This document shows, one piece after another, positions 1 through 64,000 of a stretch of DNA of 64,000 bases. Below the pieces are notes generated by a model that was not told where the DNA came from, did no database searches, and was given only the letters and a program-made list of their open reading frames with translations. Numbering within the stretch: the stretch's first letter is position 1; every line of letters begins with the position of its first letter. Origin of the DNA: Candidatus Adlerbacteria bacterium (GTDB lineage: Bacteria > Patescibacteriota > Minisyncoccia > Phycocordibacterales > SBAW01); contig CAINNF010000015.1 of the NCBI GenBank assembly GCA_903851045.1, positions 32,644 to 96,643 on the forward strand. Reading direction: 5' to 3'. The position numbers and the translations under genes are program-made.

Positions 1-495
1 GAACGCGCGCAACAGTTGTTCGAGCGTCAGCCCCATCTCGGCGGCAAGCTTCGCTGCCGGATAGAAGTGGCGCTCATCATCGAAGATGCGGTACTTCGGG
101 TGATTGGTCTTAGGGACCCACCCGGGCAGCACACCGTTGCTCACCATCTTGCCGTCATGGGCGATGAGGGCGGCGTTATACTTGCGCATCCGACCGTCTT
201 CGCCGATCTTCGTCGCGTCCGCGACCACCGAACCCCAGACGGCCACGAGCCCGGTGCTCGCGCGACAGATCGTTTCGTTCGCTGCCTCGATCTCGTGGAT
301 GAACTCGTCGTGCTCCCACCGGTCGCCGAGCAGATAGCCGCTCGTCGCCAGCTCAGGAAACACCACGAACTTTGCACCGCTTGCGCGCGCCTCGTCCATA
401 TAGCCAAGTATGAGCCCCAGACGCTGTCGAATATTGCCGGACGCACCCTGCAACTGCACGACGGCGATGGGAGCATCGATGTCGATGTCTCGCAC
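1..495 (-). CDS. nadE: Glutamine-dependent NAD+ synthetase, N-terminal carbon-nitrogen hydrolase (glutaminase) domain; partial, C-terminus beyond window start
   Basis: Manual minus-strand translation from GTG at 495 (VRDIDIDAPIAVVQLQGASGN...FVVFPELATSGYLLGDRWEHDEF...) shows nitrilase-superfamily motifs. AGGAG SD lies 7 nt upstream. Absent from the ORF track because it runs off the window edge. Confidence 0.6.
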   Translation of the reverse strand, partial: MRDIDIDAPIAVVQLQGASGNIRQRLGLILGYMDEARASGAKFVVFPELATSGYLLGDRWEHDEFIHEIEAANETICRASTGLVAVWGSVVADATKIGEDGRMRKYNAALIAHDGKMVSNGVLPGWVPKTNHPKYRIFDDERHFYPAAKLAAEMGLTLEQLLRAF

Positions 496-651
496 GGATA
501 GTCTCCTGTGTCGTTGCTTCATGTTGGGAAAGAACGGATGGATAGCATCCCGTCTGGTGTATATGATACACTAAGTAATAGAAACCGCAAGCGGGTATAG
601 AAACTGCGCCGCGGGTATACCCGCGGCGCAGAAAACGGCCGCATGGACCGA

Positions 652-1548
652 TCACCAGTGTTCGAGCAGCAACCGCCCGAGCGGTCGGTGCCACGGCGTC
701 AGTTTTTCGAGCAGATCGGCAACACCAACCCAGTGGACCGAGTTGGCATCGTCGCCGGGCGACGGCTCCCCACCCAGATACTCGGCAACGAAGAAGGTCG
801 TCATGACACCGTCGTCGGTGCCGCGATAGCGCGGGTCGTCGATGGTCTTCGTCCCGACATACATCGCAGGGCCGAACCGAACTCCAAGAAGTTCTTCGCC
901 CCCTTCTCGCCCGGCGACCACGGCAGCATCCGTGTCGGTCTTCATTGCGTGACCGCCCGCGAACGACAGGTAGCCTCCGTAGGCGTTCTTGCCGATAAGC
1001 AAGACTCGACCATTCGGTCGATCGATGATGGCAAGATCGCTCGTCGCGTACATGAACGATGGGCGTTCACGCTGCGCGTAGATGAGCGCCGCTCGTCCCT
1101 CAGACGTCTTCGGAAAGGTGATGGATTCTCTGTTAGCGGTGCCGTTGTGCGGCAAAGAGGTAGGAACTTCCTCGACCGCATGCACACCCGTGTACAGAGG
1201 GATAAAGCTCTGGCGCGAGCCGTATAGCGTCACGGGTACCCCAGGGAACGCCACCTGGATGCCTGCATCCAAATCGCGCGACCACAGCTCATTGGAGAGC
1301 GGGTGATCACGCAACGGTACGATGGTCAGCTGGTCGCCTGGATACGCCTGACGCACCATATGCTCACGCTCCTGGAACGTCAACGGATACCGCGCGGTGC
1401 GGACTCCCCCACTCACGCCTAGCGCGATGAGCACGTGCGGGTGCCGCGCAAGCACATAGTCAATAAGGAATCGATGCCCCGGGTGCAACTCCGGCACCTG
1501 GAAGCGGGCGATGATGACGCCGACCGACGCTGGCATAGCTTGTATCAT
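652..1548 (-). CDS. NadM-like bifunctional NMN adenylyltransferase / Nudix (ADP-ribose pyrophosphatase) protein
   Basis: N-terminal nucleotidyltransferase (H/T)xGH motif (IARFQVPELHPGH) and C-terminal Nudix box (GGHAMKTDTDAAVVAGREGGEELLGV). Start moved to MIQAMP, which has a CAGGAG SD 8 nt upstream. Confidence 0.6.
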   Translation of the reverse strand: MIQAMPASVGVIIARFQVPELHPGHRFLIDYVLARHPHVLIALGVSGGVRTARYPLTFQEREHMVRQAYPGDQLTIVPLRDHPLSNELWSRDLDAGIQVAFPGVPVTLYGSRQSFIPLYTGVHAVEEVPTSLPHNGTANRESITFPKTSEGRAALIYAQRERPSFMYATSDLAIIDRPNGRVLLIGKNAYGGYLSFAGGHAMKTDTDAAVVAGREGGEELLGVRFGPAMYVGTKTIDDPRYRGTDDGVMTTFFVAEYLGGEPSPGDDANSVHWVGVADLLEKLTPWHRPLGRLLLEHW

Positions 1549-1711
1549 GGTCCGTACTCCTGTGTGCTGATAGTGAAAGAACAAACATAGCTAGTGTAGA
1601 TGTTACACTATCTAAAAATAAAAGCAAGAGCGACCATACCCGCGAGCATCATATACAAAGAAGAGCCGCCCAAAAGATGGGCGGCTGGGAGTCTAGGCTC
1701 GAATATACACG

Positions 1712-3031
1712 TTACACGACTGCGGCATGGATCGCCCGTATTGCGGTGTCGCACTCGGATGCATCGACGCCGATGGTCATGCTGATCTCGCTCGCGCCTT
1801 GTACGATGACGCGTGCACTAATACCTGCATAAGCGAGCGCACCCAACACGTGTGCTGCGACACCAGGTATCCCGGCCATACCACGCCCGACGACACAGAC
1901 GAGCGCGATACGCTCGAGCACTTGTATGTCGTCGGGTCGGCAGACGCGTTGGATCTCGTCCAAGACCTCCGAAAGGACGCCGTCGAGCAGCTTGCTTTCG
2001 ACCACGACGCTTACCACGTCTATGCCGCCGGGAATCTGTTCGACACCGATCCTCCTGCGAGCGAACACGCCAAGCAAGTTGTACAAGAAATCCCACTCTG
2101 GATTCATCAACAGCTTCTTGACCGTGATGATCGTGAAGCCGGGACGTCCTGCAACTCCCGCGATCGTTCCCGCTTTCGCGGGCTGTGCCATCGAGTCCGG
2201 GAGTATCAGCGTGCCGGGATCTTCCGGCCGGTTGGTATGCAACAACCGGATCGGGATACCCGCCAAAAACAACGGAGCGATTGTCGCATGATGCAACACC
2301 TGCGCACCACTATAGGCAAGCTCTCGCACCTCCTCGAATGTGATCTCGTCGAGCGGTCGAGCATCCGGGACGATGCGCGGGTCGGCCGTACAGACTCCCG
2401 AGACATCCGTCCAGTTTTTGTAGCACGCAGCACCAGCAAGCATTGCGACGATCGCACCCGAAACATCAGACCACCCGCGAGGGAACGTCTTGATGGTGCC
2501 ATCCGGCAGTGCTCCGTAGAAACCAGGGATGACACAGCAACTACTACCAAGGTCGAGTCCCGACCAGGCCACCTGCGTCGCTTCCCTGTCGAACAGACCA
2601 GCGGAGTCGAAGCGGATGAAGTCGGCGGCATCAAGAAACCGCCACCCGAGCAGCTTCGCCAATATCTTGGCGCTCAGGTATTCGCCCCGACTCTTGAGAA
2701 AGTCGAACTGGTCGGGATCGTTCGAAGCGAACGCTATCGCACGAAGGTGTACTTCGAGATCAAGAGGCAACCCCAGATCATCCACGATATGGTCGAACCT
2801 CTCGAAGATCGCCCGGCAGATATCTTCGACAGACATGTCGGGCATACCTCGCTGTAAGCCGATCAACAGATCGGTCACTTTCGGGTCACCTTTGTATCTC
2901 GCGCCCGGTGCAGAAACGACAACGAACCTGCAGCAGGGGTCGGCCCGCACGATGGCGGCGACCTTTTCGAATTGCGATGCGTCGGCGAGCGATGAGCCGC
3001 CAAACTTGGCGACAACAGTAGGTGTATCCAC
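1712..3031 (-). CDS. lysC: Aspartate kinase (aspartokinase)
   Basis: N-terminal KFGGSSL kinase signature and C-terminal ACT-like regulatory region. GTG start with GAGGAG SD. Confidence 0.8.
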   Translation of the reverse strand: MDTPTVVAKFGGSSLADASQFEKVAAIVRADPCCRFVVVSAPGARYKGDPKVTDLLIGLQRGMPDMSVEDICRAIFERFDHIVDDLGLPLDLEVHLRAIAFASNDPDQFDFLKSRGEYLSAKILAKLLGWRFLDAADFIRFDSAGLFDREATQVAWSGLDLGSSCCVIPGFYGALPDGTIKTFPRGWSDVSGAIVAMLAGAACYKNWTDVSGVCTADPRIVPDARPLDEITFEEVRELAYSGAQVLHHATIAPLFLAGIPIRLLHTNRPEDPGTLILPDSMAQPAKAGTIAGVAGRPGFTIITVKKLLMNPEWDFLYNLLGVFARRRIGVEQIPGGIDVVSVVVESKLLDGVLSEVLDEIQRVCRPDDIQVLERIALVCVVGRGMAGIPGVAAHVLGALAYAGISARVIVQGASEISMTIGVDASECDTAIRAIHAAVV

Positions 3032-3103
3032 AGCATGTTCTCCTCAAAGAGCGTTCGTGGCTCGTTTGAAACTACAGAAAAAGTGTGCGCGGCGCAAGGT
3101 CAC

Positions 3104-3133
3104 ATAAAAAGGCCCGGGATCTCTCCCGGGCCA
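3104..3133 (-). terminator. Rho-independent terminator downstream of the UPF0182 gene
   Basis: GGCCCGGGA-tctctc-CCGGGCC hairpin followed by a T-run on the minus strand. Confidence 0.55.
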
Positions 3134-3169
3134 GTGGTCAGTTGTCGAACGTCGTTCCGCACCGAGAGG

Positions 3170-6064
3170 CTATTGCCCCAGAACACCTTTCAGTTCCTGA
3201 AGCGCCTGCCCCGCTTTGGCGAACTCGCCGGCCCTGAAGTCTGCGAGCAGTCTCCCGAACACGGCACGCACTTGCGCGATGGTCCCCGTCTCGTCCGCAT
3301 CACCCGGTCGCGAAGCGACACTTTGAGGTGCCGCCCCCACGAACAACTGTTCGGCCTGTTCGAGCTGGGGCGCCCAGACAATCTGTTGATCGCCCGGCAG
3401 AAGCTGCCCGAACACGACTCGTGTCAGTTGTGGGATCTTCGTCTGAGACGCCTCGACATAGATAGGCTCGATAACGACCAGCTTGTCGTCCTTAAGCGGC
3501 AACACAAGCAAGTTGCCGCGGATGACCGTGGAACCGTGTTGGTCCCACAAGGTCAGGTCCTGAGACATCCGGTCGGTCGAACTGATGCGAGACTCGACCT
3601 GGGCCGGACCATCCACGAACACCCCCTTGGGGAGCTTGTAGACGATCAGTTTCCCATAGTTGTCACCATCGCACAGGCCAGCCATCCAGCCGGACATTTG
3701 GTTCTTGCCAGCCACCGACAACGGCAGCATGAGCATGAACTCCGGACGACTTGCCCCGGGGAGCTGTGCCGTCACATAGTACGGAGACATCTCTATCTCC
3801 TCGCTACGGAACAGCTCACGCGGCACCTGCCACCGATCTTCCCGATTATAGAACACCATCGGGTTGGTCATATGGAACGTACCGTACATCTCCGCCTGAG
3901 TCGTGAAGAGTGCCGCAGGATACCGGATATGACTCCGGACGAGCGGCGGCATTTCCTCGACACCCTTGAAGAGTCCAGGGAGCTGGGCACGATAGGCGTT
4001 GATGAGCGGGTCGTGCGGGTCCATCACATAGAACGCGACGGATCCGTCATACGCGTCGACCACCACCTTCACGGAGTTACGAACGTAGTTCTTATCCTTG
4101 AACGCTGCCACCGAACCGCGGTAGGCCTCGCTGTATGGGTAGGTGTCCGAACTCGTATAGGCATCGATGATCCAGAGGTACCGGTCGCCACCGGCGACCA
4201 CGTATGGATCATCGTCGAAGGTGAGGAACGGCGCGAGCGCCTTGACTCTCTCCAAGATATTTCGACGCCACAGGATCCGACTTTCATCGGTCAGGTAGTT
4301 CGAGGTGAAGAGCGTAATCCCATCGAACTTCCACGCATAGACCAACTTGCGCCAGAAATCGGACAGCTGGATGCCGCCCCGACCACCGTACACCGATTCG
4401 ACGTTCGAGTCCCCCTGCGGGAAGTCGAACTCTCGCTCGGTGCCATGTACGTAGACGTGTTCGTTCGTAAGTTCCCCGTAATAGATCTCGGGGTGCGTCA
4501 CGCTCAGCGCCGGTAGAGCGGTGACCGGTATGTTCCCCGCCCAGAAACGTGGATTGTTACCGTTCACCGTCTCGTTGGACGGTACCGATACCACACCAAA
4601 GCCATGGGTATACTTCAGTTGCGTATTCACCCACACTTGAGCTTGTGGAAGCAGCCGATCCACAGACAGTTCGCGTGCAGTGATCATGACCTGGCGCAAC
4701 TCGCCATCCACCTTATACCGGTCGATGTCGATGTCATGGAAGGTATAGTACTGACGCAGACCCTGGGTCTGGTGGATCTGCGGGTTTAACACTCGCCAAT
4801 CCCAGATCCGAGCATCCCGCAGTGTCGCTATGTTCGCCGCAAGATCTGCGGCGGTCAGCGGCTGGGCGGACACGGGGAATTCGTGCTCTTCGACCCGTGG
4901 GCCGGAGAGGTTGAACGCCTCGCGAGTACCTGCGATCGTGTGGACGATGAACGGCTCCTCGAGCGTGACCTGGTTGGGCACAACGAAGACGTTCTCGTAC
5001 AGCAACGCCAACGTTGGCGCACCCACAAAGAGCGCGACGAACGCCACACCCGGCATAAGCCACCGAGACTGGCGAGCGAGGAACCACGCATGCAAGCGTG
5101 GGATGAACGCAACCCCCAGAAACGCGAGTGCCGCGAGCAACCACGCAACGCCGATCAACGAGTATATTGTGCTCCACCAGTACACGTCGATGTAGGCGGC
5201 ACCAGACACGACACTTGAATGCCCGTCGACGACAAGCCCATACCGACCAAGGAACCGGTCCGCTGCGTTCGAAAGGAACAGCAGCCCGATAAGGCCGCAA
5301 CCTTGACGAACCCATCCGCGCCACACTTCTTGTACGGCACAGAAGTAGTCTTGGACCCCCTCAGTGGTCAGAGGAAAGCCCGCACGTTCGGATGCGTAGC
5401 GAAATCCGTACTCACCTCGGAGATGTTTCAGCGTATCGCCCGGTCTCCCGTGTTTTGGATTGATCATAAAGCCGATCACGAGCCAGAACACGATCATGAC
5501 GACCGTGAGCCAAGACAACTCCTGCGCGACCGACTGGAACAGCGGTAGCACATTGAGATAGAAGGACGTATCCAGACCATACACAGGATCAAGTGTCCCG
5601 GTCGGAGCGCTCCCAAGGAACAGGAAGATGTCGGACCAGTACCCTGTGAAGGAGTACGCCCACAGCAGAGCAAGCGCAAACCCCGCAAGAAACGGGATCC
5701 GAACGGGGATCAATGCGTATCGTCGCACGACCAGCTGCCCCAGGTTCGCACCCAGGAACAGACCGACCACCACGAGCGATACGGCGAAGATGCCGCATTC
5801 GTACGTCAACACTCGCCAGAACCGATCGCTCTGACCGAGCTCTTGGAACCAGTACGCGTCGGCAGAGATGTTGATGGCGCCGATGAGAGCGACGATGGCG
5901 CACAACAATACCGCTGTCTGCGTCGCGCTGACCCGCAGTTGGCGCATATACACACGACACTCGGCCTCATCGAACTCATCTTTGAGTCTGAGGCCCCGAA
6001 GCGCGGTGCGCGTAAGCGGCACTACCGACACGGTCAGTAGCGCCAGATATAGCAAGGTAAACAT
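3170..6064 (-). CDS. UPF0182-family large polytopic membrane protein
   Basis: 964 aa, with about 8 N-terminal TM helices followed by a large soluble domain. The architecture and overall sequence match UPF0182 proteins; family assignment is from memory. Confidence 0.5.
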   Translation of the reverse strand: MFTLLYLALLTVSVVPLTRTALRGLRLKDEFDEAECRVYMRQLRVSATQTAVLLCAIVALIGAINISADAYWFQELGQSDRFWRVLTYECGIFAVSLVVVGLFLGANLGQLVVRRYALIPVRIPFLAGFALALLWAYSFTGYWSDIFLFLGSAPTGTLDPVYGLDTSFYLNVLPLFQSVAQELSWLTVVMIVFWLVIGFMINPKHGRPGDTLKHLRGEYGFRYASERAGFPLTTEGVQDYFCAVQEVWRGWVRQGCGLIGLLFLSNAADRFLGRYGLVVDGHSSVVSGAAYIDVYWWSTIYSLIGVAWLLAALAFLGVAFIPRLHAWFLARQSRWLMPGVAFVALFVGAPTLALLYENVFVVPNQVTLEEPFIVHTIAGTREAFNLSGPRVEEHEFPVSAQPLTAADLAANIATLRDARIWDWRVLNPQIHQTQGLRQYYTFHDIDIDRYKVDGELRQVMITARELSVDRLLPQAQVWVNTQLKYTHGFGVVSVPSNETVNGNNPRFWAGNIPVTALPALSVTHPEIYYGELTNEHVYVHGTEREFDFPQGDSNVESVYGGRGGIQLSDFWRKLVYAWKFDGITLFTSNYLTDESRILWRRNILERVKALAPFLTFDDDPYVVAGGDRYLWIIDAYTSSDTYPYSEAYRGSVAAFKDKNYVRNSVKVVVDAYDGSVAFYVMDPHDPLINAYRAQLPGLFKGVEEMPPLVRSHIRYPAALFTTQAEMYGTFHMTNPMVFYNREDRWQVPRELFRSEEIEMSPYYVTAQLPGASRPEFMLMLPLSVAGKNQMSGWMAGLCDGDNYGKLIVYKLPKGVFVDGPAQVESRISSTDRMSQDLTLWDQHGSTVIRGNLLVLPLKDDKLVVIEPIYVEASQTKIPQLTRVVFGQLLPGDQQIVWAPQLEQAEQLFVGAAPQSVASRPGDADETGTIAQVRAVFGRLLADFRAGEFAKAGQALQELKGVLGQ

Positions 6065-6225
6065 TAGCCCTCCTTTCAGACGAAATCATGGGGCAATTCG
6101 AACCTTTTTGTGAAGGTGCCCGGAAGTATATTACATGAAAAAACTTGAATGTCAACCGACCAATCTGACGCTACTTACCGATAGGTCACCGCGATCGAAC
6201 CGTTGACCGTTCGTAAGTAAAACAA

Positions 6226-6262
6226 ATGAAAGGCCACCTAGCGGGCGGCCTTGTTTGGGTGT
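6226..6262 (-). terminator. Probable terminator for the small minus-strand gene 6272-6583
   Basis: GGCC-rich hairpin followed by a T-run on the minus strand. Confidence 0.35.
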
Positions 6263-6271
6263 GCACGTGCA

Positions 6272-6583
6272 CTATGATGCAGGACACTCGACGTCGGTGC
6301 CAGGGTGCGCTTCAAGGAACGTGTCCAGGACCGAGATGTTATGTCCCGCCTCATCGCCACCCTCGTCATCGGTGGGCAAGAACTGGGGGAAGGCGTTGGT
6401 GTCTTGCGTCCCCGTATCCACGGGGAGTTTGGACACGTCCGCTTCATAGAACCAAAAGATCACTCCTCCCCCACCGAACACCACTCGTTCGAACCATCGC
6501 ACTCCGCGACGACGTAGATTTGTTCGTATGTCCGGGAACTCACCCTCGTTACTGATCGGAAGGATCGTGCCGATTCTTCTCAT
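6272..6583 (-). CDS. Hypothetical protein (104 aa)
   Basis: Internal ATG (MRRIGT...) with GGAGG SD 6 nt upstream. The longer track ORF is probably an N-terminal over-extension. Confidence 0.45.
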   Translation of the reverse strand: MRRIGTILPISNEGEFPDIRTNLRRRGVRWFERVVFGGGGVIFWFYEADVSKLPVDTGTQDTNAFPQFLPTDDEGGDEAGHNISVLDTFLEAHPGTDVECPAS

Positions 6584-6785
6584 CAAGATACCTCCATACC
6601 TGCAGCACCGCACTGCTTTTCGCCAAATGATCTTCGTCCTTGGCGCATATGAGTACCGCGTCGATGTGCGGGTCAGCCGACATGCTTTGTACCATATATA
6701 CATACTCGTGTCTACACACAACAGCACCCAAGGAGCTGGGGTGTTGTTGTGGTTTTTTGCATCATTTCGTCTTAGAGTATAGGTA

Positions 6786-7649
6786 ATGAAAAGAAGGAAA
6801 GGCCGAAAGATCCTCCTCTATAGCGCTCTCTCGGTCGTGAGTATCCTTGGCGCATTCGTTGTCTGGCAAATGACCAAAACAGTGCCGACGAACGGCGACT
6901 GGCAGGATGTGTCAAGGGTGCAGTCGACCGCAACGTTCGATGGAAACTTCGTGACGGTGCACAATATACGCAACTTCCAATATGATGCGAACCGCACCCC
7001 GACTGTCGAAGCGTACTACGACAAGACGTACGATCTGCGCACGCTCAAGAAGGTGTGGTATATCACCGACCCCTTCAGCCCTGGGAGTCCATTCGCACAC
7101 ACCTTCATCTCGTTCGAATTCGCGGACGAGTCGTTCCTCGCTATCACGATCGAGGGTCGGCTCACCAAGGGGCAGGAATACAACCTGTTGAACGGTACCA
7201 TCCACACATTCCCGCTCATCTACATCGCGGCAGATGAGCGTGACGTCATCTACGTGCGCACGAACATCCACCACGACGGTGTGTATGTGTACCCCATGCG
7301 CGCGACTCCTGAGCAAGGGCGACTGCTGCTGACCGACATACTACACCGCATGAACGAGCTGGTGGCACGCCCCGACTGGTACAACTCGATATATGCGAAT
7401 TGCACCTCGAGCATCGCCAATCACATCAACCGGATCTGGCCCGGGGTGCTGCCCACGTTCGACTGGCAAGAACTGCTCACCAGCTATGCGGACGAACTCG
7501 CGCTACAAAAAGGACTCGTCGACACGACGCTCCCCCTCGACCAAGCACGACAAACATTCTACGTTACCGACCGCGCCCAACACGTTGGATATGTCGCAGA
7601 CTTCTCCACCTTGATACGGCAGACCGACACGCACACTCAAACCCAGTAG
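6786..7649 (+). CDS. Membrane-anchored protein, possibly DUF4105-like
   Basis: N-terminal TM helix and HTFISFEF / hydrophobic-aromatic motifs reminiscent of DUF4105. The family call is tentative. Confidence 0.4.
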   Translation: MKRRKGRKILLYSALSVVSILGAFVVWQMTKTVPTNGDWQDVSRVQSTATFDGNFVTVHNIRNFQYDANRTPTVEAYYDKTYDLRTLKKVWYITDPFSPGSPFAHTFISFEFADESFLAITIEGRLTKGQEYNLLNGTIHTFPLIYIAADERDVIYVRTNIHHDGVYVYPMRATPEQGRLLLTDILHRMNELVARPDWYNSIYANCTSSIANHINRIWPGVLPTFDWQELLTSYADELALQKGLVDTTLPLDQARQTFYVTDRAQHVGYVADFSTLIRQTDTHTQTQ

Positions 7650-8190
7650 TCGGTCGTGTCGAATCACTCTCTGTTGTCACGAAGATACAGAGGTGACATG
7701 GGTCACGCAAGGACGCCAACAACATTCGTACTCTTGCTCACATTCACTCCGACAAGGTAGTATAGCGACGGAGGTACCGAATGTTTGCCGACTGGGCCGA
7801 CTGCTAGGTTGGCAATATGAATGTCTGGGGTGGGGGATATCCAGCCACGTGGTCAACAACCACGCGGAGCCGTATGCAGTAGGGGGTCATTTTGAGACCA
7901 GCGCTTAGCATACGCCTAACCATGCTTGGAGAGGATGGGTAACACCGCATACCTCCCGAGGGAGAAAGACTTGCGTCGCCCTAGACCGGGCCTATCGGCA
8001 TCGCTTTGGAGCGTCTCCTATACTAATCCGTGGGGTAACGGCTCACGGTTGGAGGTGTGCCGATCTTCTGGAATGGATCTTTGATGCAGGGGTGCAACAA
8101 CCAACCTCACCAAGGACGCGAAGTTCCGAGGAGCCACTATGGGGGCCAGTACGCCAACGAGCGTACGGCCCCCATACCTATGTCTATCTA
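7650..8190. other. Gene-free 0.55-kb tract between convergent genes; candidate structured/non-coding RNA locus (unassigned)
   Basis: No credible ORF on either strand. Several GC-rich hairpins are present (e.g. GGGGGCCAGTACG...CGTACGGCCCCC). The tract ends in a strong bidirectional terminator. Confidence 0.2.
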
Positions 8191-8194
8191 TGTC

Positions 8195-8237
8195 AAAAAA
8201 GAGTGCCTGTTGTCGTCAGACCAACAGGCACTTTTAT
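8195..8237. terminator. Bidirectional rho-independent terminator
   Basis: A-run, then GTGCCTGTTG-loop-CAACAGGCAC, then TTTT. It works on both strands. Confidence 0.6.
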
Positions 8238-8244
8238 ACTGTAT

Positions 8245-8664
8245 CTATATGTGATATTTTCTCCCCCGGCATCGGCCCGCGATCCGTTTTGCCTCTATCA
8301 TAGCTTCTCCCTGAAACACAAATATGCTCAAGTCTTTCCTGTGTAACCGGGCTGCACTTCTGAAAGCCCCGATGGTCGCATCTACCGGAGGAATGCCAGC
8401 CGCACGCAAAGCGTCGACTGCATGCTGCACCGTAGGGGTGACCCACCGATGATCGACTGCAGCCTTGATGTGTCTCGCATCGTTCATGGTCGCCACCATA
8501 ACCGTACCAAGACGTTGGTAGTGTGCCGCGATGATATCTAAAATCTGATCACGGGTGAGGGTTGGTCGGGATGGACTGGACGGAAGTGGCAGCCGGCGAC
8601 CACCAACCACTTTCTTAAAGGCCCTCTTGTACGGCGCACTGCCCCGTACACTTGTTGAGATCAT
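8245..8664 (-). CDS. Hypothetical protein (139 aa)
   Basis: AGGAG SD upstream of the ATG. No recognisable domain. Confidence 0.5.
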   Translation of the reverse strand: MISTSVRGSAPYKRAFKKVVGGRRLPLPSSPSRPTLTRDQILDIIAAHYQRLGTVMVATMNDARHIKAAVDHRWVTPTVQHAVDALRAAGIPPVDATIGAFRSAARLHRKDLSIFVFQGEAMIEAKRIAGRCRGRKYHI

Positions 8665-8697
8665 CGAGACTCTCCTGTGCGATTCTAGCGTTCGACC

Positions 8698-8928
8698 TTA
8701 GACAGCAAACTTAGATCGATAGAACGGATCGTTCCTTATGGTTTGGAGTACGATCTCTAGGACCCCTTCAGCCTCGACGTGCAAACGCAACACGCCTCGC
8801 CTCCGATCATCCGCTTCTCGTGTGATCGTCGCAGTGACCTGAACCTTAGGGACCGTCCTGATGAGCGAGAGCACTCCCCTTTGGTCGATCTGCGCTACAT
8901 CACGAAACGGTATGCACATGTCAGGCAT
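8698..8928 (-). CDS. Hypothetical small protein (76 aa)
   Basis: ORF only; weak support. Confidence 0.2.
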   Translation of the reverse strand: MPDMCIPFRDVAQIDQRGVLSLIRTVPKVQVTATITREADDRRRGVLRLHVEAEGVLEIVLQTIRNDPFYRSKFAV

Positions 8929-9034
8929 TGCCGTGCCCTCTTGATGATTGGAACGTCCTCTATGGACATAATACCGTGCTTTGTATAAAAAATCCCGCTG
9001 CGCTCAGAAAGAGCCGCAGCGGGGATATCGGACA

Positions 9035-9229
9035 TCACGGAAACTTTGCCTCGGCAAGGCGTGCGGATCGTTTCGCAGCCCTACGACTCTCTTCAGAAAA
9101 CCCAGGGCACAGGGTTCTCGCAGCATCGGGATGTGGCGCGGGTTCAGGAGAAACCGCGAGAGCCGCAGGAAGCGGATATCTGCGCGCACGCGCGAGACCT
9201 CGCAAAGCATCGTCGAGCGATTCACTCAT
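9035..9229 (-). CDS. Hypothetical small protein (64 aa)
   Basis: ORF followed on the minus strand by hairpin CCCGCTGCG...CGCAGCGGG plus a T-run (8988-9027). Confidence 0.25.
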   Translation of the reverse strand: MSESLDDALRGLARARRYPLPAALAVSPEPAPHPDAARTLCPGFSEESRRAAKRSARLAEAKFP

Positions 9230-9333
9230 TATCGCACACCTTGCACTGCGTGTTATCGTCGTCTCGATAGAGACATCTAACCTTATTGTACATACTGCGC
9301 ATGGGTCATGTCAATACCACCACACACGATATA

Positions 9334-9391
9334 TAAAAAAGACCGCCTCACCACGAAGACCTGCTTGGTGAGAGCGAGTCTTCGTAGTGAG
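9334..9391 (-). terminator. Rho-independent terminator for gene 9409-9699
   Basis: CTCACCACGAAGAC / GTCTTCGTAGTGAG stem, with a T-run on the minus strand. Confidence 0.45.
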
Positions 9392-9408
9392 CGCGGTTCA
9401 AGACGTAA

Positions 9409-9699
9409 TCAGGCTGCGATTGCCCGCTGCTGCAGTCCAGTGATGGCCGCCTCGAAAGCAGCGTTCGCCTCATCCTCGGTATAGAGACCTTCCCCCAGCA
9501 GGGGAAGGAGGTACTGATACCAATATCCAGATGGGTGGTAGTACAAAATCACCGGACATGCCGCGTGCGGTGGCTTCCAGTTGCACGCGATGCAAAAGGT
9601 TGCCGGACGATCTTCCGTCGGATAATCGCGCATCTGGATTCGTGGTCCGTTGACGATGTCGTCGACGATATGGACACCAAAATACCTCCTATCAGCCAT
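9409..9699 (-). CDS. Hypothetical protein (96 aa)
   Basis: Start at MADRRYF, with AAAGGA SD 9 nt upstream. Confidence 0.45.
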   Translation of the reverse strand: MADRRYFGVHIVDDIVNGPRIQMRDYPTEDRPATFCIACNWKPPHAACPVILYYHPSGYWYQYLLPLLGEGLYTEDEANAAFEAAITGLQQRAIAA

Positions 9700-9925
9700 A
9701 GGTCGTGTTTTCCTTTTCGGGCATCTCAACAGTCTGAGTGGTTGTGGGATTGGGAAGAACGATACCTAAAGAAAAACGTAACAATATTTTTAATATAATG
9801 CAAGACTATACCAGCACACATATATGGGTTACCCTGGAGCTGCTGCAGACACGCCGACCTTTCGATAGTATCGAGGGACACGGTAGCAACCCCATGGTGG
9901 GGCTTCTGCATGGGAGAACCTTTAC

Positions 9926-10933
9926 ATGATACGTCTACTAATCGTGGCCGCACTGGTGGTCGCGGGTCTGCCTGCTGCCTATGCGCAGCAGATCACCGGC
10001 GCGGGTGCGACATTCCCCGCGCCAGTCTATGCCAAATGGGGCGAGGCTGCGAAGGCTGCCCTCGGCATCGAGCTGAACTATCAGTCGATCGGGTCGGGTG
10101 GCGGTCAGAACCAGATCATCAACCGCACGGTCGACTTTGGCGCCTCCGACGCACCCATGGATGCGGCGAAGCTGGAGCAGAACCACCTGCTGCAGTTCCC
10201 CACCGTCATGGGCGCAGTCGTACCAATCGTCAACCTGCCGAGCATCGAAGCGAACAAGCTGCGTCTCACGGGCGAATTGCTGGCCGAGATGTATCTCGGC
10301 AAGATCACCAAGTGGAACGACCCGAAGCTCGTCGAGGCCAACCGCGGCCTGACGCTGCCGAACGTACCGATCGCGGTCGTGTATCGCGCCGATGGCTCGG
10401 GCACGACCTTTGTGTTCACGTCCTACCTCTCAGCCGTGTCACCCGACTGGCAAGCACAGGTCGGTGCCGACAAGAGCGTTAGATGGGCGACAGGTAACGG
10501 TGCCAAGGGTAATGACGGCGTCGCTGCGACGGTCAAACAGGTTCGCGGTGCCATCGGCTACGTCGAGTACGCGTACGCCAGGCAAAGCGGACTCATCACG
10601 ACGCAGCTGCGCAACAAGGCAGGGCGTTTCGTTGCTCCGACGTCGGCCGCCTTCAATGCCGCAGCCGCCGCTGGCGACTGGAGGGGTGCTCGCAACTATG
10701 CCGTGAACCTGATCGACACCGCTTCGCCCGAAGCCTGGCCGATCGTGTCGGCCACCTTCATCTTGTTGCCGAAGGACCCGAGTGACGCGAGCCGCAGTGC
10801 CACTGTCATCCGATTCTTCGACTTCGCCTACCAACACGGTGGCGATATTGCCAGAAGCCTCGACTACGTCCCGCTGCCCGAAGCCGTGCAAGCTGCGGTT
10901 CGCTCCTCCTGGCACACCGAGGTGAAGAAGTAG
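9926..10933 (+). CDS. pstS: Phosphate ABC transporter substrate-binding protein PstS (orphan; no pstCAB nearby)
   Basis: Signal peptide, GAGATFPAPVYAKW and SIGSGGG motifs typical of PstS. GGGAGA SD. Confidence 0.85.
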   Translation: MIRLLIVAALVVAGLPAAYAQQITGAGATFPAPVYAKWGEAAKAALGIELNYQSIGSGGGQNQIINRTVDFGASDAPMDAAKLEQNHLLQFPTVMGAVVPIVNLPSIEANKLRLTGELLAEMYLGKITKWNDPKLVEANRGLTLPNVPIAVVYRADGSGTTFVFTSYLSAVSPDWQAQVGADKSVRWATGNGAKGNDGVAATVKQVRGAIGYVEYAYARQSGLITTQLRNKAGRFVAPTSAAFNAAAAAGDWRGARNYAVNLIDTASPEAWPIVSATFILLPKDPSDASRSATVIRFFDFAYQHGGDIARSLDYVPLPEAVQAAVRSSWHTEVKK

Positions 10934-10971
10934 GACAGCACCACGGTCTGTAACTGCCGACGAATAAGTAC

Positions 10972-11012
10972 AAAAAATGGGCTGCCTCTGGGAGGAGGCA
11001 GCCCTCTTTTAT
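10972..11012. terminator. Bidirectional rho-independent terminator after pstS
   Basis: A6, then GGGCTGCCTC-tgggag-GAGGCAGCCC, then TCTTTTATTT. Confidence 0.6.
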
Positions 11013-11036
11013 TTCTGTACACAACCCATGAGCTTG

Positions 11037-11327
11037 TTACACACCGACCTCGCGCCCGTTCTTGGAGTGCGGGTTGGTGGGGTCGAGCACGTTGCACAGT
11101 TCCATCAACGCAAGCGTCGGGCAACGACCCGAGCCGTTTCGCAGCGGAAAGTATGCTTCCAGATACGACTCGATGGGCGGGATGCCGAGCGCCCGGAGCA
11201 CCTCCACAGCATCCATCTCGTCGCACAAGCACGAGTCCTGGATGAGTGTCACCCACCGATTATTGACGCGTCTGCTGATAGCCCACCTCCCACGAGGTGC
11301 GGGGTACAAGTATGCGGTATCGTCCAT
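11037..11327 (-). CDS. Hypothetical Cys-containing small protein (97 aa)
   Basis: Internal ATG (MDDTAYLY...) with AAGGAGGA SD 6 nt upstream. Confidence 0.45.
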   Translation of the reverse strand: MDDTAYLYPAPRGRWAISRRVNNRWVTLIQDSCLCDEMDAVEVLRALGIPPIESYLEAYFPLRNGSGRCPTLALMELCNVLDPTNPHSKNGREVGV

Positions 11328-11601
11328 TGAGTCCTCCTTTCGGCACTGTCCTGAGACGAAAAGAGCCCGCTGTGGGCGGGCTCTGGTTTGGAAGTTTCGG
11401 GAGGAATCATCCAAAGCACAACCCACCGCGCGGGCTGCTAAGGAGGACGACGACATATTGTCGGGACGGCTGCATATAAAAACTATGCACGATACGAGAT
11501 ATTTTTGCAACATACAGAACGGGAACGATCCCCATACAACAGAAAACCGCCTCACCGAGAGCCGCATAGGCGGCTCCGCGGTGGGCGGCATTTTTCCAGC
11601 G

Positions 11602-11835
11602 TCACTCGCCATTTATGCTTTTAGCCAGCGCAAGGATGTCCTCGTCCGGGACATCCCCTTCTCCGTATCTGGTGTGGAGATCGTGCAGCGCCAGCACCAC
11701 CTCCACTCGCCCAGCCTGGTCGAGCTGTATATCAGCCCGCACCAGTACTACCAACCGCTCTACACTGGCTCGCTGCGGCGAACCTTGTGTAAAACGAAGA
11801 GCCAGCGTTCCCAGCCATTCCTTTGTCGTCACCAC
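11602..11835 (-). CDS. Hypothetical small acidic protein (77 aa)
   Basis: GTG start preceded by AAGAGG. Confidence 0.3.
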   Translation of the reverse strand: MVTTKEWLGTLALRFTQGSPQRASVERLVVLVRADIQLDQAGRVEVVLALHDLHTRYGEGDVPDEDILALAKSINGE

Positions 11836-11881
11836 TTACCTCTTATTTTACTGATTGCGGTCGCGCAACCGATACGGCCAC

Positions 11882-12172
11882 TCAGCGGATTGGTACCAAC
11901 TGCATATAAAGAGTGAGACCCGTCTCGTCCGGGAACGGCGTCACTTCCAGCGTGGCGAGGAAGCCTCGCTGTCGAAGTGCTAGAATGAGCGCGTCGAGAC
12001 GATCTCTCTGAAGCTTTTTGTCGGGGAACAAGTGTCGCTGGTAGAAGCAGCTCCAGCTTCCACTCATGCAGTAACCCGACGTGCGCATCACGTCACAGCT
12101 TGTGTTTACGTGTGCCGCCCATCGGACAACCCGACGAGCAATCTGACGAGCAATAGCGTCCTGACACATCAT
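11882..12172 (-). CDS. Hypothetical protein (96 aa)
   Basis: Start at MMCQDA, with AAAGGA SD 7 nt upstream. Confidence 0.4.
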   Translation of the reverse strand: MMCQDAIARQIARRVVRWAAHVNTSCDVMRTSGYCMSGSWSCFYQRHLFPDKKLQRDRLDALILALRQRGFLATLEVTPFPDETGLTLYMQLVPIR

Positions 12173-12600
12173 GTCACATTCCTTTATAACCAAATTCTTT
12201 TATATCATATTAACATACGTGTGTCAATAATATAAAACGATTCTCGAACGCCCGTGGTCCGAGAAGATACGCCGCGAACGTCTCGGCCACATCCTTGGGC
12301 TGCATACCCTCGGGTGGGTTAAAACGCAGATCTTCGTTCATGCATACTCCTTCCGGGAGTCTGTGACGGGTCGTATGACTCCCGACATATTAAACTACCA
12401 ATTATACATTTTGTCCACCGCTCTTGGAAATGTCATACAGTAGCACCACCTCAAAAAGTCCCAAACTTGTCCGCATCGCTCCCCTGCGTGACGGGTTCAA
12501 GATGGAGGGACGGACGCCGGTAAGTACACAAAGACAGCCTAGTTTACATAAAAAGAAACCGCCCACCAAGAGTCGATGAACGGTCTTTGCGATGAGCGGT

Positions 12601-13044
12601 TCAGGTGGTCGGCGAATCGTCCCACGAGAGATAGAGGACGAAGTGCGGCATGGTCTCGTACACTTCAATGCCTGCCGATTGGCAGCGTCTGACGAACTCT
12701 GCGATGAGCTCATCCCAATGCTGCCCTTCAGACCTCCACGCATCAACGACGTCCGAGCAGTTGCCTGGCGAGTCGGCCGAACTCGTGATGCCGTAGTGAG
12801 TCTTAATGACGAGCAACGGAACTTCCCACTGACCTCGGAACTTCGCCCTCTGATGGCCGCGAATGTAGTGCTCGACCGTCTCCAGCCCTTCAGGCACGCC
12901 CTCTGGATAGAGGTACTGGAGCAGCCCTTCGCCCCACGAAAGGGTGTCGGTCCTGAACCGCATCAGGTGGTCGGGAACGCAGCAATCGTCATTTTCCGCG
13001 AGGATAATGCCATATGCTACGTACCCGTATATCAAGTTGGACAT
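12601..13044 (-). CDS. Hypothetical protein (147 aa)
   Basis: Start at MSNLIYG, with GGGAG SD. A comparable-length ORF on the opposite strand lacks an SD. Confidence 0.4.
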   Translation of the reverse strand: MSNLIYGYVAYGIILAENDDCCVPDHLMRFRTDTLSWGEGLLQYLYPEGVPEGLETVEHYIRGHQRAKFRGQWEVPLLVIKTHYGITSSADSPGNCSDVVDAWRSEGQHWDELIAEFVRRCQSAGIEVYETMPHFVLYLSWDDSPTT

Positions 13045-13136
13045 TTCGGACTCCCAAAATTTCAAACTAACCCAAATAGATATATACCACCTTATAAAGC
13101 AATTGTCAAACTCCGCGTAACGGATCAATAATCGCC

Positions 13137-13445
13137 TTACGGAAGAGCGGTTTTAAGAAGGAATGCATCAGCAATGGGTGGCACCGGGTCAGCGAGTCGG
13201 GGAACACGCTCTCGTATCGTATAGTACGCCGGCACCGTACCCGTAGGCGTAAACTCCCACGCGTATGATTGATTCTTATGATCGTTCATGACACGAACGA
13301 GCACTACCCTATGCGTATCCAGCCCCTTAAAATCTCGCATAGCCATTCGCAGAAGCTTCAACAAGTGAGCAGCGGATCTTCCTTGCGAGTTGGTTCGCAC
13401 GAGGCATCTATGCTCCGCTGGGCAATACTCCCGTATGTAGTCCAT
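13137..13445 (-). CDS. Hypothetical protein (102 aa)
   Basis: CAGGAGAACGGG-ATG SD/start arrangement. Confidence 0.45.
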   Translation of the reverse strand: MDYIREYCPAEHRCLVRTNSQGRSAAHLLKLLRMAMRDFKGLDTHRVVLVRVMNDHKNQSYAWEFTPTGTVPAYYTIRERVPRLADPVPPIADAFLLKTALP

Positions 13446-14270
13446 CCCGTTCTCCTGTAGGATCTGAAATCTGAAAATACGATACCAGAATATTCAAACT
13501 TTGTCTTGCTACCCCGTATGGTCCGGTACAGAATGGTTGATTGAGCACACATAAGCATACAACTCCAAAACACCCGTACTGTGGCTTTTTCGACCATCAC
13601 CATTCATAATCGACACAACGAGTCGAACGTTACACACTTCGCACCCAACACGGACAGGCTCAGAACGATGGACAGACACTCTTTTTCTTATTTGGTGACG
13701 ATAAAGAAGAGCGAGTTGCTCTTGCCTCGGGCGTTAGACACCGACACGTCATACGTACCAGGGGCGGCACAAAAACTAACGTAGTCTGACTACGTTACTA
13801 TCCCTCCTCTAACTCTTCTTTCGTACACATGCCCTAACTATAGCAACTTCGAGTCCTACCTACAGGACCAAAGTAACACACCATTGCACTACACTTATTA
13901 CTGATTAATGACGCCTCCCCATTTCCTCCGGTATAACTACTTTCGTAGAAAGTTGTAGGCCATGAGCGGCGCCCAGATAAGGAAGCTCGCGAAGCCAATA
14001 ATAAAAAAGGTTGGTACCAGCTGTTGGGGTATACCATCGCCCGTCCAAACAAGTACCAGGGAATGGGGAGGCGTCCAATTGATTCAGAACTCGTGTGGTG
14101 TAGTAATTGGTACCTACCATGCGACGCTGATTCGTGTGGTGGATGGTGGCCAACATTAAACCATGCAAAATCGTCATTAATTGGACGCCCCACCTTTTTT
14201 CTTATAGTAAGAACACTGCTTGTACATAGGTAAAAAGTCCCCACAAAAGTTTTGTATAAAAACAGCTTAT

Positions 14271-15236
14271 TTACTGAGCCTTGGAGGTGGCTTCAGCATA
14301 GTCAAAAATCCGGTGAACGCCATTGTATTGCTCTGGAGTGTAACTACGCAGCAACAGATTCTCATCACTCGATGAGATTCCATCTACTAATATCGGAATA
14401 TGGTGCTCTTTTATGGTAGTGATAATTTCATTTACTTCCAAAAACGTTGGACTGCCTATTCCCAAACCTCCCCAAGCTTCATAGTTACCCTTTTTTGTTT
14501 CAAATTCTAAATGTGGTGCAAAATATGGACCTGAGCAACCACCTCGACCACGACATATGGTGTACTGAGATGAATATAATTCCGCTTGTTTAACTTCCGT
14601 CCATTGAATTTTTTTAGCACCAACAATATCATCTCCGACTACAATTCCATCAGTACGGATTATTGTGTATGTATTAAAGAAAAGTATTGCAAGTAACAAC
14701 AAGGACCAAAGAATAATCCCGAATTCTAAAATACAAAGTAGGTCTTCCTTTAAGAAAAGTTTTGGAGTTCTCTTCCCACTTAAAATATATCGTTTCATTT
14801 GATGATGAAACCTTTCACGAGAGTTTAAAAACTGGTCATATTTCTTAAAGAAAATCTGAATGCACAACCTCCCAATAAGCCATATGGTTAGAGTTACAAG
14901 CCCTCCCAAAATGTACCCGAGAAAAAGCTCTCCAGAATTATCTACAGAAAAAGCTATATAGTTATTCTGAGTATAGAAATACCTCTGGAAAGCTGCGACT
15001 GGACCAAGACTAAAGAAAGCAATAACAAAAAAACAACACACAAGGGCTATGGAGGAGGTTGTTGGAATGTATTTATAAAACCATTTAACTGACACTTTTA
15101 TAGCTTCTGGCTGTTCTGTAAGTTGTTTTTTGGTCTTCTTGTTACTTCTATAAAACGAAATTAGCCAAGCCTCCACAACTGCCCAAACAATAAGTGCAAA
15201 ATAGAATGCTGCGGTTTGTAAATTTAAAATAGGCAT
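14271..15236 (-). CDS. AT-rich polytopic membrane protein with a C-terminal soluble domain (hypothetical)
   Basis: 321 aa at about 33% GC against a 58-62% host background. Four or five TM helices. Lies immediately 3' of tRNA-Asn. Confidence 0.55.
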   Translation of the reverse strand: MPILNLQTAAFYFALIVWAVVEAWLISFYRSNKKTKKQLTEQPEAIKVSVKWFYKYIPTTSSIALVCCFFVIAFFSLGPVAAFQRYFYTQNNYIAFSVDNSGELFLGYILGGLVTLTIWLIGRLCIQIFFKKYDQFLNSRERFHHQMKRYILSGKRTPKLFLKEDLLCILEFGIILWSLLLLAILFFNTYTIIRTDGIVVGDDIVGAKKIQWTEVKQAELYSSQYTICRGRGGCSGPYFAPHLEFETKKGNYEAWGGLGIGSPTFLEVNEIITTIKEHHIPILVDGISSSDENLLLRSYTPEQYNGVHRIFDYAEATSKAQ

Positions 15237-15288
15237 ACCCGCACAACAGACATACTGTAAATATTTTTAAGTTATCTGTCAAACTTTG

Positions 15289-15360
15289 CTCCGGCGGTAG
15301 GACTCGAACCTACAACCAACTCCTTAACAGGGAGCTGCTCTACCATTGAGCTACACCGGA
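15289..15360 (-). tRNA. tRNA-Asn (anticodon GTT); CCA not encoded
   Basis: Manual cloverleaf of the minus strand: UCCGGUG acceptor stem, D-arm GCUC-AAUGGUA-GAGC, anticodon loop CUGUUAA, T-arm GUAGG-UUCGAGU-CCUAC, discriminator G. Confidence 0.85.
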
Positions 15361-15513
15361 ATGTTCTTTTGTGCACCCGAAAATCGGGCACTTCCATACT
15401 ATATCGAGTTTTAGAAAAAACTCCAGCAACCAGTACCCCACCACACGCTTGCTCGCCTTGCTTATACCCTACCCCAGCTGCACACACATCCGTTTACTTG
15501 TTATACTGGTGGC

Positions 15514-16008
15514 ATGGAAACCGTAAAACGAGTTGTCGCCGTCTCCGGCGGGTTCGATCCTATACACATTGGGCACGTGCGCATGTTGCAAGAGGCACGA
15601 GCGCTGGGCGACAAGCTCGTCGTCATCCTCAACAACAATGATTGGCTGATAGCAAAAAAAGGGTTTGCCTTTATGCCTCAGGAAGAGCGCGCCGAACTTT
15701 TGGCCGCATATGACTTCGTCGACGAGGTGGTGCTCACCTGCCACACACTCGAGGAGCTCACCCGCGAAGAGGACTGGGCATACCACCGAAGCGTCTCGCG
15801 CGAACTCGCAAAAATCAAACCGCACATCTTTGCCAACGGGGGCGACCGCGACGAGAACGATTCCAAGAACCCTAAATCTTCACTCTACTGGGATATCAAA
15901 ACATGCGAGGACCACGGCATCGATATGATCTTTGGCATCGGTCACGGCGGCAAGGTGCAGTCGAGCTCGTGGCTCATAGCGAAGGCGAAGGAGGCGCAGA
16001 AGGTATAG
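15514..16008 (+). CDS. Cytidylyltransferase-family nucleotidyltransferase (HldE/RfaE domain II- or TagD-like)
   Basis: SGGFDPIHIGHVRM HxGH motif, then ...VDEVV...ANGGDR, consistent with the adenylyl/cytidylyltransferase fold. Confidence 0.65.
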   Translation: METVKRVVAVSGGFDPIHIGHVRMLQEARALGDKLVVILNNNDWLIAKKGFAFMPQEERAELLAAYDFVDEVVLTCHTLEELTREEDWAYHRSVSRELAKIKPHIFANGGDRDENDSKNPKSSLYWDIKTCEDHGIDMIFGIGHGGKVQSSSWLIAKAKEAQKV

Positions 16009-16042
16009 TAGTACACTCCCTTTCTACATACATACAAAGAGA

Positions 16043-16069
16043 AAGCCACCTGGTTAGGTGGCTTTTTTG
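16043..16069. terminator. Bidirectional rho-independent terminator
   Basis: AAAGCCACC-tggtta-GGTGGCTTTTTTG. Confidence 0.7.
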
Positions 16070-17319
16070 TCGAGATGATCGATCCCCGGTAGAAAGTATG
16101 AGGCGACCCCCACGACGACGAGCACGCAGCCGCATATCGCGAGTTCGGCGGGACACCCGAGTCGGTTCGCGACGATACCCGCTCCCCATGAGCCGAGCAC
16201 CATCCCGCCACAGGAGAACGTGTAGCTGTAGCCAGTGACGATACCAACCAGGTCGTATCTCACCAGATGTGTGATGGACGACCGGATCGTGATAAGACTC
16301 ACCGTGAAGCCGTACCCCGCGAAGAACAGCAGTATCGCAGCCGAAGTAACATCCTTGGTGAGCGAGAGTAGCACGGACGCGATGCCCAAGGTCACCACAC
16401 CGCTCACGAACAGCACCTTGTGAGACAGGAACTTGTGGCAACAGGTGACCATGACCAGGGTAAGGATCGCTCCCGCACCCGACGACAGGGCCAAGTGACT
16501 GAACACCACCGGGTTGCCTCCGAGCATGTCGCGTACGATGACCGAAAGGAGCGACGTGTACGAGAATCCGAACGTACTCACGACGCCCGTGAGCACGATA
16601 CACGTCGCTATCTCTCGATGACGCAAGATGTAGACCGCCCCACGTACGAGACTCTCGCGTACTCCCGGTTGTGGCGCAGTGCGAGCCGGCAGGCTCCGGT
16701 GCGGAGCCAGACGTATCATCACGAGCGCCGACAGGAATACGACGAACGAGACACTGTTCACCATGAAGGTGATCGGATACCCGCAGTACCAGACGAGAAA
16801 CCCCGCGGCGCCTGGCCCGACCATCTGCGCGATGTTGCCGAGCGAGAGAAACACCATGGAGGCGTATCGCACCTGGTGCCTCCCGACGAGCTCTTTGACG
16901 AACACATTACGTCCCGGCGCGTCGATCACCGTGATGAGTCCGGTGCAAAGTACCAGGATGTTTATCGCGAAGATGCTTGCAAGATGTGCATACGTGAGGT
17001 ACGCGAGCGCCACCGCTTGTATAAACCCGAGCACGGTGGTCACGAACAGTATCCGTTTCGTGTCACATCGGTCCAAGAAGAGTCCTGCGAGCGGCGCGAG
17101 CAGTGTCGCGGGCCCGAGCATCAAACCCCCGATCACACCGACCCAATAGGCGGCGTCCACGGTGCCTGCCAAGTCGATGATCAACAGCGAGAGTACCGCC
17201 GATTGTAGGAGCGAACCGATCACAGACACGAACTGACCGGTAAAATACCAACGAAGATTCGTATCCGCGAACACACCCACGGTCGTCGTGCGTGATAGTG
17301 CCGATGTCTCGGCGTTCAT
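16054..17319 (-). CDS. MFS transporter (12-TM, EntS/macrolide-efflux-like)
   Basis: 421 aa, 12 predicted TM helices, MFS-like loop motifs. Confidence 0.8.
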   Translation of the reverse strand: MNAETSALSRTTTVGVFADTNLRWYFTGQFVSVIGSLLQSAVLSLLIIDLAGTVDAAYWVGVIGGLMLGPATLLAPLAGLFLDRCDTKRILFVTTVLGFIQAVALAYLTYAHLASIFAINILVLCTGLITVIDAPGRNVFVKELVGRHQVRYASMVFLSLGNIAQMVGPGAAGFLVWYCGYPITFMVNSVSFVVFLSALVMIRLAPHRSLPARTAPQPGVRESLVRGAVYILRHREIATCIVLTGVVSTFGFSYTSLLSVIVRDMLGGNPVVFSHLALSSGAGAILTLVMVTCCHKFLSHKVLFVSGVVTLGIASVLLSLTKDVTSAAILLFFAGYGFTVSLITIRSSITHLVRYDLVGIVTGYSYTFSCGGMVLGSWGAGIVANRLGCPAELAICGCVLVVVGVASYFLPGIDHLDKKAT

Positions 17320-17412
17320 GCAGTGTCCCCTTTCAGAGGCAAGATATGATGGAGAGCTTCTATACTAAGTAGTACAATACCGGCGAAAGCAGGTCAACCC
17401 GCCCATAACCAC

Positions 17413-17441
17413 TTGACCCGTCACATTGTGTGATCTATGGT
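17413..17441 (+). promoter_or_regulatory. Candidate sigma70-type promoter (TTGACC-N17-TATGGT)
   Basis: Spacing and hexamers fit the consensus, 35 nt upstream of the SD/ATG of gene 17477. Confidence 0.35.
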
Positions 17442-17476
17442 GTATGCGGTACGTATAGAAGAAAAGGAGACCAGCT

Positions 17477-17902
17477 ATGTCGTTTGACCCGTCTGCGACT
17501 CGCTATCGCCTGGGTCCATGGATCCTGTTCGGTGTCTGTAGTGTCGTGTTCTTTGTAGCGATCGGACACATGGTACAGACAACACTCGCCGAGACGATCA
17601 CGTGGATCATCGTGTTCCGTGTCGTAGAGATGTACGTCTTTCTCGCGGCCTATGCATGGATATGCGTCATCTTGATCCGTAAGGAGTCGCGCGCCACCGG
17701 ACAGTGGTTGCTCCGAGTCACCCACAGTGGCGGCGTCATGTCCGAACCCATGACCCACGAGTATCAGTTCGACTCGCTGGAACTTCTGGAGCGAGCATGG
17801 CGCACGTTGTATCTCCGATTTCGCAGTACCCGTACCGTGACTGGCACCGCCACAGCACCTGACGGCACGGTCAGGACACTGCAACTCGACCCGTTACAGT
17901 AG
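17477..17902 (+). CDS. Hypothetical 2-TM membrane protein (141 aa)
   Basis: GAAAAGGAG SD upstream of the ATG. Confidence 0.5.
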   Translation: MSFDPSATRYRLGPWILFGVCSVVFFVAIGHMVQTTLAETITWIIVFRVVEMYVFLAAYAWICVILIRKESRATGQWLLRVTHSGGVMSEPMTHEYQFDSLELLERAWRTLYLRFRSTRTVTGTATAPDGTVRTLQLDPLQ

Positions 17903-17974
17903 CACGCATGTTGCTATTAGGGAAAACGTGCGGTATGGTACGTTTCGGTACACAACACAAGAGGAGTGCTTGCC

Positions 17975-18310
17975 GTGTCGGACAAAGCGGCTGCTATCGT
18001 TCGTAACCTCACGACGTTCGTCGCCTGGGCACACAAACGGTTTCACCAAACTTGGGTGTTAACCGTTACCTACAGCGGGGGTAGCCTGCGCAAGCCGATA
18101 CCTGACGTCTCATACCCGTCAAGGTCACGCCGAAAGGCTCTGCGCCAATGGCGCGACCTGTGCCGCCAGTTCAGTGGCGGCGTCAACAAGATGCACATGG
18201 TCGGCACACTCACGTCTCCCGACGGTGTGGTGGAGCCGCTCGGCACTGTGGAGTCGGGGGTGATCACCCATCCCGACGGGACCACGCAACCCGTCACCTC
18301 GATGAAATAA
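17975..18310 (+). CDS. Hypothetical protein (111 aa)
   Basis: GAGGAG SD 8 nt before the second GTG. Its C-terminal PDG-T motif resembles the C-terminus of the preceding gene. Confidence 0.45.
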   Translation: MSDKAAAIVRNLTTFVAWAHKRFHQTWVLTVTYSGGSLRKPIPDVSYPSRSRRKALRQWRDLCRQFSGGVNKMHMVGTLTSPDGVVEPLGTVESGVITHPDGTTQPVTSMK

Positions 18311-18324
18311 CGCCACACCTCCCG

Positions 18325-18357
18325 GTCCTGTCGCACTTGTGCGACAGGACTTTTTTG
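18325..18357 (+). terminator. Rho-independent terminator
   Basis: GTCCTGTCGCAC-tt-GTGCGACAGGAC-TTTTTT. Confidence 0.65.
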
Positions 18358-18511
18358 TTACAGCATGAAAAAAGGGTGGTCGCGCATCACCTGCCAGCTA
18401 TACATAAAAACCGCCCCTCGTCGAAATGAGCGGACAGTAAAAATTGACACGTGTAGCACAAAGTCGTAATCTGCAATTTAGAAGACCTTCTTCCAGAAAA
18501 GGAGTCGGGAG

Positions 18512-18712
18512 ATGTTATGCTTCGAAGACGTACCGATCAATGAGACCTGCTTTGTCGCAGGACTGGGGATTCATCTGCGACGTATCCCCGACCGTATCGT
18601 CCCCGGGGTGACCACGGACGACGACCGGCCCGTCAACGCAGAGGTCGTCTCGAGCATGAGCGCTCGGGCCGTGTGTCTGGTCGACCCAGACACCTTCGTC
18701 GCTCGTTGCTGA
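18512..18712 (+). CDS. Hypothetical small protein (66 aa)
   Basis: AAAAGGAG SD upstream of the ATG. Confidence 0.4.
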   Translation: MLCFEDVPINETCFVAGLGIHLRRIPDRIVPGVTTDDDRPVNAEVVSSMSARAVCLVDPDTFVARC

Positions 18713-18733
18713 ACAGCGAGGACGGAGGCTCGT

Positions 18734-18907
18734 ATGACACACAACGGCGAAGGTCCCAAAGAACCACGGGTTGCGGAAACGTGCATGGTCACCGAAGAGG
18801 TCGAACTCGGACCGGACGGGAAGCTCGTGCGCGTGCTATACAAGTTCGGATTCCCCTACCACGAGATCCGATCGGATGACGCCCCACCCGCCGAGGTCGA
18901 AGCGTAA
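18734..18907 (+). CDS. Hypothetical small protein (57 aa; below the ORF-track cutoff)
   Basis: Manual translation (MTHNGEGPKEPRVAETCMVTEEVELGPDGKLVRVLYKFGFPYHEIRSDDAPPAEVEA). GGAGG SD 7 nt upstream. A terminator follows. Confidence 0.4.
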   Translation: MTHNGEGPKEPRVAETCMVTEEVELGPDGKLVRVLYKFGFPYHEIRSDDAPPAEVEA

Positions 18908-18919
18908 TCCGTCGACATA

Positions 18920-18954
18920 AGTCGCAGTACACCCATACTGCGACTTTTCTTTTG
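18920..18954 (+). terminator. Rho-independent terminator
   Basis: AGTCGCAGTA-caccca-TACTGCGACT-TTTCTTTT. Confidence 0.6.
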
Positions 18955-19006
18955 ATCGTACGAAAAGAAAATCCCACCCGCGGCACGCGAGTGGGTAGGC
19001 GCACAG

Positions 19007-19345
19007 TCAGACAAAGATCCGTTCGAGATACATGGCGGGAGCACATGCCCTCCCGTACTTCTCGCCAAAATCTATAGACGCCCACACCACCGAAATCGGT
19101 TCAAGCTGGTGCTGACGCGTCACAAAACCTCGAACCGGGGCGATCGCTTTCACCTCACCCACCGCTCCCGCTGGCACCAGTTTGCTCTTGTGGAACCGTG
19201 GTATCGGCAACAGCGTTTGCACCTTCTCACCGACCTCGGTCGGTGGATATTGTGCACGCACCACCTCGGGTGCGTGTATATCGAACGGCCCCGTGTCATC
19301 ATCATCGTCACTGTCTTCAGGAGCCAGAGGTTCGGTCGACACCAT
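19007..19345 (-). CDS. Hypothetical protein (112 aa)
   Basis: Internal ATG (MVSTEPLAPEDSDDDDD...) with GAAGGA SD. Confidence 0.45.
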   Translation of the reverse strand: MVSTEPLAPEDSDDDDDTGPFDIHAPEVVRAQYPPTEVGEKVQTLLPIPRFHKSKLVPAGAVGEVKAIAPVRGFVTRQHQLEPISVVWASIDFGEKYGRACAPAMYLERIFV

Positions 19346-19525
19346 GTCTTTTCCTTCTTTCCCGCGCGCTTCTGCAACAAGACTTACACGTAATACAAAC
19401 CATGTCAATCGTATTGCTGCCCGAGGGCTCGGGTGTAGAAAAAAGTCCTTGCAGGAGACAACACCCTTGCCGAACGAAACTCGTCTCGGTAGGATGGCTA
19501 TAGAAGAGCACATGAGGAGGACGTT

Positions 19526-19840
19526 GTGGCAGTACCACGATCGAAATACTCCCTACCCGACATCGAGACCCTCAGGGGGTTGGCGAGGCGAGACCCTCCG
19601 CTGACGGCCGCGCAGATCGGACGCACCCTGGTCGACCACCATGGATGGGGTGTCAAATATAAGTGGAGCGGGCTCGACAACCATGAGTTGCGGGGGCGCG
19701 TCAGAGGTATCTGCACATCGAACGGCATCGTCCTAAAGCATAGCGAGGTCATACAGCAAGAGCGCGGGAAGAAGCGGGACCCGCGATTCATCCGCGCGAA
19801 CACGCTGCCGCCGCTCCCCTCTGAGATCGGCAAGACATAG
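19526..19840 (+). CDS. Hypothetical protein (104 aa)
   Basis: GTG start with GAGGAGG SD 5 nt upstream. Confidence 0.45.
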   Translation: MAVPRSKYSLPDIETLRGLARRDPPLTAAQIGRTLVDHHGWGVKYKWSGLDNHELRGRVRGICTSNGIVLKHSEVIQQERGKKRDPRFIRANTLPPLPSEIGKT

Positions 19841-19855
19841 GCCTCACGAACACCA

Positions 19856-19885
19856 CGCCGCCCCGACGCAGGGCGGCGTTCTTTC
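19856..19885 (+). terminator. Probable terminator
   Basis: CGCCGCCCC-gacgca-GGGCGGCG then TTCTTTCG. Confidence 0.4.
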
Positions 19886-19925
19886 GTCAGATGCACACAC
19901 GACACCCCGTCTTGCATGCACGCAT

Positions 19926-19952
19926 AAAAAAGGTCGCCGAGTGTCGGCGACC
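19926..19952 (-). terminator. Rho-independent terminator for gene 19964-20194
   Basis: GGTCGCCGA-gtg-TCGGCGACC with a T-run on the minus strand. Confidence 0.55.
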
Positions 19953-19963
19953 AGGTAGCAGGC

Positions 19964-20194
19964 CTAGTGATGTAAGACTCGAACGATCAAGTCGGGCGAG
20001 ATGAAGGCTGCGGAGCCGGTCACCCGCACCCTGCCGTCTTTGATCTCCTCCACGTCGACGTGGGCACCATCACCGAGGACGACACGCATACCGACCTGGT
20101 GGAGCCCTAGCGCCTCGAGCTTGAGCCGACGATCCCGTAGCGCCATTCGAGGCAGCGGTGGCGTCTTGATCTTCCTGTCCTGCCAATCGAACAT
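19964..20194 (-). CDS. Hypothetical protein (76 aa)
   Basis: AAGGAGAGG SD upstream of the ATG. Confidence 0.45.
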   Translation of the reverse strand: MFDWQDRKIKTPPLPRMALRDRRLKLEALGLHQVGMRVVLGDGAHVDVEEIKDGRVRVTGSAAFISPDLIVRVLHH

Positions 20195-20253
20195 CGCACC
20201 TCTCCTTTCCTTCCCCGTTATACGCTAAAACGAAGACGAGCGCCACCGTGTAT

Positions 20254-20278
20254 AAAAACCGCCCCTGGGTCGGGGCGG
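20254..20278 (-). terminator. Rho-independent terminator for gene 20288-20863
   Basis: CCGCCCC-tgggtc-GGGGCGG with a T-run on the minus strand. Confidence 0.55.
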
Positions 20279-20287
20279 CGAAGACGA

Positions 20288-20863
20288 TCAAAAGGTCGGA
20301 AGGATGGTGTACGATCGCTCTCGACCCTTTCGCACCTTCACGTGTACGCAGCGCTCACTGGGCCTGATCTGTCGCAAAGATCGACGTAGTCGTGGGTACG
20401 CGAGCTTCTCGAGCGGATCCCCGGCAAGATCCCCCCACTCCGACACAAGCACGTACCCAAGCGTGATGGAGCGACACGACCCGTCCGTGTCCTCGAGGAC
20501 GGCGACGAAGATGAACTTCTCGTGTACCGTCGTGCCGTCAGGATAGTTGCATGCGAGGTCACGCACCCGGTCGAGCGTCGCCTGGCCGAAGGATCTGTTC
20601 ATGTAGCGAAGCGGGAGCACCGTCACGACACTCCCGACCCCACGATCGACGGCCGCGATGAAGTGCGCCTGATCCTGCACGCTGTAGAACAAAAGATAGA
20701 TGATCCTCGTGCCGGGCTTGCGACCGACAAAGACGAACTTATTCTCGTCGATCAACGCCCGCACCCGCTCCAACGGCAGGCGAAGCCGCTTCTGAGCATG
20801 CACTACCGCATGCCCCGTCGACACCGCTCTTTTCAACACGTCCTCCTGTCCCGTTTCGGGCAC
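20288..20863 (-). CDS. Hypothetical protein (191 aa); exact start uncertain (GTG or downstream TTG)
   Basis: ORF with CAGGAGGA near an alternative TTG start. No recognisable domain. Confidence 0.45.
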   Translation of the reverse strand: MPETGQEDVLKRAVSTGHAVVHAQKRLRLPLERVRALIDENKFVFVGRKPGTRIIYLLFYSVQDQAHFIAAVDRGVGSVVTVLPLRYMNRSFGQATLDRVRDLACNYPDGTTVHEKFIFVAVLEDTDGSCRSITLGYVLVSEWGDLAGDPLEKLAYPRLRRSLRQIRPSERCVHVKVRKGRERSYTILPTF

Positions 20864-20876
20864 GTCCCACTTTCAT

Positions 20877-20996
20877 TCAACCAAACAGCATTCTACACAA
20901 CATACCCAACTTGTGCACACGAGAAAGGCCTTCCGCGTTGTCGGATTCGACCAGCATAGGGTCTACATACTCGGCTCGTGTCACTGATTCGTTCAT
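20877..20996 (-). pseudogene. hsdR-derived relic: first 13 codons of hsdR fused to a segment matching hsdR near nt 22615-22642, then decayed
   Basis: Minus strand reads ATGAACGAATCAGTGACACGAGCCGAGTATGTAGACCCT. This is 36/40 nt identical to the hsdR 5' end at 24535-24574. It is followed by GTCGAATCCGACAACGCGGAAGGC, near-identical to hsdR 22615-22642. Its ATG sits 1 nt after the TAA stop of the upstream gene. Confidence 0.6.
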
Positions 20997-20997
20997 A

Positions 20998-22053
20998 TTA
21001 TGTTGCTATAGCCGCTTCGTGTCGTGCGCGCTCGACCATGAACCGCACCCCCTCGGACATGTTCTCTGCCTCGAGCTTGATGTCGGGATGCGCATGATGA
21101 AAGACTCGAAACACTTCGTCAGCGAATGCCTGCCCAACCGTTGGCACCTTGTCGAAGTCGAAGACGACATACTTGAACTTCTCCAGCCCCGTTAGCACAC
21201 GCCGCGCTTGGGAGCGAGAGATATGTACACCACCTATTGTATACAACTTCACGCGCACCTCGGTCTTGTCGAACCCATAGTCACTGGAGTCATCAAGGTT
21301 GGTGTACTTTTTAAATACGTCCTGCAAGTGTCGCTTGGACGTAGCCGAGAGCGTGAACGATACGCGCGTACCCCGCTTCATCTTCGACACCTTTTTCACG
21401 AACACATCTGGTGCTTTGTTGTCGACTATCAGCTGATATCCAAAACTGTCGAGGATGAACATATCAGCCACGCGCGAAGTAAAGAAGATACCTTCGCCCG
21501 AGTGCGACTTCGGCATCGTGGTTGTCTTACCTTTGAGAATATCTTGGATAGCCTCAAGTTCGGAGGCGAGGCCGCGCTGCCGCATCACGTTGCGAAACAC
21601 ACCGATGCCTGAATCTTGAATGACGAACGAGAGCGTCTTGTGGGGCACCGACACCTCGACCCCGATGCGCACTGACTGCGAGTGTTCGATAGCATTGTTG
21701 AACATCTCTGAAAACGCATACGTGAAGATACTCCGCACATTCTCAGGCAAATTCTCAAGCGTCGGGAATGCATGTTCTATCTGGTCGAGAACCTTGTGCT
21801 CTTCGAGCTGCTTGTTCGCAAAAGACTTAGCGTATCGAAGCGGCAAGATCTCTGGGTGCGCCCGAGCGTACTCGGGCAACACATAGAATGCATAGCGCGT
21901 CGCGCCAAACTTCATAAGCTGTCCATTGGCCACAAGCTCCTGGAGCAAAACGTGTATATATTGTCGCGACACGCCAAAGGAGTCTGAGAGTTCAGTCGAG
22001 GTTATCCTCCCCTTCTGCTTTGCCAAAGCAACTATATTTTCGGGTGTAATCAT
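20998..22053 (-). CDS. Winged-HTH - GHKL (histidine-kinase-like) ATPase - STAS-like (DUF4325) domain protein
   Basis: N-terminal wHTH (ITSTELSDSFGVSRQYIHVLLQEL). GHKL N-box EMFNNAIEHS, G1 IQDSGIGV, G2 SHSGEGIFF. C-terminal ...VFDFDKVPTVGQAFADEVF matches the STAS-like DUF4325 pattern. Confidence 0.7.
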   Translation of the reverse strand: MITPENIVALAKQKGRITSTELSDSFGVSRQYIHVLLQELVANGQLMKFGATRYAFYVLPEYARAHPEILPLRYAKSFANKQLEEHKVLDQIEHAFPTLENLPENVRSIFTYAFSEMFNNAIEHSQSVRIGVEVSVPHKTLSFVIQDSGIGVFRNVMRQRGLASELEAIQDILKGKTTTMPKSHSGEGIFFTSRVADMFILDSFGYQLIVDNKAPDVFVKKVSKMKRGTRVSFTLSATSKRHLQDVFKKYTNLDDSSDYGFDKTEVRVKLYTIGGVHISRSQARRVLTGLEKFKYVVFDFDKVPTVGQAFADEVFRVFHHAHPDIKLEAENMSEGVRFMVERARHEAAIAT

Positions 22054-22231
22054 AATGGTATCGACAAGTCATTGTCAACCAAAGTATATTCTATTGTCAA
22101 CCCATTGTCAACCAGCCACATCACACGCACCTGTGAATAAAAAGGGTACTCAGCACACTGCCAGACTCTACCCCTGCTCCGTCTCCCAAATTTTTATTTT
22201 CATAGAGTACTGTATATCCCCAGACTAGTAA

Positions 22232-24574
22232 CTATTTAGAATATAGCCCGATTTGAAAAGCGAAAAACTGCGAACGAATAGCGTCCACGTCCCCGAGTAC
22301 CTGTTCGGCGTCTGAGAGCGCATGATATTTAAGATTAAGAAGCACTGGCAACTTCTCCTCACCAAGTTCCATGTCGCCCCCCTCCTCGTACTTCTTGAGA
22401 ACAAACGACAGAAACTCTTTTTGTGCTCCGCTCACTGAATCAAGGATGGTGCTTTTGTTGCGCTCCACTCTGTCCTTTCGTGTTATTGGTCGTGTTGCGA
22501 ACGAGACATATGACAGCACATCAAACAGGTCGCTGTTTTCGGCATCAATCATTTTCTGCAACGTTTCCAACTCATCACGACCAAAACCAAGCTCGGCGAT
22601 ACGATCGAGAAATGCCTTCCGCGTTGTCGGATTTGACCAGATGTTTCGAAGCTCTTCTTCATTCTTAAAGAACTCGGGCATCGCACCAAACATATTTTGA
22701 ATAAACTCTTCGGCAGAGATTGGCTTACCGTCTGCACCCCAAAACGAAGTCGAGATCATGTACTGGATTTCTCGCTCCTTGCCGTCTCTGAGTTTGATTA
22801 TAATTTTCTTTTTCTGTTCAATAGGCTCTGGAGTTTGTTCAGGCTCTGTGTGCTCCCTGCGCTCTTTTGGCTTCTTGGGAGTACTGGGTTCCACATCCTC
22901 TGCCTCAATCGGCTCGCCATCCCACTCTGGGTCAGCGAAGTGTTTATACGCATCCACGAAATCGTAGATCGTAAAATACTCCTTACCGTCAAACAGTCGG
23001 GTGCCGCGACCGACAATCTGCTTGAACTCAATCATTGAGTTCACAGGACGCATCAAGACAATGTTTCGCACATTGCGAGCATCCACACCAGTCGACAACT
23101 TTTGCGAAGTGGTGAGAATGGTCGGAATACTCCGCTCGTTATCCTGGAATTCGCGCAAAAACTGCTCGCCGCGGGCTCCATCGTTCGCCGTGACACGGAC
23201 GCAGTAGTTCGGGTCGGTGCTGTCTTTCATCTGATTCACCAAATCGCGCACCGCGAGCGCGTGCGTCTGATTGGCACAAAAAATAATAGTCTTCTCGTCT
23301 TGGCGTATTTCATCAAGCACGATACGTACGCGCTTGGCCTCGCGCTCTTTGATCTCAATAATCCTATTAAAATCCGCTTCTTCGTATATCTTACCCTGCT
23401 CTACTTCACCCTCGACTACCTCGTCGTCCGACGTGTACACATAGTCGTCCAAGGTCGTCTGGATGCGCTTCACTTTAAACGGCGTCAGGAAGCCGTCATT
23501 GATACCCTGCTTGAGCGAGTAGGTATAGAGCGGATCACCGAAATACTTGTAGGTGTCTACATTGTCGACGCGCTTCGGGGTCGCCGTGAGACCTAGCTGT
23601 ACCGCTGGAGCAAAATAATCGAGGATGCTGCGCCAGTTGGATTCGTCGTTCGCTCCCCCACGGTGACATTCGTCGATAATAATCAAATCAAAAAAGTCTG
23701 CCGGATAATCGCCAAAATACGGCGTATTGTTTGACCCACCCTGCGGTGAGGTACTCGAACCCGTCATGAACGTCTGAAAAATAGTAAAGAATATGCTCCC
23801 GTTGGTCGGGATTGCGCCTCGCTTGCGGATCTCGAGCGGGTTAATACGTACAAGTGCATCCTCGGGAAAAGCGGCGAAAGCATTGTACGCTTGGTCTGCA
23901 AGAATATTTCGATCGGCCAAAAAGAGCACTCGCGGGCGACGCTTGCCATCGCGCTGAAGTGTCCAACGGGCTTGGAAGATCTTCCATGCGATCTGGAATG
24001 CGATAGTCGTCTTCCCCGTCCCGGTCGCGAGCGTGAGCAGGAGTCGCTTCTTGTTTTCGGCGATAGCATCGAGCGCGCGATTGATAGCAATCTCTTGGTA
24101 GTATCGCTTGCCATACTCACCCTCAAGAGGGATCGAAGCGAATGTCTCCTTCCACTGCGCCGTCTGTGACTCCTCGTGGCCAAACAGCTGCGCCCACAAC
24201 TCCTCAGGTGTTGGGAACTTCTCGACATATTCCTCCTTTCCACTCTTCATCGACACACAATAAATCTCTCGACCGTTGGTCGAATAGGTGTGCTCGATTT
24301 GGAGCTTCTCTGCGTACGCCTTCGCCTGGGCGACACCTTCGGTCGCAGGCAGGTCGAGCGCTTTCGCCTCCACCACAGCGAGCTTCTGGTTCTTGTACAC
24401 CAACACATAGTCCGCGATCTCGGGTTTGGCGCGCACGCCACCCGTCTGGATCTTGCCGTCCGTAATGCGAAACTCGCGCAACACGCGCGACCCTTCCACC
24501 TCACCCCAACCGGCTTCCTTGAGCTTAGGGTCTACGTACTCGGCTCGCGTCTCTGATTCGTTCATTAAAACCAT
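22232..24574 (-). CDS. hsdR: Type I restriction enzyme R subunit (compact, 780 aa)
   Basis: N-terminal PD-(D/E)xK nuclease motif (D...VVEAK), Walker A LATGTGKT, DECH box (IIDECHRG), helicase motif VI (QIVGRGTR). The true start may be the second ATG (MNESE). Confidence 0.9.
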   Translation of the reverse strand: MVLMNESETRAEYVDPKLKEAGWGEVEGSRVLREFRITDGKIQTGGVRAKPEIADYVLVYKNQKLAVVEAKALDLPATEGVAQAKAYAEKLQIEHTYSTNGREIYCVSMKSGKEEYVEKFPTPEELWAQLFGHEESQTAQWKETFASIPLEGEYGKRYYQEIAINRALDAIAENKKRLLLTLATGTGKTTIAFQIAWKIFQARWTLQRDGKRRPRVLFLADRNILADQAYNAFAAFPEDALVRINPLEIRKRGAIPTNGSIFFTIFQTFMTGSSTSPQGGSNNTPYFGDYPADFFDLIIIDECHRGGANDESNWRSILDYFAPAVQLGLTATPKRVDNVDTYKYFGDPLYTYSLKQGINDGFLTPFKVKRIQTTLDDYVYTSDDEVVEGEVEQGKIYEEADFNRIIEIKEREAKRVRIVLDEIRQDEKTIIFCANQTHALAVRDLVNQMKDSTDPNYCVRVTANDGARGEQFLREFQDNERSIPTILTTSQKLSTGVDARNVRNIVLMRPVNSMIEFKQIVGRGTRLFDGKEYFTIYDFVDAYKHFADPEWDGEPIEAEDVEPSTPKKPKERREHTEPEQTPEPIEQKKKIIIKLRDGKEREIQYMISTSFWGADGKPISAEEFIQNMFGAMPEFFKNEEELRNIWSNPTTRKAFLDRIAELGFGRDELETLQKMIDAENSDLFDVLSYVSFATRPITRKDRVERNKSTILDSVSGAQKEFLSFVLKKYEEGGDMELGEEKLPVLLNLKYHALSDAEQVLGDVDAIRSQFFAFQIGLYSK

Positions 24575-24629
24575 TATGCAACGCGGCAGATTTTATGTAA
24601 ATGACCCACAGGCGACACATGAACACCCC

Positions 24630-25022
24630 TTAAAAGAGATGTTTGTAGGCTGGGTAATTATTCTTAATGATCTGCTGCCACTCTGCTGTTTCGTTGTGCC
24701 CGCTGAGATCCGTCTTGGTATACACGAGCAGCACCGACACCGACTGCTGCTGCTTGTGCCACGCGACTATACAGCGATTCCCCGACGTCTTAGCAGACTC
24801 TTGTGTCCCAGCAACACGAAACTTCGTCTTGATGATCAATATATCACCAGCATCACACACCGTCTCAGCCCTGCTCGTTAAGATGAGTGCATCGATGCGC
24901 TCAAGCTCTGCCATAATCGCGAGCAACGTGACGTCCCATTTCGCCTTGTATTTCTTTGAAAAACTTTTGATAAAGTGACGCTCGGCAAACACCTCGATAT
25001 TAACAGCATTATTGCCTGGCAT
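24630..25022 (-). CDS. Putative toxin partner of the adjacent PanA-like antitoxin (130 aa; RelE/ParE-like fold suspected)
   Basis: Small basic protein 7 nt downstream of the HTH-DUF4065 gene. The ...RCIVAW...VSVLLVYTKTD pattern loosely resembles the RelE/HigB C-terminal strands. Confidence 0.4.
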   Translation of the reverse strand: MPGNNAVNIEVFAERHFIKSFSKKYKAKWDVTLLAIMAELERIDALILTSRAETVCDAGDILIIKTKFRVAGTQESAKTSGNRCIVAWHKQQQSVSVLLVYTKTDLSGHNETAEWQQIIKNNYPAYKHLF

Positions 25023-25029
25023 ATATGCG

Positions 25030-25722
25030 CTAGAACACCTCGTCGGGGTCCTCTTGGGTGATCAGTTCGTACGGAATAATTTCGTCCATGCGGCACAGCA
25101 CATAGGGCAGCTGATTGTGCGTAAACGTAACGATCTCCTGCGTCTTTTTATCTTTCCACTTCGCGGCGATCTTCTTGAGTAACGCTTGCTCTTTGGGTGA
25201 CACTGTTTGTATCTTTTCGTTCCTATTACTCTCTGACTCACCGACCAAGAACATCTCCTTTCCGTTCTCATTCTTGTGGTCGATCACGATCTTACCATCC
25301 TGCTCGAGCTCATCAAGCGCGCGAAAGAACGCATCCGGCACGGGGCCGTATGCGATCTTGCGATATGACATACCACTCATGCTCTCCATGTGCTCATAGA
25401 ACCAAGCGAAGTCCGCCAAATAGAGCAGCTTCGCGAGCTTGGTCTTGGGTATCTTACCGTCTTTCGACAGGTTCATGCGTAGATAGAGCAGCAACATCTG
25501 CTTGTACTTGGCGATGTTCGGAATATTCCCTGACAATAACTCGTCGACAGTGATACCAAACAAACTCGCCAGCTTCTGAGCTTCGTCAGTATCGAGCTTC
25601 TGCTTACCCACCTCGATGGCCGTATACGTGGGACGAGACACCCCAATAGCCTTCGCCACCTGCTCTTGGGAAAGCTTGTGGGCGACGCGAAGCTCCTTGA
25701 GCTTTCGCATATACGTATTCAT
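25030..25722 (-). CDS. HTH_XRE + DUF4065 (Panacea domain) protein; PanA/SocA/GepA-like antitoxin
   Basis: N-terminal Cro/C1 HTH (LRVAHKLSQEQVAKAIGVSRPTYTAIEVGKQ). C-terminal KTKLAKLLYLADF...AYGPVPD matches the DUF4065 signature (KLxKLLY...GPV). Start set at the internal ATG after a TM-less, low-complexity over-extension. Confidence 0.7.
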   Translation of the reverse strand: MNTYMRKLKELRVAHKLSQEQVAKAIGVSRPTYTAIEVGKQKLDTDEAQKLASLFGITVDELLSGNIPNIAKYKQMLLLYLRMNLSKDGKIPKTKLAKLLYLADFAWFYEHMESMSGMSYRKIAYGPVPDAFFRALDELEQDGKIVIDHKNENGKEMFLVGESESNRNEKIQTVSPKEQALLKKIAAKWKDKKTQEIVTFTHNQLPYVLCRMDEIIPYELITQEDPDEVF

Positions 25723-26053
25723 ACCCAAAAGTGTATACGAACCATGTAAAGAAGTCAAGCGATTTTGGTCGAAATATTGACGTACAGATTCTGAAGCGTA
25801 AAATATGTCTACTGGCATGGTCGAGCCAGGTAAGAACAAGTGATCAAATCGTAATAACATGAGTAAGACAAACGGAATCAGAAGCAGTAAGAATCTCGCT
25901 AGTAAAGCGGCGAAAGCTCTTAGTAGTGGTAGCACCAGCAAGAACACAAAGTCCCTTGCTGCAAACACCCTCGGCAACAGAGCAAAAAAGAGTCACTAGA
26001 CGGAATGAAACTATGCAAAAATCCACACTATGCCAAGTAGGGTGGATTTTACT

Positions 26054-27244
26054 TTACAACTCCCCTGCGAATGCCTGCTGCAAAATCGACTTCTTGAGCT
26101 CATCCAAACAAGCCAACTTCTTGGCATAGATCTCCTCCAGCTTTTTGGTCTCCCCCGCCAAAGCATCCAACTTTTTAACTATCGCTTTTTGTTCTGGAAA
26201 AGGCGGCAACAGAAACTCAAAGGCAAATAGATGCTCTCGATTTACCTTTGGCATACCGGCTCTATCCGAACCCAAAATTGCATACTTAGTGAAACCAGAT
26301 GTTAATAGTAGATAATACAAAAAATCTCTATTCAATGTTTTTTCGTCGGGCAATAGAGGATATATGTCCGCACTGCACAGTCCGTCAAAATCTGGCCTAA
26401 CTACTTTCATTAAGTATGGTCGTATTTTGCTGTATAACACCATATTCTTATCAAAAATAAACTTTCCAGAAATAAGTTTTTCTTCTTTTGCTGTCTTAAC
26501 ATCAATAAGCTCTCCTGTCTTTGCTTGAATATTTCCAGCTCCAACGTGCCGCATATTTAGAAACCGCTTCTCCCTCGGGTCGACCAGTTTTGAAGCAATC
26601 GCGCACACAGTATCTAGTCGAATTAATTTCCATCCCTCCCCCGGATTAGCAAAAACACCTTGTAAATAAGACTCAAAAAGCTCGCGGGAATTCTGCAAAT
26701 TCTTTTCTGTGTTCGCTTTCGCCTTTTCAATTTTCTCAAAAACTTCATCCAGAATTTTCACAATCCTCTTTTGCTCGGTTAGGGGTGGGAGTGGAATTTC
26801 TATTTCGCCCAAATTTTTACGACTAATTCTTGTTCTTGTCGTCCCACTAGTTTTTCCTGCAACTGCATCTAAGTAGAGATTTGATTGAGAATAGTAATTA
26901 AAATATCGGGGAATAATTTTTAGTGGATCAAAACGAGCAATACTACAATCAACCGCAGTTATCATTCTTTCCCCGGTATTTGGCAAAATACATGCACGAC
27001 CTACAGGGTCGGGCAGACGAGAGATCAGGCAGTCGCCTTTAAAAATTTCGGTGCACCTCAATCTGTTAAATGTCTTTTCCGAAATATAACGCGCCTTCTC
27101 TCCCCTGTCTTTGAAAACACCGACACCTACGTTGCCGGTCTGGATAAGACGAATTCCATCTCTCGATTGATCCTTACTCTCTATCCAATTACCATCCGTA
27201 AAGACCTTACAGACTTCACCTAGTTTCTTTGTTTGTAACATCAT
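26054..27244 (-). CDS. hsdS: Type I restriction-modification specificity subunit (two TRDs)
   Basis: Conserved central and C-terminal repeats (LPPLTEQKRIVKILDEVFEKIEKAK... / LPPFPEQKAIVKKLDALAGE...). The start overlaps the upstream gene's stop as ATGA. Confidence 0.9.
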   Translation of the reverse strand: MMLQTKKLGEVCKVFTDGNWIESKDQSRDGIRLIQTGNVGVGVFKDRGEKARYISEKTFNRLRCTEIFKGDCLISRLPDPVGRACILPNTGERMITAVDCSIARFDPLKIIPRYFNYYSQSNLYLDAVAGKTSGTTRTRISRKNLGEIEIPLPPLTEQKRIVKILDEVFEKIEKAKANTEKNLQNSRELFESYLQGVFANPGEGWKLIRLDTVCAIASKLVDPREKRFLNMRHVGAGNIQAKTGELIDVKTAKEEKLISGKFIFDKNMVLYSKIRPYLMKVVRPDFDGLCSADIYPLLPDEKTLNRDFLYYLLLTSGFTKYAILGSDRAGMPKVNREHLFAFEFLLPPFPEQKAIVKKLDALAGETKKLEEIYAKKLACLDELKKSILQQAFAGEL

Positions 27245-28218
27245 ACGTATTGAGCCTTGTTTTCTTCGCAATGTTTTTTTACAAAATTAAACCAGTTTTC
27301 GTACCAATACCATGTCTTTTCAATTTCTACCCCAAACCCTTTAGACAGATCTTTTGCATTTTCGCTTTTCCAAAGCTGTGTATGTTTATGTAATCCAAAC
27401 CGGGTATACCCAATCTTGTTCATTTCGCTAACTATTTTTTTGGGCAAATATTTTGGCTTTTCTTTATCTCTAAAAGCCCAATACTCTTTATTTAGGCCTT
27501 TTGCTATTTCAGAATTTGGATCCACAAACTCTATCACCTTATCAGCTTGACCTTTTCTATTTGCAGTCTTTGGGACAAACAAGACTCTATAAGAAAATCT
27601 ACTATTATTGAACTCATCCTCAGGCAGTCCTTCATCAAACGCCTCAATATATGTGGCAATATTACTAGGAAGATCTTTATAATCTGAGAGCTGATTAATT
27701 TGTTTCTCACTTAGTGAGGAGAATTGTAAACTGAATGAAAGGTGCTTTTCGATACTTTTTTCGTTCGGAAATAATTTTTTTAGATACTCATTATAATTCA
27801 AGCAGCAAGCCTGAAATCTTGCACTTAAAAGATCGTCTATTCTTGTAGTCATCTGATGTTCGATTTCGTGCCTAAGACCTATCAGAAAAAGCAGGTTGGA
27901 CACAGCAACCCTGTCGATTGGTGATTTTTTATCATTCAAGCACCGTTCAAGTTCCCAATATTTATAAGCACCATTCTTTGTAAAATCAAACTTCCTGTTT
28001 TTGCCTTTTTGCTCAAAATACCTATATTCAATTTTCTTGCTACGATAGTACGCATGCAACAGATATGTCCACGCAATAATTGCTAGCACTATAAAAGATT
28101 CGGATTTAAACTGAATATTTGGATTATTAAAAACTTGAACAGCTGTCAATATAGACTCTTTCGATTTTAAGATTAGTTCGTCTTTGACTGAGTGAAGCTT
28201 TCTCTTTCTCTTTGCCAT
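27241..28218 (-). CDS. AT-rich hypothetical protein embedded between hsdM and hsdS; candidate HEPN-motif (Rx4H) Abi-like protein
   Basis: 325 aa at about 33% GC, 6 nt downstream of hsdM, with ATGA coupling to hsdS. Contains LIGLRHEIEHQ (R-x4-H). The HEPN assignment rests on this one motif. Confidence 0.5.
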   Translation of the reverse strand: MAKRKRKLHSVKDELILKSKESILTAVQVFNNPNIQFKSESFIVLAIIAWTYLLHAYYRSKKIEYRYFEQKGKNRKFDFTKNGAYKYWELERCLNDKKSPIDRVAVSNLLFLIGLRHEIEHQMTTRIDDLLSARFQACCLNYNEYLKKLFPNEKSIEKHLSFSLQFSSLSEKQINQLSDYKDLPSNIATYIEAFDEGLPEDEFNNSRFSYRVLFVPKTANRKGQADKVIEFVDPNSEIAKGLNKEYWAFRDKEKPKYLPKKIVSEMNKIGYTRFGLHKHTQLWKSENAKDLSKGFGVEIEKTWYWYENWFNFVKKHCEENKAQYV

Positions 28219-28224
28219 ACGGTC

Positions 28225-29688
28225 TTATATTTTTCCTCCAAGCTTACCCGTGATTACGGAAATTTCTTTATCAAGCGCTTTCATTGCTTTTAAAATCTCC
28301 TTAGGGCTGCGCAGCGTCACTTCCCCGCCTTTGTTGGGGTTCTTGACTGAGAGGTCAAAGGTTTTTGGGTCTATGTCTTTAGCGTCCACGCTCCAGGAAT
28401 TTTCGGAGTCGGCTTTGGTTTTTTGGAGCTTCACGAAGTCGGCGAGGTCGGCTTCGCTCAGTGGATTTGTTTTACCGAGGTTGCGTGGGAGGTTGAGTTG
28501 GTAGAACCACACCTTGCGGGTTGGTTTGCCTTTTTCGAAAAAGAGGACGACTGTTTTGACTCCGGCACCTTGGAAGGTCCCGCTCGGGAGGTCGAGGATG
28601 GTGTGGAGGTTGCAGTTCTCCAGCAAAAGCTTGCGCAGGCTCACCGAGGCGTTGTCGGTGTTAGAGAGGAAGGTGTTTTTGATGACGATGCCAGCGCGGC
28701 CGCCAGCGCGGAGAATTTTGATGAAGTGTTGGAGAAAGAGGAAGGCCGTCTCGCCTGTTTTGATAGGGAAGTTTTGTTGGATCTCGCTGCGGATACCCGC
28801 GCCAAACGGCGGGTTGGCGAGGACGATGTCATAGCGGTCTTTCTCTTGGATGTCGGCGATATTTTGTGCGAGGGTGTTGCCGTGCACGATGTTGGGCGCT
28901 TCGACGCCGTGGAGGATCATGTTCATCGTGCCGATGATGTAGGCGAGCGATTTTATCTCTTTGCCATAAAAAGTCTTCTTTTGGAGCGTCACCCAGTCTT
29001 TTGGTTGCAGCTTCTCGGTGTCCCCTTTCATGTAGACGAACCCTTCGGCCAAGAAGCCCGCCGAGCCGACTGCCCCGTCGTAGACGGTCTCGCCAATTTT
29101 TGGATCAACGACTTTGATGATTGTGCGGATGAGCGAGCGCGGCGTATAAAACTCGCCACCGTTGCGTCCCGCGTTGCCCATGTTCTTTATCTTGTCTTCG
29201 TAGAGGTGCGAGAGCTCATGCTTTTCGGAGTCGGTGCGGAAATGCATCGTATCGACTATGTCGAGGATGTTGCGCAGCGTATAGCCGCTCTGGATCTTAT
29301 TCTTCAACTCGCTAAATATCTCCCCTATTTTATATTCGATAGTGTCAGGACTCTCGGCACTCGCTTTAAATTTCTTGAGGTATGGGAATAGGTCACGATC
29401 GACGAACGTGTTGAGGTCGTCGCCCGAGAGTGCTTTATTGTGGTCGAGTTTGCCCTGTGGCGTCTTGGGTGCTGCCCAGACCTCCCAGCGGTACTGTGGC
29501 GCGATGATTGGTTTGTAGGCTCGGCCGGAGAGCTTCGCCGCTTTCTTCTTTTCTTCCTCCAAGTCGTCGAGGTACTTGAGGAAGAGGATCCACGACGTCT
29601 GCTCGATATAGTCGAGCTCCGTCCCCACCCCCGCGTCGCGGTGGAGTATGTCGTCTATGTTCTTAAACGCCTGCTCAAACATGTTCAA
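28225..29688 (-). CDS. hsdM: Type I R-M N6-adenine DNA methyltransferase subunit
   Basis: NPPFG catalytic motif (VLANPPFGAG), an AdoMet-binding region, and the N-terminal HsdM helical domain. Confidence 0.9.
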   Translation of the reverse strand: MNMFEQAFKNIDDILHRDAGVGTELDYIEQTSWILFLKYLDDLEEEKKKAAKLSGRAYKPIIAPQYRWEVWAAPKTPQGKLDHNKALSGDDLNTFVDRDLFPYLKKFKASAESPDTIEYKIGEIFSELKNKIQSGYTLRNILDIVDTMHFRTDSEKHELSHLYEDKIKNMGNAGRNGGEFYTPRSLIRTIIKVVDPKIGETVYDGAVGSAGFLAEGFVYMKGDTEKLQPKDWVTLQKKTFYGKEIKSLAYIIGTMNMILHGVEAPNIVHGNTLAQNIADIQEKDRYDIVLANPPFGAGIRSEIQQNFPIKTGETAFLFLQHFIKILRAGGRAGIVIKNTFLSNTDNASVSLRKLLLENCNLHTILDLPSGTFQGAGVKTVVLFFEKGKPTRKVWFYQLNLPRNLGKTNPLSEADLADFVKLQKTKADSENSWSVDAKDIDPKTFDLSVKNPNKGGEVTLRSPKEILKAMKALDKEISVITGKLGGKI

Positions 29689-29713
29689 AGAGTACCACCC
29701 CTACCAATTTTCG

Positions 29714-30088
29714 CTATTCCCCCGCCAGTTCGGTGTACTTTTTGTGGTTGCCTTTGGATTTTTCTACCGGGTATTTTGCTTCGTTCTTTTGGAGTTTGTC
29801 GAGGAAGGCTTGGGAGACGTCGATGTGGAGGTCGTTGGCCATCAGGAGCACCCAGTAGAGGACGTCCGCTAACTCTTCGGCGATGTCTTTGGAGTTGGAG
29901 ATGACGTACTGCTCGATCTCCTGTGGGCTCTTCCACTGGAAGTGTTCGAGCACTTCGGCGGCCTCCAGCGTCAGCGAGATGGCGAGGTCTTTGGGGTTGT
30001 GAAACTGCTTCCAGTCTCGCGCGTCGCGAAACTCACGCACCTTCTTCGTAAGGTCTTTGATGTTCGACATATGCACATACTCTACCAA
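29714..30088 (-). CDS. MazG-like nucleotide pyrophosphohydrolase
   Basis: EAAEVLE...ELADVLYWVLLMA EExxE/D helices typical of the MazG/NTP-PPase all-alpha fold. 25 nt upstream of hsdM. Confidence 0.65.
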   Translation of the reverse strand: MVEYVHMSNIKDLTKKVREFRDARDWKQFHNPKDLAISLTLEAAEVLEHFQWKSPQEIEQYVISNSKDIAEELADVLYWVLLMANDLHIDVSQAFLDKLQKNEAKYPVEKSKGNHKKYTELAGE

Positions 30089-30191
30089 ATGTACCGACTT
30101 TGACTATGACGGCGTGCGTTGACACGATTCCATCATTTCTTGTATGAATAGTGCAGTGTTCTTTACGCAAACATCCGACAGGAGAGACCGC

Positions 30192-30542
30192 ATGGTCAAG
30201 GAAAGAGACGAACGGAGGATCATCCCGTTCCCCACTAGGCCGCCCGGCCCAAGCGAGCCCGTGCACTACGTGGGTATAGCAGTGATCGACTTCGCACAGC
30301 GAAAGGCTGGCGACGAGTTCTACCTATCGACCGCGCGCGGGTTTGGGTACCGGCTCACCATCACAAACACGCGAGCATACACCGCCACGCTCGTCGCCTG
30401 TACGCACAAAGGTCCGTTCGTCGAACGTGAGATCACCGTGAGGGACGGCAAGATCCACACTGGCCGCAAACTCGCATACGTGTTCGGCGGCGCGCTCGAG
30501 CACACGGCGGACGACATTACATTCATCTATCTTCTGCTGTGA
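30192..30542 (+). CDS. Hypothetical protein (116 aa)
   Basis: Internal ATG with ACAGGAGAG SD. A terminator follows. Confidence 0.45.
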   Translation: MVKERDERRIIPFPTRPPGPSEPVHYVGIAVIDFAQRKAGDEFYLSTARGFGYRLTITNTRAYTATLVACTHKGPFVEREITVRDGKIHTGRKLAYVFGGALEHTADDITFIYLLL

Positions 30543-30552
30543 CGCAGCACAA

Positions 30553-30586
30553 TAAAGACCCGGTCCAACGTCGGACCGGGTCTTAT
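30553..30586. terminator. Bidirectional rho-independent terminator
   Basis: GACCCGGTCC-aacgt-CGGACCGGGTC flanked by A/T runs. Confidence 0.65.
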
Positions 30587-30596
30587 GCAATGTGGT

Positions 30597-30812
30597 CTAT
30601 GGCAAACGTTGCGGCCGCACGGACGATGGTTCTCCGCGATCAGCCGGGTGTTGCAGGGCCGACTCGATCGACACGTACACATGATGCACGTAGTTCTGGA
30701 GCGCGTACCCCCAGACACCGCACACCGTAAGCGCAATGACCACGAACAGGCCGATGCCGAGCGGCCACGAGTCTTCAGGCACCGGTCTGAACTGGAACTT
30801 ATCTTCTGTCAT
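30597..30812 (-). CDS. Hypothetical small membrane protein (71 aa)
   Basis: Internal ATG with AAGGGG SD. One TM helix. Confidence 0.35.
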   Translation of the reverse strand: MTEDKFQFRPVPEDSWPLGIGLFVVIALTVCGVWGYALQNYVHHVYVSIESALQHPADRGEPSSVRPQRLP

Positions 30813-30950
30813 CACAGACCCCTTTTGTGAACATGTAGCCTTGTGCATTAAACACGAAATTGTACAAAACGCAACACTCCCGATCACGCACAAAAACACC
30901 CCAAATCGGGGTGTTTTTGTAAACATACAAGATGGCCTGTATATTTTTGC

Positions 30951-32609
<1,659 letters not shown>

Positions 32610-33020
32610 TTATTGAATAATCGCGAGGATGCTCGACTCGGGGAGGATAAGATATTCGACACCAGAGACCTTAATCTCGTCGAAGCCGTACTTGGAGAAC
32701 ATGACGCGGTCGCCGACCTGCACATTGAGCGCGATAAGCTCGCCCGTGTCGCTGCGCTTACCGGGGCCGACGGCGACGACAGTGCCCTGCTCCGGCTTCT
32801 CCTTCGAAGATTCAGGGATCACGATACCGAACAGGGTGACGGTCGCGAGATCCTCGGCCGAGAGCGCCTTCACGAGCACACGGTCACCAAGCGGGGTGAC
32901 GCCGACCGAATTCTTTGGTACCTGCACCGCGGCCTTTGGCGTGCTCACGTGAACCGTCTTACTTGGAGCCTTCTTGACTGGCTTCGAAACCTTCTTCACA
33001 CTCTTGGTCTTTTTCTTCAT
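32610..33020 (-). CDS. groES: Co-chaperonin GroES with a roughly 40-aa Lys-rich N-terminal extension
   Basis: The GroES core (VTPLGDRVLVKA...GTVVAVGPG...) is preceded by MKKKTKSVKKVSKPVKKAPSK.... Confidence 0.85.
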   Translation of the reverse strand: MKKKTKSVKKVSKPVKKAPSKTVHVSTPKAAVQVPKNSVGVTPLGDRVLVKALSAEDLATVTLFGIVIPESSKEKPEQGTVVAVGPGKRSDTGELIALNVQVGDRVMFSKYGFDEIKVSGVEYLILPESSILAIIQ

Positions 33021-33156
33021 AGCAAAATCGCGTTTATGACTTAGTAATTAATGGGTAATGTGAAGCGCCCAGATCGCACTGGTTTGTCGTGACAATAATA
33101 GACAACCCTCGCGAATAGTCAACGTCCGACCGCGTATCTATCCTGCCCAAGGAGGA

Positions 33157-33185
33157 TTGCACCCTTTTTGGGATTGTGGTAGATT
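33157..33185 (+). promoter_or_regulatory. Candidate promoter TTGCAC-N17-TAGATT for secG (possibly leaderless)
   Basis: The hexamers end about 7 nt before the secG ATG. No SD between them. Confidence 0.3.
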
Positions 33186-33192
33186 GGCAGTA

Positions 33193-33423
33193 ATGAACTT
33201 GCACGGCATATTGCCGTATATTCAGATAGTCCTCTCTGCCGCACTCATTGGGTGCGTCCTTTTGCAGCAGACTGGCGCATCGCTGGGTGGCGCATTCGGT
33301 GGGGACAACTTTAGCGCGGCATACCACACCCGTCGCGGCAGTGAGAAGTATCTGTTCTACGCCACGATCATCGTCGGCGTCCTGTTCGCGACTTCGTCGT
33401 TCGTATCGTTCATCGTGCACTAG
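33193..33423 (+). CDS. secG: Preprotein translocase subunit SecG
   Basis: Two TM helices flank a Gly-rich loop (LLQQTGASLGGAFGGDNFS), as in SecG. Confidence 0.7.
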   Translation: MNLHGILPYIQIVLSAALIGCVLLQQTGASLGGAFGGDNFSAAYHTRRGSEKYLFYATIIVGVLFATSSFVSFIVH

Positions 33424-33453
33424 GCTCTCACCACCAACTAACAACCGCTCCTT

Positions 33454-35205
33454 ATGCGCACACAGAGCTCGGCTTCATCTGCCTACTCCTCGCTTGTCAG
33501 CACCACGCAGGACACTATCCGCTCGTTCTCACCAGGCGGCAGGGTTTTGTTCTATTTCTTTTCACTGCTCCTGGTCGTGAGTTCGACCGCTTTGCTGTAT
33601 CTGTTGAACGCGAGACTGCTCGTCGAGATGCCGACCCGCGGCGGTTCGTTCACCGAAGGTGTGATCGGCGCGCCACGATTCATCAACCCGGTACTCGCCG
33701 TATCGGACGCCGACCGTGACCTCACCACGCTCGTCTATTCGGGACTTCTCAAGGCGTCTCCGCAGGGTGGGTACATTCCCGACCTCGCCTCGTCCTACAC
33801 CATCTCACCTGACGGGAAGACCTATACGTTCACCTTGCGCCCGAACGCGAAGTTCGAAGACGGCACGCTGGTCACTGCGGACGATGTCGTGTACACGATC
33901 CAGGAGACACAAGACCCGGTCCTCAAGAGTCCTGAGCAGGCGAACTGGAGCGGCATCGTCGTGCAGAAGGTCGACGAACACACCATCTCCTTCTCGCTCA
34001 AGCAGGCGTACGCACCGTTCATCGAAAATCTCACCATGGGCATACTGCCGAAGCATCTCTGGCAGAACGTGAGCGACGATGAGTTCCCCTATAGCGACCT
34101 GAACACCGAACCAGTCGGCTCCGGGCCCTTCAAGGTCGACTCACTGTCGCGCACATCCTCCGGTGTACCTTCGTCGTACAAACTGGTTGGCTCACACTAC
34201 TACGCGCTCCAGCGACCGTACCTTTCGGACATCACCTTCCACTTCTACCAGAACGAGGACGACCTTATCGACGGTCTGAAGAAGGGTGAGGTGTCCGCTG
34301 CGAGCGGCATATCTCCCTCTCGCCTCTCCGAAGTGTCTGGACATATGATCGACCGCGCGCCGCTCAACCGGGTCTTCGGCGTCTTCTTCAACCAAAATCA
34401 GTCGGCCGTACTGCGCGACAGTGCGGTGCGCAACGCGCTGAACGAAGCTATCAACCGCGACGAGCTCGTACAACAAGTGTTGGGCGGCTACGGCGCCCCG
34501 CTTGCAGGCCCGCTCCCGCCGAGCGTCTTGCCGTCGAATTTCATTACTACGACGAGCTCCGCGAACACCGCCGACCTGGTCGCACGAGCGAAGAGCGATC
34601 TGCTTGCCGCTGGCTGGCAGCCCGGCCCTGGCGGCATACTCCAAAAGACCACCGGCTCGGGTAAAAGTGTGACCACGCAACCGCTCACGTTTAGCATCTC
34701 GACCGGCAACGTGCCAGAGCTCCGCGCCGCCGCCGAGTACCTGCGAAAGACCTGGGGAGAGGTCGGCGCGCAAGTGAGCGTGCAAGTGTACGACCAGGGC
34801 GACCTCGCTCAGAACGTCATCCGTCCGCGCAAATATGACGCACTCCTCTTCGGCGAGGTCATCGGCCGCGAACCGGACCTCTTCGCCTTTTGGAGCTCCA
34901 GCGAGCGACTCGACCCGGGACTCAATATCGCCATGTACGCGAACGCGAGCATAGACAAATTGCTCTCCCAGTTGCGTGCTACGACGGACGAAACCCAAAA
35001 GAGCGCGCTCTATCAACAGTTTACGACCGCGGTGCTAAAGGACGACCCTGCCGTATTTCTCTATGCGCCGGATTTCGTGTATATTGTCCCTAAAGACATT
35101 GCGGGGCTCGACCTCGGATTCATTGAGACGCCAAGTGACCGTTTTTTGAGCGTCACGAACTGGCATCGGGAGACAGACAAAGTCTGGCCTCTGTTCGCGA
35201 GATAA
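33454..35205 (+). CDS. ABC transporter substrate-binding protein, family 5 (oligopeptide/dipeptide/nickel type)
   Basis: N-terminal TM anchor. SBP_bac_5-like motifs (SPDGKTYTFTLRPNAKFEDGTLVTADDVVYT). Confidence 0.8.
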   Translation: MRTQSSASSAYSSLVSTTQDTIRSFSPGGRVLFYFFSLLLVVSSTALLYLLNARLLVEMPTRGGSFTEGVIGAPRFINPVLAVSDADRDLTTLVYSGLLKASPQGGYIPDLASSYTISPDGKTYTFTLRPNAKFEDGTLVTADDVVYTIQETQDPVLKSPEQANWSGIVVQKVDEHTISFSLKQAYAPFIENLTMGILPKHLWQNVSDDEFPYSDLNTEPVGSGPFKVDSLSRTSSGVPSSYKLVGSHYYALQRPYLSDITFHFYQNEDDLIDGLKKGEVSAASGISPSRLSEVSGHMIDRAPLNRVFGVFFNQNQSAVLRDSAVRNALNEAINRDELVQQVLGGYGAPLAGPLPPSVLPSNFITTTSSANTADLVARAKSDLLAAGWQPGPGGILQKTTGSGKSVTTQPLTFSISTGNVPELRAAAEYLRKTWGEVGAQVSVQVYDQGDLAQNVIRPRKYDALLFGEVIGREPDLFAFWSSSERLDPGLNIAMYANASIDKLLSQLRATTDETQKSALYQQFTTAVLKDDPAVFLYAPDFVYIVPKDIAGLDLGFIETPSDRFLSVTNWHRETDKVWPLFAR

Positions 35206-35239
35206 CATGATCAAAAAAATTATTTAAGTAATTAATCGT

Positions 35240-37141
35240 ATGGAAGAACAAAACAAAAGACCGCAAGGAGGTCGCAGACCACAAGGTGCGCGGACCGGTG
35301 CCCCACGAAAGTTCGGTAAAGGTCGCCCGCTCAACCGCCGCGGCGGCCGCAACAACGGCCCACGCCCGCACCAGGCTCCCCCGCCTCGCCCAGCACTCGG
35401 AGGGACACGTGAGTTGAGCGACCAAGGTACCAATAGTCCGAACGAGGACAAGCCTATCCCGCCGTTGGAGATGGGTAACGTCCGCATCATCCCACTGGGT
35501 GGCGTCGAAGAGATCGGCCGCAATATGACCGCGGTCGAGTTCGGCGATGATATCGTCATCATCGACTGCGGATTCCAATTCAAAGAGGACGACACTCCCG
35601 GTATCGACTATATTTTGCCGAACACGAAGTATCTGGAGGACCGTGCCGGTAAGATCCGCGGCATGTTCATCACGCACGGCCACCTCGACCACATCGGCGG
35701 TATCCCGTACATCATCGACCGCATCGGCTACCCGCCGATCTTCACCCGCCGACTCACGAGCGTCATGATCCGCAAGCGACAGGAGGAGTTCCCCAATCTC
35801 CGACCCCTCGATATTCACGAGGTCGAGAGCACCGACTCTATCAAGGTTGGCAACCTGCGCGTACGCTTCTTCGCGGTGACGCACACGATCCCCGACTCCA
35901 TGGGAGTCGTCGTCGAGACGCCCTACGGCCACATGGTCTTTACCGGTGACCTCAAGCTCGACCATGTCGACGGTGTCCCGACCGAAGCGGAAGAAAAGGA
36001 GTTCAGCTTCTTCGATGACAAGAAGGTGCTCTTCCTCGCCGCGGACTCGACCAACGTCGAGCGTCCGGGATTCTCGCTGCCAGAAAGTGTCGTGCAAAAG
36101 AACATGGACGATATCATTCGCGACACGAACGGTCGCCTCATCATCGGCACCTTCTCCTCGCAACTCGAGCGTATCATGCGCATCGTCGAGTCAGCGGAGC
36201 GCTATGGCAAGAAGATCCTCGTCGAAGGTCGCAGCATGAAGGTCAACATCGAGATCGTGAAGCAGCTCGGCATGCTCAAGGTCTCGGAGAAGACGTTTAT
36301 CGGTCCAGAACAGTTAGAGTCGATACCTGACAGCAAGGTGATCGTGCTCGCCACTGGCGCCCAAGGCGACGAGTTCGCTGCCCTCATGCGCGTGGCTATC
36401 AAGACGCACAAGTACGTGAAGATCAAAAAAGGTGACACGGTCGTCCTGTCCTCGTCGGTCGTCCCTGGCAACGAGCGCTCGGTGCAGAAGCTCAAGGACA
36501 ACCTCTCTCGACAGGGCGCGCGCATCATCCACCGCGACACGATGGACGTCCACGCCTCCGGTCACGCTAACCGCGACGAGACCTTCTGGATCCACTCCAA
36601 GATCAATCCGCGATTCTTCATGCCGCTGCACGGCTACCACTACATGCTGCGCGTCCACGCCGACATCGCCAAGGCTTGCGGCCGCGCCGAGAGTGACATC
36701 ATCGTGCCCGACAACGGCGCGATACTGGAGATCCGCGACGAAGGTACCGTCTTCACGCGACTGAAAGAGACCGCGCCGAACAGTCTGCGCCTCGTCGACG
36801 GCTTTTCTATCGGCGACATCCAAGAGGTGGTCATTCGCGACCGCAACGTCCTCGCCCAAGAAGGTATGTTCGTCATCATCGCCACCGTCAACCCAAAGAC
36901 CGGGAAGCTCCGCAAGTCGCCCGACATCATCTCGCGCGGCTTCGTGTACCTGCGCGAGAACCAAGACCTCCTCTCGCAAACGCGCCTCATCATCAAGAAA
37001 ACGATCGAGGACACAACCCACAACATGCAGCCGGTCAACTTCGACTACGTCAAAAACAACGTCACCGACGCCGTCGCCCGCTTCCTCTTCGAGAAGACCA
37101 ACAAGCGCCCGATCGTGATCCCAGTTGTCTTGGGAGTATAA
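35240..37141 (+). CDS. rnj: Ribonuclease J (metallo-beta-lactamase / beta-CASP) with an Arg/Pro/Gly-rich N-terminal extension
   Basis: ITHGHLDHIGG motif plus the beta-CASP and C-terminal domains. The first roughly 65 aa are low-complexity R/P/G-rich. Confidence 0.85.
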   Translation: MEEQNKRPQGGRRPQGARTGAPRKFGKGRPLNRRGGRNNGPRPHQAPPPRPALGGTRELSDQGTNSPNEDKPIPPLEMGNVRIIPLGGVEEIGRNMTAVEFGDDIVIIDCGFQFKEDDTPGIDYILPNTKYLEDRAGKIRGMFITHGHLDHIGGIPYIIDRIGYPPIFTRRLTSVMIRKRQEEFPNLRPLDIHEVESTDSIKVGNLRVRFFAVTHTIPDSMGVVVETPYGHMVFTGDLKLDHVDGVPTEAEEKEFSFFDDKKVLFLAADSTNVERPGFSLPESVVQKNMDDIIRDTNGRLIIGTFSSQLERIMRIVESAERYGKKILVEGRSMKVNIEIVKQLGMLKVSEKTFIGPEQLESIPDSKVIVLATGAQGDEFAALMRVAIKTHKYVKIKKGDTVVLSSSVVPGNERSVQKLKDNLSRQGARIIHRDTMDVHASGHANRDETFWIHSKINPRFFMPLHGYHYMLRVHADIAKACGRAESDIIVPDNGAILEIRDEGTVFTRLKETAPNSLRLVDGFSIGDIQEVVIRDRNVLAQEGMFVIIATVNPKTGKLRKSPDIISRGFVYLRENQDLLSQTRLIIKKTIEDTTHNMQPVNFDYVKNNVTDAVARFLFEKTNKRPIVIPVVLGV

Positions 37142-37189
37142 AGTTGGTATAGTGCGCACGGCTTCGTAACAGATAGAAGGGAGCGTCGC

Positions 37190-37396
37190 GTGTCTAACCC
37201 ACAAAAAGATCATTACTTCGGTCTCGAGAGTGTCGGCGGCTTTGGGGTTGCTAATGTTCTTTCTGAAAAACTCAAAGAATGGCGGCGCGATAATCCGACA
37301 CTTCGAATCGTTGCTTGTAGCCACAGCGTACAGCCTCGGCAACAAGGAGGGGTCCGAGTAGTTGTGTGGATTATCACCGAGGAACAACGTGAGTAG
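37190..37396 (+). CDS. Hypothetical small protein (68 aa)
   Basis: GTG start with AAGGGA SD. A terminator follows. Confidence 0.4.
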   Translation: MSNPQKDHYFGLESVGGFGVANVLSEKLKEWRRDNPTLRIVACSHSVQPRQQGGVRVVVWIITEEQRE

Positions 37397-37434
37397 GCGT
37401 CCGGGCGATACAATCTGCAAAATCGAGTATATTC

Positions 37435-37476
37435 CCCCACCACCGACACGAGCGTCGGTGGTGGGGCTATTTTTTC
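37435..37476 (+). terminator. Rho-independent terminator
   Basis: CCCCCACCACCGAC-loop-GTCGGTGGTGGGG-TATTTTTT. Confidence 0.65.
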
Positions 37477-37493
37477 GAACACCTGCATCTAGC

Positions 37494-37522
37494 TTGATTT
37501 TGGTAAAGAACAGCGATAGCAT
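37494..37522 (+). promoter_or_regulatory. Candidate promoter TTGATT-N17-TAGCAT
   Basis: Consensus-like hexamers about 30 nt upstream of the ATG of gene 37551. Confidence 0.3.
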
Positions 37523-37550
37523 GTGTTTCGTGTCATAAAAGGATGGACAG

Positions 37551-37880
37551 ATGTCTCACAAAGCCCAGATGGTCTTTGATGATGAATCGTTTAGGATACT
37601 TCAAGAACTCAGGGAGATGTTGGAGGCCGATTCGTGGGGCGAGATCGTCCGCAGGGCCTTATTGGCCGAGGAGCAGCATGGTCGACTCTCCCCTCCTTTT
37701 GCCGATACTGCACGAAAATATAGGCGCATACAAGTGGTTCTACCCGATCGTTCGAAGAGCCGACTTGAGCGCTTGGCGACCACAGATATCTCACACGCAG
37801 GTGTAATCCGTAAAGCTCTGCGCACACTTGAGTGGTGCCTCAAAAGCCATGCTGAGGATATATCCAAACATCGTCTGTAG
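37551..37880 (+). CDS. Hypothetical protein, possibly ribbon-helix-helix-like DNA binding (109 aa)
   Basis: AAAGGATGG SD. The C-terminal RIQVVLPDRSKSRLERLA stretch resembles an RHH beta-strand/helix. Confidence 0.45.
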   Translation: MSHKAQMVFDDESFRILQELREMLEADSWGEIVRRALLAEEQHGRLSPPFADTARKYRRIQVVLPDRSKSRLERLATTDISHAGVIRKALRTLEWCLKSHAEDISKHRL

Positions 37881-37943
37881 GATCACACACCCGAAGCAGG
37901 AGAAACCAAACCCCTCATCGACACACGTGTTGGTAATGGGGTT

Positions 37944-38768
37944 TTACTTTTTTATTACGAACCCACTTCCCTTTTTCTCAATCAATTTTTCTTTTTGTAA
38001 TTTACTCAACTCATTTTTTATTTCATCCAATGTGCGGGCAGTGAGTTTTTGGAGTTCGTCAATTGTCTTTGGAGACTTCAGGAGCTCACGCAATATGGCG
38101 CCGCGCAGCTGGCGCGCGGAGCCTTCGAACTTCGACTGCTTGGTGTAGTGCTTGCTCTTGTTGTTGACGCGCACACCGCTCTTCTTAAGGAACGACCCGT
38201 AGTCCATCAGCGCCGCATAGAAATTTCTCGGCTGCATCTTCGACTCCCGAAGCGCTCGAGCCACCAGTGGCATGATCTCTGCATCGGTAATACGTGTCTC
38301 TTTCTTTATTCTAGTATTTTGCAAAAAACTAGAATATATGAAGATGGTACGGATGTTGGTTTCGATAAAGACGACCGGCTCGTTGTGGGCGAAGGCGGCT
38401 ATCGCACGCGCAGTGTACGGACCCACGCCGGGCAACTTTTGGAGTTCGTTCACTTCCTTAGGAAATTTTCCATCGTGGTTCGCGACGACCACCTTCGCTG
38501 CTTCGTGCAAGAATTTCGCACGGCGATTGTAGCCAAGGCCGCTCCAGTGTGTGAGCACATCCCTCAGCGACGCCTGTGCAAGTGAGTGCACCGTCGGGAA
38601 CGCTTTGAGAAACTCTGCATACTTGGGCAGCACCCGATCCACCTGCGTTTGTTGCAACATCACTTCGGACACTAAAATTTTGTACACATCGCGAGTCTTC
38701 CGCCACGGCAAATGACTCCGACCGTGCACCGCATAATATTTTGAAATAGTCGTAGTCAGTTCCGGCAT
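37944..38768 (-). CDS. HhH-GPD family DNA glycosylase (MutY/Nth-like core) lacking the Fe-S cysteine cluster
   Basis: Helix-hairpin-helix LPGVGPYTARAI followed by a conserved Asp. No C-X6-C-X2-C-X5-C cluster. The C-terminal portion is Lys-rich and helical. Confidence 0.6.
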   Translation of the reverse strand: MPELTTTISKYYAVHGRSHLPWRKTRDVYKILVSEVMLQQTQVDRVLPKYAEFLKAFPTVHSLAQASLRDVLTHWSGLGYNRRAKFLHEAAKVVVANHDGKFPKEVNELQKLPGVGPYTARAIAAFAHNEPVVFIETNIRTIFIYSSFLQNTRIKKETRITDAEIMPLVARALRESKMQPRNFYAALMDYGSFLKKSGVRVNNKSKHYTKQSKFEGSARQLRGAILRELLKSPKTIDELQKLTARTLDEIKNELSKLQKEKLIEKKGSGFVIKK

Positions 38769-38843
38769 GGCCTTTGGTATGGTATCAAAAAATCCCCCGG
38801 GTGGGGGATTTTTTGATTCTCTTGGGGAGAGATGTAGGGGAGA

Positions 38844-39104
38844 TTACTGCTGGCCCTCCTTTGGGCGCGCGTAGTCCACTTTGAGCATACGACCTCCGAA
38901 CTCCTTGCCATTCCACATAGCAATTGCGCTCTCAGCCGAAGCCTCATCTGCCATCTCGACGAAGCCGAATCCGCGAGACTCGCGGGTCTCACGATCCATA
39001 ACGATGGATGCGGAGACGACCTCACCTGCCTTGGCAAATGCATCGTGGAGTTCATCCTTCGTGGTCTTCCACGGGATGCCACCTACGAACAACTTTTGTA
39101 CCAT
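38844..39104 (-). CDS. RRM-domain RNA-binding protein
   Basis: RNP-2 LFVGGI and RNP-1 RGFGFVEM motifs. Confidence 0.8.
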   Translation of the reverse strand: MVQKLFVGGIPWKTTKDELHDAFAKAGEVVSASIVMDRETRESRGFGFVEMADEASAESAIAMWNGKEFGGRMLKVDYARPKEGQQ

Positions 39105-39250
39105 AGTACTGTACTTTGTTTGTTTAATTGGGTATAAACCCGTTCTTCCGTAAGGCGACCTCCCCTCTCACCGCACTGCGGACGCTGGAGAACTTACATC
39201 TAGAACACCGCCAGCATAGCACACTGGCTCATAAAATGCAAGCCGCTTCG

Positions 39251-39988
39251 TTAGTCTGCCAAAAGGCGTGCGAAGACGACGAGTCGCTTGTCGAACGAGT
39301 GCGCTTTCGCGTCCCAGTCGCCCGCGCACGTGATAAGGACCACTCCAGAGGCGGTAGCGTTGGAGAAGATATCGCCAAGCGGCGCGCCCTGGTCACTGTA
39401 GTCCTCGATGTCCTGTACGACATACGTCAGCGAGTTACCGCTCCCATCCGTCACGATGATACGGTCGTTCAAACTCACATCGGCGAGATGTTCGAACACT
39501 CCCGCTTTGGTGAGCGCATTGTTCACGTGCCCCGCAAACACCGCGTTGCCAGTATCACCCGGTTTGGTGCCGAGCGCATACCATGCAACATCCATAAAAT
39601 TCTTCGGCGTCGCCATGGCACCGCTTGCGGTATTGCCCACCTGTTCGACGGTTGCATCCACACCGATAGAGGGGATGCTGAGCTTCACAGGGGTGATGGC
39701 GGGTGCGCTTAGGCGCAAGCTCGGTGTCACGGAGACGCTTGCACTGTGCGAACTTCCTGGAGGTGTCGCGCCAGCGAACAGGTCGGTCGGATCTATTCCC
39801 ACCTGCGGCAGCCGCATACATATATCGTGTGCGCCATAGAACACTACCAAGGCACCGACCACACCGAAGAACACGCGCACGTATACCGAGCGCGTGTTGG
39901 TCGACGACACACTATACGATGGCAGCGAAAGTTTTTCGGACATAGGGAGCGACGAAGATACCCACAGCGATGAGTACCACGAGGGCAA
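39251..39988 (-). CDS. Sortase (class F-like); start uncertain (39988 or 39943)
   Basis: N-terminal TM anchor, LSIPSIGVDATV, the AGHV catalytic His region, and the LITCAG catalytic Cys. Confidence 0.75.
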   Translation of the reverse strand: MPSWYSSLWVSSSLPMSEKLSLPSYSVSSTNTRSVYVRVFFGVVGALVVFYGAHDICMRLPQVGIDPTDLFAGATPPGSSHSASVSVTPSLRLSAPAITPVKLSIPSIGVDATVEQVGNTASGAMATPKNFMDVAWYALGTKPGDTGNAVFAGHVNNALTKAGVFEHLADVSLNDRIIVTDGSGNSLTYVVQDIEDYSDQGAPLGDIFSNATASGVVLITCAGDWDAKAHSFDKRLVVFARLLAD

Positions 39989-40812
39989 ACGCGATCTGCG
40001 TTGCGCTTAACGGCTCGAAGCCGGTGTTCGGGAGCGCCGGAATGTACGTCGCGGTCAGCGCGGTCGCTGGCTGCTCGACCGAGATGACAGGAAGCACTGA
40101 CGAGGGGACAGTGTACGAGACGGGACCAAGGGCGGCGACCACATTGACGGTACAGGTCGCCGTTTGCGTACCCGAGGTCACGTTGACGGTTTGCACTCCC
40201 GAAACGCGCGGAGTCGAGTTGAACGCGGCACCTATCGCCGGGTATGTGGCATCGGGGGTAGACCAACTATACGGTGCGGAGCCTCCGACCGCGGTCAACG
40301 AGACCGACTGCCCAAGCACCACCGTCTGGTAGGCAGGCAAACAGGTAAGCACGCTGTTCGTGTATGGATACGAATAGGGGTACGGCTGCGGAGCATTGTA
40401 GTACGCGGTCGAAGCACTCTCGGTGATGACACAGGTCGCTTCTTGGCCTTGGGTGACGGTACCGGTACAACCGATCGAGTAGGTCGGGTTAAAGCCCTGT
40501 ATTTGAGCCACCTGGACCGAGTAGCTACCCGCGAGCGTGACGCTGACGCCGGACTGAGACCCAGGGAACGACGATATCGAAGGATTCTGGGCCTGGACCG
40601 ACACGGTAAAATCGGATGGCTGGCGCGTGTAGGAATACGTCGGATTATTGTTCACCAACATGTACACATGGAGCACTCCCGGATTGCAGGAGTTGTTCGA
40701 ATACCACGAGCCACAAGGGGTATACACCTGAGCGAACGAAAGCGCAGGCACAGCAACGAGGGCTACAATGAGCGCGAACACGGTCTTTCGCCCAAAAAGT
40801 GGAAGTTTCATG
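39912..40812 (-). CDS. Secreted surface protein with a C-terminal LPNTG sorting signal (putative sortase substrate)
   Basis: Signal peptide MKLPLFGRKTVFALIVALVAVPALSFA. The C-terminus reads ...ALPNTGFEPLSATQIAFALVVLIAVGIFVAPYVRKTF (motif, TM helix, basic tail). Confidence 0.6.
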
Positions 40813-40885
40813 ATGTGTTTAGTTAGTGAATAAGGCGCGAATAACTTCCGCCGTAACATACCACCTTTTTAGAATATTGCAAGGT

Positions 40886-41161
40886 CTAGAATCCGAGCGA
40901 GCCCGGCGAGCCTATCCCCTGGCTAGCTAAGAACGCTGGCACAAAGAGGGGTATGAGCAGGAGCGGAATGACGATAACCGCCGCTGTGATGATACCCGTC
41001 CACAACATGATCTTTCGCGTCTTCTCAGCCGACGCGAACGTCGCATCGATCTTCTTCTCTATCGCCTCCAACCGCGCCTCCAAACCTTCGACATTCTCCA
41101 TGCCTCTAGTGTACACCAAACTCTGTATCGATGACACGGGAGTCTCTGTGCCAGTTGACAA
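40886..41161 (-). CDS. Hypothetical small membrane protein
   Basis: TTG start. One TM helix. Weak support. Confidence 0.3.
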   Translation of the reverse strand: MSTGTETPVSSIQSLVYTRGMENVEGLEARLEAIEKKIDATFASAEKTRKIMLWTGIITAAVIVIPLLLIPLFVPAFLASQGIGSPGSLGF

Positions 41162-41205
41162 CCAGCCTCACCCGAGTATAATGTTTAGGTTAACTAAGTA
41201 TTAGT

Positions 41206-41616
41206 ATGTCAAACAAACGAACCGAGGCGTTCTCTCGACTGTTCGCGCTCGGCAAGCTCATTCGCTCCCAGGTGGACGCGAGCGGGTCGCTGCCGATGGC
41301 TCAGCTAGAGACCTTGCGCTTTATCATCGAGCACCAGTCCCCGACCATGCACGCAGTGGCCGAGTACCACCGTATCACCGCTCCGTCGGCCACGACCCAT
41401 GTGCAAGAGCTGGTGCGACTGAAATATGTGAAGCGCATCAGCGACACGAAGGACCGCCGGCAGGTTCGACTGGCTATCACGCCGCTGGGTGCACGTACCT
41501 ACACCAAAGCGATCGCCGAGCGAAAGCAGGTCATCGAAGCATTGTTCACCCACCTCACCGACCAAGATCTCGACACCTTTAATAGAATTCTCGATACCAT
41601 CATCGCCAAACACTAG
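41206..41616 (+). CDS. MarR family transcriptional regulator
   Basis: A winged helix of MarR type (LPMAQLETLRFIIEHQSPTMHAVAEYHRITAPSATTHVQELVRLKYVKRISDTKDRRQVRLAITPLG). Confidence 0.8.
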   Translation: MSNKRTEAFSRLFALGKLIRSQVDASGSLPMAQLETLRFIIEHQSPTMHAVAEYHRITAPSATTHVQELVRLKYVKRISDTKDRRQVRLAITPLGARTYTKAIAERKQVIEALFTHLTDQDLDTFNRILDTIIAKH

Positions 41617-41617
41617 T

Positions 41618-43198
41618 ATGCAGAACAAATCATTCCTCAGTCGTGAAGTGCTCGCTCACCCCCTCTCGTTCATCTCGTTTGGGGTGGTGGGACTTATCGC
41701 CGTTGGCGGGTTTGTATATTATGCGCTTGCCACACGTACACCCAACCAGTCGTGGGTCTCGCCCATCGTCAGACCCATCGTCGAAACGGTGACCGCCAGC
41801 GGTACCGTCGAACCTGCGCAGAATCCGAACCTCGCGTTCCAAAGCGGTGGTAAGGTCGCCGTGGTCAATGTGTCCGTCGGTCAGACCGTGTCGCAAGGGC
41901 AACGACTCGCTTCGCTCGACCTCAGTGCCCTGAGCGCCGCACGTGCGCAAGCGGTCGCGAACCTCAACGCGCAAAAAGCGCAGCTCGCGCAGCTCCAGGT
42001 CGGTCCTCGTACGGTCGACGTCACCGCCAAGCAGACCACGGTCGACCAAGCGAACGCCACGCTCACGAATCTCTACTCGAGCATCCCGGCGAACATCGCA
42101 CAGGCATACGACAAGTCCTTCAGCGGCGTCTCGGGTGCGACCGATGTGCTGTTTAGCCAGCCGAACACGACGAACCCGACGCTCGCCTTCTCGACCACGA
42201 ACAGTCAAACGGCGGTCGATGCGACGACCGCGCGCACAACCGTGAACACCGAACTCGCGACATGGGAGCATGAAACGAACACGCTTACCAATGCGAGCAC
42301 GCCACAAACGATCGAGGAGGCATTGGCACGCTCGATCACCCACCTCAGTGTCGTGCGCTCATATTGCGACACGCTCCTCAAGGCGCTGAGCAGCGCGACT
42401 CCGTCCGGCGCACTGAGCCAAAGTACGCTTACCGCCGCCCAGACGTCGGTCGGCGGACTACGCGACTCGGTGAACGGACAGATACTCTCGCTCCAAAGCC
42501 TGCAACAGCAGCTCACATCGTCGAAGCTTGCCGTGCGATCGGCAACGGATGCATTGAACCAGGTCACTGCCGGTGCGACCCCTGAAGCTATCGCGGCACA
42601 GCAAGCACAGGTGGCAGCGGCACAAGCGAACGTCGAGAACGTCGATGCCCAGATCGCGAACAGCACCGTCGTCGCACCGTTCACTGGCACTGTGACCAGT
42701 GTCGCCGTGAAGAGCGGCCAGATCGTCGGCCCGAACACGGTCGCCGTGTCTCTGACTCCCGAAAGTACGCTCCAAGTGGAAGTGTATGTGAGCGAGATAG
42801 ATATGGCGAAACTGAGCGTTGGTGCCAGTGCGGATGTCACGCTCGACGCCTATGGATCATCGCGCATCTTCCCCGCACACATCGTCACCATCGACCACTC
42901 GCGCTCGACCGCCAACGGTACGTCCGCATACAAAGTGACGCTCCAGTTCGCAAGCAATGACCCCGCGATAGCGACCGGTATGACAGCCAACGCGTCAATC
43001 CTTGCCGCGAGCAAGACTGGTGCGCTCACACTCCCCCGCAGTGCGATCATCGAGAACGGCACCAACACGTTCGTCCTCGTCTCGAGCGGCTCGGGTACGA
43101 CACAAAGACCAGTGACGCTCGGCATCGTCGGTACGAGTACCGTCGAGATCGTCTCGGGTGTCACGGCAGATGATAAGGTACTTATGCAAACGAACTAA
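41618..43198 (+). CDS. Efflux transporter periplasmic adaptor (HlyD/membrane-fusion family) with a long coiled coil
   Basis: N-terminal TM helix, lipoyl/beta-barrel-like segments (VVAPFTGTVTSVAVKSGQIV), and about 250 aa of Ala/Gln-rich coiled coil. Confidence 0.7.
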   Translation: MQNKSFLSREVLAHPLSFISFGVVGLIAVGGFVYYALATRTPNQSWVSPIVRPIVETVTASGTVEPAQNPNLAFQSGGKVAVVNVSVGQTVSQGQRLASLDLSALSAARAQAVANLNAQKAQLAQLQVGPRTVDVTAKQTTVDQANATLTNLYSSIPANIAQAYDKSFSGVSGATDVLFSQPNTTNPTLAFSTTNSQTAVDATTARTTVNTELATWEHETNTLTNASTPQTIEEALARSITHLSVVRSYCDTLLKALSSATPSGALSQSTLTAAQTSVGGLRDSVNGQILSLQSLQQQLTSSKLAVRSATDALNQVTAGATPEAIAAQQAQVAAAQANVENVDAQIANSTVVAPFTGTVTSVAVKSGQIVGPNTVAVSLTPESTLQVEVYVSEIDMAKLSVGASADVTLDAYGSSRIFPAHIVTIDHSRSTANGTSAYKVTLQFASNDPAIATGMTANASILAASKTGALTLPRSAIIENGTNTFVLVSSGSGTTQRPVTLGIVGTSTVEIVSGVTADDKVLMQTN

Positions 43199-43199
43199 C

Positions 43200-43844
43200 A
43201 TGACCACACACACTCCAGAAACGAAGAAAGGTCTCGATCGACGCGTACTGATACTTGCCGCGTTCATGATAGTGGTCGTCGGCGGTGCACTCGCCGCGCT
43301 CGCATACGTCGCCGTAAGCAGCAAGACCGTCTATATCGACAAGGCACAGATTACCGCCCCTACCGTGAACCTGGGGCCAACGAACCCAGGCACACTCACT
43401 GCGGTGTACGTCTCCGTGAACGACGTCCTACCACCAAACACCGTCGTCGCACAGGTCGGCACCGAACTTATCAAGTCATTGAACGGGGGGCTGGTCATAT
43501 CGGTGAACAACAATATCGGTAAAAGTATCGCGGCGAACGACACGGTCGTGACGGTCATCGACCCGACACAACTGCGTGTCGTCGGCCAAGTACAAGAAGA
43601 TAAGGGTTTGGTGGACATCAAGCCTGGACAGCGTGCGGTCTTTACCGTGGACGCGTTCGGGGGCGAGCAGTTCAGCGGCATCGTCGACGAGATCGCGCCG
43701 ACCGCCGAGAGTAGCGACGTCGTTTTCTCGGTCTCCGACCAGCGACAAGAACAGAACTTCGATGTGAAGATCCGTTTCGACCAGACCACACATCCCGAGC
43801 TCAAGAACGGCATGTCCGCGAAGGTGTGGGTGTACAAACAGTAA
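43200..43844 (+). CDS. Second, short HlyD-family adaptor-like protein (214 aa)
   Basis: The ATG lies 1 nt after the upstream stop. One TM helix plus biotinyl-lipoyl-like beta segments (VVGQVQEDKGLVDIKPGQRAVFTVDAFGGEQFSGIVDEI). Confidence 0.55.
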   Translation: MTTHTPETKKGLDRRVLILAAFMIVVVGGALAALAYVAVSSKTVYIDKAQITAPTVNLGPTNPGTLTAVYVSVNDVLPPNTVVAQVGTELIKSLNGGLVISVNNNIGKSIAANDTVVTVIDPTQLRVVGQVQEDKGLVDIKPGQRAVFTVDAFGGEQFSGIVDEIAPTAESSDVVFSVSDQRQEQNFDVKIRFDQTTHPELKNGMSAKVWVYKQ

Positions 43845-43851
43845 CACTCGA

Positions 43852-43960
43852 ACGCAAGAAACACTCTTTAAAAAGTCCAGGCGGGGGCGCGCCGCTTTTT
43901 AAGGAGCGAAGCGACTATAAAAAGTGGGGCTAAGGACTTTTTAAAGAGTGTTTCTTGCGT
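43852..43960. repeat. Perfect 27-bp inverted repeat pair (43852-43878 and 43934-43960) flanking a 55-bp spacer; MITE-like or large RNA hairpin
   Basis: CGCAAGAAACACTCTTTAAAAAGTCC and its exact reverse complement, extended by one A-T pair. The spacer contains GGCGCGCC and a T-run. The right arm ends 12 nt before the MFS ATG. Confidence 0.6.
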
Positions 43961-43972
43961 GAGTTACAGATT

Positions 43973-45460
43973 ATGACCGAAACCATAAAAGAAAACTCAA
44001 AGTGGCTCGTGCTCTTCACCGTGATGGTGGGGACGTTTTTAGGTCGTCTTGACCAGACAATAGTCAACCTCGCGCTCCCCAAGATAATCAACGACTTCTC
44101 TATCACCGTCTCTGCCGCGGGCTGGATAGCGACCGCCTATATCCTTGCCAACGCCGTGTTCGTCCCCGTGTGGGGCAAGCTCGGCGACACCGTGGGACGC
44201 AAGAAGGTGTATCTGCTGGGCTTCGGTATCTTCATCGTCGGCTCCGCGCTCGCAGGGTTCGCGTGGAACCTCAGCAGTATGATCGTCTTTCGCATCATCC
44301 AAGCGATCGCCAGCTCCGCCGACTACCCGACCGCCATGGCCATACTCGCCTTCACCTTCAAAGAAGGGCGTGAGCGTGCGCAGGCACTTGGCATCTGGTC
44401 GTCGGTGTTCGCTGCTTCGGCCGTCGTTGGTCCGTTGCTTGGTGGCCCGCTCATCGACACCCTTGGGTGGCGCTGGGTCTTTTTCATCAACATCCCGGTC
44501 GGCATCTTTGGCCTCCTGTTGGCGCTTATCGTCGTGCCAGAATCCAAGGGTCGCGACGCACACTCCTTCGACTGGTGGGGCGCAGGAACGCTCGGTGCGG
44601 CGCTTTCGGCGCTCGTACTCGTGCTCGACCAGGGCACCTCGTGGGGTTGGCTGTCGCAGGATAGCTTGCTCTGTTACGCAAGTGTCATCCTGTTCACAAG
44701 TATCTTCTATCACATCGAGAAGCATCATCGCGAACCGATCGTCGACCTCAAATTCTTTCAGAACGCGATATTCGTCAATACACTATTCAACAACTTCATC
44801 GTCTTCATGGGGCTGATGGGGAGCGTCTTCCTCATCCCCATCTTCGCTCAGACCTTCCTCGGCTATGACGCGACGCAGACCGGATACCTCTTCATACCGA
44901 TGGCGGTGGCGCTCATGTTCGCCTCGCCGTTGGGAGGTGCGCTCACGGGCCGCATCAAAGCGAAATATATCATCGCAACCTCGACCGCGGTCGCCGCACT
45001 CGGACTCTTCCTCTTTTCGTACTTCATCGACGTGCGAGCGACCGCGGTCGATATCATGTTCCCGCTGTTCGTGATGGCATTCGGACTAGGCTTCGGGATG
45101 GCACAGCGTACCGCCGCCGTCGCGGCGGCGGTGCCACAGCACGAGATTGGTGTCGCCTCTTCCATCCTCGCGCTGGCACGCAACATCGCTGGCGCCTTTG
45201 GTATAGCCCTTTTCGGTACCATCCTCAACAGCGCCACGAAACACAATGTCCTTACGATTGCAAGCAACTCGCACCTCTACGCGCACACCGCGGTCGCCAC
45301 ACAGACCTACATCGGTCTTATAGAGCTCAAGGCCCAGGTCGATGCATACCACACCATCTTCCTCGTTGGCATGAGCATCTTATTGACCGCAGCGATCATC
45401 GCCCTCCTGTTCGACATACCCGAGAAGAAACTCAAAGAGCCAATAGTAATCGAGGGATAG
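43973..45460 (+). CDS. MFS transporter, DHA2 family (14-TM, EmrB/QacA-like)
   Basis: Classic DHA2 N-terminus (LVLFTVMVGTFLGRLDQTIVNLALPKI...) and G-x-x-x-D-R/K motifs. About 14 TM helices. Confidence 0.8.
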   Translation: MTETIKENSKWLVLFTVMVGTFLGRLDQTIVNLALPKIINDFSITVSAAGWIATAYILANAVFVPVWGKLGDTVGRKKVYLLGFGIFIVGSALAGFAWNLSSMIVFRIIQAIASSADYPTAMAILAFTFKEGRERAQALGIWSSVFAASAVVGPLLGGPLIDTLGWRWVFFINIPVGIFGLLLALIVVPESKGRDAHSFDWWGAGTLGAALSALVLVLDQGTSWGWLSQDSLLCYASVILFTSIFYHIEKHHREPIVDLKFFQNAIFVNTLFNNFIVFMGLMGSVFLIPIFAQTFLGYDATQTGYLFIPMAVALMFASPLGGALTGRIKAKYIIATSTAVAALGLFLFSYFIDVRATAVDIMFPLFVMAFGLGFGMAQRTAAVAAAVPQHEIGVASSILALARNIAGAFGIALFGTILNSATKHNVLTIASNSHLYAHTAVATQTYIGLIELKAQVDAYHTIFLVGMSILLTAAIIALLFDIPEKKLKEPIVIEG

Positions 45461-45551
45461 ACGGCGCGAAATGTCACTATATGAATAAGCGGTCACCCTG
45501 CTACAGGCGACCGCATTGCCGACGAAAGAGGCACTGTGTTAGCCAATCCGA

Positions 45552-45944
45552 CTATGGGGCTTCCTGGTACCAATCACGAACCTTAACAATTCGCCTGATT
45601 GGTCTTATGTGTCTTCCGTTGTAATAGTTGAGCTCACATACATAATACTCCCTATCAAGACGACCCACTCGGTCACCGTAGTGTGTAAAAACATGGTCAG
45701 GAATGCTTCGATCATCCATGTTTTCAATTGACATCTGATTTCCTCCAGCATCGTAGAATCGTTCGATGCGCACCAGACCCCTTGCCAGTTCTCTGGAGAA
45801 GACGGCATAAATTGCCGAGGCAACTGCAGCAGCATTGTGCGAGCCCAGAGATACAACAACATATCCACACCTCCCCATCAAAGTAGGCAGACGATATACC
45901 GACTCAGGGTAACCGTCGACCATAACCTCCTCCACCTGCTCCAT
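45552..45944 (-). CDS. Hypothetical protein (130 aa)
   Basis: AAAAGGA SD 9 nt upstream of the ATG. No family recognised. Confidence 0.45.
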   Translation of the reverse strand: MEQVEEVMVDGYPESVYRLPTLMGRCGYVVVSLGSHNAAAVASAIYAVFSRELARGLVRIERFYDAGGNQMSIENMDDRSIPDHVFTHYGDRVGRLDREYYVCELNYYNGRHIRPIRRIVKVRDWYQEAP

Positions 45945-45991
45945 ATTTTCTATCCTTTTGTTTGATGCGAGGCCAAACCCCCACATGCGGT

Positions 45992-46633
45992 TCAGACGGT
46001 TGGCTGGGACAGGTCGAGGACGGCAGTAAAAGATTTACGATTTCCTATTGGAGACAAGCCCCAATCCCACCTGTTTTGATCGACGTACATACTCAAGAAG
46101 CCAACATGGCGAGAGAGGTCTATGATTGCTGTCCTTTCGAACAGTATAATTCCTCCATCATCGTTGCCATGGGGTCGAATCGGGTTAGTCACGAACGGCA
46201 TTTCAAGCAACTTATTCCTGTTGCGCCAGAGCCATAGGAAATCTCTCAGACCAAGAAGGACAATCCCTGCTTCTTTTGCACAGGAACTCTCTCGACCACT
46301 CTGAATGAGTCGCATATTCCGATAGTTCCCTTCATTAAGCAGCTGAGGGATCTCGTCGTCGGAGATAATGCTCCACCCATTGCGAACCCATGTTATCGGG
46401 TCAGTATGTCGCTCATTCGTGAGGTCAAAATCCGGCTCCGGATCGAGCCCGAGACTAGCGCGGAACACCTCTGGAGATGGCAACGCCCTACCACCTGCAA
46501 TTGCCTCAGCAAGTGTGGAGACGTATGCATGGAGTTGCACCATTTGCGCATCCGCCAAATCATGTCGAGCAACAGCGCTCAGCAGGGGCTCACCACGATG
46601 CCAGCCTGTCACACGAGTATTGTTCACGTCCAC
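45992..46633 (-). CDS. Hypothetical protein (213 aa)
   Basis: GTG start near AAAGGAG. No family recognised. Confidence 0.45.
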   Translation of the reverse strand: MDVNNTRVTGWHRGEPLLSAVARHDLADAQMVQLHAYVSTLAEAIAGGRALPSPEVFRASLGLDPEPDFDLTNERHTDPITWVRNGWSIISDDEIPQLLNEGNYRNMRLIQSGRESSCAKEAGIVLLGLRDFLWLWRNRNKLLEMPFVTNPIRPHGNDDGGIILFERTAIIDLSRHVGFLSMYVDQNRWDWGLSPIGNRKSFTAVLDLSQPTV

Positions 46634-46754
46634 GACTCCTTTGCCTTTGGTTTACGTTTTGATGCGAGACGCACTGCGCGCCATCGCTGCATCTGTCATT
46701 AGCATAGCGAAGTTGCAGTGGATAGCCATATGTGTTTATATTAATTCATAAACT

Positions 46755-47528
46755 ATGTCAGCAATTACCAGCACACTCACTGCTATCGGGCTCTCTGCAA
46801 AAGAGGCGGCGCTCTACGAAGCGGGGCTCAAAAATGGCGAGAGCGACGTACCAACGCTCGCGCGCTTGCTCGGCATGAACCGCGCGACAGTCTATCACCA
46901 CCTACACACACTTGAGCGTCACGGACTCCTCTACAAACGTATTGAAAACGGGCGCATGGTCGTCACCATGGCTCGCGAAGAAGGATTACGCGCATTATTC
47001 GCCTACGAAGAGCACGCGTTGCAAGAGCACAAGGAGCGCTTGGAGACACTGCTCCATAAGTTACCAAAAGCAACCCGAGTTGCAGCTCGCCCCGACGTGC
47101 AGTACTTCTCGGGGCTGGAGGGTATTCGCATGGCGCTGGAGATCGCCTTTCGCACCAAGACCAAACACTGGGACATTATCGCGCCAAAGAAAAACTTTTT
47201 CTCGGACATCGACGAGGAGTATGCGGCATACTACCTCTCGGAGCGAAAGCGCCGAAAGATCACCTCACGCTCGCTGTGGGAAAAAACCTTCGAGAATATT
47301 CGCCTGAACCAAGACGTGATACGCGAGCGACAGCCGCGCTACCTACCCAAAGAGCACCTCATCCCCTTTCGCTCAGTGCTCATCCTGTTCGACACTCGCG
47401 CACTGTTCATCTCGTCAACCAATGAGATGCAGGCGGTACTTATCAACTCGTCGGACATCCACTCGACACTGCAGATGCAGTTCTCGGTTTTGTGGTACCT
47501 CTCCGAACCATATTCGTCATCAACATGA
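46755..47528 (+). CDS. TrmB-family transcriptional regulator
   Basis: N-terminal TrmB-type wHTH (LSAKEAALYEAGLKNGESDVPTLARLLGMNRATVYHHLHTLERHGLL) plus the TrmB C-terminal domain. Confidence 0.7.
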   Translation: MSAITSTLTAIGLSAKEAALYEAGLKNGESDVPTLARLLGMNRATVYHHLHTLERHGLLYKRIENGRMVVTMAREEGLRALFAYEEHALQEHKERLETLLHKLPKATRVAARPDVQYFSGLEGIRMALEIAFRTKTKHWDIIAPKKNFFSDIDEEYAAYYLSERKRRKITSRSLWEKTFENIRLNQDVIRERQPRYLPKEHLIPFRSVLILFDTRALFISSTNEMQAVLINSSDIHSTLQMQFSVLWYLSEPYSSST

Positions 47529-47541
47529 GTGCTGATATACA

Positions 47542-47575
47542 TAAAAACACCCCGTGCTTGTGGGGTGTTTTTTAT
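47542..47575. terminator. Bidirectional rho-independent terminator
   Basis: AAAAACACCCC-gtgcttg-GGGGTGTTTTTT. Confidence 0.65.
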
Positions 47576-47588
47576 ATGTGACCCTGGT

Positions 47589-48452
47589 CTACTGTGTGGT
47601 CGTAGTGGTCGACGGAGCGGTCGAACTTGCGGAGACCGTCGGTGTCGGAAGAGACTTGAGACCTTTTACAATAGTATCGGCATCCTTACGCGCCGCAAGA
47701 AGGTCCTTCTGCGCGGCGAGGAGGTCGGCGCGCGCGGTCTTCATCGCAGCGGCGTTCTGCGCTTGCTTGGTCGCGTCCCCGTTGTCGGGAGAGAGGCCTG
47801 CGCTCACCGAGACCGATGCCTGTGACTGCGCGCTCGCATCACTCAGTTTACTGCTCATGTCGGTCAACGCCACCAGGAGCTTGCTCACATCCGCTCCTGC
47901 GCTCTGGGCTGCGGACACACGTGCCTGGAGCTTCGCGCCGAGCTGGTTCATCATAGTGACCAGCGTGACCTCTCGGTCCGCTGATGCGGCGACGCGCGCC
48001 TGTGGGATGACAAGCATGTAGACACGGTACGAGTCAGTGATCATCTTCACATCGGCTTTAAGCGTCGTCATGTCCGTGTCAGTGTCAATCTTTGCCTTCA
48101 ATTGCGTGAGTCCAGTAATTTGATTACTGATGTTCGTCGTGAGCGTCTGTTTGAAGTTCGCGGTGACACGCTGCATAGCGTCGATGCGCGCTTGGAGGTC
48201 GTTGAGCGCTGAGATCCGTCGATCTATCTCCTTATCCGCCTTATCTATCGCTGTCTGCACTTTTGGCGTGACCGCTGCAGACGTTGGCCTCGGAGCAGAA
48301 GAAGGAGTCGCTGCCGACACCGCGGGCGGAGTCGCCGCATCGGGAGTAGGCATCGTGACGGTCTGAGCTGAAGCAAGGAGCGGCACAGCCATTGAAACGG
48401 TCATCGCTACTGCCGCAAGCATCGTATATTTCATGTGTGTATTCATGTTCAT
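47589..48452 (-). CDS. Secreted Ala/Thr-rich coiled-coil protein (hypothetical)
   Basis: Signal peptide, then long heptad-like, low-complexity A/T/Q-rich sequence. Confidence 0.5.
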   Translation of the reverse strand: MNMNTHMKYTMLAAVAMTVSMAVPLLASAQTVTMPTPDAATPPAVSAATPSSAPRPTSAAVTPKVQTAIDKADKEIDRRISALNDLQARIDAMQRVTANFKQTLTTNISNQITGLTQLKAKIDTDTDMTTLKADVKMITDSYRVYMLVIPQARVAASADREVTLVTMMNQLGAKLQARVSAAQSAGADVSKLLVALTDMSSKLSDASAQSQASVSVSAGLSPDNGDATKQAQNAAAMKTARADLLAAQKDLLAARKDADTIVKGLKSLPTPTVSASSTAPSTTTTTQ

Positions 48453-48464
48453 ATAACCTCTAGA

Positions 48465-48794
48465 TTAGTTAGCCTGCGGAAGCGGCTTATCGGTAATGGC
48501 TGCGTCGAGACTTGCACTATCGGTCGTGAGTCCCTGCAGCTGCGTGTCGATAGCTGCGGTATCCTGCACCAGAGCCGCATCGCTTGCATCCTTCGCATCG
48601 CTCATGCCGTTCATGTTGACTGGCTGCGGCGCGGGTGCAGCAGGAGGAGTCGTCGTGGCGACAGGAGGAGGCGTAACCGTGTTCGAAGCTGTCTTGGGGC
48701 CTGTGAGCGCTGTGATCCACCCACTGTACCAAAGGAGCCAACCACCACCCGCGACCACGATGAGCACTAGTATCCATTTAATTACACTAGACAT
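48465..48794 (-). CDS. Small membrane-anchored Pro/Thr-rich protein (hypothetical)
   Basis: One TM helix followed by a PT-rich linker. Confidence 0.4.
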   Translation of the reverse strand: MSSVIKWILVLIVVAGGGWLLWYSGWITALTGPKTASNTVTPPPVATTTPPAAPAPQPVNMNGMSDAKDASDAALVQDTAAIDTQLQGLTTDSASLDAAITDKPLPQAN

Positions 48795-48869
48795 ACGTTA
48801 TTCTATTATTGGTAACTTGCCCATACAGTATACCCTCCCTCTTTTGGAATATCCACACGAACGAGCTCC

Positions 48870-49619
48870 TTATTCGTTGATGAAATATATCGTCTCGACC
48901 TTCGGACCGACCCAGGTGGTACTTCCGTCACCGGTCACGAAGAATGTCGGTCCAAGATACTGCGGTGTACGATGCGTCAACAGGTCGAACACCGCCTTCA
49001 TCGTCGCCGGTATCTCACGCAGCGCGTTCAAAAGATACGAATCGGTTGGACCGGATGCATCGAGTCCGACCGCCGACACGCCGAGCACGTCGGCAATGAA
49101 CAACGCACGCGGTAAATGGAAGCGTTGCGAGGTTATGATCATCGAACGCACGCCAAAGATCGTCTTCGCACGATACAGACTGCTATAGGTATCGAATCCG
49201 GCATAGTCAAGAAAGACGTCCGCCACCGGGACCCCCCTACTGATGAGATACTTTCCTACCGGATACACTTCATCATAGGCGAGCGTTGAATTGTCCCCAC
49301 TGACCAATATCTTGGAGACTTTGTGTGCCTCATAGAGCGCAATAGCTGCGTCCGCTCGCTCTTTCAGTACTAACGAAAGTGCGCCGTTGGAACGTATCGA
49401 GGCGCCAAGCACCAGCGCCACCTGCTCGCTCGGCACGTCAAGGATCGTCGCATAGATGCGATGCGTGGTTACGCCAACTACCCACAGGACGATACACAAC
49501 ATCACCGCGATGACCACGACGAAACAAAGGACACCGGCTTGCAACAGGGTACGCAGCATATATCTACACCGTTCAGTATATATGGTCTCTCGGCGGCCAC
49601 ATACCGCGCAACTATCCAC
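48870..49619 (-). CDS. SanA/YdcF (DUF218) family membrane protein
   Basis: N-terminal TM helix and a DUF218-like core (VALVLGAS...ILVSGDNSTLAYDEVYPVGKYL...MIITSQRFHLPRA). Confidence 0.65.
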   Translation of the reverse strand: MDSCAVCGRRETIYTERCRYMLRTLLQAGVLCFVVVIAVMLCIVLWVVGVTTHRIYATILDVPSEQVALVLGASIRSNGALSLVLKERADAAIALYEAHKVSKILVSGDNSTLAYDEVYPVGKYLISRGVPVADVFLDYAGFDTYSSLYRAKTIFGVRSMIITSQRFHLPRALFIADVLGVSAVGLDASGPTDSYLLNALREIPATMKAVFDLLTHRTPQYLGPTFFVTGDGSTTWVGPKVETIYFINE

Positions 49620-49711
49620 AAACGATTCGTTGACGTGACCCTCCGTTGTTGCTACGGTTATGAGTGGACGTACATCGATAGCCCCTCGTCCGGGCGTTGA
49701 AAAGGAGGTAG

Positions 49712-50335
49712 GTGTTGAGACGTTTTCGTTGGATCGCCATGACGGCGATTTTTATCGTTATATGCAGTGCGCTCGCTCCACCAGCTACAGCTCGGAGCGA
49801 TCCGCACACGTTCTTCGTGCACTCCGTATCGGGAGAACAAGGGGATAAAGAAAGATTCCTCATCTTCTTGGAGCAAGAACTTAGGGACCCACTGTTGACC
49901 GTTGAGACCTTCAACCGATACTTTGGGACTTACCTTGGGTTCACGGTCACCTCGGTGACAGACCTCATAGAGCACTTGCGCGGGCAAGACTTCCACATGG
50001 TGCGCTGCGAAGGCGCAGCACACGACTACGGCATCACCGACGGCGGGTTCCTCACGATCGTTGAACGTGATTGTTATCGTGGCGAGTATATGCTCGTGCA
50101 CGTGCCGACAGGATTGCGAGTGTTTTTCGGCACATGTGGGAATGTGCAGGTAGCACCGCTTCCGCTCCCCCCACCTTCGCCATCACGGCGACCGACCAGG
50201 GTAAGTAGGACCACCATCATTACGTGCGGGTTCCGTGTCTTGTTCGGTTGTCATGAAGGGCGATTGGTCGACTATTGGGACGCGGGTCCTGACGACCAAG
50301 AACTGCGCGTGGCAACTTCACGACCTCTCGACTGA
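49712..50335 (+). CDS. Secreted hypothetical protein (207 aa)
   Basis: GTG start with AAAGGAGG SD. Signal peptide. Pro-rich C-terminal region. Confidence 0.45.
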   Translation: MLRRFRWIAMTAIFIVICSALAPPATARSDPHTFFVHSVSGEQGDKERFLIFLEQELRDPLLTVETFNRYFGTYLGFTVTSVTDLIEHLRGQDFHMVRCEGAAHDYGITDGGFLTIVERDCYRGEYMLVHVPTGLRVFFGTCGNVQVAPLPLPPPSPSRRPTRVSRTTIITCGFRVLFGCHEGRLVDYWDAGPDDQELRVATSRPLD

Positions 50336-50358
50336 CGCATAGCAAAGGATATAGAGAC

Positions 50359-50868
50359 GTGTGTACGACAAAGCTTCTCAGGCTGGTCTCAGCCCTGAGC
50401 CTGGCAGTGACATTGGCCGCTTGTGCGACCGATCAAACACAAGTCGTTGCCGATGCACCAGATGGCAGCAGAACGGTCATCAACTTCGTTCAACGGGTGA
50501 ACCCGGTGGCGCAGGACCTTTCGGTGATCACCGTTCAGCATTGTGGTAAGCCGCCGTTCGAAAGATGTTCTCTGGTGAGCGTCGACAACAGCACAGAACG
50601 CGGGTTCGCTGGTGCTGTGTTCGAAGGTACCGGACCGGCCGCCGCTTTGGCGCTCGGAGGTGCAATCGGGCTGTCGAACTTGCGTCCGGCTCGTACGAAC
50701 ATCCAACAGAGCGGGTCTATCACCGGCGGCAACACTTCTTCTGCCGCAGAAGCAAGGTCTGCCTCGAGTTCTAACTCGTCGGTGACGTCGGGGTCCGACC
50801 CCACCCTGAGCGCGGGTTCTGGGGGTGGATCGGGTGCTTCATCAGGGGTGCAAGTCTACCAGCCGTGA
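50359..50868 (+). CDS. Putative lipoprotein with a Ser/Gly-rich tail
   Basis: LAAC lipobox after the signal peptide. Low-complexity C-terminus. Confidence 0.45.
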   Translation: MCTTKLLRLVSALSLAVTLAACATDQTQVVADAPDGSRTVINFVQRVNPVAQDLSVITVQHCGKPPFERCSLVSVDNSTERGFAGAVFEGTGPAAALALGGAIGLSNLRPARTNIQQSGSITGGNTSSAAEARSASSSNSSVTSGSDPTLSAGSGGGSGASSGVQVYQP

Positions 50869-51004
50869 ATAACGGGATCACGGCAGGTGGTACGAGTGTG
50901 TGGTTAGTATAGGCATACCAGCCTTCTAACAACAGGGCGGGCCGCAACAAGCGACTCGCCCTTTCTACTACCCCACCCATGGCGTATCGAACGACTTGCG
51001 CGTT

Positions 51005-51679
51005 TTAATACTCGTCCAGAGGGATGACTTCTGTAAGCTCGGTTTGTGGTGCAGGAATGACACACAACACTCTTCCCGCGATCTTAAAATCCTCTTTCAA
51101 GATGATGGGCTTGAATCGTGGGTCTCGAGACTCGGGCCACAGGATGGTCATACCGTCTCTGCGTTCAAGCCGCTTGACGGTCACCATGTCGTTGACTATC
51201 GCGGCGACGCGGTCACCGTTCTGCGCCTGGTCGGTGAAGCGAATGAGCACATAGTCGCCCGTGTTGATACCGGCATCGTTCATCGAGTCGCCTATGGCGC
51301 GCACGGCGACGATGCCACCGTCCTCCTCATCGACGATACGCTTGTCGACCTCGATATATTCATCGCACTTCTCCTGCGCGAAGACGGAAAGGTCGTCGCA
51401 GCCGACGTTGGCGAGCACCGGGATGGACACCGTGCCCCACGCGCCGTCGACGTTTCGGAGTTCGATATTGCGTTTGAACCCGCGATGACGAACGATGTAT
51501 CCCTTTTCCTCGAGCGTCTCGAGATACTGTGTGACCGTGCGAAGCGAAGCAAAGCCCAAGGTCGTACGAAGCTGCTCAAGCGTCGGCGAAACCTCTTTTA
51601 CTGCTAAATGGTCCTTCACAGCGTCAAGCACACGCTGCTGTTTGTATGTTAGTGCTCTATTCATATGTGTATGATACAC
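51005..51679 (-). CDS. lexA: LexA repressor
   Basis: N-terminal wHTH and a C-terminal S24 peptidase domain (GDSM...K dyad, AIVNDMVTVKRL). The start may be the internal MNRALT. Confidence 0.85.
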   Translation of the reverse strand: MYHTHMNRALTYKQQRVLDAVKDHLAVKEVSPTLEQLRTTLGFASLRTVTQYLETLEEKGYIVRHRGFKRNIELRNVDGAWGTVSIPVLANVGCDDLSVFAQEKCDEYIEVDKRIVDEEDGGIVAVRAIGDSMNDAGINTGDYVLIRFTDQAQNGDRVAAIVNDMVTVKRLERRDGMTILWPESRDPRFKPIILKEDFKIAGRVLCVIPAPQTELTEVIPLDEY

Positions 51680-51721
51680 CCACCTTTTTGTGTATCAATA
51701 CACACGATACACACATTGTGT
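51667..51721. promoter_or_regulatory. Cluster of GTGTAT-N1-2-ATACAC / ACACA-T-TGTGT palindromes at the lexA 5' end; candidate LexA operators
   Basis: GTGTATgATACAC (51667-51679), GTGTATcaATACAC (51690-51703), ACACAtTGTGT (51711-51721), all immediately upstream of or overlapping the lexA start. Confidence 0.35.
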
Positions 51722-51749
51722 GGATAACCACATTTGGCGGCTCTTGTGC

Positions 51750-52040
51750 TCACACCTCCTCGTCGTCCTCTTCATCCTCCTCATCGTCGGACATGATCAG
51801 GTCCTTCGTTTGGATCGGGCTTTGGATGAACGGGGACCATTCGGCGTTGATGGTGCCGAAATTCTTCTCGTACTCCCCTACTTGGTGGGCGAGGTACTGC
51901 GAAAGCCGCTTCATGTGCTGCGGCGTGAGCGCGAAGAAGGATGCTCCGTCGCCGTTGAGCATGCCCATGACGAACAGCTCCTGCGAAAGCCCGATGACGA
52001 CGTTTTCACAAAATTGCTTGGTGACCTTGTTGAGATCCAT
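51750..52040 (-). CDS. Hypothetical protein with a poly-acidic C-terminal tail (96 aa)
   Basis: ORF between the ygjP-like gene and lexA. Ends ...MSDDEEDEEDDEEV. Confidence 0.4.
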   Translation of the reverse strand: MDLNKVTKQFCENVVIGLSQELFVMGMLNGDGASFFALTPQHMKRLSQYLAHQVGEYEKNFGTINAEWSPFIQSPIQTKDLIMSDDEEDEEDDEEV

Positions 52041-52056
52041 AGATAGTGGCGTGAGA

Positions 52057-52455
52057 CTAATAATCGTTCATAAGACTACCAAATATGGAGCGTACGACAA
52101 CCGGTCGACGTCGCTCGATCGTACGCAGCGCTTGACGAAGCGACCGGTGGTTCGGTAGCACTTCGGCGACCGCGCACCAGAACTTCGGTGAGTGATTGAA
52201 CTCACGCAGGTGACACAGTTCGTGCACGATGACGTAGTCGACAAGTTCCGACGGCAGGAACACAAGTTTGTAGTTGAAATTGAGATTCCCCCGCTCCGAA
52301 CAGCTCCCCCAGCGAGACTTCAGGTTTTTGATGAAGACCTTGCGGATGGGTAGTTGGTAGTATTGGTTGTGTTGAGCGAGACGTGCATGCACGAGTGCAC
52401 GCGCCGCTTCTTTATGTGCGAGATACTGTCGCCGATCGCGTCGTCGAAAGAACAT
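52057..52455 (-). CDS. M48/YgjP-family (DUF45) zinc metallohydrolase
   Basis: WGSCS...VIVHELCHL (HExxH) signature of the YgjP/SprT-like family. Confidence 0.7.
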   Translation of the reverse strand: MFFRRRDRRQYLAHKEAARALVHARLAQHNQYYQLPIRKVFIKNLKSRWGSCSERGNLNFNYKLVFLPSELVDYVIVHELCHLREFNHSPKFWCAVAEVLPNHRSLRQALRTIERRRPVVVRSIFGSLMNDY

Positions 52456-52463
52456 GGTGCAGG

Positions 52464-53453
52464 TTACAGTCCGAGCACAATCGACTCACGAATCTTATCG
52501 AACTGCGCAAGGAGCGCTGCCTTGTCGAATTCCTTCACGGTGCCCGACGTGTAATTACCGATGTTGGTCGAGTGGATAAAGTACCGTACCGCGGTGCAGA
52601 CGGACGACCCCTGGATCGCATACACGGTCTCATCGTAGAAGTTCCCTGCCCCGGCGTCGCTGAGATGCGCGACCTGGTAGGTCACCCCACCATCGGTCAC
52701 TGTCTTCTCGGTCGAGGATGCGGAAAGAAAATCGTTCGGGGAACAGGTGGTGTTCTGGGGCAGTTGTTCGATCGACACGCCCGTATCGAAGCCGGAGAGG
52801 TTCGTCCCCTGGTAGAGCGCAGAGGGAATGGTGAACTTCACCCCAGAGATTGGTGCCTGATCAGGGCCGCGCTGTGTGTACGTATACCCAAGTTGCACGC
52901 CGTACTCGCTTGGGTAGCGTACCGATATACCCATCGTCGAGGAGGCGAACGTACCCCAATTCTCGACGCCCGGTAGAGCACTCGCGCTGATACAACCCGT
53001 GTATGTCTGGTTCTGCGACGCTCCCTCTTCGATGAAAGCAGTGTTGCCTTTATTCCAAAAAACAAGCGATTCGTCCGCGTTGGCATACCGGACACCTGAA
53101 CCCGAGATGGTCTGTGGCAGTGTCATCGAGCGCCCATCGCTCAGCACGAGAAAGATACTCCCCGTCGGGGTCGGCATGACATCGGGCAATTGTGTCGGAG
53201 GATTCTTCAGGTCGAAAAAGGTGGCCGTAATCGTCTTCCCTCCATCGCAGGTGTACGTCGCCTGGCCGACCTGTTTTGTCCCACCGTTGGAAGTCGTCGT
53301 CGCCACGTTCGACCCCAAGAATGTGGCAACGTACGGCGAGTTCCGTCCATCCCACAGAAGCACCCCCACAAGAACCAGAATGACCAGCACGATACCGACG
53401 AGTAGTGTCGTGCGTTGTGTGCGTCCGCTCGTTGTTCTGTTCGTTGGTGACAT
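52464..53453 (-). CDS. Membrane-anchored secreted protein with an MliC-like N-terminal domain (hypothetical)
   Basis: TM anchor. The ATYTCDGGKTITATF segment resembles the MliC/lysozyme-inhibitor fold. The rest is unknown. Confidence 0.45.
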   Translation of the reverse strand: MSPTNRTTSGRTQRTTLLVGIVLVILVLVGVLLWDGRNSPYVATFLGSNVATTTSNGGTKQVGQATYTCDGGKTITATFFDLKNPPTQLPDVMPTPTGSIFLVLSDGRSMTLPQTISGSGVRYANADESLVFWNKGNTAFIEEGASQNQTYTGCISASALPGVENWGTFASSTMGISVRYPSEYGVQLGYTYTQRGPDQAPISGVKFTIPSALYQGTNLSGFDTGVSIEQLPQNTTCSPNDFLSASSTEKTVTDGGVTYQVAHLSDAGAGNFYDETVYAIQGSSVCTAVRYFIHSTNIGNYTSGTVKEFDKAALLAQFDKIRESIVLGL

Positions 53454-53462
53454 GGTGAAGTT

Positions 53463-53729
53463 TTATTGTACCACCGGAGTCGTCGTTCCTGCAGGTATGT
53501 CTGTTGTGCTCGTAGCTGCTCGACTTGGTTGATAGTCCGGACCGTTCGGGTCGGTATTCACTTGTGTCTGTCCACTTGGCACCACGGACGTGTCGGCGGA
53601 GCTTGTTGTCGGAGAGATCACCGGAGTGGCATATTCGCTTGAGGAAATGCTTTGCGCCCACACGTACCATCCCAGACCAAGGAGCACGAGCACGAGCACC
53701 AAGATCCAAACCATAGAGGATGTTCTCAT
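53463..53729 (-). CDS. Small membrane protein with a Ser/Thr/Pro-rich tail
   Basis: A single TM helix. Confidence 0.35.
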   Translation of the reverse strand: MRTSSMVWILVLVLVLLGLGWYVWAQSISSSEYATPVISPTTSSADTSVVPSGQTQVNTDPNGPDYQPSRAATSTTDIPAGTTTPVVQ

Positions 53730-53774
53730 AGCATATCGAGAGGTGGGTGAATATACCCTGAGTATACCACGCGA

Positions 53775-54401
53775 CTACTGGAGCGTGGCGTACACCACCA
53801 GACGGTGATCATATGTCTTTTTACCAGAGATCCACACACCATCACAGGTAATGATGACAAGGTGTGCTGCGTCGTCTGAGTGAAAGATGGTGTCGGTCGG
53901 CACCGCATCATACGGATACGCTTCTGTCCGATCGACACCATAGGTGTACGTGGTGCCGTCTTTCGTCGTAACGAGTATATGCGCACCTATGGCGATATCT
54001 CCCAAATGCTTGAAGACACCATCAAGACCGAACCCGTTGTCGACATGACCGTCGAAGACCGCGCTCCCGATGTGACCGGGACTCGTCCCACCCTTATACC
54101 ACGCCACGTCTGTGTAGTTGGTCGGCACGGCCATGTTGCCGGTCTTCCCGACCCCGACCGCCTGCACGTTCGCTGCAACACCAAGCGACGGGATCGAGAG
54201 TCGTACCGGCCACGAATCAGGTGTCGACACAGCTTTCGTTGTGGATGAGAAAGGCGAGAAAAAGGTCGGCACTGAAAAGACCCCTTCCTCAGGGGCATAC
54301 CATACCGCGCGAACGAGCGTTACCGAGAATACGATACATCCCGCTACGATAGCGAGGATCGCGAGCGTGTGTTTGATGATAGGTGACATACGTAGATACA
54401 A
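53775..54401 (-). CDS. Sortase (class F-like), second copy
   Basis: TM anchor, LSIPSLGVAANV, SAVFDGHV His region, LVIITCDG catalytic Cys. Confidence 0.75.
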   Translation of the reverse strand: MYLRMSPIIKHTLAILAIVAGCIVFSVTLVRAVWYAPEEGVFSVPTFFSPFSSTTKAVSTPDSWPVRLSIPSLGVAANVQAVGVGKTGNMAVPTNYTDVAWYKGGTSPGHIGSAVFDGHVDNGFGLDGVFKHLGDIAIGAHILVTTKDGTTYTYGVDRTEAYPYDAVPTDTIFHSDDAAHLVIITCDGVWISGKKTYDHRLVVYATLQ

Positions 54402-54458
54402 GATACGAAAACGGCCTCGCCACAGTATACGTGAACGAGACCGTTCTCTGAAAGTCCG

Positions 54459-54797
54459 CTAGCGAGTAACTCGTTGGCGGAACAGGTAGGTTGCGCCCAA
54501 GGCGACGCAAAGCGCTGATGCGACGAGCAGAAGCTCGTTCGTTGTCGCTTCACCGCCGGCACCCGTGTTCGGCGTGTTCGGCGTGACGACGGTACTCTTC
54601 GTACCAGTCGCCGCGGTCGTCGTCACCGACGCGACAGGCGCTGCTGAGACGACAGCCGCCGTAGAGGTAGCTCCGGTACCTGCGGTCGTACCGGTGGTGG
54701 TACTCGTTTGTGCGAACGCAAGACTCGCGCCGCTCAAAAGGAGCGCGGTCGCAACGATCGCAGAAGCACTGATCCGTGTTGTGTGCATATGAATCAA
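54459..54797 (-). CDS. Secreted Thr/Ala-rich protein with a C-terminal TPNTG sorting signal (putative substrate of the adjacent sortase)
   Basis: Signal peptide. The C-terminus reads ...VVTPNTPNTGAGGEATTNELLLVASALCVALGATYLFRQRVTR (motif, TM helix, basic tail). Confidence 0.55.
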   Translation of the reverse strand: MIHMHTTRISASAIVATALLLSGASLAFAQTSTTTGTTAGTGATSTAAVVSAAPVASVTTTAATGTKSTVVTPNTPNTGAGGEATTNELLLVASALCVALGATYLFRQRVTR

Positions 54798-54871
54798 TTC
54801 AGATTAGCTGCTCATACTCGACCCAAAAAGACTATAGAGGGTTCGGTCGGAAATGGCAATAGCCGAGACGG

Positions 54872-55078
54872 CTAGCGAGCGAGAGAAAGACACCGTAGGC
54901 ATTTTGCCTGGTTTCGGCGAGTCTTGAGATATCGATTGCCGCACTCGCATATCAAAATGGCTGTTTTATTGGGTTTTTCGATCCAATGGCCGTCCTGTTG
55001 GAAGGTCTTTCGAGGCTCGCGCAGAGGCGAATGCCGCTTTTCAGCCGGAGCATCTTGCTTTGCGTTGTTCTTAGGCAT
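54872..55078 (-). CDS. Possible small zinc-ribbon protein
   Basis: CxC-x14-CxxC (AILICECGNRYLKTRRNQAKCLRC). No SD. Confidence 0.2.
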   Translation of the reverse strand: MPKNNAKQDAPAEKRHSPLREPRKTFQQDGHWIEKPNKTAILICECGNRYLKTRRNQAKCLRCLSLAR

Positions 55079-55204
55079 GGGGCACAATACTAGCAAACAA
55101 TTGCACCATTGTCAAACCGTCGCGGTGCGCGGTTTTTACCGTATCTGCGGGCACGAGCGGACACCAGAGTTGCCCTTTCAGGCATTTTGGTCGATACTCT
55201 ACAC

Positions 55205-55603
55205 ATGGTCAGTGAACAACTGCTCTCGTACATAAAAGAGAATCTACAGGCTGGATTCTCGCGACACGACATAGAAGCTACGTTGCATACGGCCGGATGG
55301 ACTGACGCTGATGTGGCTGCAACGTTCGAAATGATCAAGCAAGCCAAGACCCTTACAGGAGCGGCACAAACGCCCGCCGTTTCACACGCTCAATCGATCG
55401 CGGACGCGGAAGTCGCTCGTATCCAAGAAGAGCTCCGGGTTGCGAATGCAAACAAACACACTCCCGGCACCACCGACGAAACAGGGATTGTCGGTTTTAT
55501 CATCAAAACGAACATGGCGACGACCAAGCAGGGAGCGCAGATACTGTTGGGCGTACTCGGTGTGGTCGTCCTCGCACTTCTGTATATGCTCTTTTTGCGC
55601 TAA
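55205..55603 (+). CDS. Hypothetical C-terminally anchored membrane protein
   Basis: Internal ATG (MVSEQLLSY...). C-terminal TM helix. Confidence 0.4.
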   Translation: MVSEQLLSYIKENLQAGFSRHDIEATLHTAGWTDADVAATFEMIKQAKTLTGAAQTPAVSHAQSIADAEVARIQEELRVANANKHTPGTTDETGIVGFIIKTNMATTKQGAQILLGVLGVVVLALLYMLFLR

Positions 55604-55609
55604 TCGGAG

Positions 55610-56224
55610 ATGTATGCCAAAGTGGCTACTATGAGCTCGCTACTTCCGTTGGTGCTTTCGTTCGGCTATGTAGGCCTGTGCCTACTCGTTTTCGCCGAAT
55701 CGGGGCTTTTTTTTGGTTTCTTCCTACCAGGAGACAGCGTGCTCTTTAGTGCAGGATTGCTTGCTGCGCACGGTACGCTCGATATCTGGGTACTGGTTCC
55801 GCTCATATGTGTCGCTGCGATACTCGGCGATAGCGTCGGCTACTGGTTCGGCGCTACGGTCGGACCCTCGCTGTTCACACGCGAAGATTCGTTCTTCTTT
55901 AAGAAAAGATACGTGCACGAGACCCATACGTTCTATGAAGCGTACGGGCCACAGGCGATTATACTTGCCCGTTTTATCCCAGTTGTCCGCACCTTCGCAC
56001 CGATACTCGCCGGTGTGGGCCGGATGCGATATACGACCTTTCTGCGATACAACATCGTCGGCGGGCTACTGTGGGGCGGGGGTGTCACGCTCCTTGGATA
56101 CTTCCTCGGCAACACGATCCCTCACATAGATGAGTATCTCTACCCCATCATCGCGGGTATCATCGTCGTCTCGGCCCTTCCGGTACTTATCTCGTTCGTC
56201 CGCGGCCGTCGGCGAACTACTTAG
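55610..56224 (+). CDS. DedA/SNARE-associated (VTT domain) membrane protein
   Basis: FLPGDSVLFSAG...ARFIPVVRTFAPILAGVGRMRY are DedA signature motifs. Confidence 0.8.
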   Translation: MYAKVATMSSLLPLVLSFGYVGLCLLVFAESGLFFGFFLPGDSVLFSAGLLAAHGTLDIWVLVPLICVAAILGDSVGYWFGATVGPSLFTREDSFFFKKRYVHETHTFYEAYGPQAIILARFIPVVRTFAPILAGVGRMRYTTFLRYNIVGGLLWGGGVTLLGYFLGNTIPHIDEYLYPIIAGIIVVSALPVLISFVRGRRRTT

Positions 56225-56939
56225 TGGTGTTTGGGTAGCCGGAAAACTCTTCAAACCGTACGTCGTCGCCACTCACACCGGCACTTTGGAGCATGGCGCG
56301 CATAGCGGTCACCATCGGCTCCGGGCCGGCGAGGTAGAACACGGGGCGCGTGTTGCCCACCACGTACTTTTGGAGCATCGACGCGGTGATATAGCCCGTC
56401 TCTCCGGTCCACACCTCCTGAGATTCCCCCGCATTCGTCATGGTCGGGACAAAAACGAACGTCGACGTGCGTAGCTCGCTCAATTCACGCAAAAAGGCCG
56501 CATCCTCAGGACGACGGTTCGAATAGAAGAGGTATATAGTATGCGGGAGACCACGTTCACGGGCGTCGAGGACCATCGAACGGAACGGCGTCACCCCGAT
56601 TCCGCCAGCCAAGAACACCGCCGGCCGGGTCGTATCTTCATGCAAACAGAACGACCCGAACGGTCCTTCGATCCGCACGGCGGCGCCGACAGGGAGACTT
56701 CCCAGCACTCGTTTGAACGCTGTGTCGCGCATGCGCATGGCGACCTGCAGATCCGCTTCGTGTGGTGCCGAGCACAGTGAATAGGCACGGGTGTTACCTT
56801 CGGCATCGGTCTCCGGCGGGTCCACAAGCGTCATATCTATCGATTGTCCGGCGGTGAACACAAACCCTTCGGGCTTCGTGAAGGAGAAGAGCATCGTCCC
56901 TTCGGCGATCGTTTGCTTTCCATGATAGATCGTTTGCAT
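56217..56939 (-). CDS. FNR-family FAD/NAD(P)-binding oxidoreductase
   Basis: RAYSL (RxYS FAD-binding motif) and GGIGVTP NAD(P)-binding motif. Confidence 0.7.
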   Translation of the reverse strand: MQTIYHGKQTIAEGTMLFSFTKPEGFVFTAGQSIDMTLVDPPETDAEGNTRAYSLCSAPHEADLQVAMRMRDTAFKRVLGSLPVGAAVRIEGPFGSFCLHEDTTRPAVFLAGGIGVTPFRSMVLDARERGLPHTIYLFYSNRRPEDAAFLRELSELRTSTFVFVPTMTNAGESQEVWTGETGYITASMLQKYVVGNTRPVFYLAGPEPMVTAMRAMLQSAGVSGDDVRFEEFSGYPNTTK

Positions 56940-56951
56940 GGCAGCTTTAGT

Positions 56952-57368
56952 TTACCAACCGTAATATGTATAGCCAGTGTTCGGATATACCGACGGTGGA
57001 TACTGCAGGTAGCCGTTGTTGTAGTATGGGTAGCCTTGTGCCGGACCATAGTAACTACTCTGATAGGTGTATGTCGATGCGTAATAGTACGACGTCGGCA
57101 CATACTGATATGGTACCGGCTGATACGATACGGGCTGTTGGTAGGTAGTATAGAACGGCTGATACTGCAGATAGTTCTGATACTGCGGGTTCACCGGATA
57201 TGGCTGGCAAGGATACGACGAGTAGTACGACCCACACCAATACGGCGCGGTCACATACTGTCGCTGTTCCATCCCCTGGTGCCCCCACGCGAACGAGACC
57301 GCCGGCACACACCCCACACCCAGTATAAGTAAAGAGATCGCCCACCGTTTCATATACGTTCTTTTCAT
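56952..57368 (-). CDS. Secreted Tyr/Gln/Pro-rich low-complexity protein
   Basis: Signal peptide MKRTYMKRWAISLLILGVGCVPAVSFA, then YQ/YP repeats. Ends ...VYPNTGYTYYGW. Confidence 0.45.
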   Translation of the reverse strand: MKRTYMKRWAISLLILGVGCVPAVSFAWGHQGMEQRQYVTAPYWCGSYYSSYPCQPYPVNPQYQNYLQYQPFYTTYQQPVSYQPVPYQYVPTSYYYASTYTYQSSYYGPAQGYPYYNNGYLQYPPSVYPNTGYTYYGW

Positions 57369-57426
57369 GCCCCCATAATGCTCCTTTTCGCTAAAAAAGC
57401 CAGTGAGGCCGCGAGCGAGCGCAGAG

Positions 57427-57936
57427 CTACTGCGGATCAACAATGACCACGCCGGTGTATGACGGATTGCCCACCAAGTTATAGTAGCCCCAGGTACCGG
57501 GATTATTGAACAAAAAATCGTAGGTACCACCCTTCCCAACCACCTGCTGTTGATCAAGTCCTACGTATTCGCTCGGTCCTTGTGTGAGCGTGTGTACACG
57601 CAGACCAAGATTCGAGGTGTTCACGAAATGCACCACCTGCCCTGCCTTGATATGCACGACTGCAGGCGAGAAGCCTTTCGACGTGTACTGTACCACAGCG
57701 GCATAGGCGGTCTTCGTCCTGTTCTGTACGGGTATCTTGGTGCTTTTGGTCGCACCGTTCGTCGCAGTGTCGGATGTCGTCCCCACCGTCGAACCCCCGC
57801 TCGAGGTGGCGGTTCCGTTCGTCGGCACAGGGGCAACGAGCACCTGGCTTGCCGAGCCTTGTAACAACCACACCACCGCCAAAACGATAACAATGAGTAT
57901 ACCGACAGCTATGTATGTAATCAGACGCTTGTTCAT
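57427..57936 (-). CDS. Membrane-anchored protein with a cupredoxin-like beta-sandwich domain (hypothetical)
   Basis: TM anchor, Thr/Ser linker, and a C-terminal all-beta segment (VVHIKAGQVVHFVNTSNLGLRVHT). Confidence 0.4.
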   Translation of the reverse strand: MNKRLITYIAVGILIVIVLAVVWLLQGSASQVLVAPVPTNGTATSSGGSTVGTTSDTATNGATKSTKIPVQNRTKTAYAAVVQYTSKGFSPAVVHIKAGQVVHFVNTSNLGLRVHTLTQGPSEYVGLDQQQVVGKGGTYDFLFNNPGTWGYYNLVGNPSYTGVVIVDPQ

Positions 57937-58036
57937 TCAAGTGATCCTTCGCGCACCGAGCGCATCGGTTCACGCATAGGCAGCATAACTCTCACGCGCC
58001 CTTAAGGCAATGGCGCGCCACACTCCTCGCGTACAC

Positions 58037-58624
58037 TTACTCGCAACCGTTAGAGAGACTTGTAGAGGTAGTGCTCGTAACGCTTATAAGCCCCGGACCA
58101 ACGGTACCGCTGATAGACGGCGTCTCAAGGAACGTACAGATCTGAAAATCCAAGATCGTGGGATATCCATACCCATAAGAACCCGTTGTTGCTCGCGAGA
58201 TTGAATACTGGCACGAACTAACTGATTTTGCTCCGCCTGCGGCATTTCCTTGGCAAGCCGTGGATGAATTGTATGCATCGATATAATTAGCGAACCCTGT
58301 CTGATATGCGCCGTTCACCGCACCTATACCCAAACAGCCAGTGACGTTTGTGTATGAAACCGCACCGTTCGTGCCACACTGGGTCGTGCCTCCGTTGCCT
58401 GCTGTATAGAAATTCCACGTCGCGCCAGTATTAACCAACTCGATACTTTTAGCCATCTCCTGTAGGGAGGCGACCCGATGTGCATCACGCCCTTTCACCC
58501 GAGCACTAAGCAAAGACACCAACACAATCGAGGACAGAATGCCAATAATAGCCACAACAACTAATAGCTCTATCAAAGTGAACCCAGCCTGACGATGAGC
58601 GGGACCTCGAGGGTGTAAGTACAT
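58037..58624 (-). CDS. Type IV pilin/pseudopilin-like protein
   Basis: Prepilin leader then GFTLIELLVVVAIIGIL (class III signal, N-methylation motif). Confidence 0.65.
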   Translation of the reverse strand: MYLHPRGPAHRQAGFTLIELLVVVAIIGILSSIVLVSLLSARVKGRDAHRVASLQEMAKSIELVNTGATWNFYTAGNGGTTQCGTNGAVSYTNVTGCLGIGAVNGAYQTGFANYIDAYNSSTACQGNAAGGAKSVSSCQYSISRATTGSYGYGYPTILDFQICTFLETPSISGTVGPGLISVTSTTSTSLSNGCE

Positions 58625-58683
58625 ACTATGGATATTACCGCACAACACACGATGGCGAAAGCGCTCTCTGTGCATAAAATGTC

Positions 58684-59859
58684 TTATAGCTTCTTTAACA
58701 GATATTCGGCGGTGATCGTCGACGCGCTCAATGCCGTCGGTATGGCGAGTCGCCGCTGCATCTCATCGGCTATTTCATGGTCGAAGATGCGCAGTACGAG
58801 CGGTACGCTCGGCTGTATCGAACGGGCGATAAGCCCGATCTCTAGGTTCTTCAGGTCGTTTTGGATGACCGACAAGAGCGACTTAGCTTGCGCTATGTTC
58901 GCGCGACGCAGATTGCGTGAAAGGCTCGCGTCGGCGATGAACACGTGCCCGCCGCTCGCACGGATATGTTCGGCGAACCTGTTGTCCGGGTTACTCTCCA
59001 GCACGAGCACCGTATACCCACGCCGAAGGAGTTCATACGCCACTTGATACCCCAACCGCCCAAGCCCGCACAGGATGATGTGGTCACGCAACGTGTACTG
59101 TTTGCGACCAAGCGCGAGCTCGGCACGCCGATTCAAGAGCCATTCGACGATGAGCGTGAACGCAATGGAGCTGAACGACACCCCGATGAACATCAGCACG
59201 ATACCGAACAGCTTGGTCGCGAGCGGCGCGTTCAAAAGAGTGATATCACCGAACCCCGTCGTCGTTATGACCGCCGCAGTGAAGTAGAGCGCGTTGATCC
59301 AGGACAAAGCGTATTCAAAATGGAACATACACGCCGACACCGCAACGATCACGAAGAAGCATGCCGCTATCATGATGATCGGCGTGAACAAAGGAGAACG
59401 ACTAGACTCGTCCACGTCCGAGATCCCCGCAACCTGTGTCTGAGATTTCTTCGGTTTCTTCAATGCCGCATCAGCGAACTTGGCGGCTGCGATAGCGGCA
59501 GGGTTGAACACTTCGAGCGACTTATGCCCAGACCGAAGGTGCGGCGCAAGGTGGTCGTTGAAGAGCGACACGATAAGACGTGCGTTGGGGTTGAGCTTCG
59601 ACGCGATGAGGAAGAATTGGATATTGAACCGGTCTTCGTCGTCGATAAGATAGACCACGTCCGCCGTCCCTATGCCCGCAAGCTCGAACTTTTCTTGATA
59701 CTGCTCATAGATCGAATGCTCGCCGTTGGCGGCAAGCGACTTCTCCGTCGAGTCGGACACGACACGGGTCGCATTTACCCCCTTCTCTTTGAGCTTGCGG
59801 TACACCTGAAAGCTCAGATGCCCTTCGCCAGCGATAAGTACTCGTAGGTCCTTCTTCAT
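58684..59859 (-). CDS. Potassium channel protein with RCK/TrkA-N domains
   Basis: TTTGFGDI selectivity filter between two TM helices. N- and C-terminal Rossmann-like RCK segments (GLGRLGYQV). Confidence 0.75.
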   Translation of the reverse strand: MKKDLRVLIAGEGHLSFQVYRKLKEKGVNATRVVSDSTEKSLAANGEHSIYEQYQEKFELAGIGTADVVYLIDDEDRFNIQFFLIASKLNPNARLIVSLFNDHLAPHLRSGHKSLEVFNPAAIAAAKFADAALKKPKKSQTQVAGISDVDESSRSPLFTPIIMIAACFFVIVAVSACMFHFEYALSWINALYFTAAVITTTGFGDITLLNAPLATKLFGIVLMFIGVSFSSIAFTLIVEWLLNRRAELALGRKQYTLRDHIILCGLGRLGYQVAYELLRRGYTVLVLESNPDNRFAEHIRASGGHVFIADASLSRNLRRANIAQAKSLLSVIQNDLKNLEIGLIARSIQPSVPLVLRIFDHEIADEMQRRLAIPTALSASTITAEYLLKKL

Positions 59860-59952
59860 ATCTGCACATAAGTATATCAGAAGTCCTTATACACAACCCA
59901 CGTACCGTCGTATAAAAAGGGCAAGACAACTTGTGTCTTGCCCTGCGATTAT

Positions 59953-60399
59953 TCATCCCTCTGATTCGACATGCGCGTCAATCCTTCTGTTGAGAGCCCA
60001 CAACAGGGCACGAAAATGTGCCATGTTCTGGAGTATCTGGGTGAGCAGGAGTTGCGCCATCGCATCCCGCACATCCTTGACGGTCTGTGCGTTCGTAAAC
60101 AACTTCGTATACCCTGACACGCCTCCCGTGAGCGGGTCCACCAGACTACCAATAAGTCGCAAGGTTTCGGCTATAGCACTCAGCTGTATAAAGTCTCTGC
60201 GACACGCCGTACAATGCCGTTCCTTGGCGCGCGCGAAATCATGCATCAACCTATCATACTCAGCCTGAATTACCTTTGGATCGGTAATATGCTCGCCGAG
60301 CACCATTCTTTGGTACTCCCGCCCCGCCTGCACCTCTACCATTGCAGTGAAGGTCGGGTTCGCTCTCCTATCCTGCATCACCGCAGACGACGCAGACAC
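59953..60399 (-). CDS. Hypothetical protein
   Basis: ORF only. Confidence 0.35.
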   Translation of the reverse strand: MSASSAVMQDRRANPTFTAMVEVQAGREYQRMVLGEHITDPKVIQAEYDRLMHDFARAKERHCTACRRDFIQLSAIAETLRLIGSLVDPLTGGVSGYTKLFTNAQTVKDVRDAMAQLLLTQILQNMAHFRALLWALNRRIDAHVESEG

Positions 60400-60503
60400 T
60401 TTACCCTCCCTTTATACAAAGAGCTTCTCCCCAGCCATCATGGCAGAGATGGCAGTAATCGTATACCTACCGCTTATTTCGTCAATCTGGTTGTGCACTC
60501 GGC

Positions 60504-61364
60504 TTATCTCGGAAAGATATCGGTCAGTTCATCGGACTTGTAGAAATCTACCCCAAGCTCGCCGTACGTATAAGTGTTGCCCCCTGTCGTGATCGCCGCA
60601 CCACCCACACCCGGGTCGCCGTTTGGGTGTGATGCCTGATAGCCGATATTGAAAAGGGTCACGATGATACCGGGATCCCTCGACGCATCGAACCCCTGAC
60701 TCTGCCATTGCGCCTCTATCTCTTTGATGAACAGGGCGGTATAGAGATACGAGTAGTAATGATTGGTCGGGTCCGTGAGCCGCGCATAGAGCTCCGCATC
60801 ATGGTTAGCGCCCGGGTCATAGGCTATGAGTTCTTGCATCCCCGCACCCGGGTAAAATGGCGAGGTCGTGCTCGCTGCATACTCTTCGATCCTGTTGGCG
60901 GTCTCTTGTTTGATACCCGACACGCCGAGCGAGAACTGCGACAACGAACCGAGGATCTTCAACGGCTCGAAATACCGCTTGAACACCTCTCTCTCGGCAG
61001 TAAAGAAGCGGATCTGCTCCGGTACGACCGCCGCGACTATCATACGTTCTGGTATGCCTGTCTTGAGGCTCACGTCGTTCAAGATCGGTGTATCCTTCTC
61101 GATACCAACCTTGATGACCGACCATTCCGGTGTTTGGCTCCATGAGCACGCTCGAGCAGCCGGGTCGGTACACACGAGCGTCGTACTCGCGGTCGAGGTG
61201 TTTGGCGCGCTCGGCAAGAAGAATTGGTCACGCTCCTTGCTGGAGCCGCGGACGTTGAGCAGTCCGAATTGCATAGCGACAAAGACACCCGTAAAGAGCA
61301 TCCCTATGAGCGCGAACGCGCCCACCACGACGAAAAAAATATACTTCAGCACCGTCTTCAGCAT
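60504..61364 (-). CDS. Membrane-anchored hypothetical protein (286 aa)
   Basis: N-terminal TM helix. Large soluble domain with no recognised motifs. Confidence 0.45.
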   Translation of the reverse strand: MLKTVLKYIFFVVVGAFALIGMLFTGVFVAMQFGLLNVRGSSKERDQFFLPSAPNTSTASTTLVCTDPAARACSWSQTPEWSVIKVGIEKDTPILNDVSLKTGIPERMIVAAVVPEQIRFFTAEREVFKRYFEPLKILGSLSQFSLGVSGIKQETANRIEEYAASTTSPFYPGAGMQELIAYDPGANHDAELYARLTDPTNHYYSYLYTALFIKEIEAQWQSQGFDASRDPGIIVTLFNIGYQASHPNGDPGVGGAAITTGGNTYTYGELGVDFYKSDELTDIFPR

Positions 61365-62129
61365 TTATATTCTGGACAAGGTGGTCGAACTCGCCGCCCG
61401 GGCACTTTCGGCATCCAAGCGAACGAGCGCGAGACGAGTCTTGTCACCCACCATACCATATCCGGTCGTTTTTTCGCTACCACCACAGGCGATATGATGG
61501 TCGCATTGGAATCGTTGCACCGCCTCGCGCGTCTTTTGACCGAAGCGACCAGTTTCGTGTCCCGGCGAACCGTCCCCGTCTTGGGCGACGATGTACCCAT
61601 TGCTGTTGAGCAACCGCTGCAGCACTCTCACCTGTGTCCCTGTCGAGCCGACCCGCAGCGTCGACCTGATGGGCATCGGGTCCCAACACGCAACCGACCC
61701 AAGCCACGGTGCGGTACCTTGTGTCTCGTATAGATAGCGCGCGTAGCCCAAGTTCCCGTCGAGCGTGTTTATATTAAACCCGAGTGCGGCGGCGCTGTCG
61801 CCGTGAATAGCGGCCGCTTCTTGAAAGACACCCACCATACCACCAGTCCCGCCGAAAAGTGGGTTACCGTACGGGTCGAACTGACGAAAACCCGATTCGC
61901 ATTTCGCGATCCGGATCATCACGGGGACATCAGCAAAGTCCTGTCGAACTTTCGCTTCGACATCGTCCGAGTTGAAAGGGTCAAGGGATATGTTCGTTGT
62001 CGTCGTGGTTGCGGGAATGTCCGGCGTCGTAGTCGCGGTCTGTGCGTGAGCGGTCTGAGTCAGTATAACTACCGAAAGCAGCACTCCAACCAATATCAGG
62101 CGGTGCACCCCTTTAGTGTAGCATAGCAA
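61365..62129 (-). CDS. Secreted protein with an Rpf-like transglycosylase motif and a C-terminal peptidoglycan-binding (PG_binding_1-like) domain
   Basis: Signal peptide. IAKCESGFRQFDP...GGMVGVFQ resembles the Rpf/transglycosylase-like domain. C-terminal LRVGSTGTQVRVLQRLLNSNGY...FGQKTREAVQRFQ. Confidence 0.5.
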   Translation of the reverse strand: MLCYTKGVHRLILVGVLLSVVILTQTAHAQTATTTPDIPATTTTTNISLDPFNSDDVEAKVRQDFADVPVMIRIAKCESGFRQFDPYGNPLFGGTGGMVGVFQEAAAIHGDSAAALGFNINTLDGNLGYARYLYETQGTAPWLGSVACWDPMPIRSTLRVGSTGTQVRVLQRLLNSNGYIVAQDGDGSPGHETGRFGQKTREAVQRFQCDHHIACGGSEKTTGYGMVGDKTRLALVRLDAESARAASSTTLSRI

Positions 62130-62152
62130 AACGCACCCCTGGCAAGCCCCTC

Positions 62153-62560
62153 TTACTGCAACACGACCGTGTCGCCATCCTTAAGCAAAAGCTCCGTCAC
62201 GACGAAAAGCTGCGGAAACACCTCTCGCACGATCTCCTTCGCTTTCGCCAACTCTTCCTCATGGAATCGGATCTCATCCTCTCGTGATGGAAAGTTCGCG
62301 CTCCCGCCGTACGCTCCGCAGTCTATGTGATTGGTGAGGATGATCTGGTGCGGATCATGGAGCTTGATCGATATGCCGATATTTTCGAGCAGCGACGTCT
62401 TGTCCTCGGCCTCCAGCGGCGACGTGAGGTTCTTGCATGATCCTGCGACCTCTATGAGATCGAAATCGCCGTATTTCTTCTGCAACAGTGGCAACGCCTG
62501 CGGCCAGAACCGGTAATCGATGCATGACACGACGATCGATAACTTTTTTGGATGAGACAT
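62153..62560 (-). CDS. Small beta-carbonic-anhydrase-like protein (135 aa)
   Basis: CIDYR and HIDCGAYGG resemble the beta-CA zinc-ligand motifs (CxDxR ... HxxCG). Shorter than typical beta-CAs. Confidence 0.4.
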   Translation of the reverse strand: MSHPKKLSIVVSCIDYRFWPQALPLLQKKYGDFDLIEVAGSCKNLTSPLEAEDKTSLLENIGISIKLHDPHQIILTNHIDCGAYGGSANFPSREDEIRFHEEELAKAKEIVREVFPQLFVVTELLLKDGDTVVLQ

Positions 62561-62610
62561 TCGTATAGTATAATGCACATATATACAGTTTAATAAAGAC
62601 ACATCGATAC

Positions 62611-63657
62611 ATGGACACTTTTTTCGTCGGGTTGCTTGCGTTCGTCCCCATCGCCATCGGCGCACACCTGCTGGGTGTCTCACCTTCGATCGTCTTCTTT
62701 CTCTCCGCACTCGCTATCGTACCCCTCGCCAAGTTCATCGGTGAGTCGACCGAGGAGCTCGCTTCGCGCACCTCACCTGCGGTCGGCGGACTCCTGAGCG
62801 CCACGTTCGGTAACGCGACCGAACTCATCATCGGCATCTTCGCTTTGAAAGCCGGACTGATCGAGGTCGTGAAGGCGTCCATCACCGGCTCCATTATCGG
62901 CAATCTCCTGCTCGTCCTTGGACTTTCCATGTTCGTGGGCGGTATGAAGAGAGAGAAGCAGACCTTCAACCGCACCGGGGTCCTTGCGAGCGGCTCGACG
63001 CTCTTTCTTGCACTCATCGCGCTCGTTATGCCGGCGATATTCCTCCAAACCGCACCGACCGTAGATGGTGCGATCGTCGAGCACCTCAGCGTGCTCGTAT
63101 CGATCGCACTACTCATCATGTACGCCGCAAGCCTCTTCTTTTCCTTGCATACACACAAACACCTCTACACCGAAGAGGCTGGGGAGTTCGAGTCGAAGTG
63201 GAGCGTCACGCGTAGCCTCCTCACTCTGCTCGCAGCGACGCTCGCGGTGACCTGGGTCAGCGAGATTCTGGTCGGCTCGATAGAACCCGTGGTCGCAAGC
63301 TTCGGATGGACACAGCTGTTCGTCGGCGTCATCTTCGTCGCCATCATCGGTAACGCCGCGGAACACTTCTCTGCCGTAAGCGCTGCCCTGAAGAACCGCA
63401 TGGACCTCTCCCTCCAGATCGCCGTGGGCTCAGCGACACAGATCGTGCTTGCGGTCGCTCCCGTGCTCGTGCTCGTGAGCCTGCTCTTTAGCCAACAGAT
63501 GAGCTTGGTGTTCAACCTATTCGAACTCGTCTCGATCGTGCTCTCGGTGATCATCGTCAACTTCATCGTCGCCGATGGCGAGAGCAACTGGCTCGAAGGT
63601 GCGCAACTGCTCATGGCGTACGCGATCATCGCTATCGCCTTCTTCTTTCATCCCTAA
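62611..63657 (+). CDS. Ca2+/H+ antiporter (CaCA family)
   Basis: Duplicated alpha-repeat motifs GNATELIIG and GNAAEHFSA. About 11 TM helices. Confidence 0.8.
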   Translation: MDTFFVGLLAFVPIAIGAHLLGVSPSIVFFLSALAIVPLAKFIGESTEELASRTSPAVGGLLSATFGNATELIIGIFALKAGLIEVVKASITGSIIGNLLLVLGLSMFVGGMKREKQTFNRTGVLASGSTLFLALIALVMPAIFLQTAPTVDGAIVEHLSVLVSIALLIMYAASLFFSLHTHKHLYTEEAGEFESKWSVTRSLLTLLAATLAVTWVSEILVGSIEPVVASFGWTQLFVGVIFVAIIGNAAEHFSAVSAALKNRMDLSLQIAVGSATQIVLAVAPVLVLVSLLFSQQMSLVFNLFELVSIVLSVIIVNFIVADGESNWLEGAQLLMAYAIIAIAFFFHP

Positions 63658-64000
63658 CACACGACGACCCGGCAACGTACCCGGTCGACCAACATAGCTG
63701 GAGCGAATAGCCGCCGGAGGGACGGTTGATGTGCAAAAGGTCGCCCGTGAGATAGAGGTTGGGTACGATCCGCGAGCGCATCGTGCGCATATCGAGTTCG
63801 GTCAACGGCACACCACCGTCGGCAACGACCGCTCGGTCGAACCCCATCAACCCCGTGACGGTAAGTGGGAGCGCCTTGAGCATGCGCGCGATGACCTTAC
63901 GATCTTCTTTCGTGACCGAATGCACCTTTATCTCCGTGTCCAGGCGAGTCTCCAGCAACATGAGCACTCCTTTCGCCACACCACCCGTCACGAACTCCCC
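63632..64000 (-). CDS. HI0933/BaiN-family flavoprotein, C-terminal part (N-terminus beyond window end)
   Basis: ...PLTELDMRTMRSRIVPNLYLTGDLLHINRPSGGYSLQLCWSTGYVAG matches the conserved C-terminus of HI0933-like FAD enzymes. Confidence 0.5.
   Translation of the reverse strand, partial: GEFVTGGVAKGVLMLLETRLDTEIKVHSVTKEDRKVIARMLKALPLTVTGLMGFDRAVVADGGVPLTELDMRTMRSRIVPNLYLTGDLLHINRPSGGYSLQLCWSTGYVAGSSCVRDERRRR

Follow-up and report, generated by a model that had tools for sequence, protein, structure and literature searches.

The small-genome Candidatus Adlerbacteria bacterium (CPR/Patescibacteria) carries a defence island directly 3' of groEL, and we consider it probable that the core of this island is an intact Type I restriction-modification (R-M) system of the EcoAI family in which independently mobile accessory modules are nested. 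The modules appear to be co-located layers, not one co-evolved machine. A domain and gene-call check of the window (the whole analysed stretch of 64,000 nucleotides) recovered all nine predicted features on the minus strand at the positions claimed, and the domain calls bore out the gene order of the original prediction: mazG-like, hsdM, HEPN gene, hsdS, PanA-like antitoxin, toxin-like ORF, hsdR, wHTH-GHKL-STAS gene and hsdR relic. The prediction that a Type I R-M system has extra conflict-type genes inside and alongside it was correct, and no ordinary housekeeping family was hit by any of the extra ORFs. All catalytic motifs of the locus are intact.

GroEL, at 91% identity, places the host in Candidatus Adlerbacteria. 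Relatives have LemA-DUF2207-M48 downstream of groEL, and here the synteny is broken exactly at the groEL stop codon. A locus shared in synteny with close relatives had been named as the finding that would speak against an island; the Type I R-M locus was not found downstream of groEL in any related CPR genome examined. Flanking repeats, an integrase or a transposase marking the island were not found, nor was an empty site among the relatives examined.

The Type I backbone and its transcription units

By its domains, the backbone is a Type I R-M system of the EcoAI family. The N6-adenine DNA methyltransferase subunit hsdM (28225..29688, minus strand; N6_Mtase 2.5e-61, HsdM_N 5.3e-10, PADLOC MTase_I 2.7e-156) has NPPF at residue 292 and is 76% identical to the hsdM of an orthologous system, L091. 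The specificity subunit hsdS (26054..27244, minus strand; PADLOC Specificity_I 1.1e-91) has two target-recognition domains, matched by Methylase_S in two stretches (7.9e-29), and resembles the L091 subunit in its C-terminal half only (43%). The restriction subunit hsdR (22232..24574, minus strand) falls into the EcoAI (type IB) family: it scores 812.6 bits with the NCBIfam EcoAI/FtnUII equivalog NF046051, whose cutoff is 550 bits, and also matches ResIII (6.3e-37) and EcoEI_R_C (5e-24). With the motifs D55..E69-x-K71, GTGKT, DECH, TATP and VGRGTR in place, hsdR is apparently intact; it is 75% identical to the L091 hsdR, and the ATG at 24565 is probably where it really starts.

The junctions described originally were all read directly from the sequence: TAA-gaccgt-ATG between hsdM and the HEPN gene (6 nt), an ATGA overlap of the latter with hsdS, 331 nt from the hsdS stop to the panA ATG, 7 nt from the panA stop to the 130-aa ORF, and TAA-T-ATG between the GHKL gene and the relic. 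The view that the whole locus is packed as tightly as an operon did not hold. The locus is not one operon, because a hairpin with a U-run follows hsdS, and promoter-like sites lie 5' of panA, hsdR and the GHKL gene, the last two of which are 178 nt apart. The hairpin (26017..26049, minus strand, 3' of the hsdS stop) has a predicted folding energy of -11.9 kcal/mol (z -2.19; 3 of 200 shuffles were equally stable) and probably acts as the terminator of a mazG-hsdM-HEPN-hsdS unit.

The region has a GC content of 0.478 compared with 0.557 in the remaining window, and the description of a low-GC island applies to one part of it, namely the HEPN gene (0.344, GC3 0.33) and hsdS (0.407), with 0.42 in the gap between hsdS and panA. 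These two genes form a compositionally foreign cassette of about 2.5 kb in the slot between hsdM and hsdS; mazG, hsdM, panA, hsdR and the GHKL gene, at 0.48-0.54, do not fit the description.

Genes nested in and beside the backbone

The HEPN gene (27241..28218, minus strand) encodes a 325-aa DUF3644-type protein (PF12358 4.8e-56) with an intact R-x4-H motif, R116-HEIE-H121. It matches the PADLOC model PDC-S19 (PDLC04948) over its full length (2.8e-162), which likens it to HEC-08, a protein that relies for defence on the motif histidine of its N-terminal DUF3644 HEPN domain; HEC-08, however, was found embedded in Hma systems (bioRxiv 10.1101/2024.01.29.577857). HEPN genes of the EC042_2821/DUF3644 family have been listed as present in R-M operons (Anantharaman et al. 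2013, PMC3710099). As in PrrC-EcoprrI, a HEPN gene with an intact Rx4-6H motif lies inside a Type I R-M operon (PMC3710099), but PrrC has an ABC-ATPase fusion that our protein lacks. In the orthologous L091 system the same hsdM|hsdS slot is occupied by an AAA_15/21 ATPase gene.

The PanA-type antitoxin (25030..25722, minus strand; 230 aa) combines an N-terminal Xre-type HTH (HTH_3 1.5e-16) with a C-terminal Panacea domain, DUF4065 (SocA_Panacea 1.8e-13, 51.8 bits against a cutoff of 25.7), and has a promoter-like site at 25758-25730. A mechanical ORF of 315 aa was rejected as too long, since gene callers start at 25722. Seven nucleotides past panA starts the gene of its presumed toxin partner (24630..25022, minus strand), a protein of 130 aa that is predicted to adopt a RelE/ParE fold and for whose family no Pfam or NCBIfam model was found. 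The HTH-Panacea and RelE-fold genes are a fixed two-gene pair. They lie 7-9 nt apart in all four independent contexts that were read, two of them without R-M genes (the pairs in L093-L096 have none nearby), and a fifth pair occurs in L115 (56% and 48% identity); throughout L091-L096 and L115 the 130-aa gene always follows panA. In L091/92 the two proteins are 83% (PanA) and 82% (toxin) identical to ours. The pair fills the slot between hsdS and hsdR in two orthologous Type I systems and is also seen without R-M. Its presence in this same slot in both systems might reflect a functional link with this R-M family and not simple co-location.

PanAT pairs are known and HTH-carrying PanA proteins are common (Kurata et al. 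2022, PMC8832971). Our pair resembles them in its Panacea antitoxin with an N-terminal HTH, which is bicistronic with a small toxin-like gene, and the partner toxins of PanAT are very diverse, RNase-type folds among them (PMC8832971); it differs in that its putative toxin belongs to a family outside the Pfam and NCBIfam models. Another precedent is the RptR defence island of EPEC, where DarTG2 is embedded in a Type I R-M cluster together with a repressor that binds direct repeats (PMC12255303). Both loci have a toxin-antitoxin pair embedded in Type I R-M, the DNA-binding regulator that acts on promoter direct repeats there has a candidate counterpart in ours, and our antitoxin gives faint DarG matches (PADLOC 0.0039, NCBIfam 0.0029). 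In contrast, our toxin has a predicted RelE/ParE fold instead of the DarT ADP-ribosyltransferase, the antitoxin is HTH-Panacea without a macrodomain, and the host is a CPR bacterium. Where RptR is a small protein that represses the R-M promoter, the candidate in our locus is a wHTH-GHKL-STAS protein of 351 aa in its own unit.

The MazG-like all-alpha NTP pyrophosphohydrolase gene (29714..30070, minus strand; PF12643 1.1e-19, PF03819 2.8e-07, phrog_3301 pyrophosphatase 1.2e-16) ends 25-31 nt upstream of hsdM. It encodes 118 aa from the ATG at 30070, or 124 aa from an alternative TTG at 30088, and has the motifs ExxE (36-39) and ExxD (66-69). Homologues with 65-76% identity adjoin SLFN-g3 helicase/Peptidase_S24 genes in L093/94 and L178/179; other neighbours are RhuM, reverse transcriptase, Fic and DUF2726 genes. 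mazG has been noted as a third gene with mazEF (PMC8832971). Like mazEFG and phage MazG, ours is a small all-alpha pyrophosphohydrolase adjoining conflict genes, but it is a member of PF12643, the MazG-like clade (dCTP diphosphatase in some sources), and precedes hsdM here and an SLFN-type helicase/S24 gene elsewhere.

The wHTH-GHKL-STAS gene, its operator and the relic

The gene at 20998..22053 (minus strand), its own transcription unit, encodes a 351-aa protein with a wHTH, an RsbW/SpoIIAB-like GHKL ATPase-kinase and a STAS-like domain (wHTH-HATPase_c-DUF4325), and its family has more than 6,400 homologues. Its promoter region (22059..22114, minus strand) holds a putative operator of three exact and one degenerate GTTGACAAT direct repeats, which overlap two near-consensus sigma-70-like promoters at 22111-22083 and 22078-22049 (11/12 each). 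Exact copies occur in the 64 kb window at this promoter only, and no such site was found there upstream of any other island gene, the intact hsdR included. The array is kept at the DNA level in L085, L086, L087, L111 and L026, and 72 of 79 homologous loci have at least three copies (background 0.016 per 120 nt).

The gene has no fixed neighbour, with 83 Pfam families among 68 downstream neighbours; it also occurs in prophages, on phage contigs it sits in a moron position next to terminase genes, and its mobility spans phages and several CPR phyla. A defence role is doubtful, because several of its neighbours are housekeeping genes (RF-1, SDR, S49 peptidase); homologues are followed tightly by these or by YgjP genes. 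R-M families do recur among the 68 neighbours (ResIII 3, EcoEI_R_C 3, N6_Mtase 2, MmeI 2), and in a crude control, 136 ORFs taken at random from groEL loci of CPR genomes, none of the four was met twice.

The remains of a second hsdR (20920..20996, minus strand) begin 1 nt past the GHKL stop. The proposed relic is real in substance, though it consists of two fragments and not one: direct repeats, matched by blastn as well, correspond to hsdR codons 4-17 (92.5% nucleotide identity over 40 nt) and 645-657 (94.3% over 35 nt; E about 1e-11 for each), fused head to tail. The remnant ORF (20877-20996) reads MNESVTRAEYVDP... with its stop at 20877. In L111 a GHKL homologue is followed by a full hsdR, 71% identical to ours, with the junction TAA-cgacct-ATGAACGAATCC.

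Co-located layers or one machine

The general layout is already known, with PrrC, DarTG2/RptR and 'guilt by embedding', in which defence genes are said to be often embedded in Type I R-M (bioRxiv 10.1101/2024.01.29.577857), as precedents. The claim of a multi-layer unit not yet described was not supported, on two counts: defence and toxin-antitoxin genes embedded in Type I R-M have been published (PMC3710099; bioRxiv 10.1101/2024.01.29.577857; PMC12255303), and each module is found separately elsewhere (the L091 slot, L093-L096, MazG-SLFN and the GHKL neighbours). The L091 system keeps hsdM-hsdS-panA-toxin-hsdR, but another gene fills its slot and MazG is missing; the MazG-like and wHTH-GHKL-STAS genes are separately mobile neighbours.

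As a first line, HsdM2S would methylate host DNA and HsdR would cut unmodified DNA. The putative HEPN RNase and the RelE-like toxin may form a second line that arrests growth once infection has knocked out restriction or halted the resupply of PanA; in this they would be similar to PrrC of EcoprrI and to the DarTG2 embedded in a Type I system of E. coli. PanA would also repress its own promoter via its HTH, MazG would hydrolyse (d)NTPs, and GHKL-STAS would repress its own promoter via the wHTH, its RsbW-like and STAS domains possibly forming an intramolecular partner switch. For the locus products we infer toxicity, RNase and methylation activity, and protection from phages.

A rival reading is that the whole locus is one integrated, co-evolved system whose accessory proteins depend physically or regulatorily on the Type I enzyme. 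The tight or overlapping hsdM-HEPN-hsdS and panA-toxin junctions and the shared hsdS|hsdR slot in L091/92 are in line with this, as are a PanA-toxin pair 3.3 kb from a GHKL homologue (L115) and a DUF3644 gene near a GHKL homologue and R-M genes (L087). However, the slot gene of L091 differs and MazG is missing there; PanA-toxin, MazG and the GHKL gene are each found in places that have no Type I R-M; and the separate promoters, the terminator-like hairpin, the mixed composition and the confinement of the GTTGACAAT operator to one gene of the island leave this reading with very little credence. We also give little probability to the wHTH-GHKL-STAS protein being a restriction controller, like Type II C proteins or RptR, that gates a downstream hsdR and whose original target decayed to the relic. 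The relic's position, the intact hsdR 6 nt after the L111 homologue, and further cases (GHKL then hsdR in L154; an hsdR fragment, hsdM and hsdS in L142; a fragmented hsdR in L149/151) would suit it, and so would the likeness of the direct-repeat operator to RptR (PMC12255303), but hsdR lies downstream in only about 5 of 84 loci, most neighbours are unrelated, the intact hsdR of the window lies ahead of the GHKL gene and lacks a GTTGACAAT site, and in phages the gene adjoins terminase genes.

A further reading, unlikely in our opinion, takes the accessory genes out of immunity: the toxin-antitoxin pair would be an addiction module stabilising the island, MazG a nucleotide-pool sanitiser, and GHKL-STAS a general autoregulated transcription factor landing in variable regions. 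Tight junctions are common in compact CPR genomes, and RF-1, SDR, S49 peptidase or YgjP genes closely follow GHKL homologues; a different all-alpha pyrophosphatase lies downstream of groEL in an ordinary context (L005); PADLOC has no matching model for the MazG-like, 130-aa or GHKL-STAS proteins; and the GHKL operator is at its own promoter only. Against this stand the repeated placement of MazG-like genes beside the conflict genes listed above (RhuM, reverse transcriptase, Fic, DUF2726 and the SLFN-like helicase/S24), the R-M families among GHKL neighbours (crude as that control is), the moron position of the family in phages, and a DUF3644 relative that acts in defence (bioRxiv 10.1101/2024.01.29.577857).

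The uncharacterised GHKL-STAS family is the best lead for follow-up. Its invariant stretch VxxxGQAFADE is presumed to be the counterpart of the phospho-acceptor loop of SpoIIAA/RsbV, a match taken without alignment, and unlike that loop it has no conserved Ser or Thr. Compared with the partner-switching modules RsbW-RsbV and SpoIIAB-SpoIIAA, the protein has an N-terminal wHTH and neither a sigma factor partner nor a PP2C phosphatase, and it shares with Rv1364c the union of a STAS-type domain and a GHKL domain in one protein.

The Type I core and its low-GC cassette

ORF calling and HMM searches recovered all the genes that the original prediction had placed on the minus strand from 20.9 to 30.1 kb. 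The core of the locus is an intact Type I system of the EcoAI family (type IB), in which accessory genes are nested. HsdM matches N6_Mtase (2.5e-61), HsdM_N and PADLOC MTase_I (2.7e-156) and has an NPPF motif, HsdS is matched by Methylase_S in two stretches and has two TRDs, and HsdR joins a nuclease to an SF2 motor (D..ExK, GTGKT, DECH, VGRGTR). HsdR also carries EcoEI_R_C (5e-24), and its score of 812.6 bits against the NCBIfam model NF046051 (EcoAI/FtnUII; cutoff 550) places it in the curated equivalog. The accessory genes encode a MazG-like protein (PF12643, 1.1e-19; ExxE/ExxD motifs intact), a DUF3644 protein of 325 aa, PanA, a protein of 130 aa and a wHTH-HATPase_c-DUF4325 protein of 351 aa, here called GHKL-STAS (20998-22053). 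A motif check covering HEPN, HsdR, HsdM, GHKL and MazG found all their catalytic and binding motifs intact. Judging by the named families, M2S would methylate self DNA, R2M2S would cut unmodified invaders and the MazG-like enzyme would hydrolyse nucleotides.

The close packing proposed for these genes was borne out when the junctions were read: hsdM is joined to DUF3644 by TAA-gaccgt-ATG, DUF3644 runs into hsdS through an ATGA overlap, 7 nt separate panA from the 130-aa gene, and TAA-T-ATG leads from the GHKL-STAS gene into the hsdR relic. The gap between hsdS and panA, predicted as 330 nt, is 331 nt when measured to the real panA start at 25722. For hsdR, the annotated ATG at 24574 (MVLMNES...) is unlikely to be the real start; the ATG at 24565 is favoured because the relic and the hsdR orthologue in L111, one of the retrieved homologous loci, both begin with MNES....

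The island had also been described as low in GC. This holds for DUF3644 (GC 0.344, GC3 0.33), hsdS (GC 0.407, GC3 0.39) and the hsdS-panA gap (GC 0.42), and it does not hold for mazG, hsdM, panA, the putative toxin gene, hsdR and the GHKL-STAS gene (GC 0.48-0.54, GC3 0.60-0.78). The region 20877-30088 as a whole has a GC of 0.478, and the remaining window 0.557. Since low GC and GC3 are confined to DUF3644, hsdS and the gap, the compositionally foreign piece is a DUF3644-hsdS cassette of about 2.5 kb.

The DUF3644 protein scores 189.7 bits against PF12358 (4.8e-56; cutoff 27.6), the PADLOC model PDC-S19 (PDLC04948, 2.8e-162) covers its residues 1-323, and the HEPN motif Rx4-6H is present as R116-HEIE-H121. 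Its C-terminal region differs from that of the validated DUF3644 defence gene HEC-08, as the latter is described in its paper (bioRxiv 10.1101/2024.01.29.577857): residues ~198-325 contain no CxxC pair and a single cysteine.

One system or several modules

The original prediction had read these genes as one multi-layer unit. Against this stand the separate occurrence of the modules elsewhere, the exchanged slot content of an orthologous Type I system and the separate transcription signals within the island. The orthologous system (L091/92, metagenomic) has the order hsdM - AAA_15/AAA_21 ATPase - hsdS - panA - 130-aa gene - hsdR and lacks MazG upstream; its hsdM, PanA, 130-aa protein and hsdR are 76%, 83%, 82% and 75% identical to those of the window, and its hsdS resembles the hsdS of the window in the C-terminal half only (43%). 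Because the ATPase gene occupies the place of DUF3644, the slot between hsdM and hsdS is exchangeable, in keeping with the low GC that DUF3644 and hsdS show here, and the comparison illustrates cleanly how modules are swapped slot by slot within a Type I operon. A hairpin with a U-run follows hsdS (-11.9 kcal/mol, z -2.2) and promoter-like sites precede panA, hsdR and the GHKL-STAS gene, which argues for several transcription units. We consider it quite probable that the island is an intact EcoAI-family system into which independently mobile accessory modules have been nested, co-located and not co-evolved; that the whole locus works as one integrated system seems to us very improbable.

A further hairpin, after hsdR (22118-22180), was rejected as a terminator, since shuffled sequence folds just as well (z 0.22). 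At 20250-20290, after a 191-aa ORF (20288-20863), lies a strong intrinsic terminator (-18.5 kcal/mol, z -3.6), and thus the GHKL-STAS gene, the relic and this ORF may form one transcript.

The PanA and 130-aa genes form a fixed two-gene module. In each of four independent contexts (L091/92, L093/94, L095/96 and the window), 7-9 nt separate an HTH-Panacea gene from the 130-aa gene downstream of it, and L115 holds a fifth pair (56%/48% identity). Two of these contexts lack restriction-modification genes: in L093/94 the pair comes after RhuM, a MazG-like gene and an SLFN-g3 helicase/Peptidase_S24 gene, and in L095/96 it stands on its own. PanA, 230 aa according to the gene callers, consists of HTH_3 and SocA_Panacea, and its Panacea domain (DUF4065, PF13274) scores 51.8 bits (cutoff 25.7). 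The 130-aa protein matched nothing in the HMM libraries, and thus no described RelE/ParE family in Pfam, NCBIfam, PADLOC or PHROGs; a 27-sequence profile of its family found no match among PDB sequences, and its 495 homologues are unnamed and come nearly all from CPR sources. The sole informative evidence on its identity is the predicted fold, which is that of RelE/ParE. This prediction and the invariant pairing with an HTH-Panacea protein suggest that the pair is a PanAT-type toxin-antitoxin module (PMC8832971), whose toxin family has no model in the searched libraries and is a practical lead. Both RelE-like mRNA cleavage and ParE-like gyrase poisoning would be compatible with the modelled fold.

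By analogy with their families, the RelE-fold toxin and the HEPN protein would both be second-line growth-arrest effectors, coming into play once restriction is neutralised, or once host gene expression stops and the supply of PanA is not renewed. Such a back-up role has analogues in PrrC-EcoprrI, in DarTG2 within Type I systems (PMC12255303) and in HEC-08 (bioRxiv 10.1101/2024.01.29.577857).

The MazG-like family has at least 8,000 homologues. Two independent loci have an SLFN-type helicase/S24 gene immediately downstream of it, and one further locus has Fic and DUF2726 genes nearby. MazG as a partner specific to Type I systems was rejected: it is absent from L091 and has other neighbours in other contexts. 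In L093 (3815-6187), L094, L178 (5001-7365) and L179, MazG-like genes 65-76% identical to that of the window have, 4-5 nt downstream, a gene for an SLFN-g3 helicase with Peptidase_S24 of ~670 aa, with a DUF2779 gene nearby; the MazG-like and helicase genes may constitute a recurring two-gene module in CPR genomes.

The prediction that the locus had not been described as a unit did not survive the literature, where every architectural principle is already published: HEPN/DUF3644 genes within restriction-modification operons (PMC3710099), defence genes systematically found embedded in Type I systems (bioRxiv 10.1101/2024.01.29.577857), a Type I system that holds a toxin-antitoxin pair and is accompanied by a repeat-binding regulator (PMC12255303), and PanAT modules with HTH-PanA (PMC8832971). 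New in detail are the precise combination, its occurrence in a CPR host, the RelE-fold partner that lacks a model and the GHKL-STAS family. The embedded layout, described in Proteobacteria, operates in CPR bacteria too. Genomes of CPR/Patescibacteria are very small and carry few CRISPR systems, and a 9-kb island of restriction and back-up toxins illustrates how much of such a genome goes to conflict.

The GHKL-STAS gene, its repeats and the hsdR relic

The GHKL part of the 351-aa protein has intact N, G1 and G2 boxes and is closest to the anti-sigma kinases of the RsbW/SpoIIAB type. It differs from the MORC/paraMORC ATPases of restriction-modification systems, which have a MutL/MORC-type GHKL domain and an S5-fold transducer. 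In the STAS part (DUF4325, 7.3e-13) T305 varies in the alignment, and the stretch VxxxGQAFADE is invariant and has no conserved Ser/Thr; this stretch presumably corresponds to the acceptor loop of SpoIIAA/RsbV. No cognate sigma factor or PP2C phosphatase was found at the window locus or among recurrent neighbours. The family has more than 6,478 matches and is 65-87% identical across many CPR phyla; some members come under the names of Deltaproteobacteria and Margulisiibacteriota MAGs. It has no PADLOC model, and the literature found on DUF4325 consists of incidental mentions, one of which concerns a PIN subfamily whose genes are coupled in transcription to those for DUF4325. This very large, uncharacterised family with its conserved operator is a second practical lead.

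This operator is an array of GTTGACAAT repeats, a motif that includes the -35 consensus TTGACA. Three exact copies and one degenerate copy at 22059-22114 overlap two near-consensus promoters, and these are the only exact copies within the 64 kb window. Of 79 homologous loci, 72 have at least three copies in the 120 nt upstream, the background being 0.016 per 120 nt; throughout the arrays (window; L026, L085-L087, L097-L176) the copies are direct repeats, ~11 nt apart within each pair. Because this family-wide array overlaps its promoter, autoregulation of the gene through the wHTH is strongly suggested, and the protein would then be an autoregulated switch. As a regulator of the island it was rejected, since GTTGACAAT is absent upstream of mazG/hsdM, panA and hsdR.

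Neighbours were clustered in 84 loci and searched with Pfam (68 downstream and 10 tightly coupled genes), and no fixed partner emerged; 83 Pfam families occur among the 68 downstream neighbours, housekeeping genes included. The idea of a conserved sensor with a variable effector was dropped on these grounds. Restriction-modification genes are frequent near the homologues: in L111, L149/151 and L154 the next gene downstream is hsdR; L142 has an hsdR fragment, hsdM and hsdS downstream; MmeI-type enzymes follow in L117 and L119; and about six loci have DNA methylases nearby, assigned by eye through one cluster representative that has a DPPY motif. Among 136 random ORFs from CPR groEL loci, ResIII, EcoEI_R_C, N6_Mtase and MmeI had fewer than two members each, in a crude control that listed families fully only from two members upwards and carries no P value. 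In a CPR defence cluster (L087, 1703-10672; GCA_027425175.1) a GHKL-STAS gene (77%) is accompanied by a RadC-MTase fusion, a second MTase, RE_AlwI, Mrr_cat, DUF3644 and PDDEXK_1, so that accessory families of the island recur around a Type II system.

The hsdR relic behind the GHKL-STAS gene is genuine, and it is smaller and odder than had been predicted. Positions 20996-20957 correspond to hsdR codons 4-17 (92.5% identity) and 20954-20920 to codons 645-657 (94%); the relic is a second hsdR, truncated and with an internal deletion. In L111 the GHKL-STAS stop is followed after 6 nt by an intact hsdR, 71% identical to that of the window, which shows the arrangement implied as ancestral by the relic. 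In L149 (3077-4785) and L151 a GHKL-STAS homologue precedes a fragmented hsdR, 76% identical to that of the window, a second independent decay of hsdR just downstream of this gene.

Distant homologues (31-47% identity) occur on 39 IMG/VR viral contigs (L183-L221, e.g. L208, 7911-8960), and on at least 13 of the 39 the gene has a typical moron position, with a late transcriptional regulator (phrog_36) on one side and terS-terL-portal on the other. We would offer only tentatively the reading that GHKL-STAS is a self-contained, autoregulated and horizontally mobile one-gene module, spread over CPR phyla and placed as a moron in prophages, an intramolecular "partner switch" with a DNA-binding domain and 3-6 GTTGACAAT repeats, which serves either as a new sensor for anti-phage defence or superinfection exclusion or as a controller of an adjacent restriction gene; the latter option is based on the hsdR relic of the window and on L111, where GHKL-STAS and an intact hsdR are paired.

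The site of the island

GroEL (30951-32597; GC 0.60) shares 91% identity with its counterpart in a Candidatus Adlerbacteria MAG, and the next best matches are all from Patescibacteria/CPR. Relatives were sampled as 80 genome loci fetched by GroEL with 10-kb flanks. Synteny with them extends upstream of groEL, from 32.6 to ~41 kb, and with L005, L007 and others it ends exactly at the groEL stop; downstream the relatives carry LemA-DUF2207-...-Peptidase_M48. The island is absent from the same site in close relatives, and no content of the window below 30951 was found within 10 kb downstream of groEL in any of them. No empty site could be defined from the 80 loci, as no sequence below 30951 recurs. 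Contigs from the same population, in Logan, ENA and NCBI, carry identical copies of the island.

No integrase or transposase was found in 20.2-31 kb and no flanking direct repeats, the only long direct repeats being the hsdR relic fragments; the sole tRNA (Asn, 15288-15360) is 5.5 kb off the island. As a test for an island, base composition sets apart DUF3644, hsdS and the gap (GC 0.34-0.42, GC3 0.33-0.39), whereas GC3 lies at 0.60-0.78 in the other genes and at 0.81 in groEL. The flanks (15500-20870 and 30089-30950) hold mostly small ORFs without a Pfam family, with the exception of an MFS transporter and CTP_transf_like at 15.5-17.3 kb. Related CPR genomes have, downstream of groEL, no counterpart of four flank ORFs (19007-20863) or of the two beside groEL, and therefore the variable region may be larger than 20877-30088. 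A second low-GC patch (0.36-0.42) lies at 13000-15500 beside the tRNA-Asn gene; its main ORF (14271-15236, 321 aa) has no Pfam match, and the patch may be another acquired segment.

Follow-up and report, generated by a model that had tools for sequence, protein, structure and literature searches.

A short hsdR relic behind a GHKL ATPase gene in a Type I restriction-modification locus of Candidatus Adlerbacteria

The Type I restriction-modification (R-M) locus described here raises the question of why two separate parts of an hsdR gene recur, joined to each other, directly behind a GHKL ATPase gene on the other side of which a complete hsdR is present. The locus was analyzed within a window of 64,000 nucleotides (the whole stretch of DNA considered here). 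A first-pass annotation made from the sequence alone had read positions 20877 to 20996 as the scar either of a second hsdR copy or of an internal-deletion derivative, left by illegitimate recombination. Our reading, to which we assign a probability of roughly 0.85, is that this relic is the non-functional remnant of a second hsdR of the EcoAI family (here named hsdR'), which was the original downstream partner of the GHKL gene and was lost by at least two deletions.

The Type I locus and its surroundings

On the minus strand, the genes follow one another in the order GroEL, MazG-like, hsdM, DUF3644, hsdS, HTH-Panacea, p130, hsdR, GHKL, relic, and 182-aa gene. The Type I system other than hsdR, with its embedded cargo, spans 24630 to 29688 of this strand. 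The features that the argument needs are as follows.

28225-29688, minus strand: hsdM (Pfam, NCBIfam, and PADLOC)
27241-28218, minus strand: DUF3644/PDC-S19 gene, a PADLOC candidate (E 3e-162) embedded between hsdM and hsdS
26054-27271, minus strand: hsdS of the Type I system
25030-25977, minus strand: HTH_3+SocA_Panacea gene, embedded cargo
24630-25022, minus strand: p130, 130-aa partner of the HTH-Panacea gene, embedded cargo
22232-24565, minus strand: resident full-length hsdR, 777 codons, EcoAI/FtnUII family (NF046051 and Pfam)
22054-22170, minus strand: 5' region of the GHKL gene, with three direct TTGACAAT repeats, promoter-like TTGACA-17-TATACT, and an upstream hairpin-like element
20998-22053, minus strand: intact gene for a wHTH-GHKL ATPase-DUF4325 (STAS-like) protein of 351 aa (Pfam HATPase_c and DUF4325)
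20877-20996, minus strand: relic of the probable second hsdR (hsdR'), about 120 nt, with a 39-codon open reading frame (ORF) ending in TGA at 20879-20877
20952-20996, minus strand: 5' stub of hsdR', codons 1 to 15, MNESVTRAEYVDPML, 40/45 identical to resident hsdR 24565-24521
20952-20954, minus strand: deletion junction with a CTG (2 to 3 nt) microhomology, read directly from the sequence
20920-20954, minus strand: internal fragment of hsdR', gene nt 1926-1960, with the motif WSNPTTRKAFL of the EcoEI_R_C domain
20877-20919, minus strand: tail of low GC content (0.42) that ends in the TGA of the relic ORF
20288-20836, minus strand: 182-aa gene downstream of the relic, with a TTG start, an AGGAGG Shine-Dalgarno sequence, and a host-like GC content of 0.60

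The resident hsdR is complete. Its product matches the NF046051 equivalog model with 812 bits (cut-off, 550) over residues 1 to 775 and carries the Pfam domains ResIII, Helicase_C, and EcoEI_R_C. Its family-conserved start, MNESETRAEY, lies at 24565; the ATG at 24574 chosen by the ORF finder adds three codons (MVL), and public gene calls take this longer form of 780 aa. The GC content of the R-M block ranges from 0.34 to 0.55, and that of the DNA downstream of about 20876 is host-like (0.60). Within the block, the DUF3644 gene has a GC content of 0.34 to 0.39 versus 0.52 to 0.54 in its neighbours, which suggests that it is a separate, recent import together with hsdS. The HTH_3+SocA_Panacea gene and its 130-aa partner (24630-25977) are located between hsdS and hsdR and constitute a putative toxin-antitoxin pair of the Panacea type; related pairs are found close to GHKL genes at L171:10195-11290, downstream of hsdR, and at L077:2265-3409 (67 to 70% identical).

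Searches for further traces of a second system gave no result within the window. The sequence CTTTTAAGGGG just upstream of the resident hsdR was considered as an hsdS 3' remnant and proved to be the native and conserved p130 C terminus (NYPAYKHLF-stop, compared with NYPEYKKFF-stop in L077). The 178 nt that separate hsdR from GHKL contained no candidate for an hsdS 3' remnant that scored above shuffles, and no hsdS or hsdM remnant of a second system was detected upstream of GHKL within the window. A plasmid search with 20200-24700 returned no match.

Synteny with the closest relatives (L214, L216, and L218; GroEL 91 to 93% identical) holds over RNase J-SBP_bac_5-SecG-GroES-GroEL (window 30950-37138) and stops right after GroEL; nowhere does the window contain the LemA-DUF2207-peptidase M48 block of these relatives. 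This places the R-M block in a region that is variable or has been rearranged. At window 14271-15360, a tRNA-Asn gene (15288-15360, minus strand) adjoins a 321-aa ORF that has no Pfam or PHROG match, with a GC content of about 0.36 in a genome of 0.55 to 0.60; an integrated element may have its edge here. The small downstream ORFs had no PHROG matches.

Two hsdR segments joined at a microhomology

Alignment to the resident gene confirmed that both hsdR matches are real: they are collinear, lie on one strand (minus) in the order in which they occur in hsdR, and are significant against shuffles. The first piece, 20996-20957, agrees with the beginning of the resident hsdR (24565-24526) at 37 of 40 positions (BLAST E 5e-10), and 100 dinucleotide shuffles contained no match with three or fewer mismatches. 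The similarity had initially been described as 36 of 40 nt against hsdR 24535-24574; these coordinates are offset by 9 nt because the ORF finder starts hsdR at 24574 and not at 24565. The homology extends to 45 nt if the parent allele encoded P-M-L, a variant present in 10 of 120 EcoAI-family HsdR proteins. For the second piece, 20954-20920, 33 of 35 nt agree with resident hsdR 22640-22606 (BLAST E 2e-9; no match in 100 shuffles), and it was also recovered by a repeat search. It is longer than the 27 nt first reported and, as had been read, encodes WSNPTTRKAFL in the hsdR frame.

This motif is nearly invariant in the 120 family proteins, with which the relic shares both WSNPTTRKAFL and MNESxTRAEY(V/I)DP. 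Judged by homology at these conserved motifs, the relic derives from an hsdR gene of the EcoAI/FtnUII family. It is not itself a functional hsdR of this family, having 39 codons, no Pfam match, and 77 of the 2,334 nt of hsdR, out of frame.

At the junction, the relic reads CCTATGCTGGTCGAATCC; the corresponding sequences of the resident hsdR are CCTAAGCTC... near the start of the gene and ...ATCTGGTCAAATCC in its interior. The two pieces are fused at a microhomology, as originally noticed: CTG is common to both sides, or CT if the presumed parent sequence carried CTC as the resident does. Gene nt 1-45 are joined to nt 1926-1960 with the loss of 1,883 nt (gene nt 46-1928), and as this number cannot be divided by 3, the relic ORF reads the second piece in a different frame. 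The final 374 nt of hsdR' are missing as well. An internal-deletion derivative that keeps the 3' end, the second option of the first-pass annotation, is thus contradicted both by the absent 3' end and by the out-of-frame internal junction. With fragments on the same strand and in the same order, the middle missing, and a microhomology at the junction, the relic is a deletion-derived pseudogene remnant; at least two deletions would have taken about 97% of hsdR'.

Similarity to hsdR ends abruptly at 20920, and the recognizable relic has a GC content of 0.53. Two sources were considered for the tail beyond it; the first was rejected and the second was not supported. The 43 to 83 nt past 20920 gave local alignments within the shuffled range when compared with the 3' ends and downstream regions of 68 family genes. 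A decayed GHKL operator was suggested by a match of 15 of 19 nt between 20877-20895 and 22075-22093, but 36 of 500 shuffles equalled it, and the operators of other loci are unlike the tail.

The GHKL-hsdR junction in other lineages and the parent of the relic

The ATG of the relic lies 1 nt past the TAA stop of the GHKL gene. Homologues of the GHKL protein are widespread and unusually well conserved across candidate phyla (6,477 matches, 59 to 87% identity), and we inspected 80 species-representative loci plus loci for three closer homologues. GHKL-DUF4325 is not represented by any model in PADLOC or NCBIfam, nor does its sequence match an entry in the PDB; three papers in the literature searched mention DUF4325, and judged by title and abstract none of them is devoted to it. 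The TTGACAAT repeats ahead of the gene (22111-22104, 22100-22093, and 22078-22071) are strongly conserved across loci with GHKL proteins of 60 to 87% identity. Each of the 13 homologous loci inspected has three or four direct copies that overlap promoter-like hexamers, and these repeats are a likely candidate operator for the protein's own wHTH domain. IMG/VR viral and prophage contigs (L175-L213) harbor only distant GHKL-DUF4325 relatives (31 to 47% identity) and no member of the R-M-linked GHKL subfamily.

In two other lineages (L030 and L171-173), the GHKL gene sits inside a complete hsdM/hsdS/hsdR operon, between hsdS and hsdR, and a full-length hsdR follows at a stop/start junction of the form TAA-N-ATGAAYGA. 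The order is hsdM-x-hsdS-GHKL-hsdR in L030, where the GHKL TAA is followed by TT and then by ATGAACGAATCAGAGACACGAG..., the beginning of a full-length hsdR 71% identical to that of the window. It is hsdM-AAA_15-hsdS-GHKL-TAAC-ATG-hsdR-PDDEXK-(HTH-Panacea)-(p137) in L171-173. When the sequence past each GHKL stop was scored with a position matrix from 80 family hsdR starts, the intact L030 gene reached 117, and scores of 13 to 105 were obtained for the window and for L009, L012, L014, L035, L036, L040, and L051. Nearly all other loci scored 7 or less, the exception being L055 (12), a probable false match. Together with L168, which carries a decayed 10-nt stub (ATAAACGAGC), truncated hsdR 5' stubs thus occupy the same junction in at least eight other lineages. 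Their breakpoints all differ (about 10, 12, 20, 22, 25, 36, 45, and 200 nt) and the sequences beyond are unrelated, indicating independent truncations. Some stubs have lost the start codon (ACG in L012 and ATA in L168), and others reach early stops.

Since the GHKL stop and the hsdR ATG are found at the same distance (1 to 2 nt) with intact hsdR genes and with stubs elsewhere, the junction in the window is ancestral. The claim that rearrangement had brought an hsdR-like initiation region behind the GHKL gene does not hold: L030, L171-173, and the eight stub lineages have this arrangement too. It follows that the relic is probably what is left of the original partner of GHKL and that the intact hsdR upstream is the extra copy. 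In the window, GHKL comes after the resident hsdR and before the hsdR' remnant; compared with L030 and L171, HTH-Panacea, p130, and hsdR separate hsdS from GHKL, and of the hsdR that should follow GHKL only the wreck is left. An hsdS-[cargo]-hsdR layout is typical of the family, with gaps between hsdS and hsdR of 0 to about 2.4 kb among 80 metagenomic loci.

Both pieces of the relic are the two most conserved motifs of the family, so identity to the resident gene alone is no proof of descent. We compared the 80 informative nt of the relic with the resident and with 81 other family genes from metagenomes and genomes. The resident agrees at 73 of 80 nt (91%) and the best of the 81 others at 62 of 80, with means for the others of about 31/45 and 23/35 for the two pieces; the rare YVDP variant, too, is common to relic and resident. 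Of the seven differences between them, five are synonymous third-position changes in the hsdR frame, and one of the other two, E5V, strikes a near-invariant residue. The synonymous excess over these seven sites has a p of about 0.05 versus uniform decay and is not significant if the resident lineage made most of the changes. The surviving segments thus make hsdR' a sister of the resident hsdR, either an allele or a paralogue, with about 9% divergence, and not an identical duplicate. Because most of the differences are synonymous, the comparison also suggests that the parent evolved for some time as a working gene. This sister relationship can be regarded as demonstrated, as can the homology, the junction, the frame shift, and the conserved GHKL-hsdR junction in other genomes.

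We propose the following course. Two sister hsdR genes would have come to coexist by recombination of alleles with different cargo, by a tandem arrangement of systems, or by duplication; the original layout assumed here, hsdM-(cargo)-hsdS-GHKL-hsdR, is still seen elsewhere. The gene hsdR' would have been dispensable, either with one complete hsdR present (the resident, 1.2 kb upstream) or with restriction lost. An out-of-frame deletion of 1,883 nt would have joined codon 15 to codon 642 at the CTG microhomology, and another would have removed everything past codon 653. The bases adjacent to GHKL would be the last to go; they may survive because a longer deletion would cut into GHKL, a gene under strong purifying selection. 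The order of events, the reason why the stub was kept, and whether the deletions occurred at this site are what we infer. An intact hsdR' at this position was not encountered in any genome, and the parent gene is deduced from its remnant. In its core, the first-pass suggestion of a scar from a second hsdR copy, cut down by illegitimate (microhomology) deletion in a rearranged locus, is upheld.

Alternative origins and the wider pattern of stubs

According to a different history, the GHKL cassette arrived already carrying the truncated hsdR pieces, the deletions having occurred in a donor before illegitimate recombination, and the relic would then be uninformative about rearrangement of this particular locus. 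This we consider rather unlikely. Its basis is that related GHKL genes bear stubs joined to unrelated DNA, so that the window stub, too, could have arrived truncated. Truncated 5' ends of R-M genes other than the family's hsdR follow GHKL relatives, 2 to 12 nt after the stop. In L039, L048, L053, and L058, these are stubs of an EcoRI-type adenine methyltransferase (PF13651) of 8 to 64 codons, with different breakpoints and unrelated downstream DNA behind GHKL genes that are 91 to 98% identical, which speaks for import; the L058 stub matches PF13651 positions 1-38 (E 1.5e-9), and the other three are shorter. An hsdM gene follows GHKL in L075 (truncated, 55 codons) and L084 (intact), and L086 has a 46-codon stub of an hsdR of another family.

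Scraps are also found on the upstream side. L035, L040, and L051 keep the last hsdS codons (KAFxGEL-stop) just upstream of the GHKL operator. In L035 (1474-2844), the unit consisting of an hsdS 3' stub, the TTGACAAT operator, GHKL, and a 36-nt hsdR stub lies between two direct copies, 82 nt long and 90% identical, of the 5' end of a host membrane-protein gene. This unit resembles an insertion that duplicated a long stretch of its target, and it likewise favors arrival of the cassette in truncated form. The same can be said of the cassette that the window shares with L005, from the upstream hairpin via the operator to the stop codon of GHKL, in different surroundings: the L005 GHKL protein is 87% identical and lies in another context with no stub, and the hairpin-like element is common to both loci (2 of 400 shuffles match L005 as well). 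Separately, a 168-aa ORF of the window (19007-19513, minus strand), located some 1.5 kb downstream of GHKL, shares a C-terminal domain with L005:2970-3581, a gene about 1.6 kb downstream of the L005 GHKL (41% identity over 83 aa, E 2e-15). We take this likeness as weak residual synteny between otherwise different contexts.

Against an import stands the parentage of the relic. At 73/80, the parent is far closer to the resident hsdR than to the 81 other genes (62/80 or less), as for a local paralogue or allele, and an import fits this closeness only if the donor carried the sister system; moreover, the cassette directly adjoins a complete system of the same family. A transposon or integrative cassette with defined ends was rejected, as no recombinase or transposase lies beside the window GHKL and the sequences past the stubs are unrelated between loci. 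A target duplication of fixed length was also rejected; the single case seen, in L035, is 82 nt long and 90% identical.

The relic could also have been copied from the resident hsdR by local partial duplication or template switching when GHKL was inserted, so that no second hsdR ever existed. The two pieces do repeat resident sequence directly, with order and strand preserved. However, the junction with GHKL matches that of full-length loci and of eight independent stub loci, a coincidence not expected if a duplication had ended there by chance. Most of the 9% divergence is at synonymous sites, and the relic encodes P-M-L, a natural family variant, at a site where the resident encodes P-K-L. 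We regard such a copy as very unlikely.

That the 39-codon ORF or its RNA is under selection, as a leader or micropeptide coupled to GHKL or as a promoter for the 182-aa gene, is still harder to believe. An ATG 1 nt after the GHKL stop makes reinitiation plausible, a weak promoter-like sequence (TGCACA-16-TAGAAT) lies at 20917-20890, and no terminator-like site was found between GHKL and the 182-aa gene, after which one is present (20279-20258). But the promoter match is 9/12 only, and stubs elsewhere vary in length, some without an ATG (L012 and L168) or with early stops. The RNA fold of the relic is no better than that of shuffles (z = -0.61), and Rfam has no match in the region. No gene is called for the relic in public assemblies, and its peptide is absent from the protein collection. 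The relic sequences available are identical copies from one species. As no terminator separates the two genes, the loss of hsdR' may have exposed the 182-aa gene to read-through from the GHKL promoter.

Finally, chance similarity or an assembly chimera has a negligible probability in view of the E values of the two pieces (5e-10 and 2e-9), the complete lack of matches among 100 shuffles for each, and the identity of the junction in independent assemblies from three projects. Positions 20877-20996 and their flanks are 100% identical in four such assemblies (SRR8496337, SRR8496336, ERR4195021, and GCA_903945565.1), comprising two Logan runs, one further run, and one GenBank metagenome-assembled genome. 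Judged from the assemblies, the stretch is therefore not a mis-assembly, a concern raised in the first-pass annotation. Thirteen contigs encode a GHKL protein identical to that of the window. The arrangement is the same on every contig with this exact protein or with the exact 191-aa protein, and none represents an empty site or an intact hsdR' variant.

Implications and comparison with known systems

The relic itself is an ordinary scar that documents a Type I locus which probably once had two hsdR copies, one of them lost. It also serves as a marker, indicating that hsdR was the original partner to which an uncharacterized wHTH-GHKL-STAS gene of very wide conservation was coupled. Rare deletions of hsdR and/or GHKL could arise through the direct repeats of 45 and 35 nt that the relic has in common with the intact hsdR. 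The recurrent R-M stubs behind GHKL are more interesting than the relic: stubs of four R-M gene types follow GHKL relatives and suggest the same history in many Patescibacteria and other bacterial lineages. For the GHKL family, this leads to the hypothesis of an R-M-linked regulation or defence that outlives its partner, with the stubs helping to follow the movement of the cassette. As a speculative extension, the GHKL gene could be an accessory module (regulatory or defensive) born in R-M operons and repeatedly excised and reinserted in the form of a roughly 1.2-kb cassette that takes scraps of adjoining genes along. If so, the scraps would be the hsdS 3' end on one side and the 5' end of hsdR, hsdM, or a methyltransferase gene on the other. 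The relic would then be one footprint of a still undescribed movement of genes out of R-M systems, and the stubs would be molecular fossils tracing the source of each copy.

Partial hsd copies near a full copy are also a feature of phase-variable hsd loci with hsdS shufflons or invertons (PMC7672463), but the repeats in the window are direct, not inverted, and belong to hsdR, not hsdS. A phase-variable shufflon was rejected, as the repeats are direct, no adjacent recombinase was found, and the four assemblies have one fixed arrangement.

Accessory genes embedded in Type I operons have been described for TgvAB on VPI-2 of Vibrio cholerae (PMC11411939) and for DarTG2 with the repressor RptR in an enteropathogenic E. 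coli (EPEC) Type I operon (PMC12255303), and a guilt-by-embedding survey listed candidate genes in this position (bioRxiv 10.1101/2024.01.29.577857). The main text of that preprint does not name GHKL-DUF4325. The GHKL gene between hsdS and hsdR in L030 and L171 resembles these cases, as does the cargo of the window (DUF3644/PDC-S19 and HTH-Panacea). Like the target promoter of RptR (PMC12255303), the GHKL promoter has three direct repeats; the repeat is TTGACAAT and not the TAGCTA of RptR, and a defensive or regulatory role of GHKL is putative.

With respect to EcoAI/FtnUII (Type IB) HsdR (NF046051), the pieces of the relic correspond to the N-terminal motif of the family and to WSNPTTRKAFL, and the relic cannot encode an R subunit. 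Microhomology-mediated (illegitimate) deletion is known to leave gene remnants, for example where decaying restriction genes give rise to orphan methyltransferases. The relic resembles such decaying genes in its collinear fragments, 2- to 3-nt microhomology, frame shift, near-total loss of the ORF, and origin from a dispensable restriction subunit. It differs from them in that it is a second copy beside an intact hsdR, so that the system is not orphaned, and in that it is anchored to the stop codon of a conserved neighbour gene.

Follow-up and report, generated by a model that had tools for sequence, protein, structure and literature searches.

A candidate self-regulated partner-switching cassette linked to a type I restriction–modification slot

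In the partner-switching systems RsbW–RsbV and SpoIIAB–SpoIIAA, the two partners are separate proteins. A single-chain arrangement is found in Rv1364c of Mycobacterium tuberculosis, a protein of the SigF network with PAS and PP2C domains, which joins an RsbU phosphatase, an RsbW kinase and an RsbV-like STAS domain. The C proteins of type II restriction–modification (R–M) systems are dimers of an XRE-type HTH protein of ~80–100 aa on inverted C-boxes. For type I restriction, the known controls act mainly on the protein, through restriction alleviation and proteolysis of HsdR, and to our knowledge only post-translational control of HsdR has been described in these systems. R–M is the dominant defence in Patescibacteria.

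Here we describe a gene from Candidatus Adlerbacteria in which an RsbW/SpoIIAB-like domain and a STAS-like domain are encoded in one chain behind a winged helix-turn-helix (wHTH). It lies beside a type I hsdR gene in a 64-kb window, the whole stretch of DNA analysed (64,000 nucleotides). By its GroEL, the organism falls within the Patescibacteria, close to Adlerbacteria and Kaiserbacteria. Taken as a whole, the locus is best explained as a self-regulated cassette whose partner-switch wHTH protein would behave as a controller of hsdR when in its native slot, a reading that we hold with about even confidence.

Domain architecture and family of the 351-residue protein

The gene and the domains of its product are as follows.

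20998..22053, minus strand: coding sequence of the wHTH – RsbW/SpoIIAB-like GHKL – STAS-like (DUF4325) protein, 351 aa
21859..22053, minus strand: N-terminal winged helix-turn-helix, residues 1–65, with the recognition helix beginning at the conserved S29-R30-Q31-Y32
21343..21771, minus strand: GHKL (Bergerat-fold) domain of the RsbW/SpoIIAB type, residues 95–237
21682..21708, minus strand: N-box
21601..21615, minus strand: G1
21475..21534, minus strand: ATP-lid/G2
21001..21270, minus strand: C-terminal STAS-like domain, DUF4325, residues 262–351

The order wHTH–GHKL–DUF4325/STAS had been proposed in the original prediction, and the Pfam search that it called for bears this out, with matches to wHTH families at residues 6–46, to HATPase_c/HATPase_c_2 at 95–237 and to DUF4325 (‘STAS-like’) at 282–336. 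The N-box, G1 and G2 motifs that it had listed as present are not degenerate. Across 111 representatives (35–64% identity), N119, N120 and H124 of the N-box, D147, G149 and G151 of G1, and G186 of G2 are invariant, while E116, K174, K176, T178, T179 and G188 are conserved in at least 90%. With its N-box Glu/Asn, the DxGxG of G1, the G2 glycines and the fold, the central domain is recognizable from its sequence as a member of the GHKL superfamily.

This domain is a compact single-domain GHKL module, nearest to SpoIIAB and RsbW in structure and motif spacing, and its closest structural relatives are anti-sigma factors. By hhalign, its motifs align with the N-box, G1 and lid of SpoIIAB at a probability of 91%, with a hand-entered SpoIIAB sequence. 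An identity as a MutL-, MORC- or gyrase-type ATPase was rejected, the domain being specifically of the RsbW/SpoIIAB anti-sigma/Ser-kinase type. The combination of a GHL-type ATPase with an S5-fold transducer domain, as in MORC, paraMORC and MutL proteins, was not found in the 351-aa protein.

The C-terminal domain has the β-α-β-α-β-α fold of the STAS superfamily. Q308, at the start of helix α2, is conserved in at least 90% of the sequences, and the motif S279-R-S-Q-A-R-R is conserved elsewhere in the domain; T305, in the loop before Q308, varies among T, V, L, M and I. We take the start of helix α2 to be the position of the phospho-serine in SpoIIAA and RsbV, a placement by topology only, given that hhalign returned no significant match between the STAS-like domain and SpoIIAA. 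No conserved Ser or Thr, as would mark the partner of a Ser kinase, was found at this presumed acceptor position. The conserved Gln in its place makes a classical phosphorylation switch of the STAS domain doubtful in this protein.

The protein thus differs from RsbW–RsbV and SpoIIAB–SpoIIAA in that its two partners share a chain that begins with a DNA-binding wHTH, in the conserved Gln, and in the lack of a linked sigma-factor gene or phosphatase; the conserved neighbours of its homologues include no sigma-factor gene. In contrast to RsbV and SpoIIAA, the STAS-like domain belongs to a separate Pfam family, DUF4325, and has no N-terminal β-hairpin. Rv1364c lacks the DNA-binding domain, operator array and mobile-cassette nature that characterize the protein and cassette described here. 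An anti-sigma-type kinase fused to its antagonist and to a DNA-binding domain would provide a compact model of partner switching within one polypeptide.

The family is large, has no literature and possesses an unusually clear cis-element. More than 6,478 clusters at 90% identity match the window protein in a CPR clade, the best 120 of them being full-length, 65–87% identical and spread across many CPR lineages. At 50% identity, 685 clusters have E ≤ 1e-30, nearly all of ~340–350 aa. Lachnospiraceae and prophages form the centre of a second clade, with more than 4,000 proteins. There the gene occurs singly in chromosomes or as a prophage moron that has its own promoter and terminator and lies just upstream of terS; in L136 the terminator stands between the gene and terS. 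IMG/VR contains 39 distant relatives, several of them next to terminase, lysis or integrase genes.

Source annotations describe the family members merely as ‘DUF4325/STAS-like domain-containing’ or ‘anti-sigma regulatory factor’, and a literature search found no study of the wHTH–GHKL–DUF4325 architecture, DUF4325 itself being mentioned in three papers, always in passing. No informative full-length match was obtained in NCBIfam, PADLOC, a PDB sequence search, INPHARED phages, PLSDB plasmids or BFVD. Searched against the PADLOC-DB v2 defence models, the protein matched no family at E ≤ 0.01, and it corresponds to none of the known defence proteins in that collection.

Promoter, operator repeats and limits of the cassette

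Directly upstream of the gene, a promoter is interleaved with four direct repeats.

22060..22113, minus strand: operator array of four phased direct repeats, spacing 11/22/11 bp
22104..22113, minus strand: R1, GGTTGACAAT
22093..22102, minus strand: R2, GGTTGACAAT
22071..22080, minus strand: R3, GGTTGACAAT
22060..22069, minus strand: R4, ACTTGTCGAT
22083..22111, minus strand: sigma-70-type promoter, with −35 TTGACA inside R1, a 17-nt spacer containing R2, and −10 TATACT; 11 of 12 matches

The repeats are TTGACAAT-like, and the upstream sequence reads GGTTGACAAT-g-GGTTGACAAT-agaatatacttt-GGTTGACAAT-g-ACTTGTCGAT-accatt-ATG. The promoter with its −35 in R1 is the top match of the region in a promoter scan, and R3 and R4 are located between the −10 and the ATG. 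Only two tandem repeat pairs occur in the 64-kb window (0.10 expected by chance), both at this promoter, and no further operator array was found there.

The same layout, [R1 R2], a −10-like TATAGAT, [R3 R4] and the ATG, precedes nearly all homologues in 80 genomes. Spacings are approximately multiples of 11 bp (11/22/33), with three pairs at some loci, and the TTGACA-17-TATAGA(T) geometry of the promoter is kept. Such arrays span CPR to Firmicutes. The genes' own promoters contain 161 exact phased pairs, versus 3 elsewhere in 1.11 Mb and none in shuffled sequence; the three exceptions derive from one duplicated promoter in L044, where a hicAB-like pair is inserted between the copies. Neither the 64-kb window nor the 1.11 Mb of flanks yielded a regulon beyond the gene's own promoter.

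Divergent subfamilies retain the geometry with other repeat words (TTGACATAG, TTGACAAC, TTTACGGT and CATTACACT), the word in Lachnospiraceae being AGTTAAAAA. Changes of the word tend to go with changes in the SRQY recognition helix. From arrays confined to the own promoter and words specific to subfamilies, we infer autoregulation through binding of the wHTH to the repeats. The regulation is probably negative, because R1 and R2 cover the −35 and the spacer, and R3 and R4 the start site and leader.

Direct repeats with a period of ~11 bp on one helix face, overlapping the −35, resemble the sites of PhoB/OmpR-type wHTH proteins, and two repeat clusters flanking a core promoter resemble ParR–parC of plasmid R1. 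Unlike these systems, the protein has no receiver domain, partition ATPase or ribbon-helix-helix fold, and its operators are predicted ones.

The limits of the unit can be read from distant copies. The DNA shared with L002 and L087 extends from 22113/22112 to 20976/20989, that is, from R1 to at most ~20 nt past the stop. A sigma-70-type promoter, four repeats and one gene thus form a compact, self-contained cassette at ~22113..20990 on the minus strand. Its closest relative, L085, is a mosaic in which the DNA is 92% identical from codon 55 onwards, while the promoter and wHTH are ~50% diverged. Over codons 55–351, the two genes differ by 52 synonymous and 14 non-synonymous codon differences, indicating purifying selection on the window gene.

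Neighbourhoods, hsdR relics and intact embedded operons

In the window, the cassette belongs to a minus-strand island with the order MazG-like gene, hsdM, DUF3644, hsdS, XRE-HTH/SocA-Panacea, 130-aa ORF, hsdR, the wHTH–GHKL–STAS-like gene and an hsdR relic. The DUF3644 gene is of the PADLOC candidate family PDC-S19, and the XRE-HTH/SocA-Panacea gene, beside the 130-aa ORF, is antitoxin-like. The two hsdR features are as follows.

22232..24574, minus strand: intact resident EcoAI-type hsdR, upstream of the cassette
20920..20996, minus strand: hsdR relic of 77 nt, two joined pieces, beginning 1 nt past the stop of the cassette gene

The resident HsdR is an EcoAI/FtnUII-type subunit (NCBIfam E 4e-244), whose translation probably starts at Met4 (24565). 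Its stop codon occupies 22232–22234 and the ATG of the cassette gene is at 22053, which confirms the predicted same-strand gap of 178 nt. A suspected terminator stem past hsdR (~22135–22170) was not called in the scan of the region, so that read-through from hsdR may occur. The predicted relic against the gene's own stop proved real as well. Its first piece (20996..20957) corresponds to hsdR nt 1–40 counted from Met4, with 37 of 40 positions identical to the resident gene, and its second (20954..20920) to nt ~1926–1960, with 33 of 35 identical. A downstream reading frame, orf191 (20288..20863), was rejected as a partner because it is not conserved beside close homologues.

The original prediction had proposed a survey of homologues for enrichment near R–M or defence genes. 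Among 80 species-representative genomes, sampled without bias, and 5 close homologues on annotated contigs, no such enrichment was seen. The gene is mostly solitary, with its own promoter and an upstream gap above 40 nt at almost every one of the 80 loci. Its ±1 neighbours are mainly housekeeping genes (enolase, DnaE, ClpP, RuvB, S15, LeuRS), with Fic at 4 and ResIII at 3 among their Pfam matches. All-against-all clustering of the ±5 neighbours of the 80 loci found no conserved neighbour; the largest cluster (7 loci), composed of Fic/SoFic-like proteins and not of paralogues, was rejected as a partner. PADLOC models matched the ±1 neighbours (52 families) at no higher rate than control genes 6.5–10 kb away (112 families), and a Pfam census of ±1 neighbours against these far controls likewise found no defence enrichment.

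Searched by tblastn with the R–M proteins of the window, type I genes lie within 10 kb at only 4 of the 80 loci (L023, L045, L057 and L074), and an intact type I gene is adjacent at a single one (L023), apart from the window itself. At P0053, P0078 and P0042 no defence gene is directly adjacent; the P0042 locus has methylase, GmrSD and Fic genes 3–7 kb downstream, and at P0002 the gene is followed by unannotated genes and the contig ends just upstream of it. These solitary copies, with no local defence enrichment, show that the family as a whole is not an R–M accessory. Taken alone, the tblastn census suggests no R–M link and the unbiased neighbourhood test would have rejected one, but short relics are missed by tblastn, and relics together with intact operons alter the picture for one clade, in which a link to the same type I R–M family recurs.

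This crown clade comprises copies of at least ~55% identity with TTKACAAT operators. In the window and in L002, L003, L007, L034 and L087, the gene is followed by a stop-N-ATGAAYGAATCAG... junction encoding MNES/PETR, the N-terminus of HsdR. Outside the window, the stop-N-ATGAAYGAR junction of these loci opens a decayed relic; in L147, L153, L155, L160–L162 and L164 it opens an intact hsdR. In L020, the gene is instead followed by a 35-codon relic of the hsdM 5′ end, 80% identical to the intact hsdM behind the gene in L023.

A metagenome scan for the C-terminus of the gene followed by an hsdR-like start returned 24 contigs; as such a start was required, the scan establishes existence and wide spread of the arrangement and gives no measure of its frequency. 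The intact form of the operon is hsdM-X-hsdS-[cassette]-hsdR. An HsdR of 764–774 aa, 69–73% identical to that of the window, begins straight after the stop in L147, L153, L155, L160/L162, L161 and L164, at a distance of a few nt (1 nt in L164, the sole junction read base by base). The hsdS gene precedes the operators, with hsdM (76–78% identical) further upstream in the longer contigs. The complete order in L164 is hsdM, AAA_15/AAA_21 ATPase, hsdS, ~70 nt, R1–R4, the gene, TAA C ATG-hsdR (780 aa), PDDEXK, XRE/Panacea and an ORF. At least 12 further contigs form a decay series, in which relics of the hsdS C-terminus precede an intact gene and relics of the hsdR 5′ end follow it.

In a neighbour-joining tree, solitary, relic-bearing and embedded copies are interleaved through the crown clade, while the deeper branches are all solitary. 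The recurrent embedding, the relics and this interleaving mark the crown clade as cargo that ancestrally occupied the hsdS|hsdR slot of EcoAI-type type I R–M systems. The window copy is then a rearranged derivative, with the intact hsdR now upstream and the 77-nt relic downstream. As only the relic lies behind the gene, hsdR cannot be driven by co-transcription in the window, and the cassette appears transcriptionally uncoupled from it. Being uncoupled and still under purifying selection, the window copy must, on this reading, have an R–M-independent function too.

The contents of the operon junctions vary. Between hsdM and hsdS, the window carries DUF3644/PDC-S19 and L164 the AAA_15/AAA_21 ATPase; between hsdS and hsdR, the window has the XRE-Panacea pair and L164 a cassette of the type described here. 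A type I intergenic slot with contents that vary between related operons is also the setting of prrC in EcoprrI and of the rlo genes of Campylobacter. Unlike that cargo, the present protein has no anticodon-nuclease, ABC-ATPase or Toprim domain, and the cassette brings its own promoter with the operators and is often retained as a solitary gene.

A test for co-divergence between the protein and HsdR was negative. Their pairwise divergences in the intact operons are uncorrelated (r = −0.11), which points to cassette alleles being swapped among related operons and not co-evolving with hsdR. Such swapping fits an exchangeable cargo equally well as a dedicated regulator.

Proposed function and alternative explanations

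In the embedded operons, the gene is probably co-transcribed with hsdR. As with type II C proteins, an HTH gene, here a putatively self-regulated one with predicted operators in its own promoter, stands directly upstream of the endonuclease gene; this order is present in L147, L153, L155, L160–L162 and L164 and absent in the window. Unlike C proteins, the product is a 351-aa protein with ATP-binding and STAS modules, the repeats are direct and in an 11-bp phase, and the system is of type I. The small XRE-type HTH and inverted-repeat C-boxes that define C proteins are replaced here by a multidomain wHTH protein and direct repeats.

In the mechanism that we propose, the wHTH would bind the repeats head-to-tail on one face of the DNA, and occupancy of R1/R2 over the −35 and spacer and of R3/R4 over the start site and leader would repress the gene's own promoter. 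The RsbW-like domain would bind ATP and engage the STAS-like domain of its own chain or of the second chain in a dimer, by analogy with RsbW–RsbV and Rv1364c. This engagement could result in signal-dependent DNA binding, or in a signal-dependent kinase or protein-binding output. In the native slot, hsdR would be co-transcribed from the self-limited promoter, so that the protein may determine how much restriction subunit is made, or when, in a controller-like manner. In the window, the rearrangement that placed the intact hsdR upstream and left the 77-nt relic downstream would have produced the uncoupled cassette.

A role in controlling hsdR, or as an effector linked to the R–M system, is plausible, so that the original prediction of one or the other is partly supported, and the cassette may control restriction or back it up. 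Counted against this explanation are the single locus of 80, besides the window, with an adjacent intact type I gene, the housekeeping neighbours, the lack of correlated divergence with HsdR, the conserved Gln of the STAS-like domain, the inability of the window copy to drive hsdR, and the moron behaviour in Lachnospiraceae prophages. A more specific proposal, which we make tentatively, is that the family is a transcriptional controller for type I R–M, in which an ATP-binding wHTH protein acting on four phased operators, at a promoter shared with hsdR, would gate HsdR synthesis following transfer or during stress. The module may in addition act autonomously, as an exchangeable cassette that could be addictive or respond to phage, and this would explain how it outlives the surrounding R–M genes.

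If this proposal is true, a signal-responsive regulator between hsdS and hsdR would add a transcriptional layer to type I control, through a controller not previously described for these systems. It would offer a testable answer to how type I systems become established in new hosts, particularly in Patescibacteria. The cassette, a partner-switching module fused to a self-operating wHTH in a type I R–M slot, is thus a candidate for transcriptional control or back-up.

The main rival, possible if somewhat improbable, holds that the cassette is defence cargo embedded in R–M operons, of the PrrC or fused toxin–antitoxin kind. On this view, the STAS-like domain would restrain the RsbW-like domain in cis as a latent effector, acting as a kinase or by protein binding, until the type I enzyme is disabled by a phage counter-defence or the STAS domain is bound by a phage protein. 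The role of the wHTH would be just to keep expression low, and adjacency to hsdR would reflect a cargo slot and not hsdR regulation. The variable cargo at each operon junction (window versus L164), the shuffling of cassette alleles independently of hsdR, the persistence of an intact gene after R–M decay and the prophage morons with their own promoter and terminator all agree with this, as does high conservation across CPR classes, suggesting horizontal transfer. Tight autorepression is also typical of toxin–antitoxin modules.

Precedents for DUF4325 point in the same direction. Stand-alone DUF4325 genes are reported to be transcriptionally coupled to a VapC-like PIN.4 group (Matelska et al. 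2017, PMC5499597), and a 112-aa DUF4325 ORF is listed in a Francisella prophage accessory region (PMC7924643). As in the PIN.4–DUF4325 pairs, the STAS-like domain here is coupled to a potentially toxic partner; unlike them, this partner is a fused GHKL domain instead of a PIN nuclease encoded by a separate gene. Against the idea of defence cargo stand the lack of a match to the PADLOC models, the mostly housekeeping neighbours and immediate neighbourhoods no richer in defence genes than the distant controls; nor is toxic activity known for RsbW-type domains. Control of hsdR and a role as defence cargo are compatible with each other.

An ordinary stand-alone, one-component signalling regulator, with its regulon or target elsewhere in the genome and its presence in R–M operons due to accidental insertion in recombination-prone islands, appears unlikely. 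The solitary copies among housekeeping genes in both CPR and Lachnospiraceae would suit it, as would an architecture in which a transcription factor is joined to a sensor module. However, a search of the 64-kb window and 1.1 Mb of flanks found no second operator array, and an identical stop-to-hsdR junction recurs across the crown clade, where an accidental junction motif is estimated at roughly 6e-5 per locus (shared ancestry cuts the number of independent events). The patchy, horizontally transferred distribution and the mosaic wHTH would also be unusual for a core regulator.

Although anti-sigma factors are the nearest relatives in structure, the operator core is identical to the −35 consensus and several of the 39 IMG/VR relatives lie directly upstream of terminase genes, a phage-derived, DNA-tethered anti-sigma factor, with a wHTH recognizing −35-like TTGACA/TTTACA repeats and an RsbW-like domain binding a host or phage sigma factor to modulate transcription in infection or lysogeny, is very improbable in view of the terminator that parts the gene from terS in L136, the lack of matches in INPHARED phages, PLSDB plasmids and BFVD, the chromosomal location of the CPR copies and the lack of a sigma-factor gene among the conserved neighbours.

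For the self-regulated cassette with a controller-like role in its native slot, the flanks suggest a route of movement. Cassette exchange probably uses the conserved hsdS 3′ and hsdR 5′ ends as homology arms, which would account for the relics on escaped copies. These flanking hsdS and hsdR relics would record both the exchange of cargo between R–M operons and its escape from them. One relic-bearing copy, that of L087, lies at the edge of a type IIS/Mrr/DUF3644 island.

Cassette sequence comparisons between loci

The closest relative of the window copy (gene and promoter, window 20998..22113) lies on another contig (L085, 1..1371) and is a mosaic. Between codon 55 and the stop, its DNA is 92% identical to that of the window gene. 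Across the wHTH (codons 1–54), by contrast, 82 of 162 nt differ, and no alignment of comparable quality extends into its promoter region. Judged from this sequence pattern, recombination exchanging the DNA-binding module is indicated.

In L091/L092 (9056..9060), truB begins 1 nt past the homologue's stop. The resulting junction, TAA-T-ATGAA, has the same form as that preceding hsdR, which hints that cassettes, comprising the operator/promoter array and the gene, relocate by microhomology at this junction. The array itself is duplicated in L044, where the two copies (8650..8700 and ~9900..9990) flank an inserted hicA/hicB-like pair and the extra one lies 1.3 kb upstream of the gene. This duplicate is the sole site at which phased repeats were detected outside a gene's own promoter.

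Accessory genes and base composition of the R-M island

Both internal intervals of the R-M operon carry additional genes, and the hsdM–hsdS interval has different occupants in different loci.

Window 27241..28218, minus strand: DUF3644 gene between hsdM and hsdS (PADLOC candidate family PDC-S19, E 3e-162)
L164 7460..9364: AAA_15/AAA_21 ATPase replacing DUF3644 in the same interval of a related operon on a metagenome contig
L087 8339..9355: DUF3644 gene within a type IIS/Mrr island adjoining a homologue
Window 25030..25977, minus strand: XRE-HTH and SocA/Panacea antitoxin-like gene between hsdS and hsdR
Window 24630..25977, minus strand: span of this gene together with a 130-aa ORF in the same hsdS–hsdR interval
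Window 14271..15236: multi-pass membrane ORF, 321 aa

The XRE-HTH/Panacea product is 230 aa according to the assembly's gene caller, and no family match was found for the 130-aa ORF. Together, the two look like a PanA-type toxin–antitoxin pair. Both have homologues in L164, placed downstream of hsdR. A MazG-like nucleotide pyrophosphohydrolase gene (window 29714..30088, minus strand) immediately precedes hsdM and has the same orientation.

Two stretches of the window have low GC content (0.37–0.48 vs ~0.56 window-wide): 22000..29000, coinciding with the R-M island, and 13000..15300, containing the membrane ORF. Both were probably acquired horizontally.

Recurrent neighbors and prophage copies

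The neighbors that recur most often around the homologues are Fic-domain proteins carrying a C-terminal wHTH. They are found within ±3 genes, in varying position and strand, at seven of the 80 sampled loci (L008, L022, L024, L053, L054, L074, and L080). The PADLOC SoFic model matched four of the ±1 neighbors (best E 3e-107), and SoFic was not one of the 25 families listed for control genes 6.5–10 kb away.

The homologue in Lachnospiraceae prophages (L136–L138) is a moron that sits just upstream of terS and has both a promoter of its own and a strong terminator. A Tad2-like gene (anti-Thoeris family) follows a few kb downstream in the same prophages.

L136–L138 7001..8050: homologue
L136–L138 13502..14695: Tad2-like gene

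Follow-up and report, generated by a model that had tools for sequence, protein, structure and literature searches.

Two small genes located between hsdS and hsdR of a Type I restriction-modification (R-M) locus in Candidatus Adlerbacteria raise the question of what they encode, and whether they serve the R-M system or stand on their own. The 64,000-nucleotide stretch of DNA analysed here is referred to as the window. A sequence-only reading of it had proposed an antitoxin with a Cro/C1-type HTH and a DUF4065 (Panacea) domain, followed by a novel toxin candidate of no clear family, perhaps acting as an abortive-infection back-up. In our view, panA and panT probably form a self-contained PanAT-type cassette, i.e., a type II toxin-antitoxin pair, whose toxin is RelE/HigB-2-like.

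The panAT pair and its insertion site

Both genes reside on the minus strand. panA (25030-25722) encodes 230 aa, with an ATG start and a TAG stop, and panT, the toxin candidate (24630-25022; 130 aa, ATG start, TAA stop), follows after 7 nt (25023-25029). Upstream, the pair is flanked by hsdS (26054-27271, minus strand; Pfam Methylase_S, 7.9e-29), which comprises 395-396 aa in public gene calls, and downstream by hsdR (22232-24574, minus strand; Pfam ResIII, 6.3e-37, and EcoEI_R_C, 5e-24), whose true start is probably at 24565, with the conserved N-terminus MNE(S/A)ETRAEYIDPKL. The open reading frames, their positions, strand and spacing, as well as the motifs KLAKLLYLADF and AYGPVPD, were all present as described in the earlier reading. 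Public gene calls for the identical locus (an ENA 202-kb scaffold and Logan assemblies) also contain a 230-aa and a 130-aa gene. The database search with PanA returned 2538 homologues at E<=1e-5 and one 230-aa entry with 100% identity; this entry and the conservation of Met1 in 74 of 76 homologues support the start of panA at 25722. A longer, TTG-started panA (25030-25977, 315 aa) was rejected because of this conserved Met1, the location of the promoter inside the extension and the length of 230 aa in public calls. Likewise, a divergent 46-aa ORF (25859-25999) was dismissed as a general component of the cassette, since its conservation was limited to two loci (L001 and L058). An Rfam scan of positions 20000-31000 gave zero matches.

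The 130-aa ORF is a real gene. We found 495 homologues at E<=1e-3, the best 120 of which showed 65-82% identity; essentially all were labelled Patescibacteria, and the family comprised 216 clusters at 50% identity. Among 80 loci, each representing one species, a PanA homologue was encoded directly upstream of the toxin gene and on the same strand in 78, while the two loci without panA were cut off by contig ends. The genes were spaced by -11 nt in 23 loci; in 40 others the distance was +4 to +7 nt. Because the small ORF has this many homologues and the pair was kept in nearly all loci, the association is far beyond chance. Kurata et al. (2022) defined PanAT pairs as adjacent genes <=100 nt apart that occur together in at least two species and do not belong to a longer conserved operon; in our case the gap was 7 nt, the pair was retained in 78/80 loci and the genes around it differed between loci. 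Conservation of the pair was one of the tests by which the sequence-only reading had wished its toxin candidate to be judged, and in this respect the 130-aa ORF emerged as a conserved partner of PanA.

About seven of the 80 family loci (~9%) lie within a Type I R-M locus. Other members of the family adjoin genes for a MazG protein, identified by phmmer similarity to the MazG-like protein of the window, and for a 670-aa P-loop NTPase-like protein. At another locus a DNA-methyltransferase-like ORF was found beside a DUF262+HNH-like ORF (judged by eye), and proteins with Fic motifs were encountered as further neighbours.

Within the window, hsdS and hsdR are parted by panAT as a discrete insert, which bears out the position given in the earlier reading: close hsdR relatives without the insert have hsdS abutting or overlapping hsdR (e.g., L083). 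A search for target-site duplications and flanking repeats around the 1.49-kb insertion disclosed short chance matches only. PanAT-bearing and PanAT-less hsdR genes were interspersed in a neighbour-joining tree. The cassette was present in none of 80 close hsdR relatives from metagenomes, 60 of which were informative (0/60). Some cargo occupied the hsdS-hsdR junction in 35 of 60 related operons of the lineage, and in close R-M relatives it consisted of Fic/DOC, SLFN_AlbA_2-HATPase, RhuM, Bro-N and an AAA_13 protein (PF13166), which we take to belong to the Pfam family of PrrC/RloC. As the search among these relatives showed, the junction takes up varying cargo and is not specific for PanAT. 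The low share of family members in R-M loci, together with the 0/60 result, likewise indicates that the association with R-M is facultative.

Toxin-antitoxin or toxin-type genes are known at the same position from EPEC (DarTG2) and EcoprrI (PrrC). Earlier work describes the hsdS-hsdR junction as a hot spot at which defence cargo recombines, and genes embedded in Type I R-M loci often serve defence. The insertion of panAT resembles these two cases in its site but not in its predicted activity, as DarTG2 acts by DNA ADP-ribosylation and PrrC is a tRNA-Lys anticodon nuclease, whereas PanT is a predicted mRNase. Together with the cargo of the close R-M relatives and the defence-like genes next to other family members, these parallels speak for an abortive-infection cassette or R-M "guardian", in which the Panacea domain would respond to a cue from phage by releasing the RNase and so halting phage growth; the cue might be anti-restriction activity or, as for PrrC, failing R-M function. 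We consider this role unlikely, as the cassette was not consistently embedded in R-M loci across the family or among the close hsdR relatives, and as its own promoter and a terminator-like hairpin set panAT apart from hsdS. Moreover, the coupling of PrrC to its R-M enzyme has been demonstrated, while panAT is known here from its genes, and most members of its family are found outside R-M. With only ~9% of the family inside such a locus, the abortive-infection back-up that had been suggested from the location stays speculation. A guardian would be compatible with, not exclusive of, a type II PanAT pair. A specific version of it, in which the R-M-embedded PanA senses an attack on restriction through its Panacea domain or its disordered tail and frees a HigB2-like mRNase in analogy to PrrC, is a long shot. 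If true, ultra-small Patescibacteria would have made a restriction guardian from a portable, leaderless toxin-antitoxin module spread between defence islands, and its cues could be anti-restriction proteins or the loss of HsdR/HsdMS.

Predicted fold and active site of the toxin candidate

Searched as a single sequence against Pfam, NCBIfam, PADLOC and the PDB, the 130-aa ORF gave zero matches; in PHROGs it matched phrog_5869 alone, whose function is unknown (E 1e-3). Family profiles retrieved from the PDB only chains of HigB-2, the toxin of the HigB2/HigA2 pair of V. cholerae and a ribosome-dependent mRNase (Hadzi et al. 2017 NAR), which was thus the best and sole profile match. The E value was 0.4 and then 0.008 with a more diverse profile, and the register of the alignment was unchanged between the two. 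When 104 divergent family members were each compared with Pfam, RelE (PF06296) appeared once, at noise level (E 0.014) and among many unrelated matches.

The AlphaFold (AF2) model of the toxin (pLDDT 85.4, pTM 0.80) exhibited the element order E6-9, H11-41, E52-57, E61-67, E82-89, E94-102 and H111-129. This is the arrangement of the RelE/ParE superfamily, in which an antiparallel sheet of 3-4 strands, packed against an N-terminal strand and helices, is followed by a C-terminal helix. With few exceptions, the 26 best Foldseek matches were RelE/HigB/HigB2/PfiT-type toxin chains, and YafQ was also among the top matches; the best match was 1wmi_A (E 3.7e-3, probability 1.0, target-normalised TM 0.77). 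Thus, the modelled toxin resembles the RelE/ParE-superfamily fold and is closest to HigB-2, with modest statistical support (Foldseek E 4e-3, profile E 8e-3). The earlier view of the ORF as a novel PanT of no clear family was right as far as curated sequence models are concerned, but does not agree with its fold and profile. Nor is such a partner new for PanA, since Dataset S1 of Kurata et al. (2022) already lists PanAs with HigB-2/RelE-like toxins recognised by HHpred, which were untested there.

Active-site residues have been determined by experiment for HigB2 (R51, R64, Y82 and K84; PMC5416850) and are also described for RelE (Lys52, Lys54, Arg61, Arg81 and Tyr87). The four HigB2 residues aligned with R69, R83, Y101 and K103 of the toxin. 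Among 104 distant representatives, R83 was kept in 103, Y101 in 98 and K103 in 102, while the position of R69 varied (K, A, R or S). On the same strand as R69 there is K65, which was kept in 103 representatives. We regard K65, R83, Y101 and K103 as candidate active-site residues. The toxin also shares with HigB2 the core order of beta2, basic loop, beta3, beta4 and C-terminal helix. The two proteins differ in that their identity is only ~15%, in length (110 aa for HigB2 vs 130 aa with a long N-terminal helix) and in the variable equivalent of Arg51.

The fold as such does not discriminate between mRNases and gyrase poisons, as it is common to both. The same toxin-antitoxin pair might therefore contain a ParE-type poison of DNA gyrase in place of a ribosome-dependent mRNase, an assumption consistent with the ParE-type PfiT chains (9w3a) among the Foldseek matches, with the ParE domains found among PanA partners (Kurata 2022) and with the long N-terminal helix (residues 11-41), which recalls the ParE helical hairpin. 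However, the best fold matches and the sole profile matches of the toxin were mRNases (aRelE, RelE, HigB and HigB-2), and near-invariant residues at the positions of the catalytic Arg64, Tyr82 and Lys84 of HigB2 would be unexpected in a ParE-type toxin. A gyrase poison is thus improbable.

PanA and the transcription of the cassette

The domain structure of PanA was found as proposed in the earlier reading. A Cro/C1-type HTH (residues ~3-64; Pfam HTH_3, residues 8-62, E 8.5e-17) is followed by a Panacea/DUF4065 domain (~70-209) and a conserved C-terminal tail (207-230). The match to SocA_Panacea (PF13274; E 8.9e-14, 52.8 bits vs a gathering threshold of 25.7) spanned residues 96-204 and positions 1-109 of the 113 of the profile. 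Within AYGPVPD, the residues G126, P127 and V128 of the GPV motif, which is reported to be critical for neutralisation by PanAs (Kurata et al. 2022, PMC8832971), were invariant among 60 homologues, and the C-terminal sequence IPYELITQEDP..VY was conserved as well. The AF2 model of PanA (pLDDT 82) was of low confidence at residues 121-128 and 207-230. Foldseek comparison of this model with the PDB yielded matches of the HTH domain only, and no solved Panacea structure was among them.

The founding Panacea protein, SocA, works as a proteolytic adaptor, and PanA might in the same manner hand the toxin over to ClpXP as part of a SocAB-like type VI system. PanA did match the NCBIfam model SocA_antitoxin (E 0.016), but weakly and far under the cut-off (14.9 vs 190 bits), the toxin is RelE-like and not SocB-like, and neutralisation by the PanAs assayed in Kurata et al. 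depended in every case on neither ClpXP nor Lon, with antitoxin and toxin joined in a stable complex. We hold an adaptor function to be very improbable.

A promoter scan revealed a putative panAT promoter at 25730-25758 on the minus strand, composed of the -35 region TTGACT (25758-25753), a 17-nt spacer and the -10 region TACACT (25735-25730). The promoter elements (GCTTGACTT.TTTACA ... TATATACT ... ATG) were conserved as DNA sequence in 75 loci whose flanks are unrelated. Since the ATG of panA is only 7 nt downstream of the -10 region, the geometry, from which the transcription start was deduced, suggests a leaderless or near-leaderless panA mRNA.

Further upstream there is a conserved box (25767-25782, minus strand), an imperfect 16-bp palindrome with the consensus TGTCAA-N4-TCGACA, which reads CGTCAATATTTCGACC in the window. 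It was detected with at most one mismatch in 64 of the 75 loci, 59-63 nt 5' of the ATG, and is a candidate for the operator to which PanA would bind. Read on the plus strand, the box provides the -35 region (TTGACG) of a divergent promoter, and the promoter scan indicated a promoter-like site at 25777-25804 on this strand. A divergent -10 region scoring at least 5/6 was found in 24 of the 64 loci, compared with 6% in controls. The box could thus be a divergent promoter instead of an operator.

The stop codon of hsdS is immediately followed by a terminator-like hairpin and a T-run (26018-26050, minus strand); the 13-nt arms of the hairpin are 92% complementary and 7 nt apart. Comparable hairpins followed hsdS in three other loci (L001, L036 and L042). 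By its sequence, the hairpin divides the hsdM-hsdS transcript from panAT. On the other side of the cassette, the 64-nt spacer after panT harbours a promoter-like element for hsdR (24573-24601, minus strand; TTTACA-17-CATAAT, 10/12 matches), the -10 region of which lies 7 nt before the probable start at 24565. A -10-like box was also located 6-11 nt before the ATG or GTG of hsdR in all seven other PanAT-bearing R-M loci (7/7). No terminator was found in the interval between panT and hsdR.

That PanA is a C-protein-like controller timing hsdR and the small protein an accessory factor, as the missing terminator, the structural matches of the HTH to C.AhdI and C.BclI and the PADLOC hit "Control_protein" (1.7e-8) might indicate, is scarcely credible, since such a match is common to any XRE-family HTH, the pair is mostly found outside R-M loci, a -10/-35-like element directly precedes hsdR in 8/8 R-M-embedded loci, and the small protein has a predicted toxin fold with conserved catalytic-type residues. 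Transcription of hsdR from the panA promoter was rejected on the same grounds, namely the promoter-like box of hsdR itself in every R-M-embedded locus and the location of most cassettes outside R-M.

Proposed mechanism and relation to known PanAT systems

For panAT as a type II cassette, we infer toxicity, neutralisation, RNase activity, operator binding and leaderless translation, as well as any role in phage defence. PanA would be the first product, expressed from a sigma-70-type promoter belonging to the cassette and probably on a leaderless transcript. The two genes are probably coupled in translation, because panT starts 7 nt past the panA stop codon and many relatives show an 11-nt overlap. 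PanAT pairs are direct-binding type II systems (PMC8832971), and PanA should likewise neutralise the toxin by direct binding; likely contacts are the Panacea domain with its GPV loop, the flexible, conserved tail at the C-terminus, or both. The HTH domains of PanAs have been taken as autoregulators (PMC10440598); here, PanA should use its Cro/C1 HTH to repress the promoter as well, with the palindromic box and the -35 region as the sites of action. The freed toxin would most likely enter the ribosomal A site and cleave translating mRNA, leading to growth arrest. After the insertion, the locus should contain three transcription units, hsdM-DUF3644-hsdS, panAT and hsdR.

The cassette agrees with the PanAT systems described by Kurata et al. 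(2022 PNAS) and Ernits et al. (2023 PNAS) in its Panacea domain with GPV motif, its bicistronic arrangement with the antitoxin gene first and a gap of less than 100 nt, and the conservation of the pair across many species. An N-terminal HTH occurs in 343 catalogued PanAs, and RelE/HigB2-like partners are also represented. According to the accessible part of the catalogue, the nearest predicted PanT clusters by description include T14 (Methanobrevibacter) and T28 (Taylorella), assigned by HHpred to HigB-2/RelE; the HigB2-like partners listed there are paired with PanAs without an N-terminal domain, whereas the PanA studied here has an HTH. The present toxin family also differs in lacking a curated model and in being apparently restricted to Patescibacteria. 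A term search of the text and available supplementary files of Kurata et al. (2022) returned neither "Patescibacteria" nor "Parcubacteria". A point against the proposed mechanism is that eight PanTs tested in E. coli were non-toxic (Kurata et al. 2022). The antitoxin side, in contrast, has no counterpart in HigB2/HigA2: HigA2 is unrelated to PanA and neutralises by an N-terminal helix and strand, with a C-terminal HTH, while in PanA the HTH is N-terminal and followed by Panacea. Furthermore, the toxin gene comes first in higBA modules.

Current understanding is not overturned by these data. The kind of system is already known, and as panAT occupies a part of a Type I restriction system already known as a hot spot for cargo, it does not constitute a new one; it is another example of the hsdS-hsdR junction as a cargo slot. 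What is added to the RelE/HigB2 branch is a well-populated toxin family (~500 sequence clusters) that is covered by no curated model and is apparently specific for Patescibacteria. The practical value lies in annotation, by means of an HMM for the toxin family, and in a testable candidate for how Panacea handles RelE-type toxins. With a promoter and an operator-like box conserved in 75 loci and a leaderless-looking geometry, the cassette offers a clean case for Panacea regulation, and with it the known range of PanAT systems comes to include CPR bacteria.

Conservation of the panA-panT pair and the predicted toxin

Independent gene calling recovered the same two genes, panA (230 aa, 25030-25722, minus strand), the candidate antitoxin gene, and panT (130 aa, 24630-25022, minus strand), in a locus that was identical in the 202-kb ENA scaffold and in Logan. 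As the sequence-only reading had placed them, they are separated by 7 nt and lie between hsdS (26054-27271, minus strand) and hsdR (22232-24574, minus strand). The search for panT homologues gave 495 proteins at E<=1e-3, the best 120 of which were 65-82% identical; where a name was given, it was 'hypothetical protein' from Patescibacteria/CPR MAGs. By an exhaustive profile search the family comprised 216 clusters at 50% identity. A species-level scan using one genome each revealed 183 relatives, and 80 of these loci were fetched. The pairing assumed from the window recurred in them: a PanA homologue (HTH plus Panacea, i.e. DUF4065, domain; E 1e-63 to 1e-137) was encoded directly 5' of panT on the same strand in 78 of 80 loci, the other two being truncated by a contig end. 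The genes overlapped by 11 nt in 23 loci and were spaced by +4 to +7 nt in 40, which is compatible with translational coupling. When neighbouring ORFs were clustered, panA and panT were the sole constants, all other genes differing between loci. Such a constant pair amid varying neighbours is the mark of a mobile two-gene module. Two carriers belonged to MAGs labelled 'Methanosarcinales archaeon' (L035) and 'Gammaproteobacteria' (L063), the rest of the family to Patescibacteria. These labels more likely reflect a binning error than the true host, although horizontal transfer may also account for them.

PanT had been taken for a candidate novel toxin of no clear family. It indeed yielded no match in Pfam, NCBIfam, PADLOC or PDB sequences, but its predicted fold and the family HMM point to the RelE superfamily with HigB2 as nearest member. 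The AlphaFold2 model, built with 51 sequences (pLDDT 85.4, pTM 0.80), consists of a strand, a long helix, four strands and a C-terminal helix. Almost all of the top 26 Foldseek matches in the PDB were RelE/ParE-superfamily toxins, including archaeal RelE (1wmi), RelE of E. coli and Thermus, HigB, HigB2 and PfiT, with YafQ slightly further down (best match E 3.7e-3, probability 1.0, target-normalised TM 0.77). An HMM made from close homologues matched only the HigB-2 chains of V. cholerae in the PDB (E 0.4), while that made from 104 divergent representatives gave E 0.008 for HigB-2 and E 0.5 for the next, unrelated match. By mutagenesis, the active site of HigB2 was assigned to Arg51, Arg64, Tyr82 and Lys84, the last being most important (Hadzi et al. 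2017, PMC5416850). The HMM alignment places them at R69, R83, Y101 and K103 of the window toxin. R83, K103 and Y101 were kept in 103, 102 and 98 of the 104 distant representatives, as was K65 of the preceding strand (103/104), whereas R69 was variable. Since these separate lines, each of modest statistics, agree in fold, HMM match and residue conservation, we concluded that PanT is a predicted divergent RelE-superfamily toxin, nearest to HigB2. Most likely it would act as a ribosome-dependent mRNase; a ParE-type activity is a less likely alternative, ParE domains also being present among the PanA partners of Kurata et al. (PMC8832971).

The predicted antitoxin and the putative control region of the cassette

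The 230-aa protein was confirmed as an HTH-Panacea protein by Pfam (HTH_3, residues 8-62, E 8.5e-17; SocA_Panacea PF13274, residues 96-204, E 8.9e-14). It had 2538 homologues, the best 120 of which were 73-90% identical. Met1 was kept in 74 of 76 homologues, which supports the panA start at 25722. The model (pLDDT 82) exhibits a Cro/C1 HTH of five helices (residues 3-64), followed by the Panacea domain at approximately 70-209. The GPV loop, residues 121-128, was strongly conserved in sequence yet modelled with low confidence, and so was the C-terminal tail IPYELITQEDPDEVF (207-230). Kurata et al. describe the GPV motif as critical for neutralisation and PanAs as binding their toxins directly, without need of ClpXP or Lon. 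According to Ernits et al. (PMC10440598), Panacea can neutralise directly when another neutralising domain is absent, and the HTH of PanAs is taken as an autoregulator. Because HTH and Panacea are its only domains, we infer that the window PanA would neutralise directly by Panacea and/or the conserved tail.

The 65 nt 5' of panA were conserved at the DNA level over 75 loci with unrelated flanks. On the minus strand this region contains a 16-bp imperfect palindrome, TGTCAA-N4-TCGACA (25782-25767), a -35 region (conserved form GCTTGACTT.TTTACA, 25758-25753) and a -10 region (conserved form TATATACT, 25735-25730), past which the ATG follows after about 7 nt. This promoter-ATG geometry would imply a leaderless or near-leaderless panA transcript. 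The palindrome is the natural candidate for an operator. Read on the opposite strand, it may instead be the -35 of a divergent promoter, but a good -10 was present in only 24 of 64 loci. In the window, a promoter-like site (25777-25804, plus strand) sharing the conserved box as its -35 precedes a divergent Lys/Ser-rich ORF of 46 aa (MSKTNGIRSSKNLASKAAKALSSGSTSKNTKSLAANTLGNRAKKSH, 25859-25999, plus strand), which may encode a small protein; of the other loci, only L001 (65% identity) and L058 (50%) have it in the corresponding place.

A terminator-like hairpin follows hsdS (26018-26050), and hsdR has a promoter-like element of its own (24601-24573, minus strand), 7 nt before the conserved start MNESETR at 24565; such an element also preceded hsdR in all seven other R-M-embedded PanAT loci. 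Together with the panA promoter, these elements argue for the cassette as an autonomous transcription unit between two others. The listed hsdR start, 24574, probably lies 9 nt 5' of the true one. Both at panA and at hsdR, the -10-like hexamer ended 6-11 nt before the start codon without a Shine-Dalgarno sequence (window sites 25722-25758 and 24565-24601; also L001, L021, L036, L042, L046, L052 and L055), which suggests that these organisms commonly use leaderless mRNAs.

Cargo at the junctions of the Type I R-M locus

Metagenomes provided 80 close hsdR relatives (62-75% identity), 60 of them with hsdS upstream. In 25 of these 60, e.g., L083, the site was empty, hsdS abutting or overlapping hsdR; the remaining 35 carried cargo of 0.2-3.4 kb. 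Fic/DOC occurred in eight loci and SLFN_AlbA_2 with HATPase_c_4 in four, plus one at the hsdM-hsdS junction. Further cargo included RhuM, Bro-N, a ParA-like ATPase, 23S_rRNA_IVP, several proteins without Pfam match and a 722-aa protein (L136) of AAA_13 (PF13166), the family of PrrC/RloC. The PanAT cassette was present at this junction in none of the 60. A neighbour-joining tree of hsdR intermingled the eight loci that bear PanAT with those that lack it, which implies repeated gain or loss of the cassette. The hsdM-hsdS junction carried cargo in 19 of 45 loci. In the window it holds DUF3644; in L001, the nearest relative, it holds a 473-aa AAA ATPase instead. Both internal junctions of this Type I R-M lineage are cargo slots. 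The hsdS-hsdR junction as a hot spot is already known from the literature: like the window cassette, DarTG2 of EPEC (between hsdS and hsdR) and PrrC (in EcoprrI) are inserts at Type I R-M junctions, and 'guilt by embedding' has been described for these systems.

The DUF3644 protein of the window (325 aa, 27241-28218, minus strand) lies between hsdM (28225-29688, minus strand) and hsdS and aligned over nearly the whole length with PDC-S19, a candidate defence family of PADLOC (E 2.8e-162). As DUF3644 has been described as a HEPN (RNase) domain, the same operon would hold a second embedded candidate RNase-type effector. The GC content of this region and hsdS was 37-40% vs 55-60% in the flanks. 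Directly downstream of hsdR, a 351-aa protein (20998-22053, minus strand) with an N-terminal wHTH, HATPase_c and DUF4325 (STAS-like) is possibly a further passenger of the defence island; L025 encodes a close homologue (E 5e-142) near another PanAT pair.

Relation to known PanAT systems and possible role

The window pair is a PanAT module by the operational definition of Kurata et al. and carries the Panacea signature. That work lists 343 HTH-bearing PanAs, which are common, and its Dataset S1 already contains predicted PanA partners with HHpred matches to HigB-2 (99.7%, cluster T14) and RelE/YoeB (cluster T28). What is new is an apparently Patescibacteria-restricted, sizeable toxin family without a curated model, the close pairing of this family with a single HTH-PanA lineage, and a conserved putative leaderless-type promoter with a candidate operator. 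A second, distinct pair, HTH-Panacea (PF13274, 1.3e-14) followed by a 111/112-aa ORF, was detected in L002 (2372-3441, directly after the first pair) and L046 (9252-10308). This ORF showed a RelE-like sequence pattern without Pfam match; hhalign aligned it with the window toxin family in the same register (E 0.027), including the conserved R and YxK positions. The second pair hints that CPR genomes recurrently combine PanA with RelE-like toxins.

Only about 7 of the 80 toxin-family members resided inside an R-M locus, and a specific functional link with the restriction enzyme is improbable as a general feature. Others lay beside housekeeping genes or beside defence-like genes, namely Fic-motif proteins, a DNA methyltransferase-like ORF with a DUF262+HNH-like ORF, or MazG with a 670-aa P-loop protein. 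MazG was identified by phmmer with the MazG-like pyrophosphohydrolase encoded upstream of hsdM in the window (29714-30088, minus strand); all other neighbours were recognised by eye from ORF translations. By association, an abortive-infection role of the cassette, which the sequence-only reading had considered, is plausible. In seven loci without R-M genes (L003, L008, L017, L028, L032, L033, L053), a MazG-like gene was located just upstream of panA with the gene of the 670-aa protein in between, the latter exhibiting, by eye, a P-loop NTPase region as well as a C-terminus resembling S24/LexA peptidases. This recurring neighbourhood of MazG, the 670-aa protein and PanAT is a candidate defence module.
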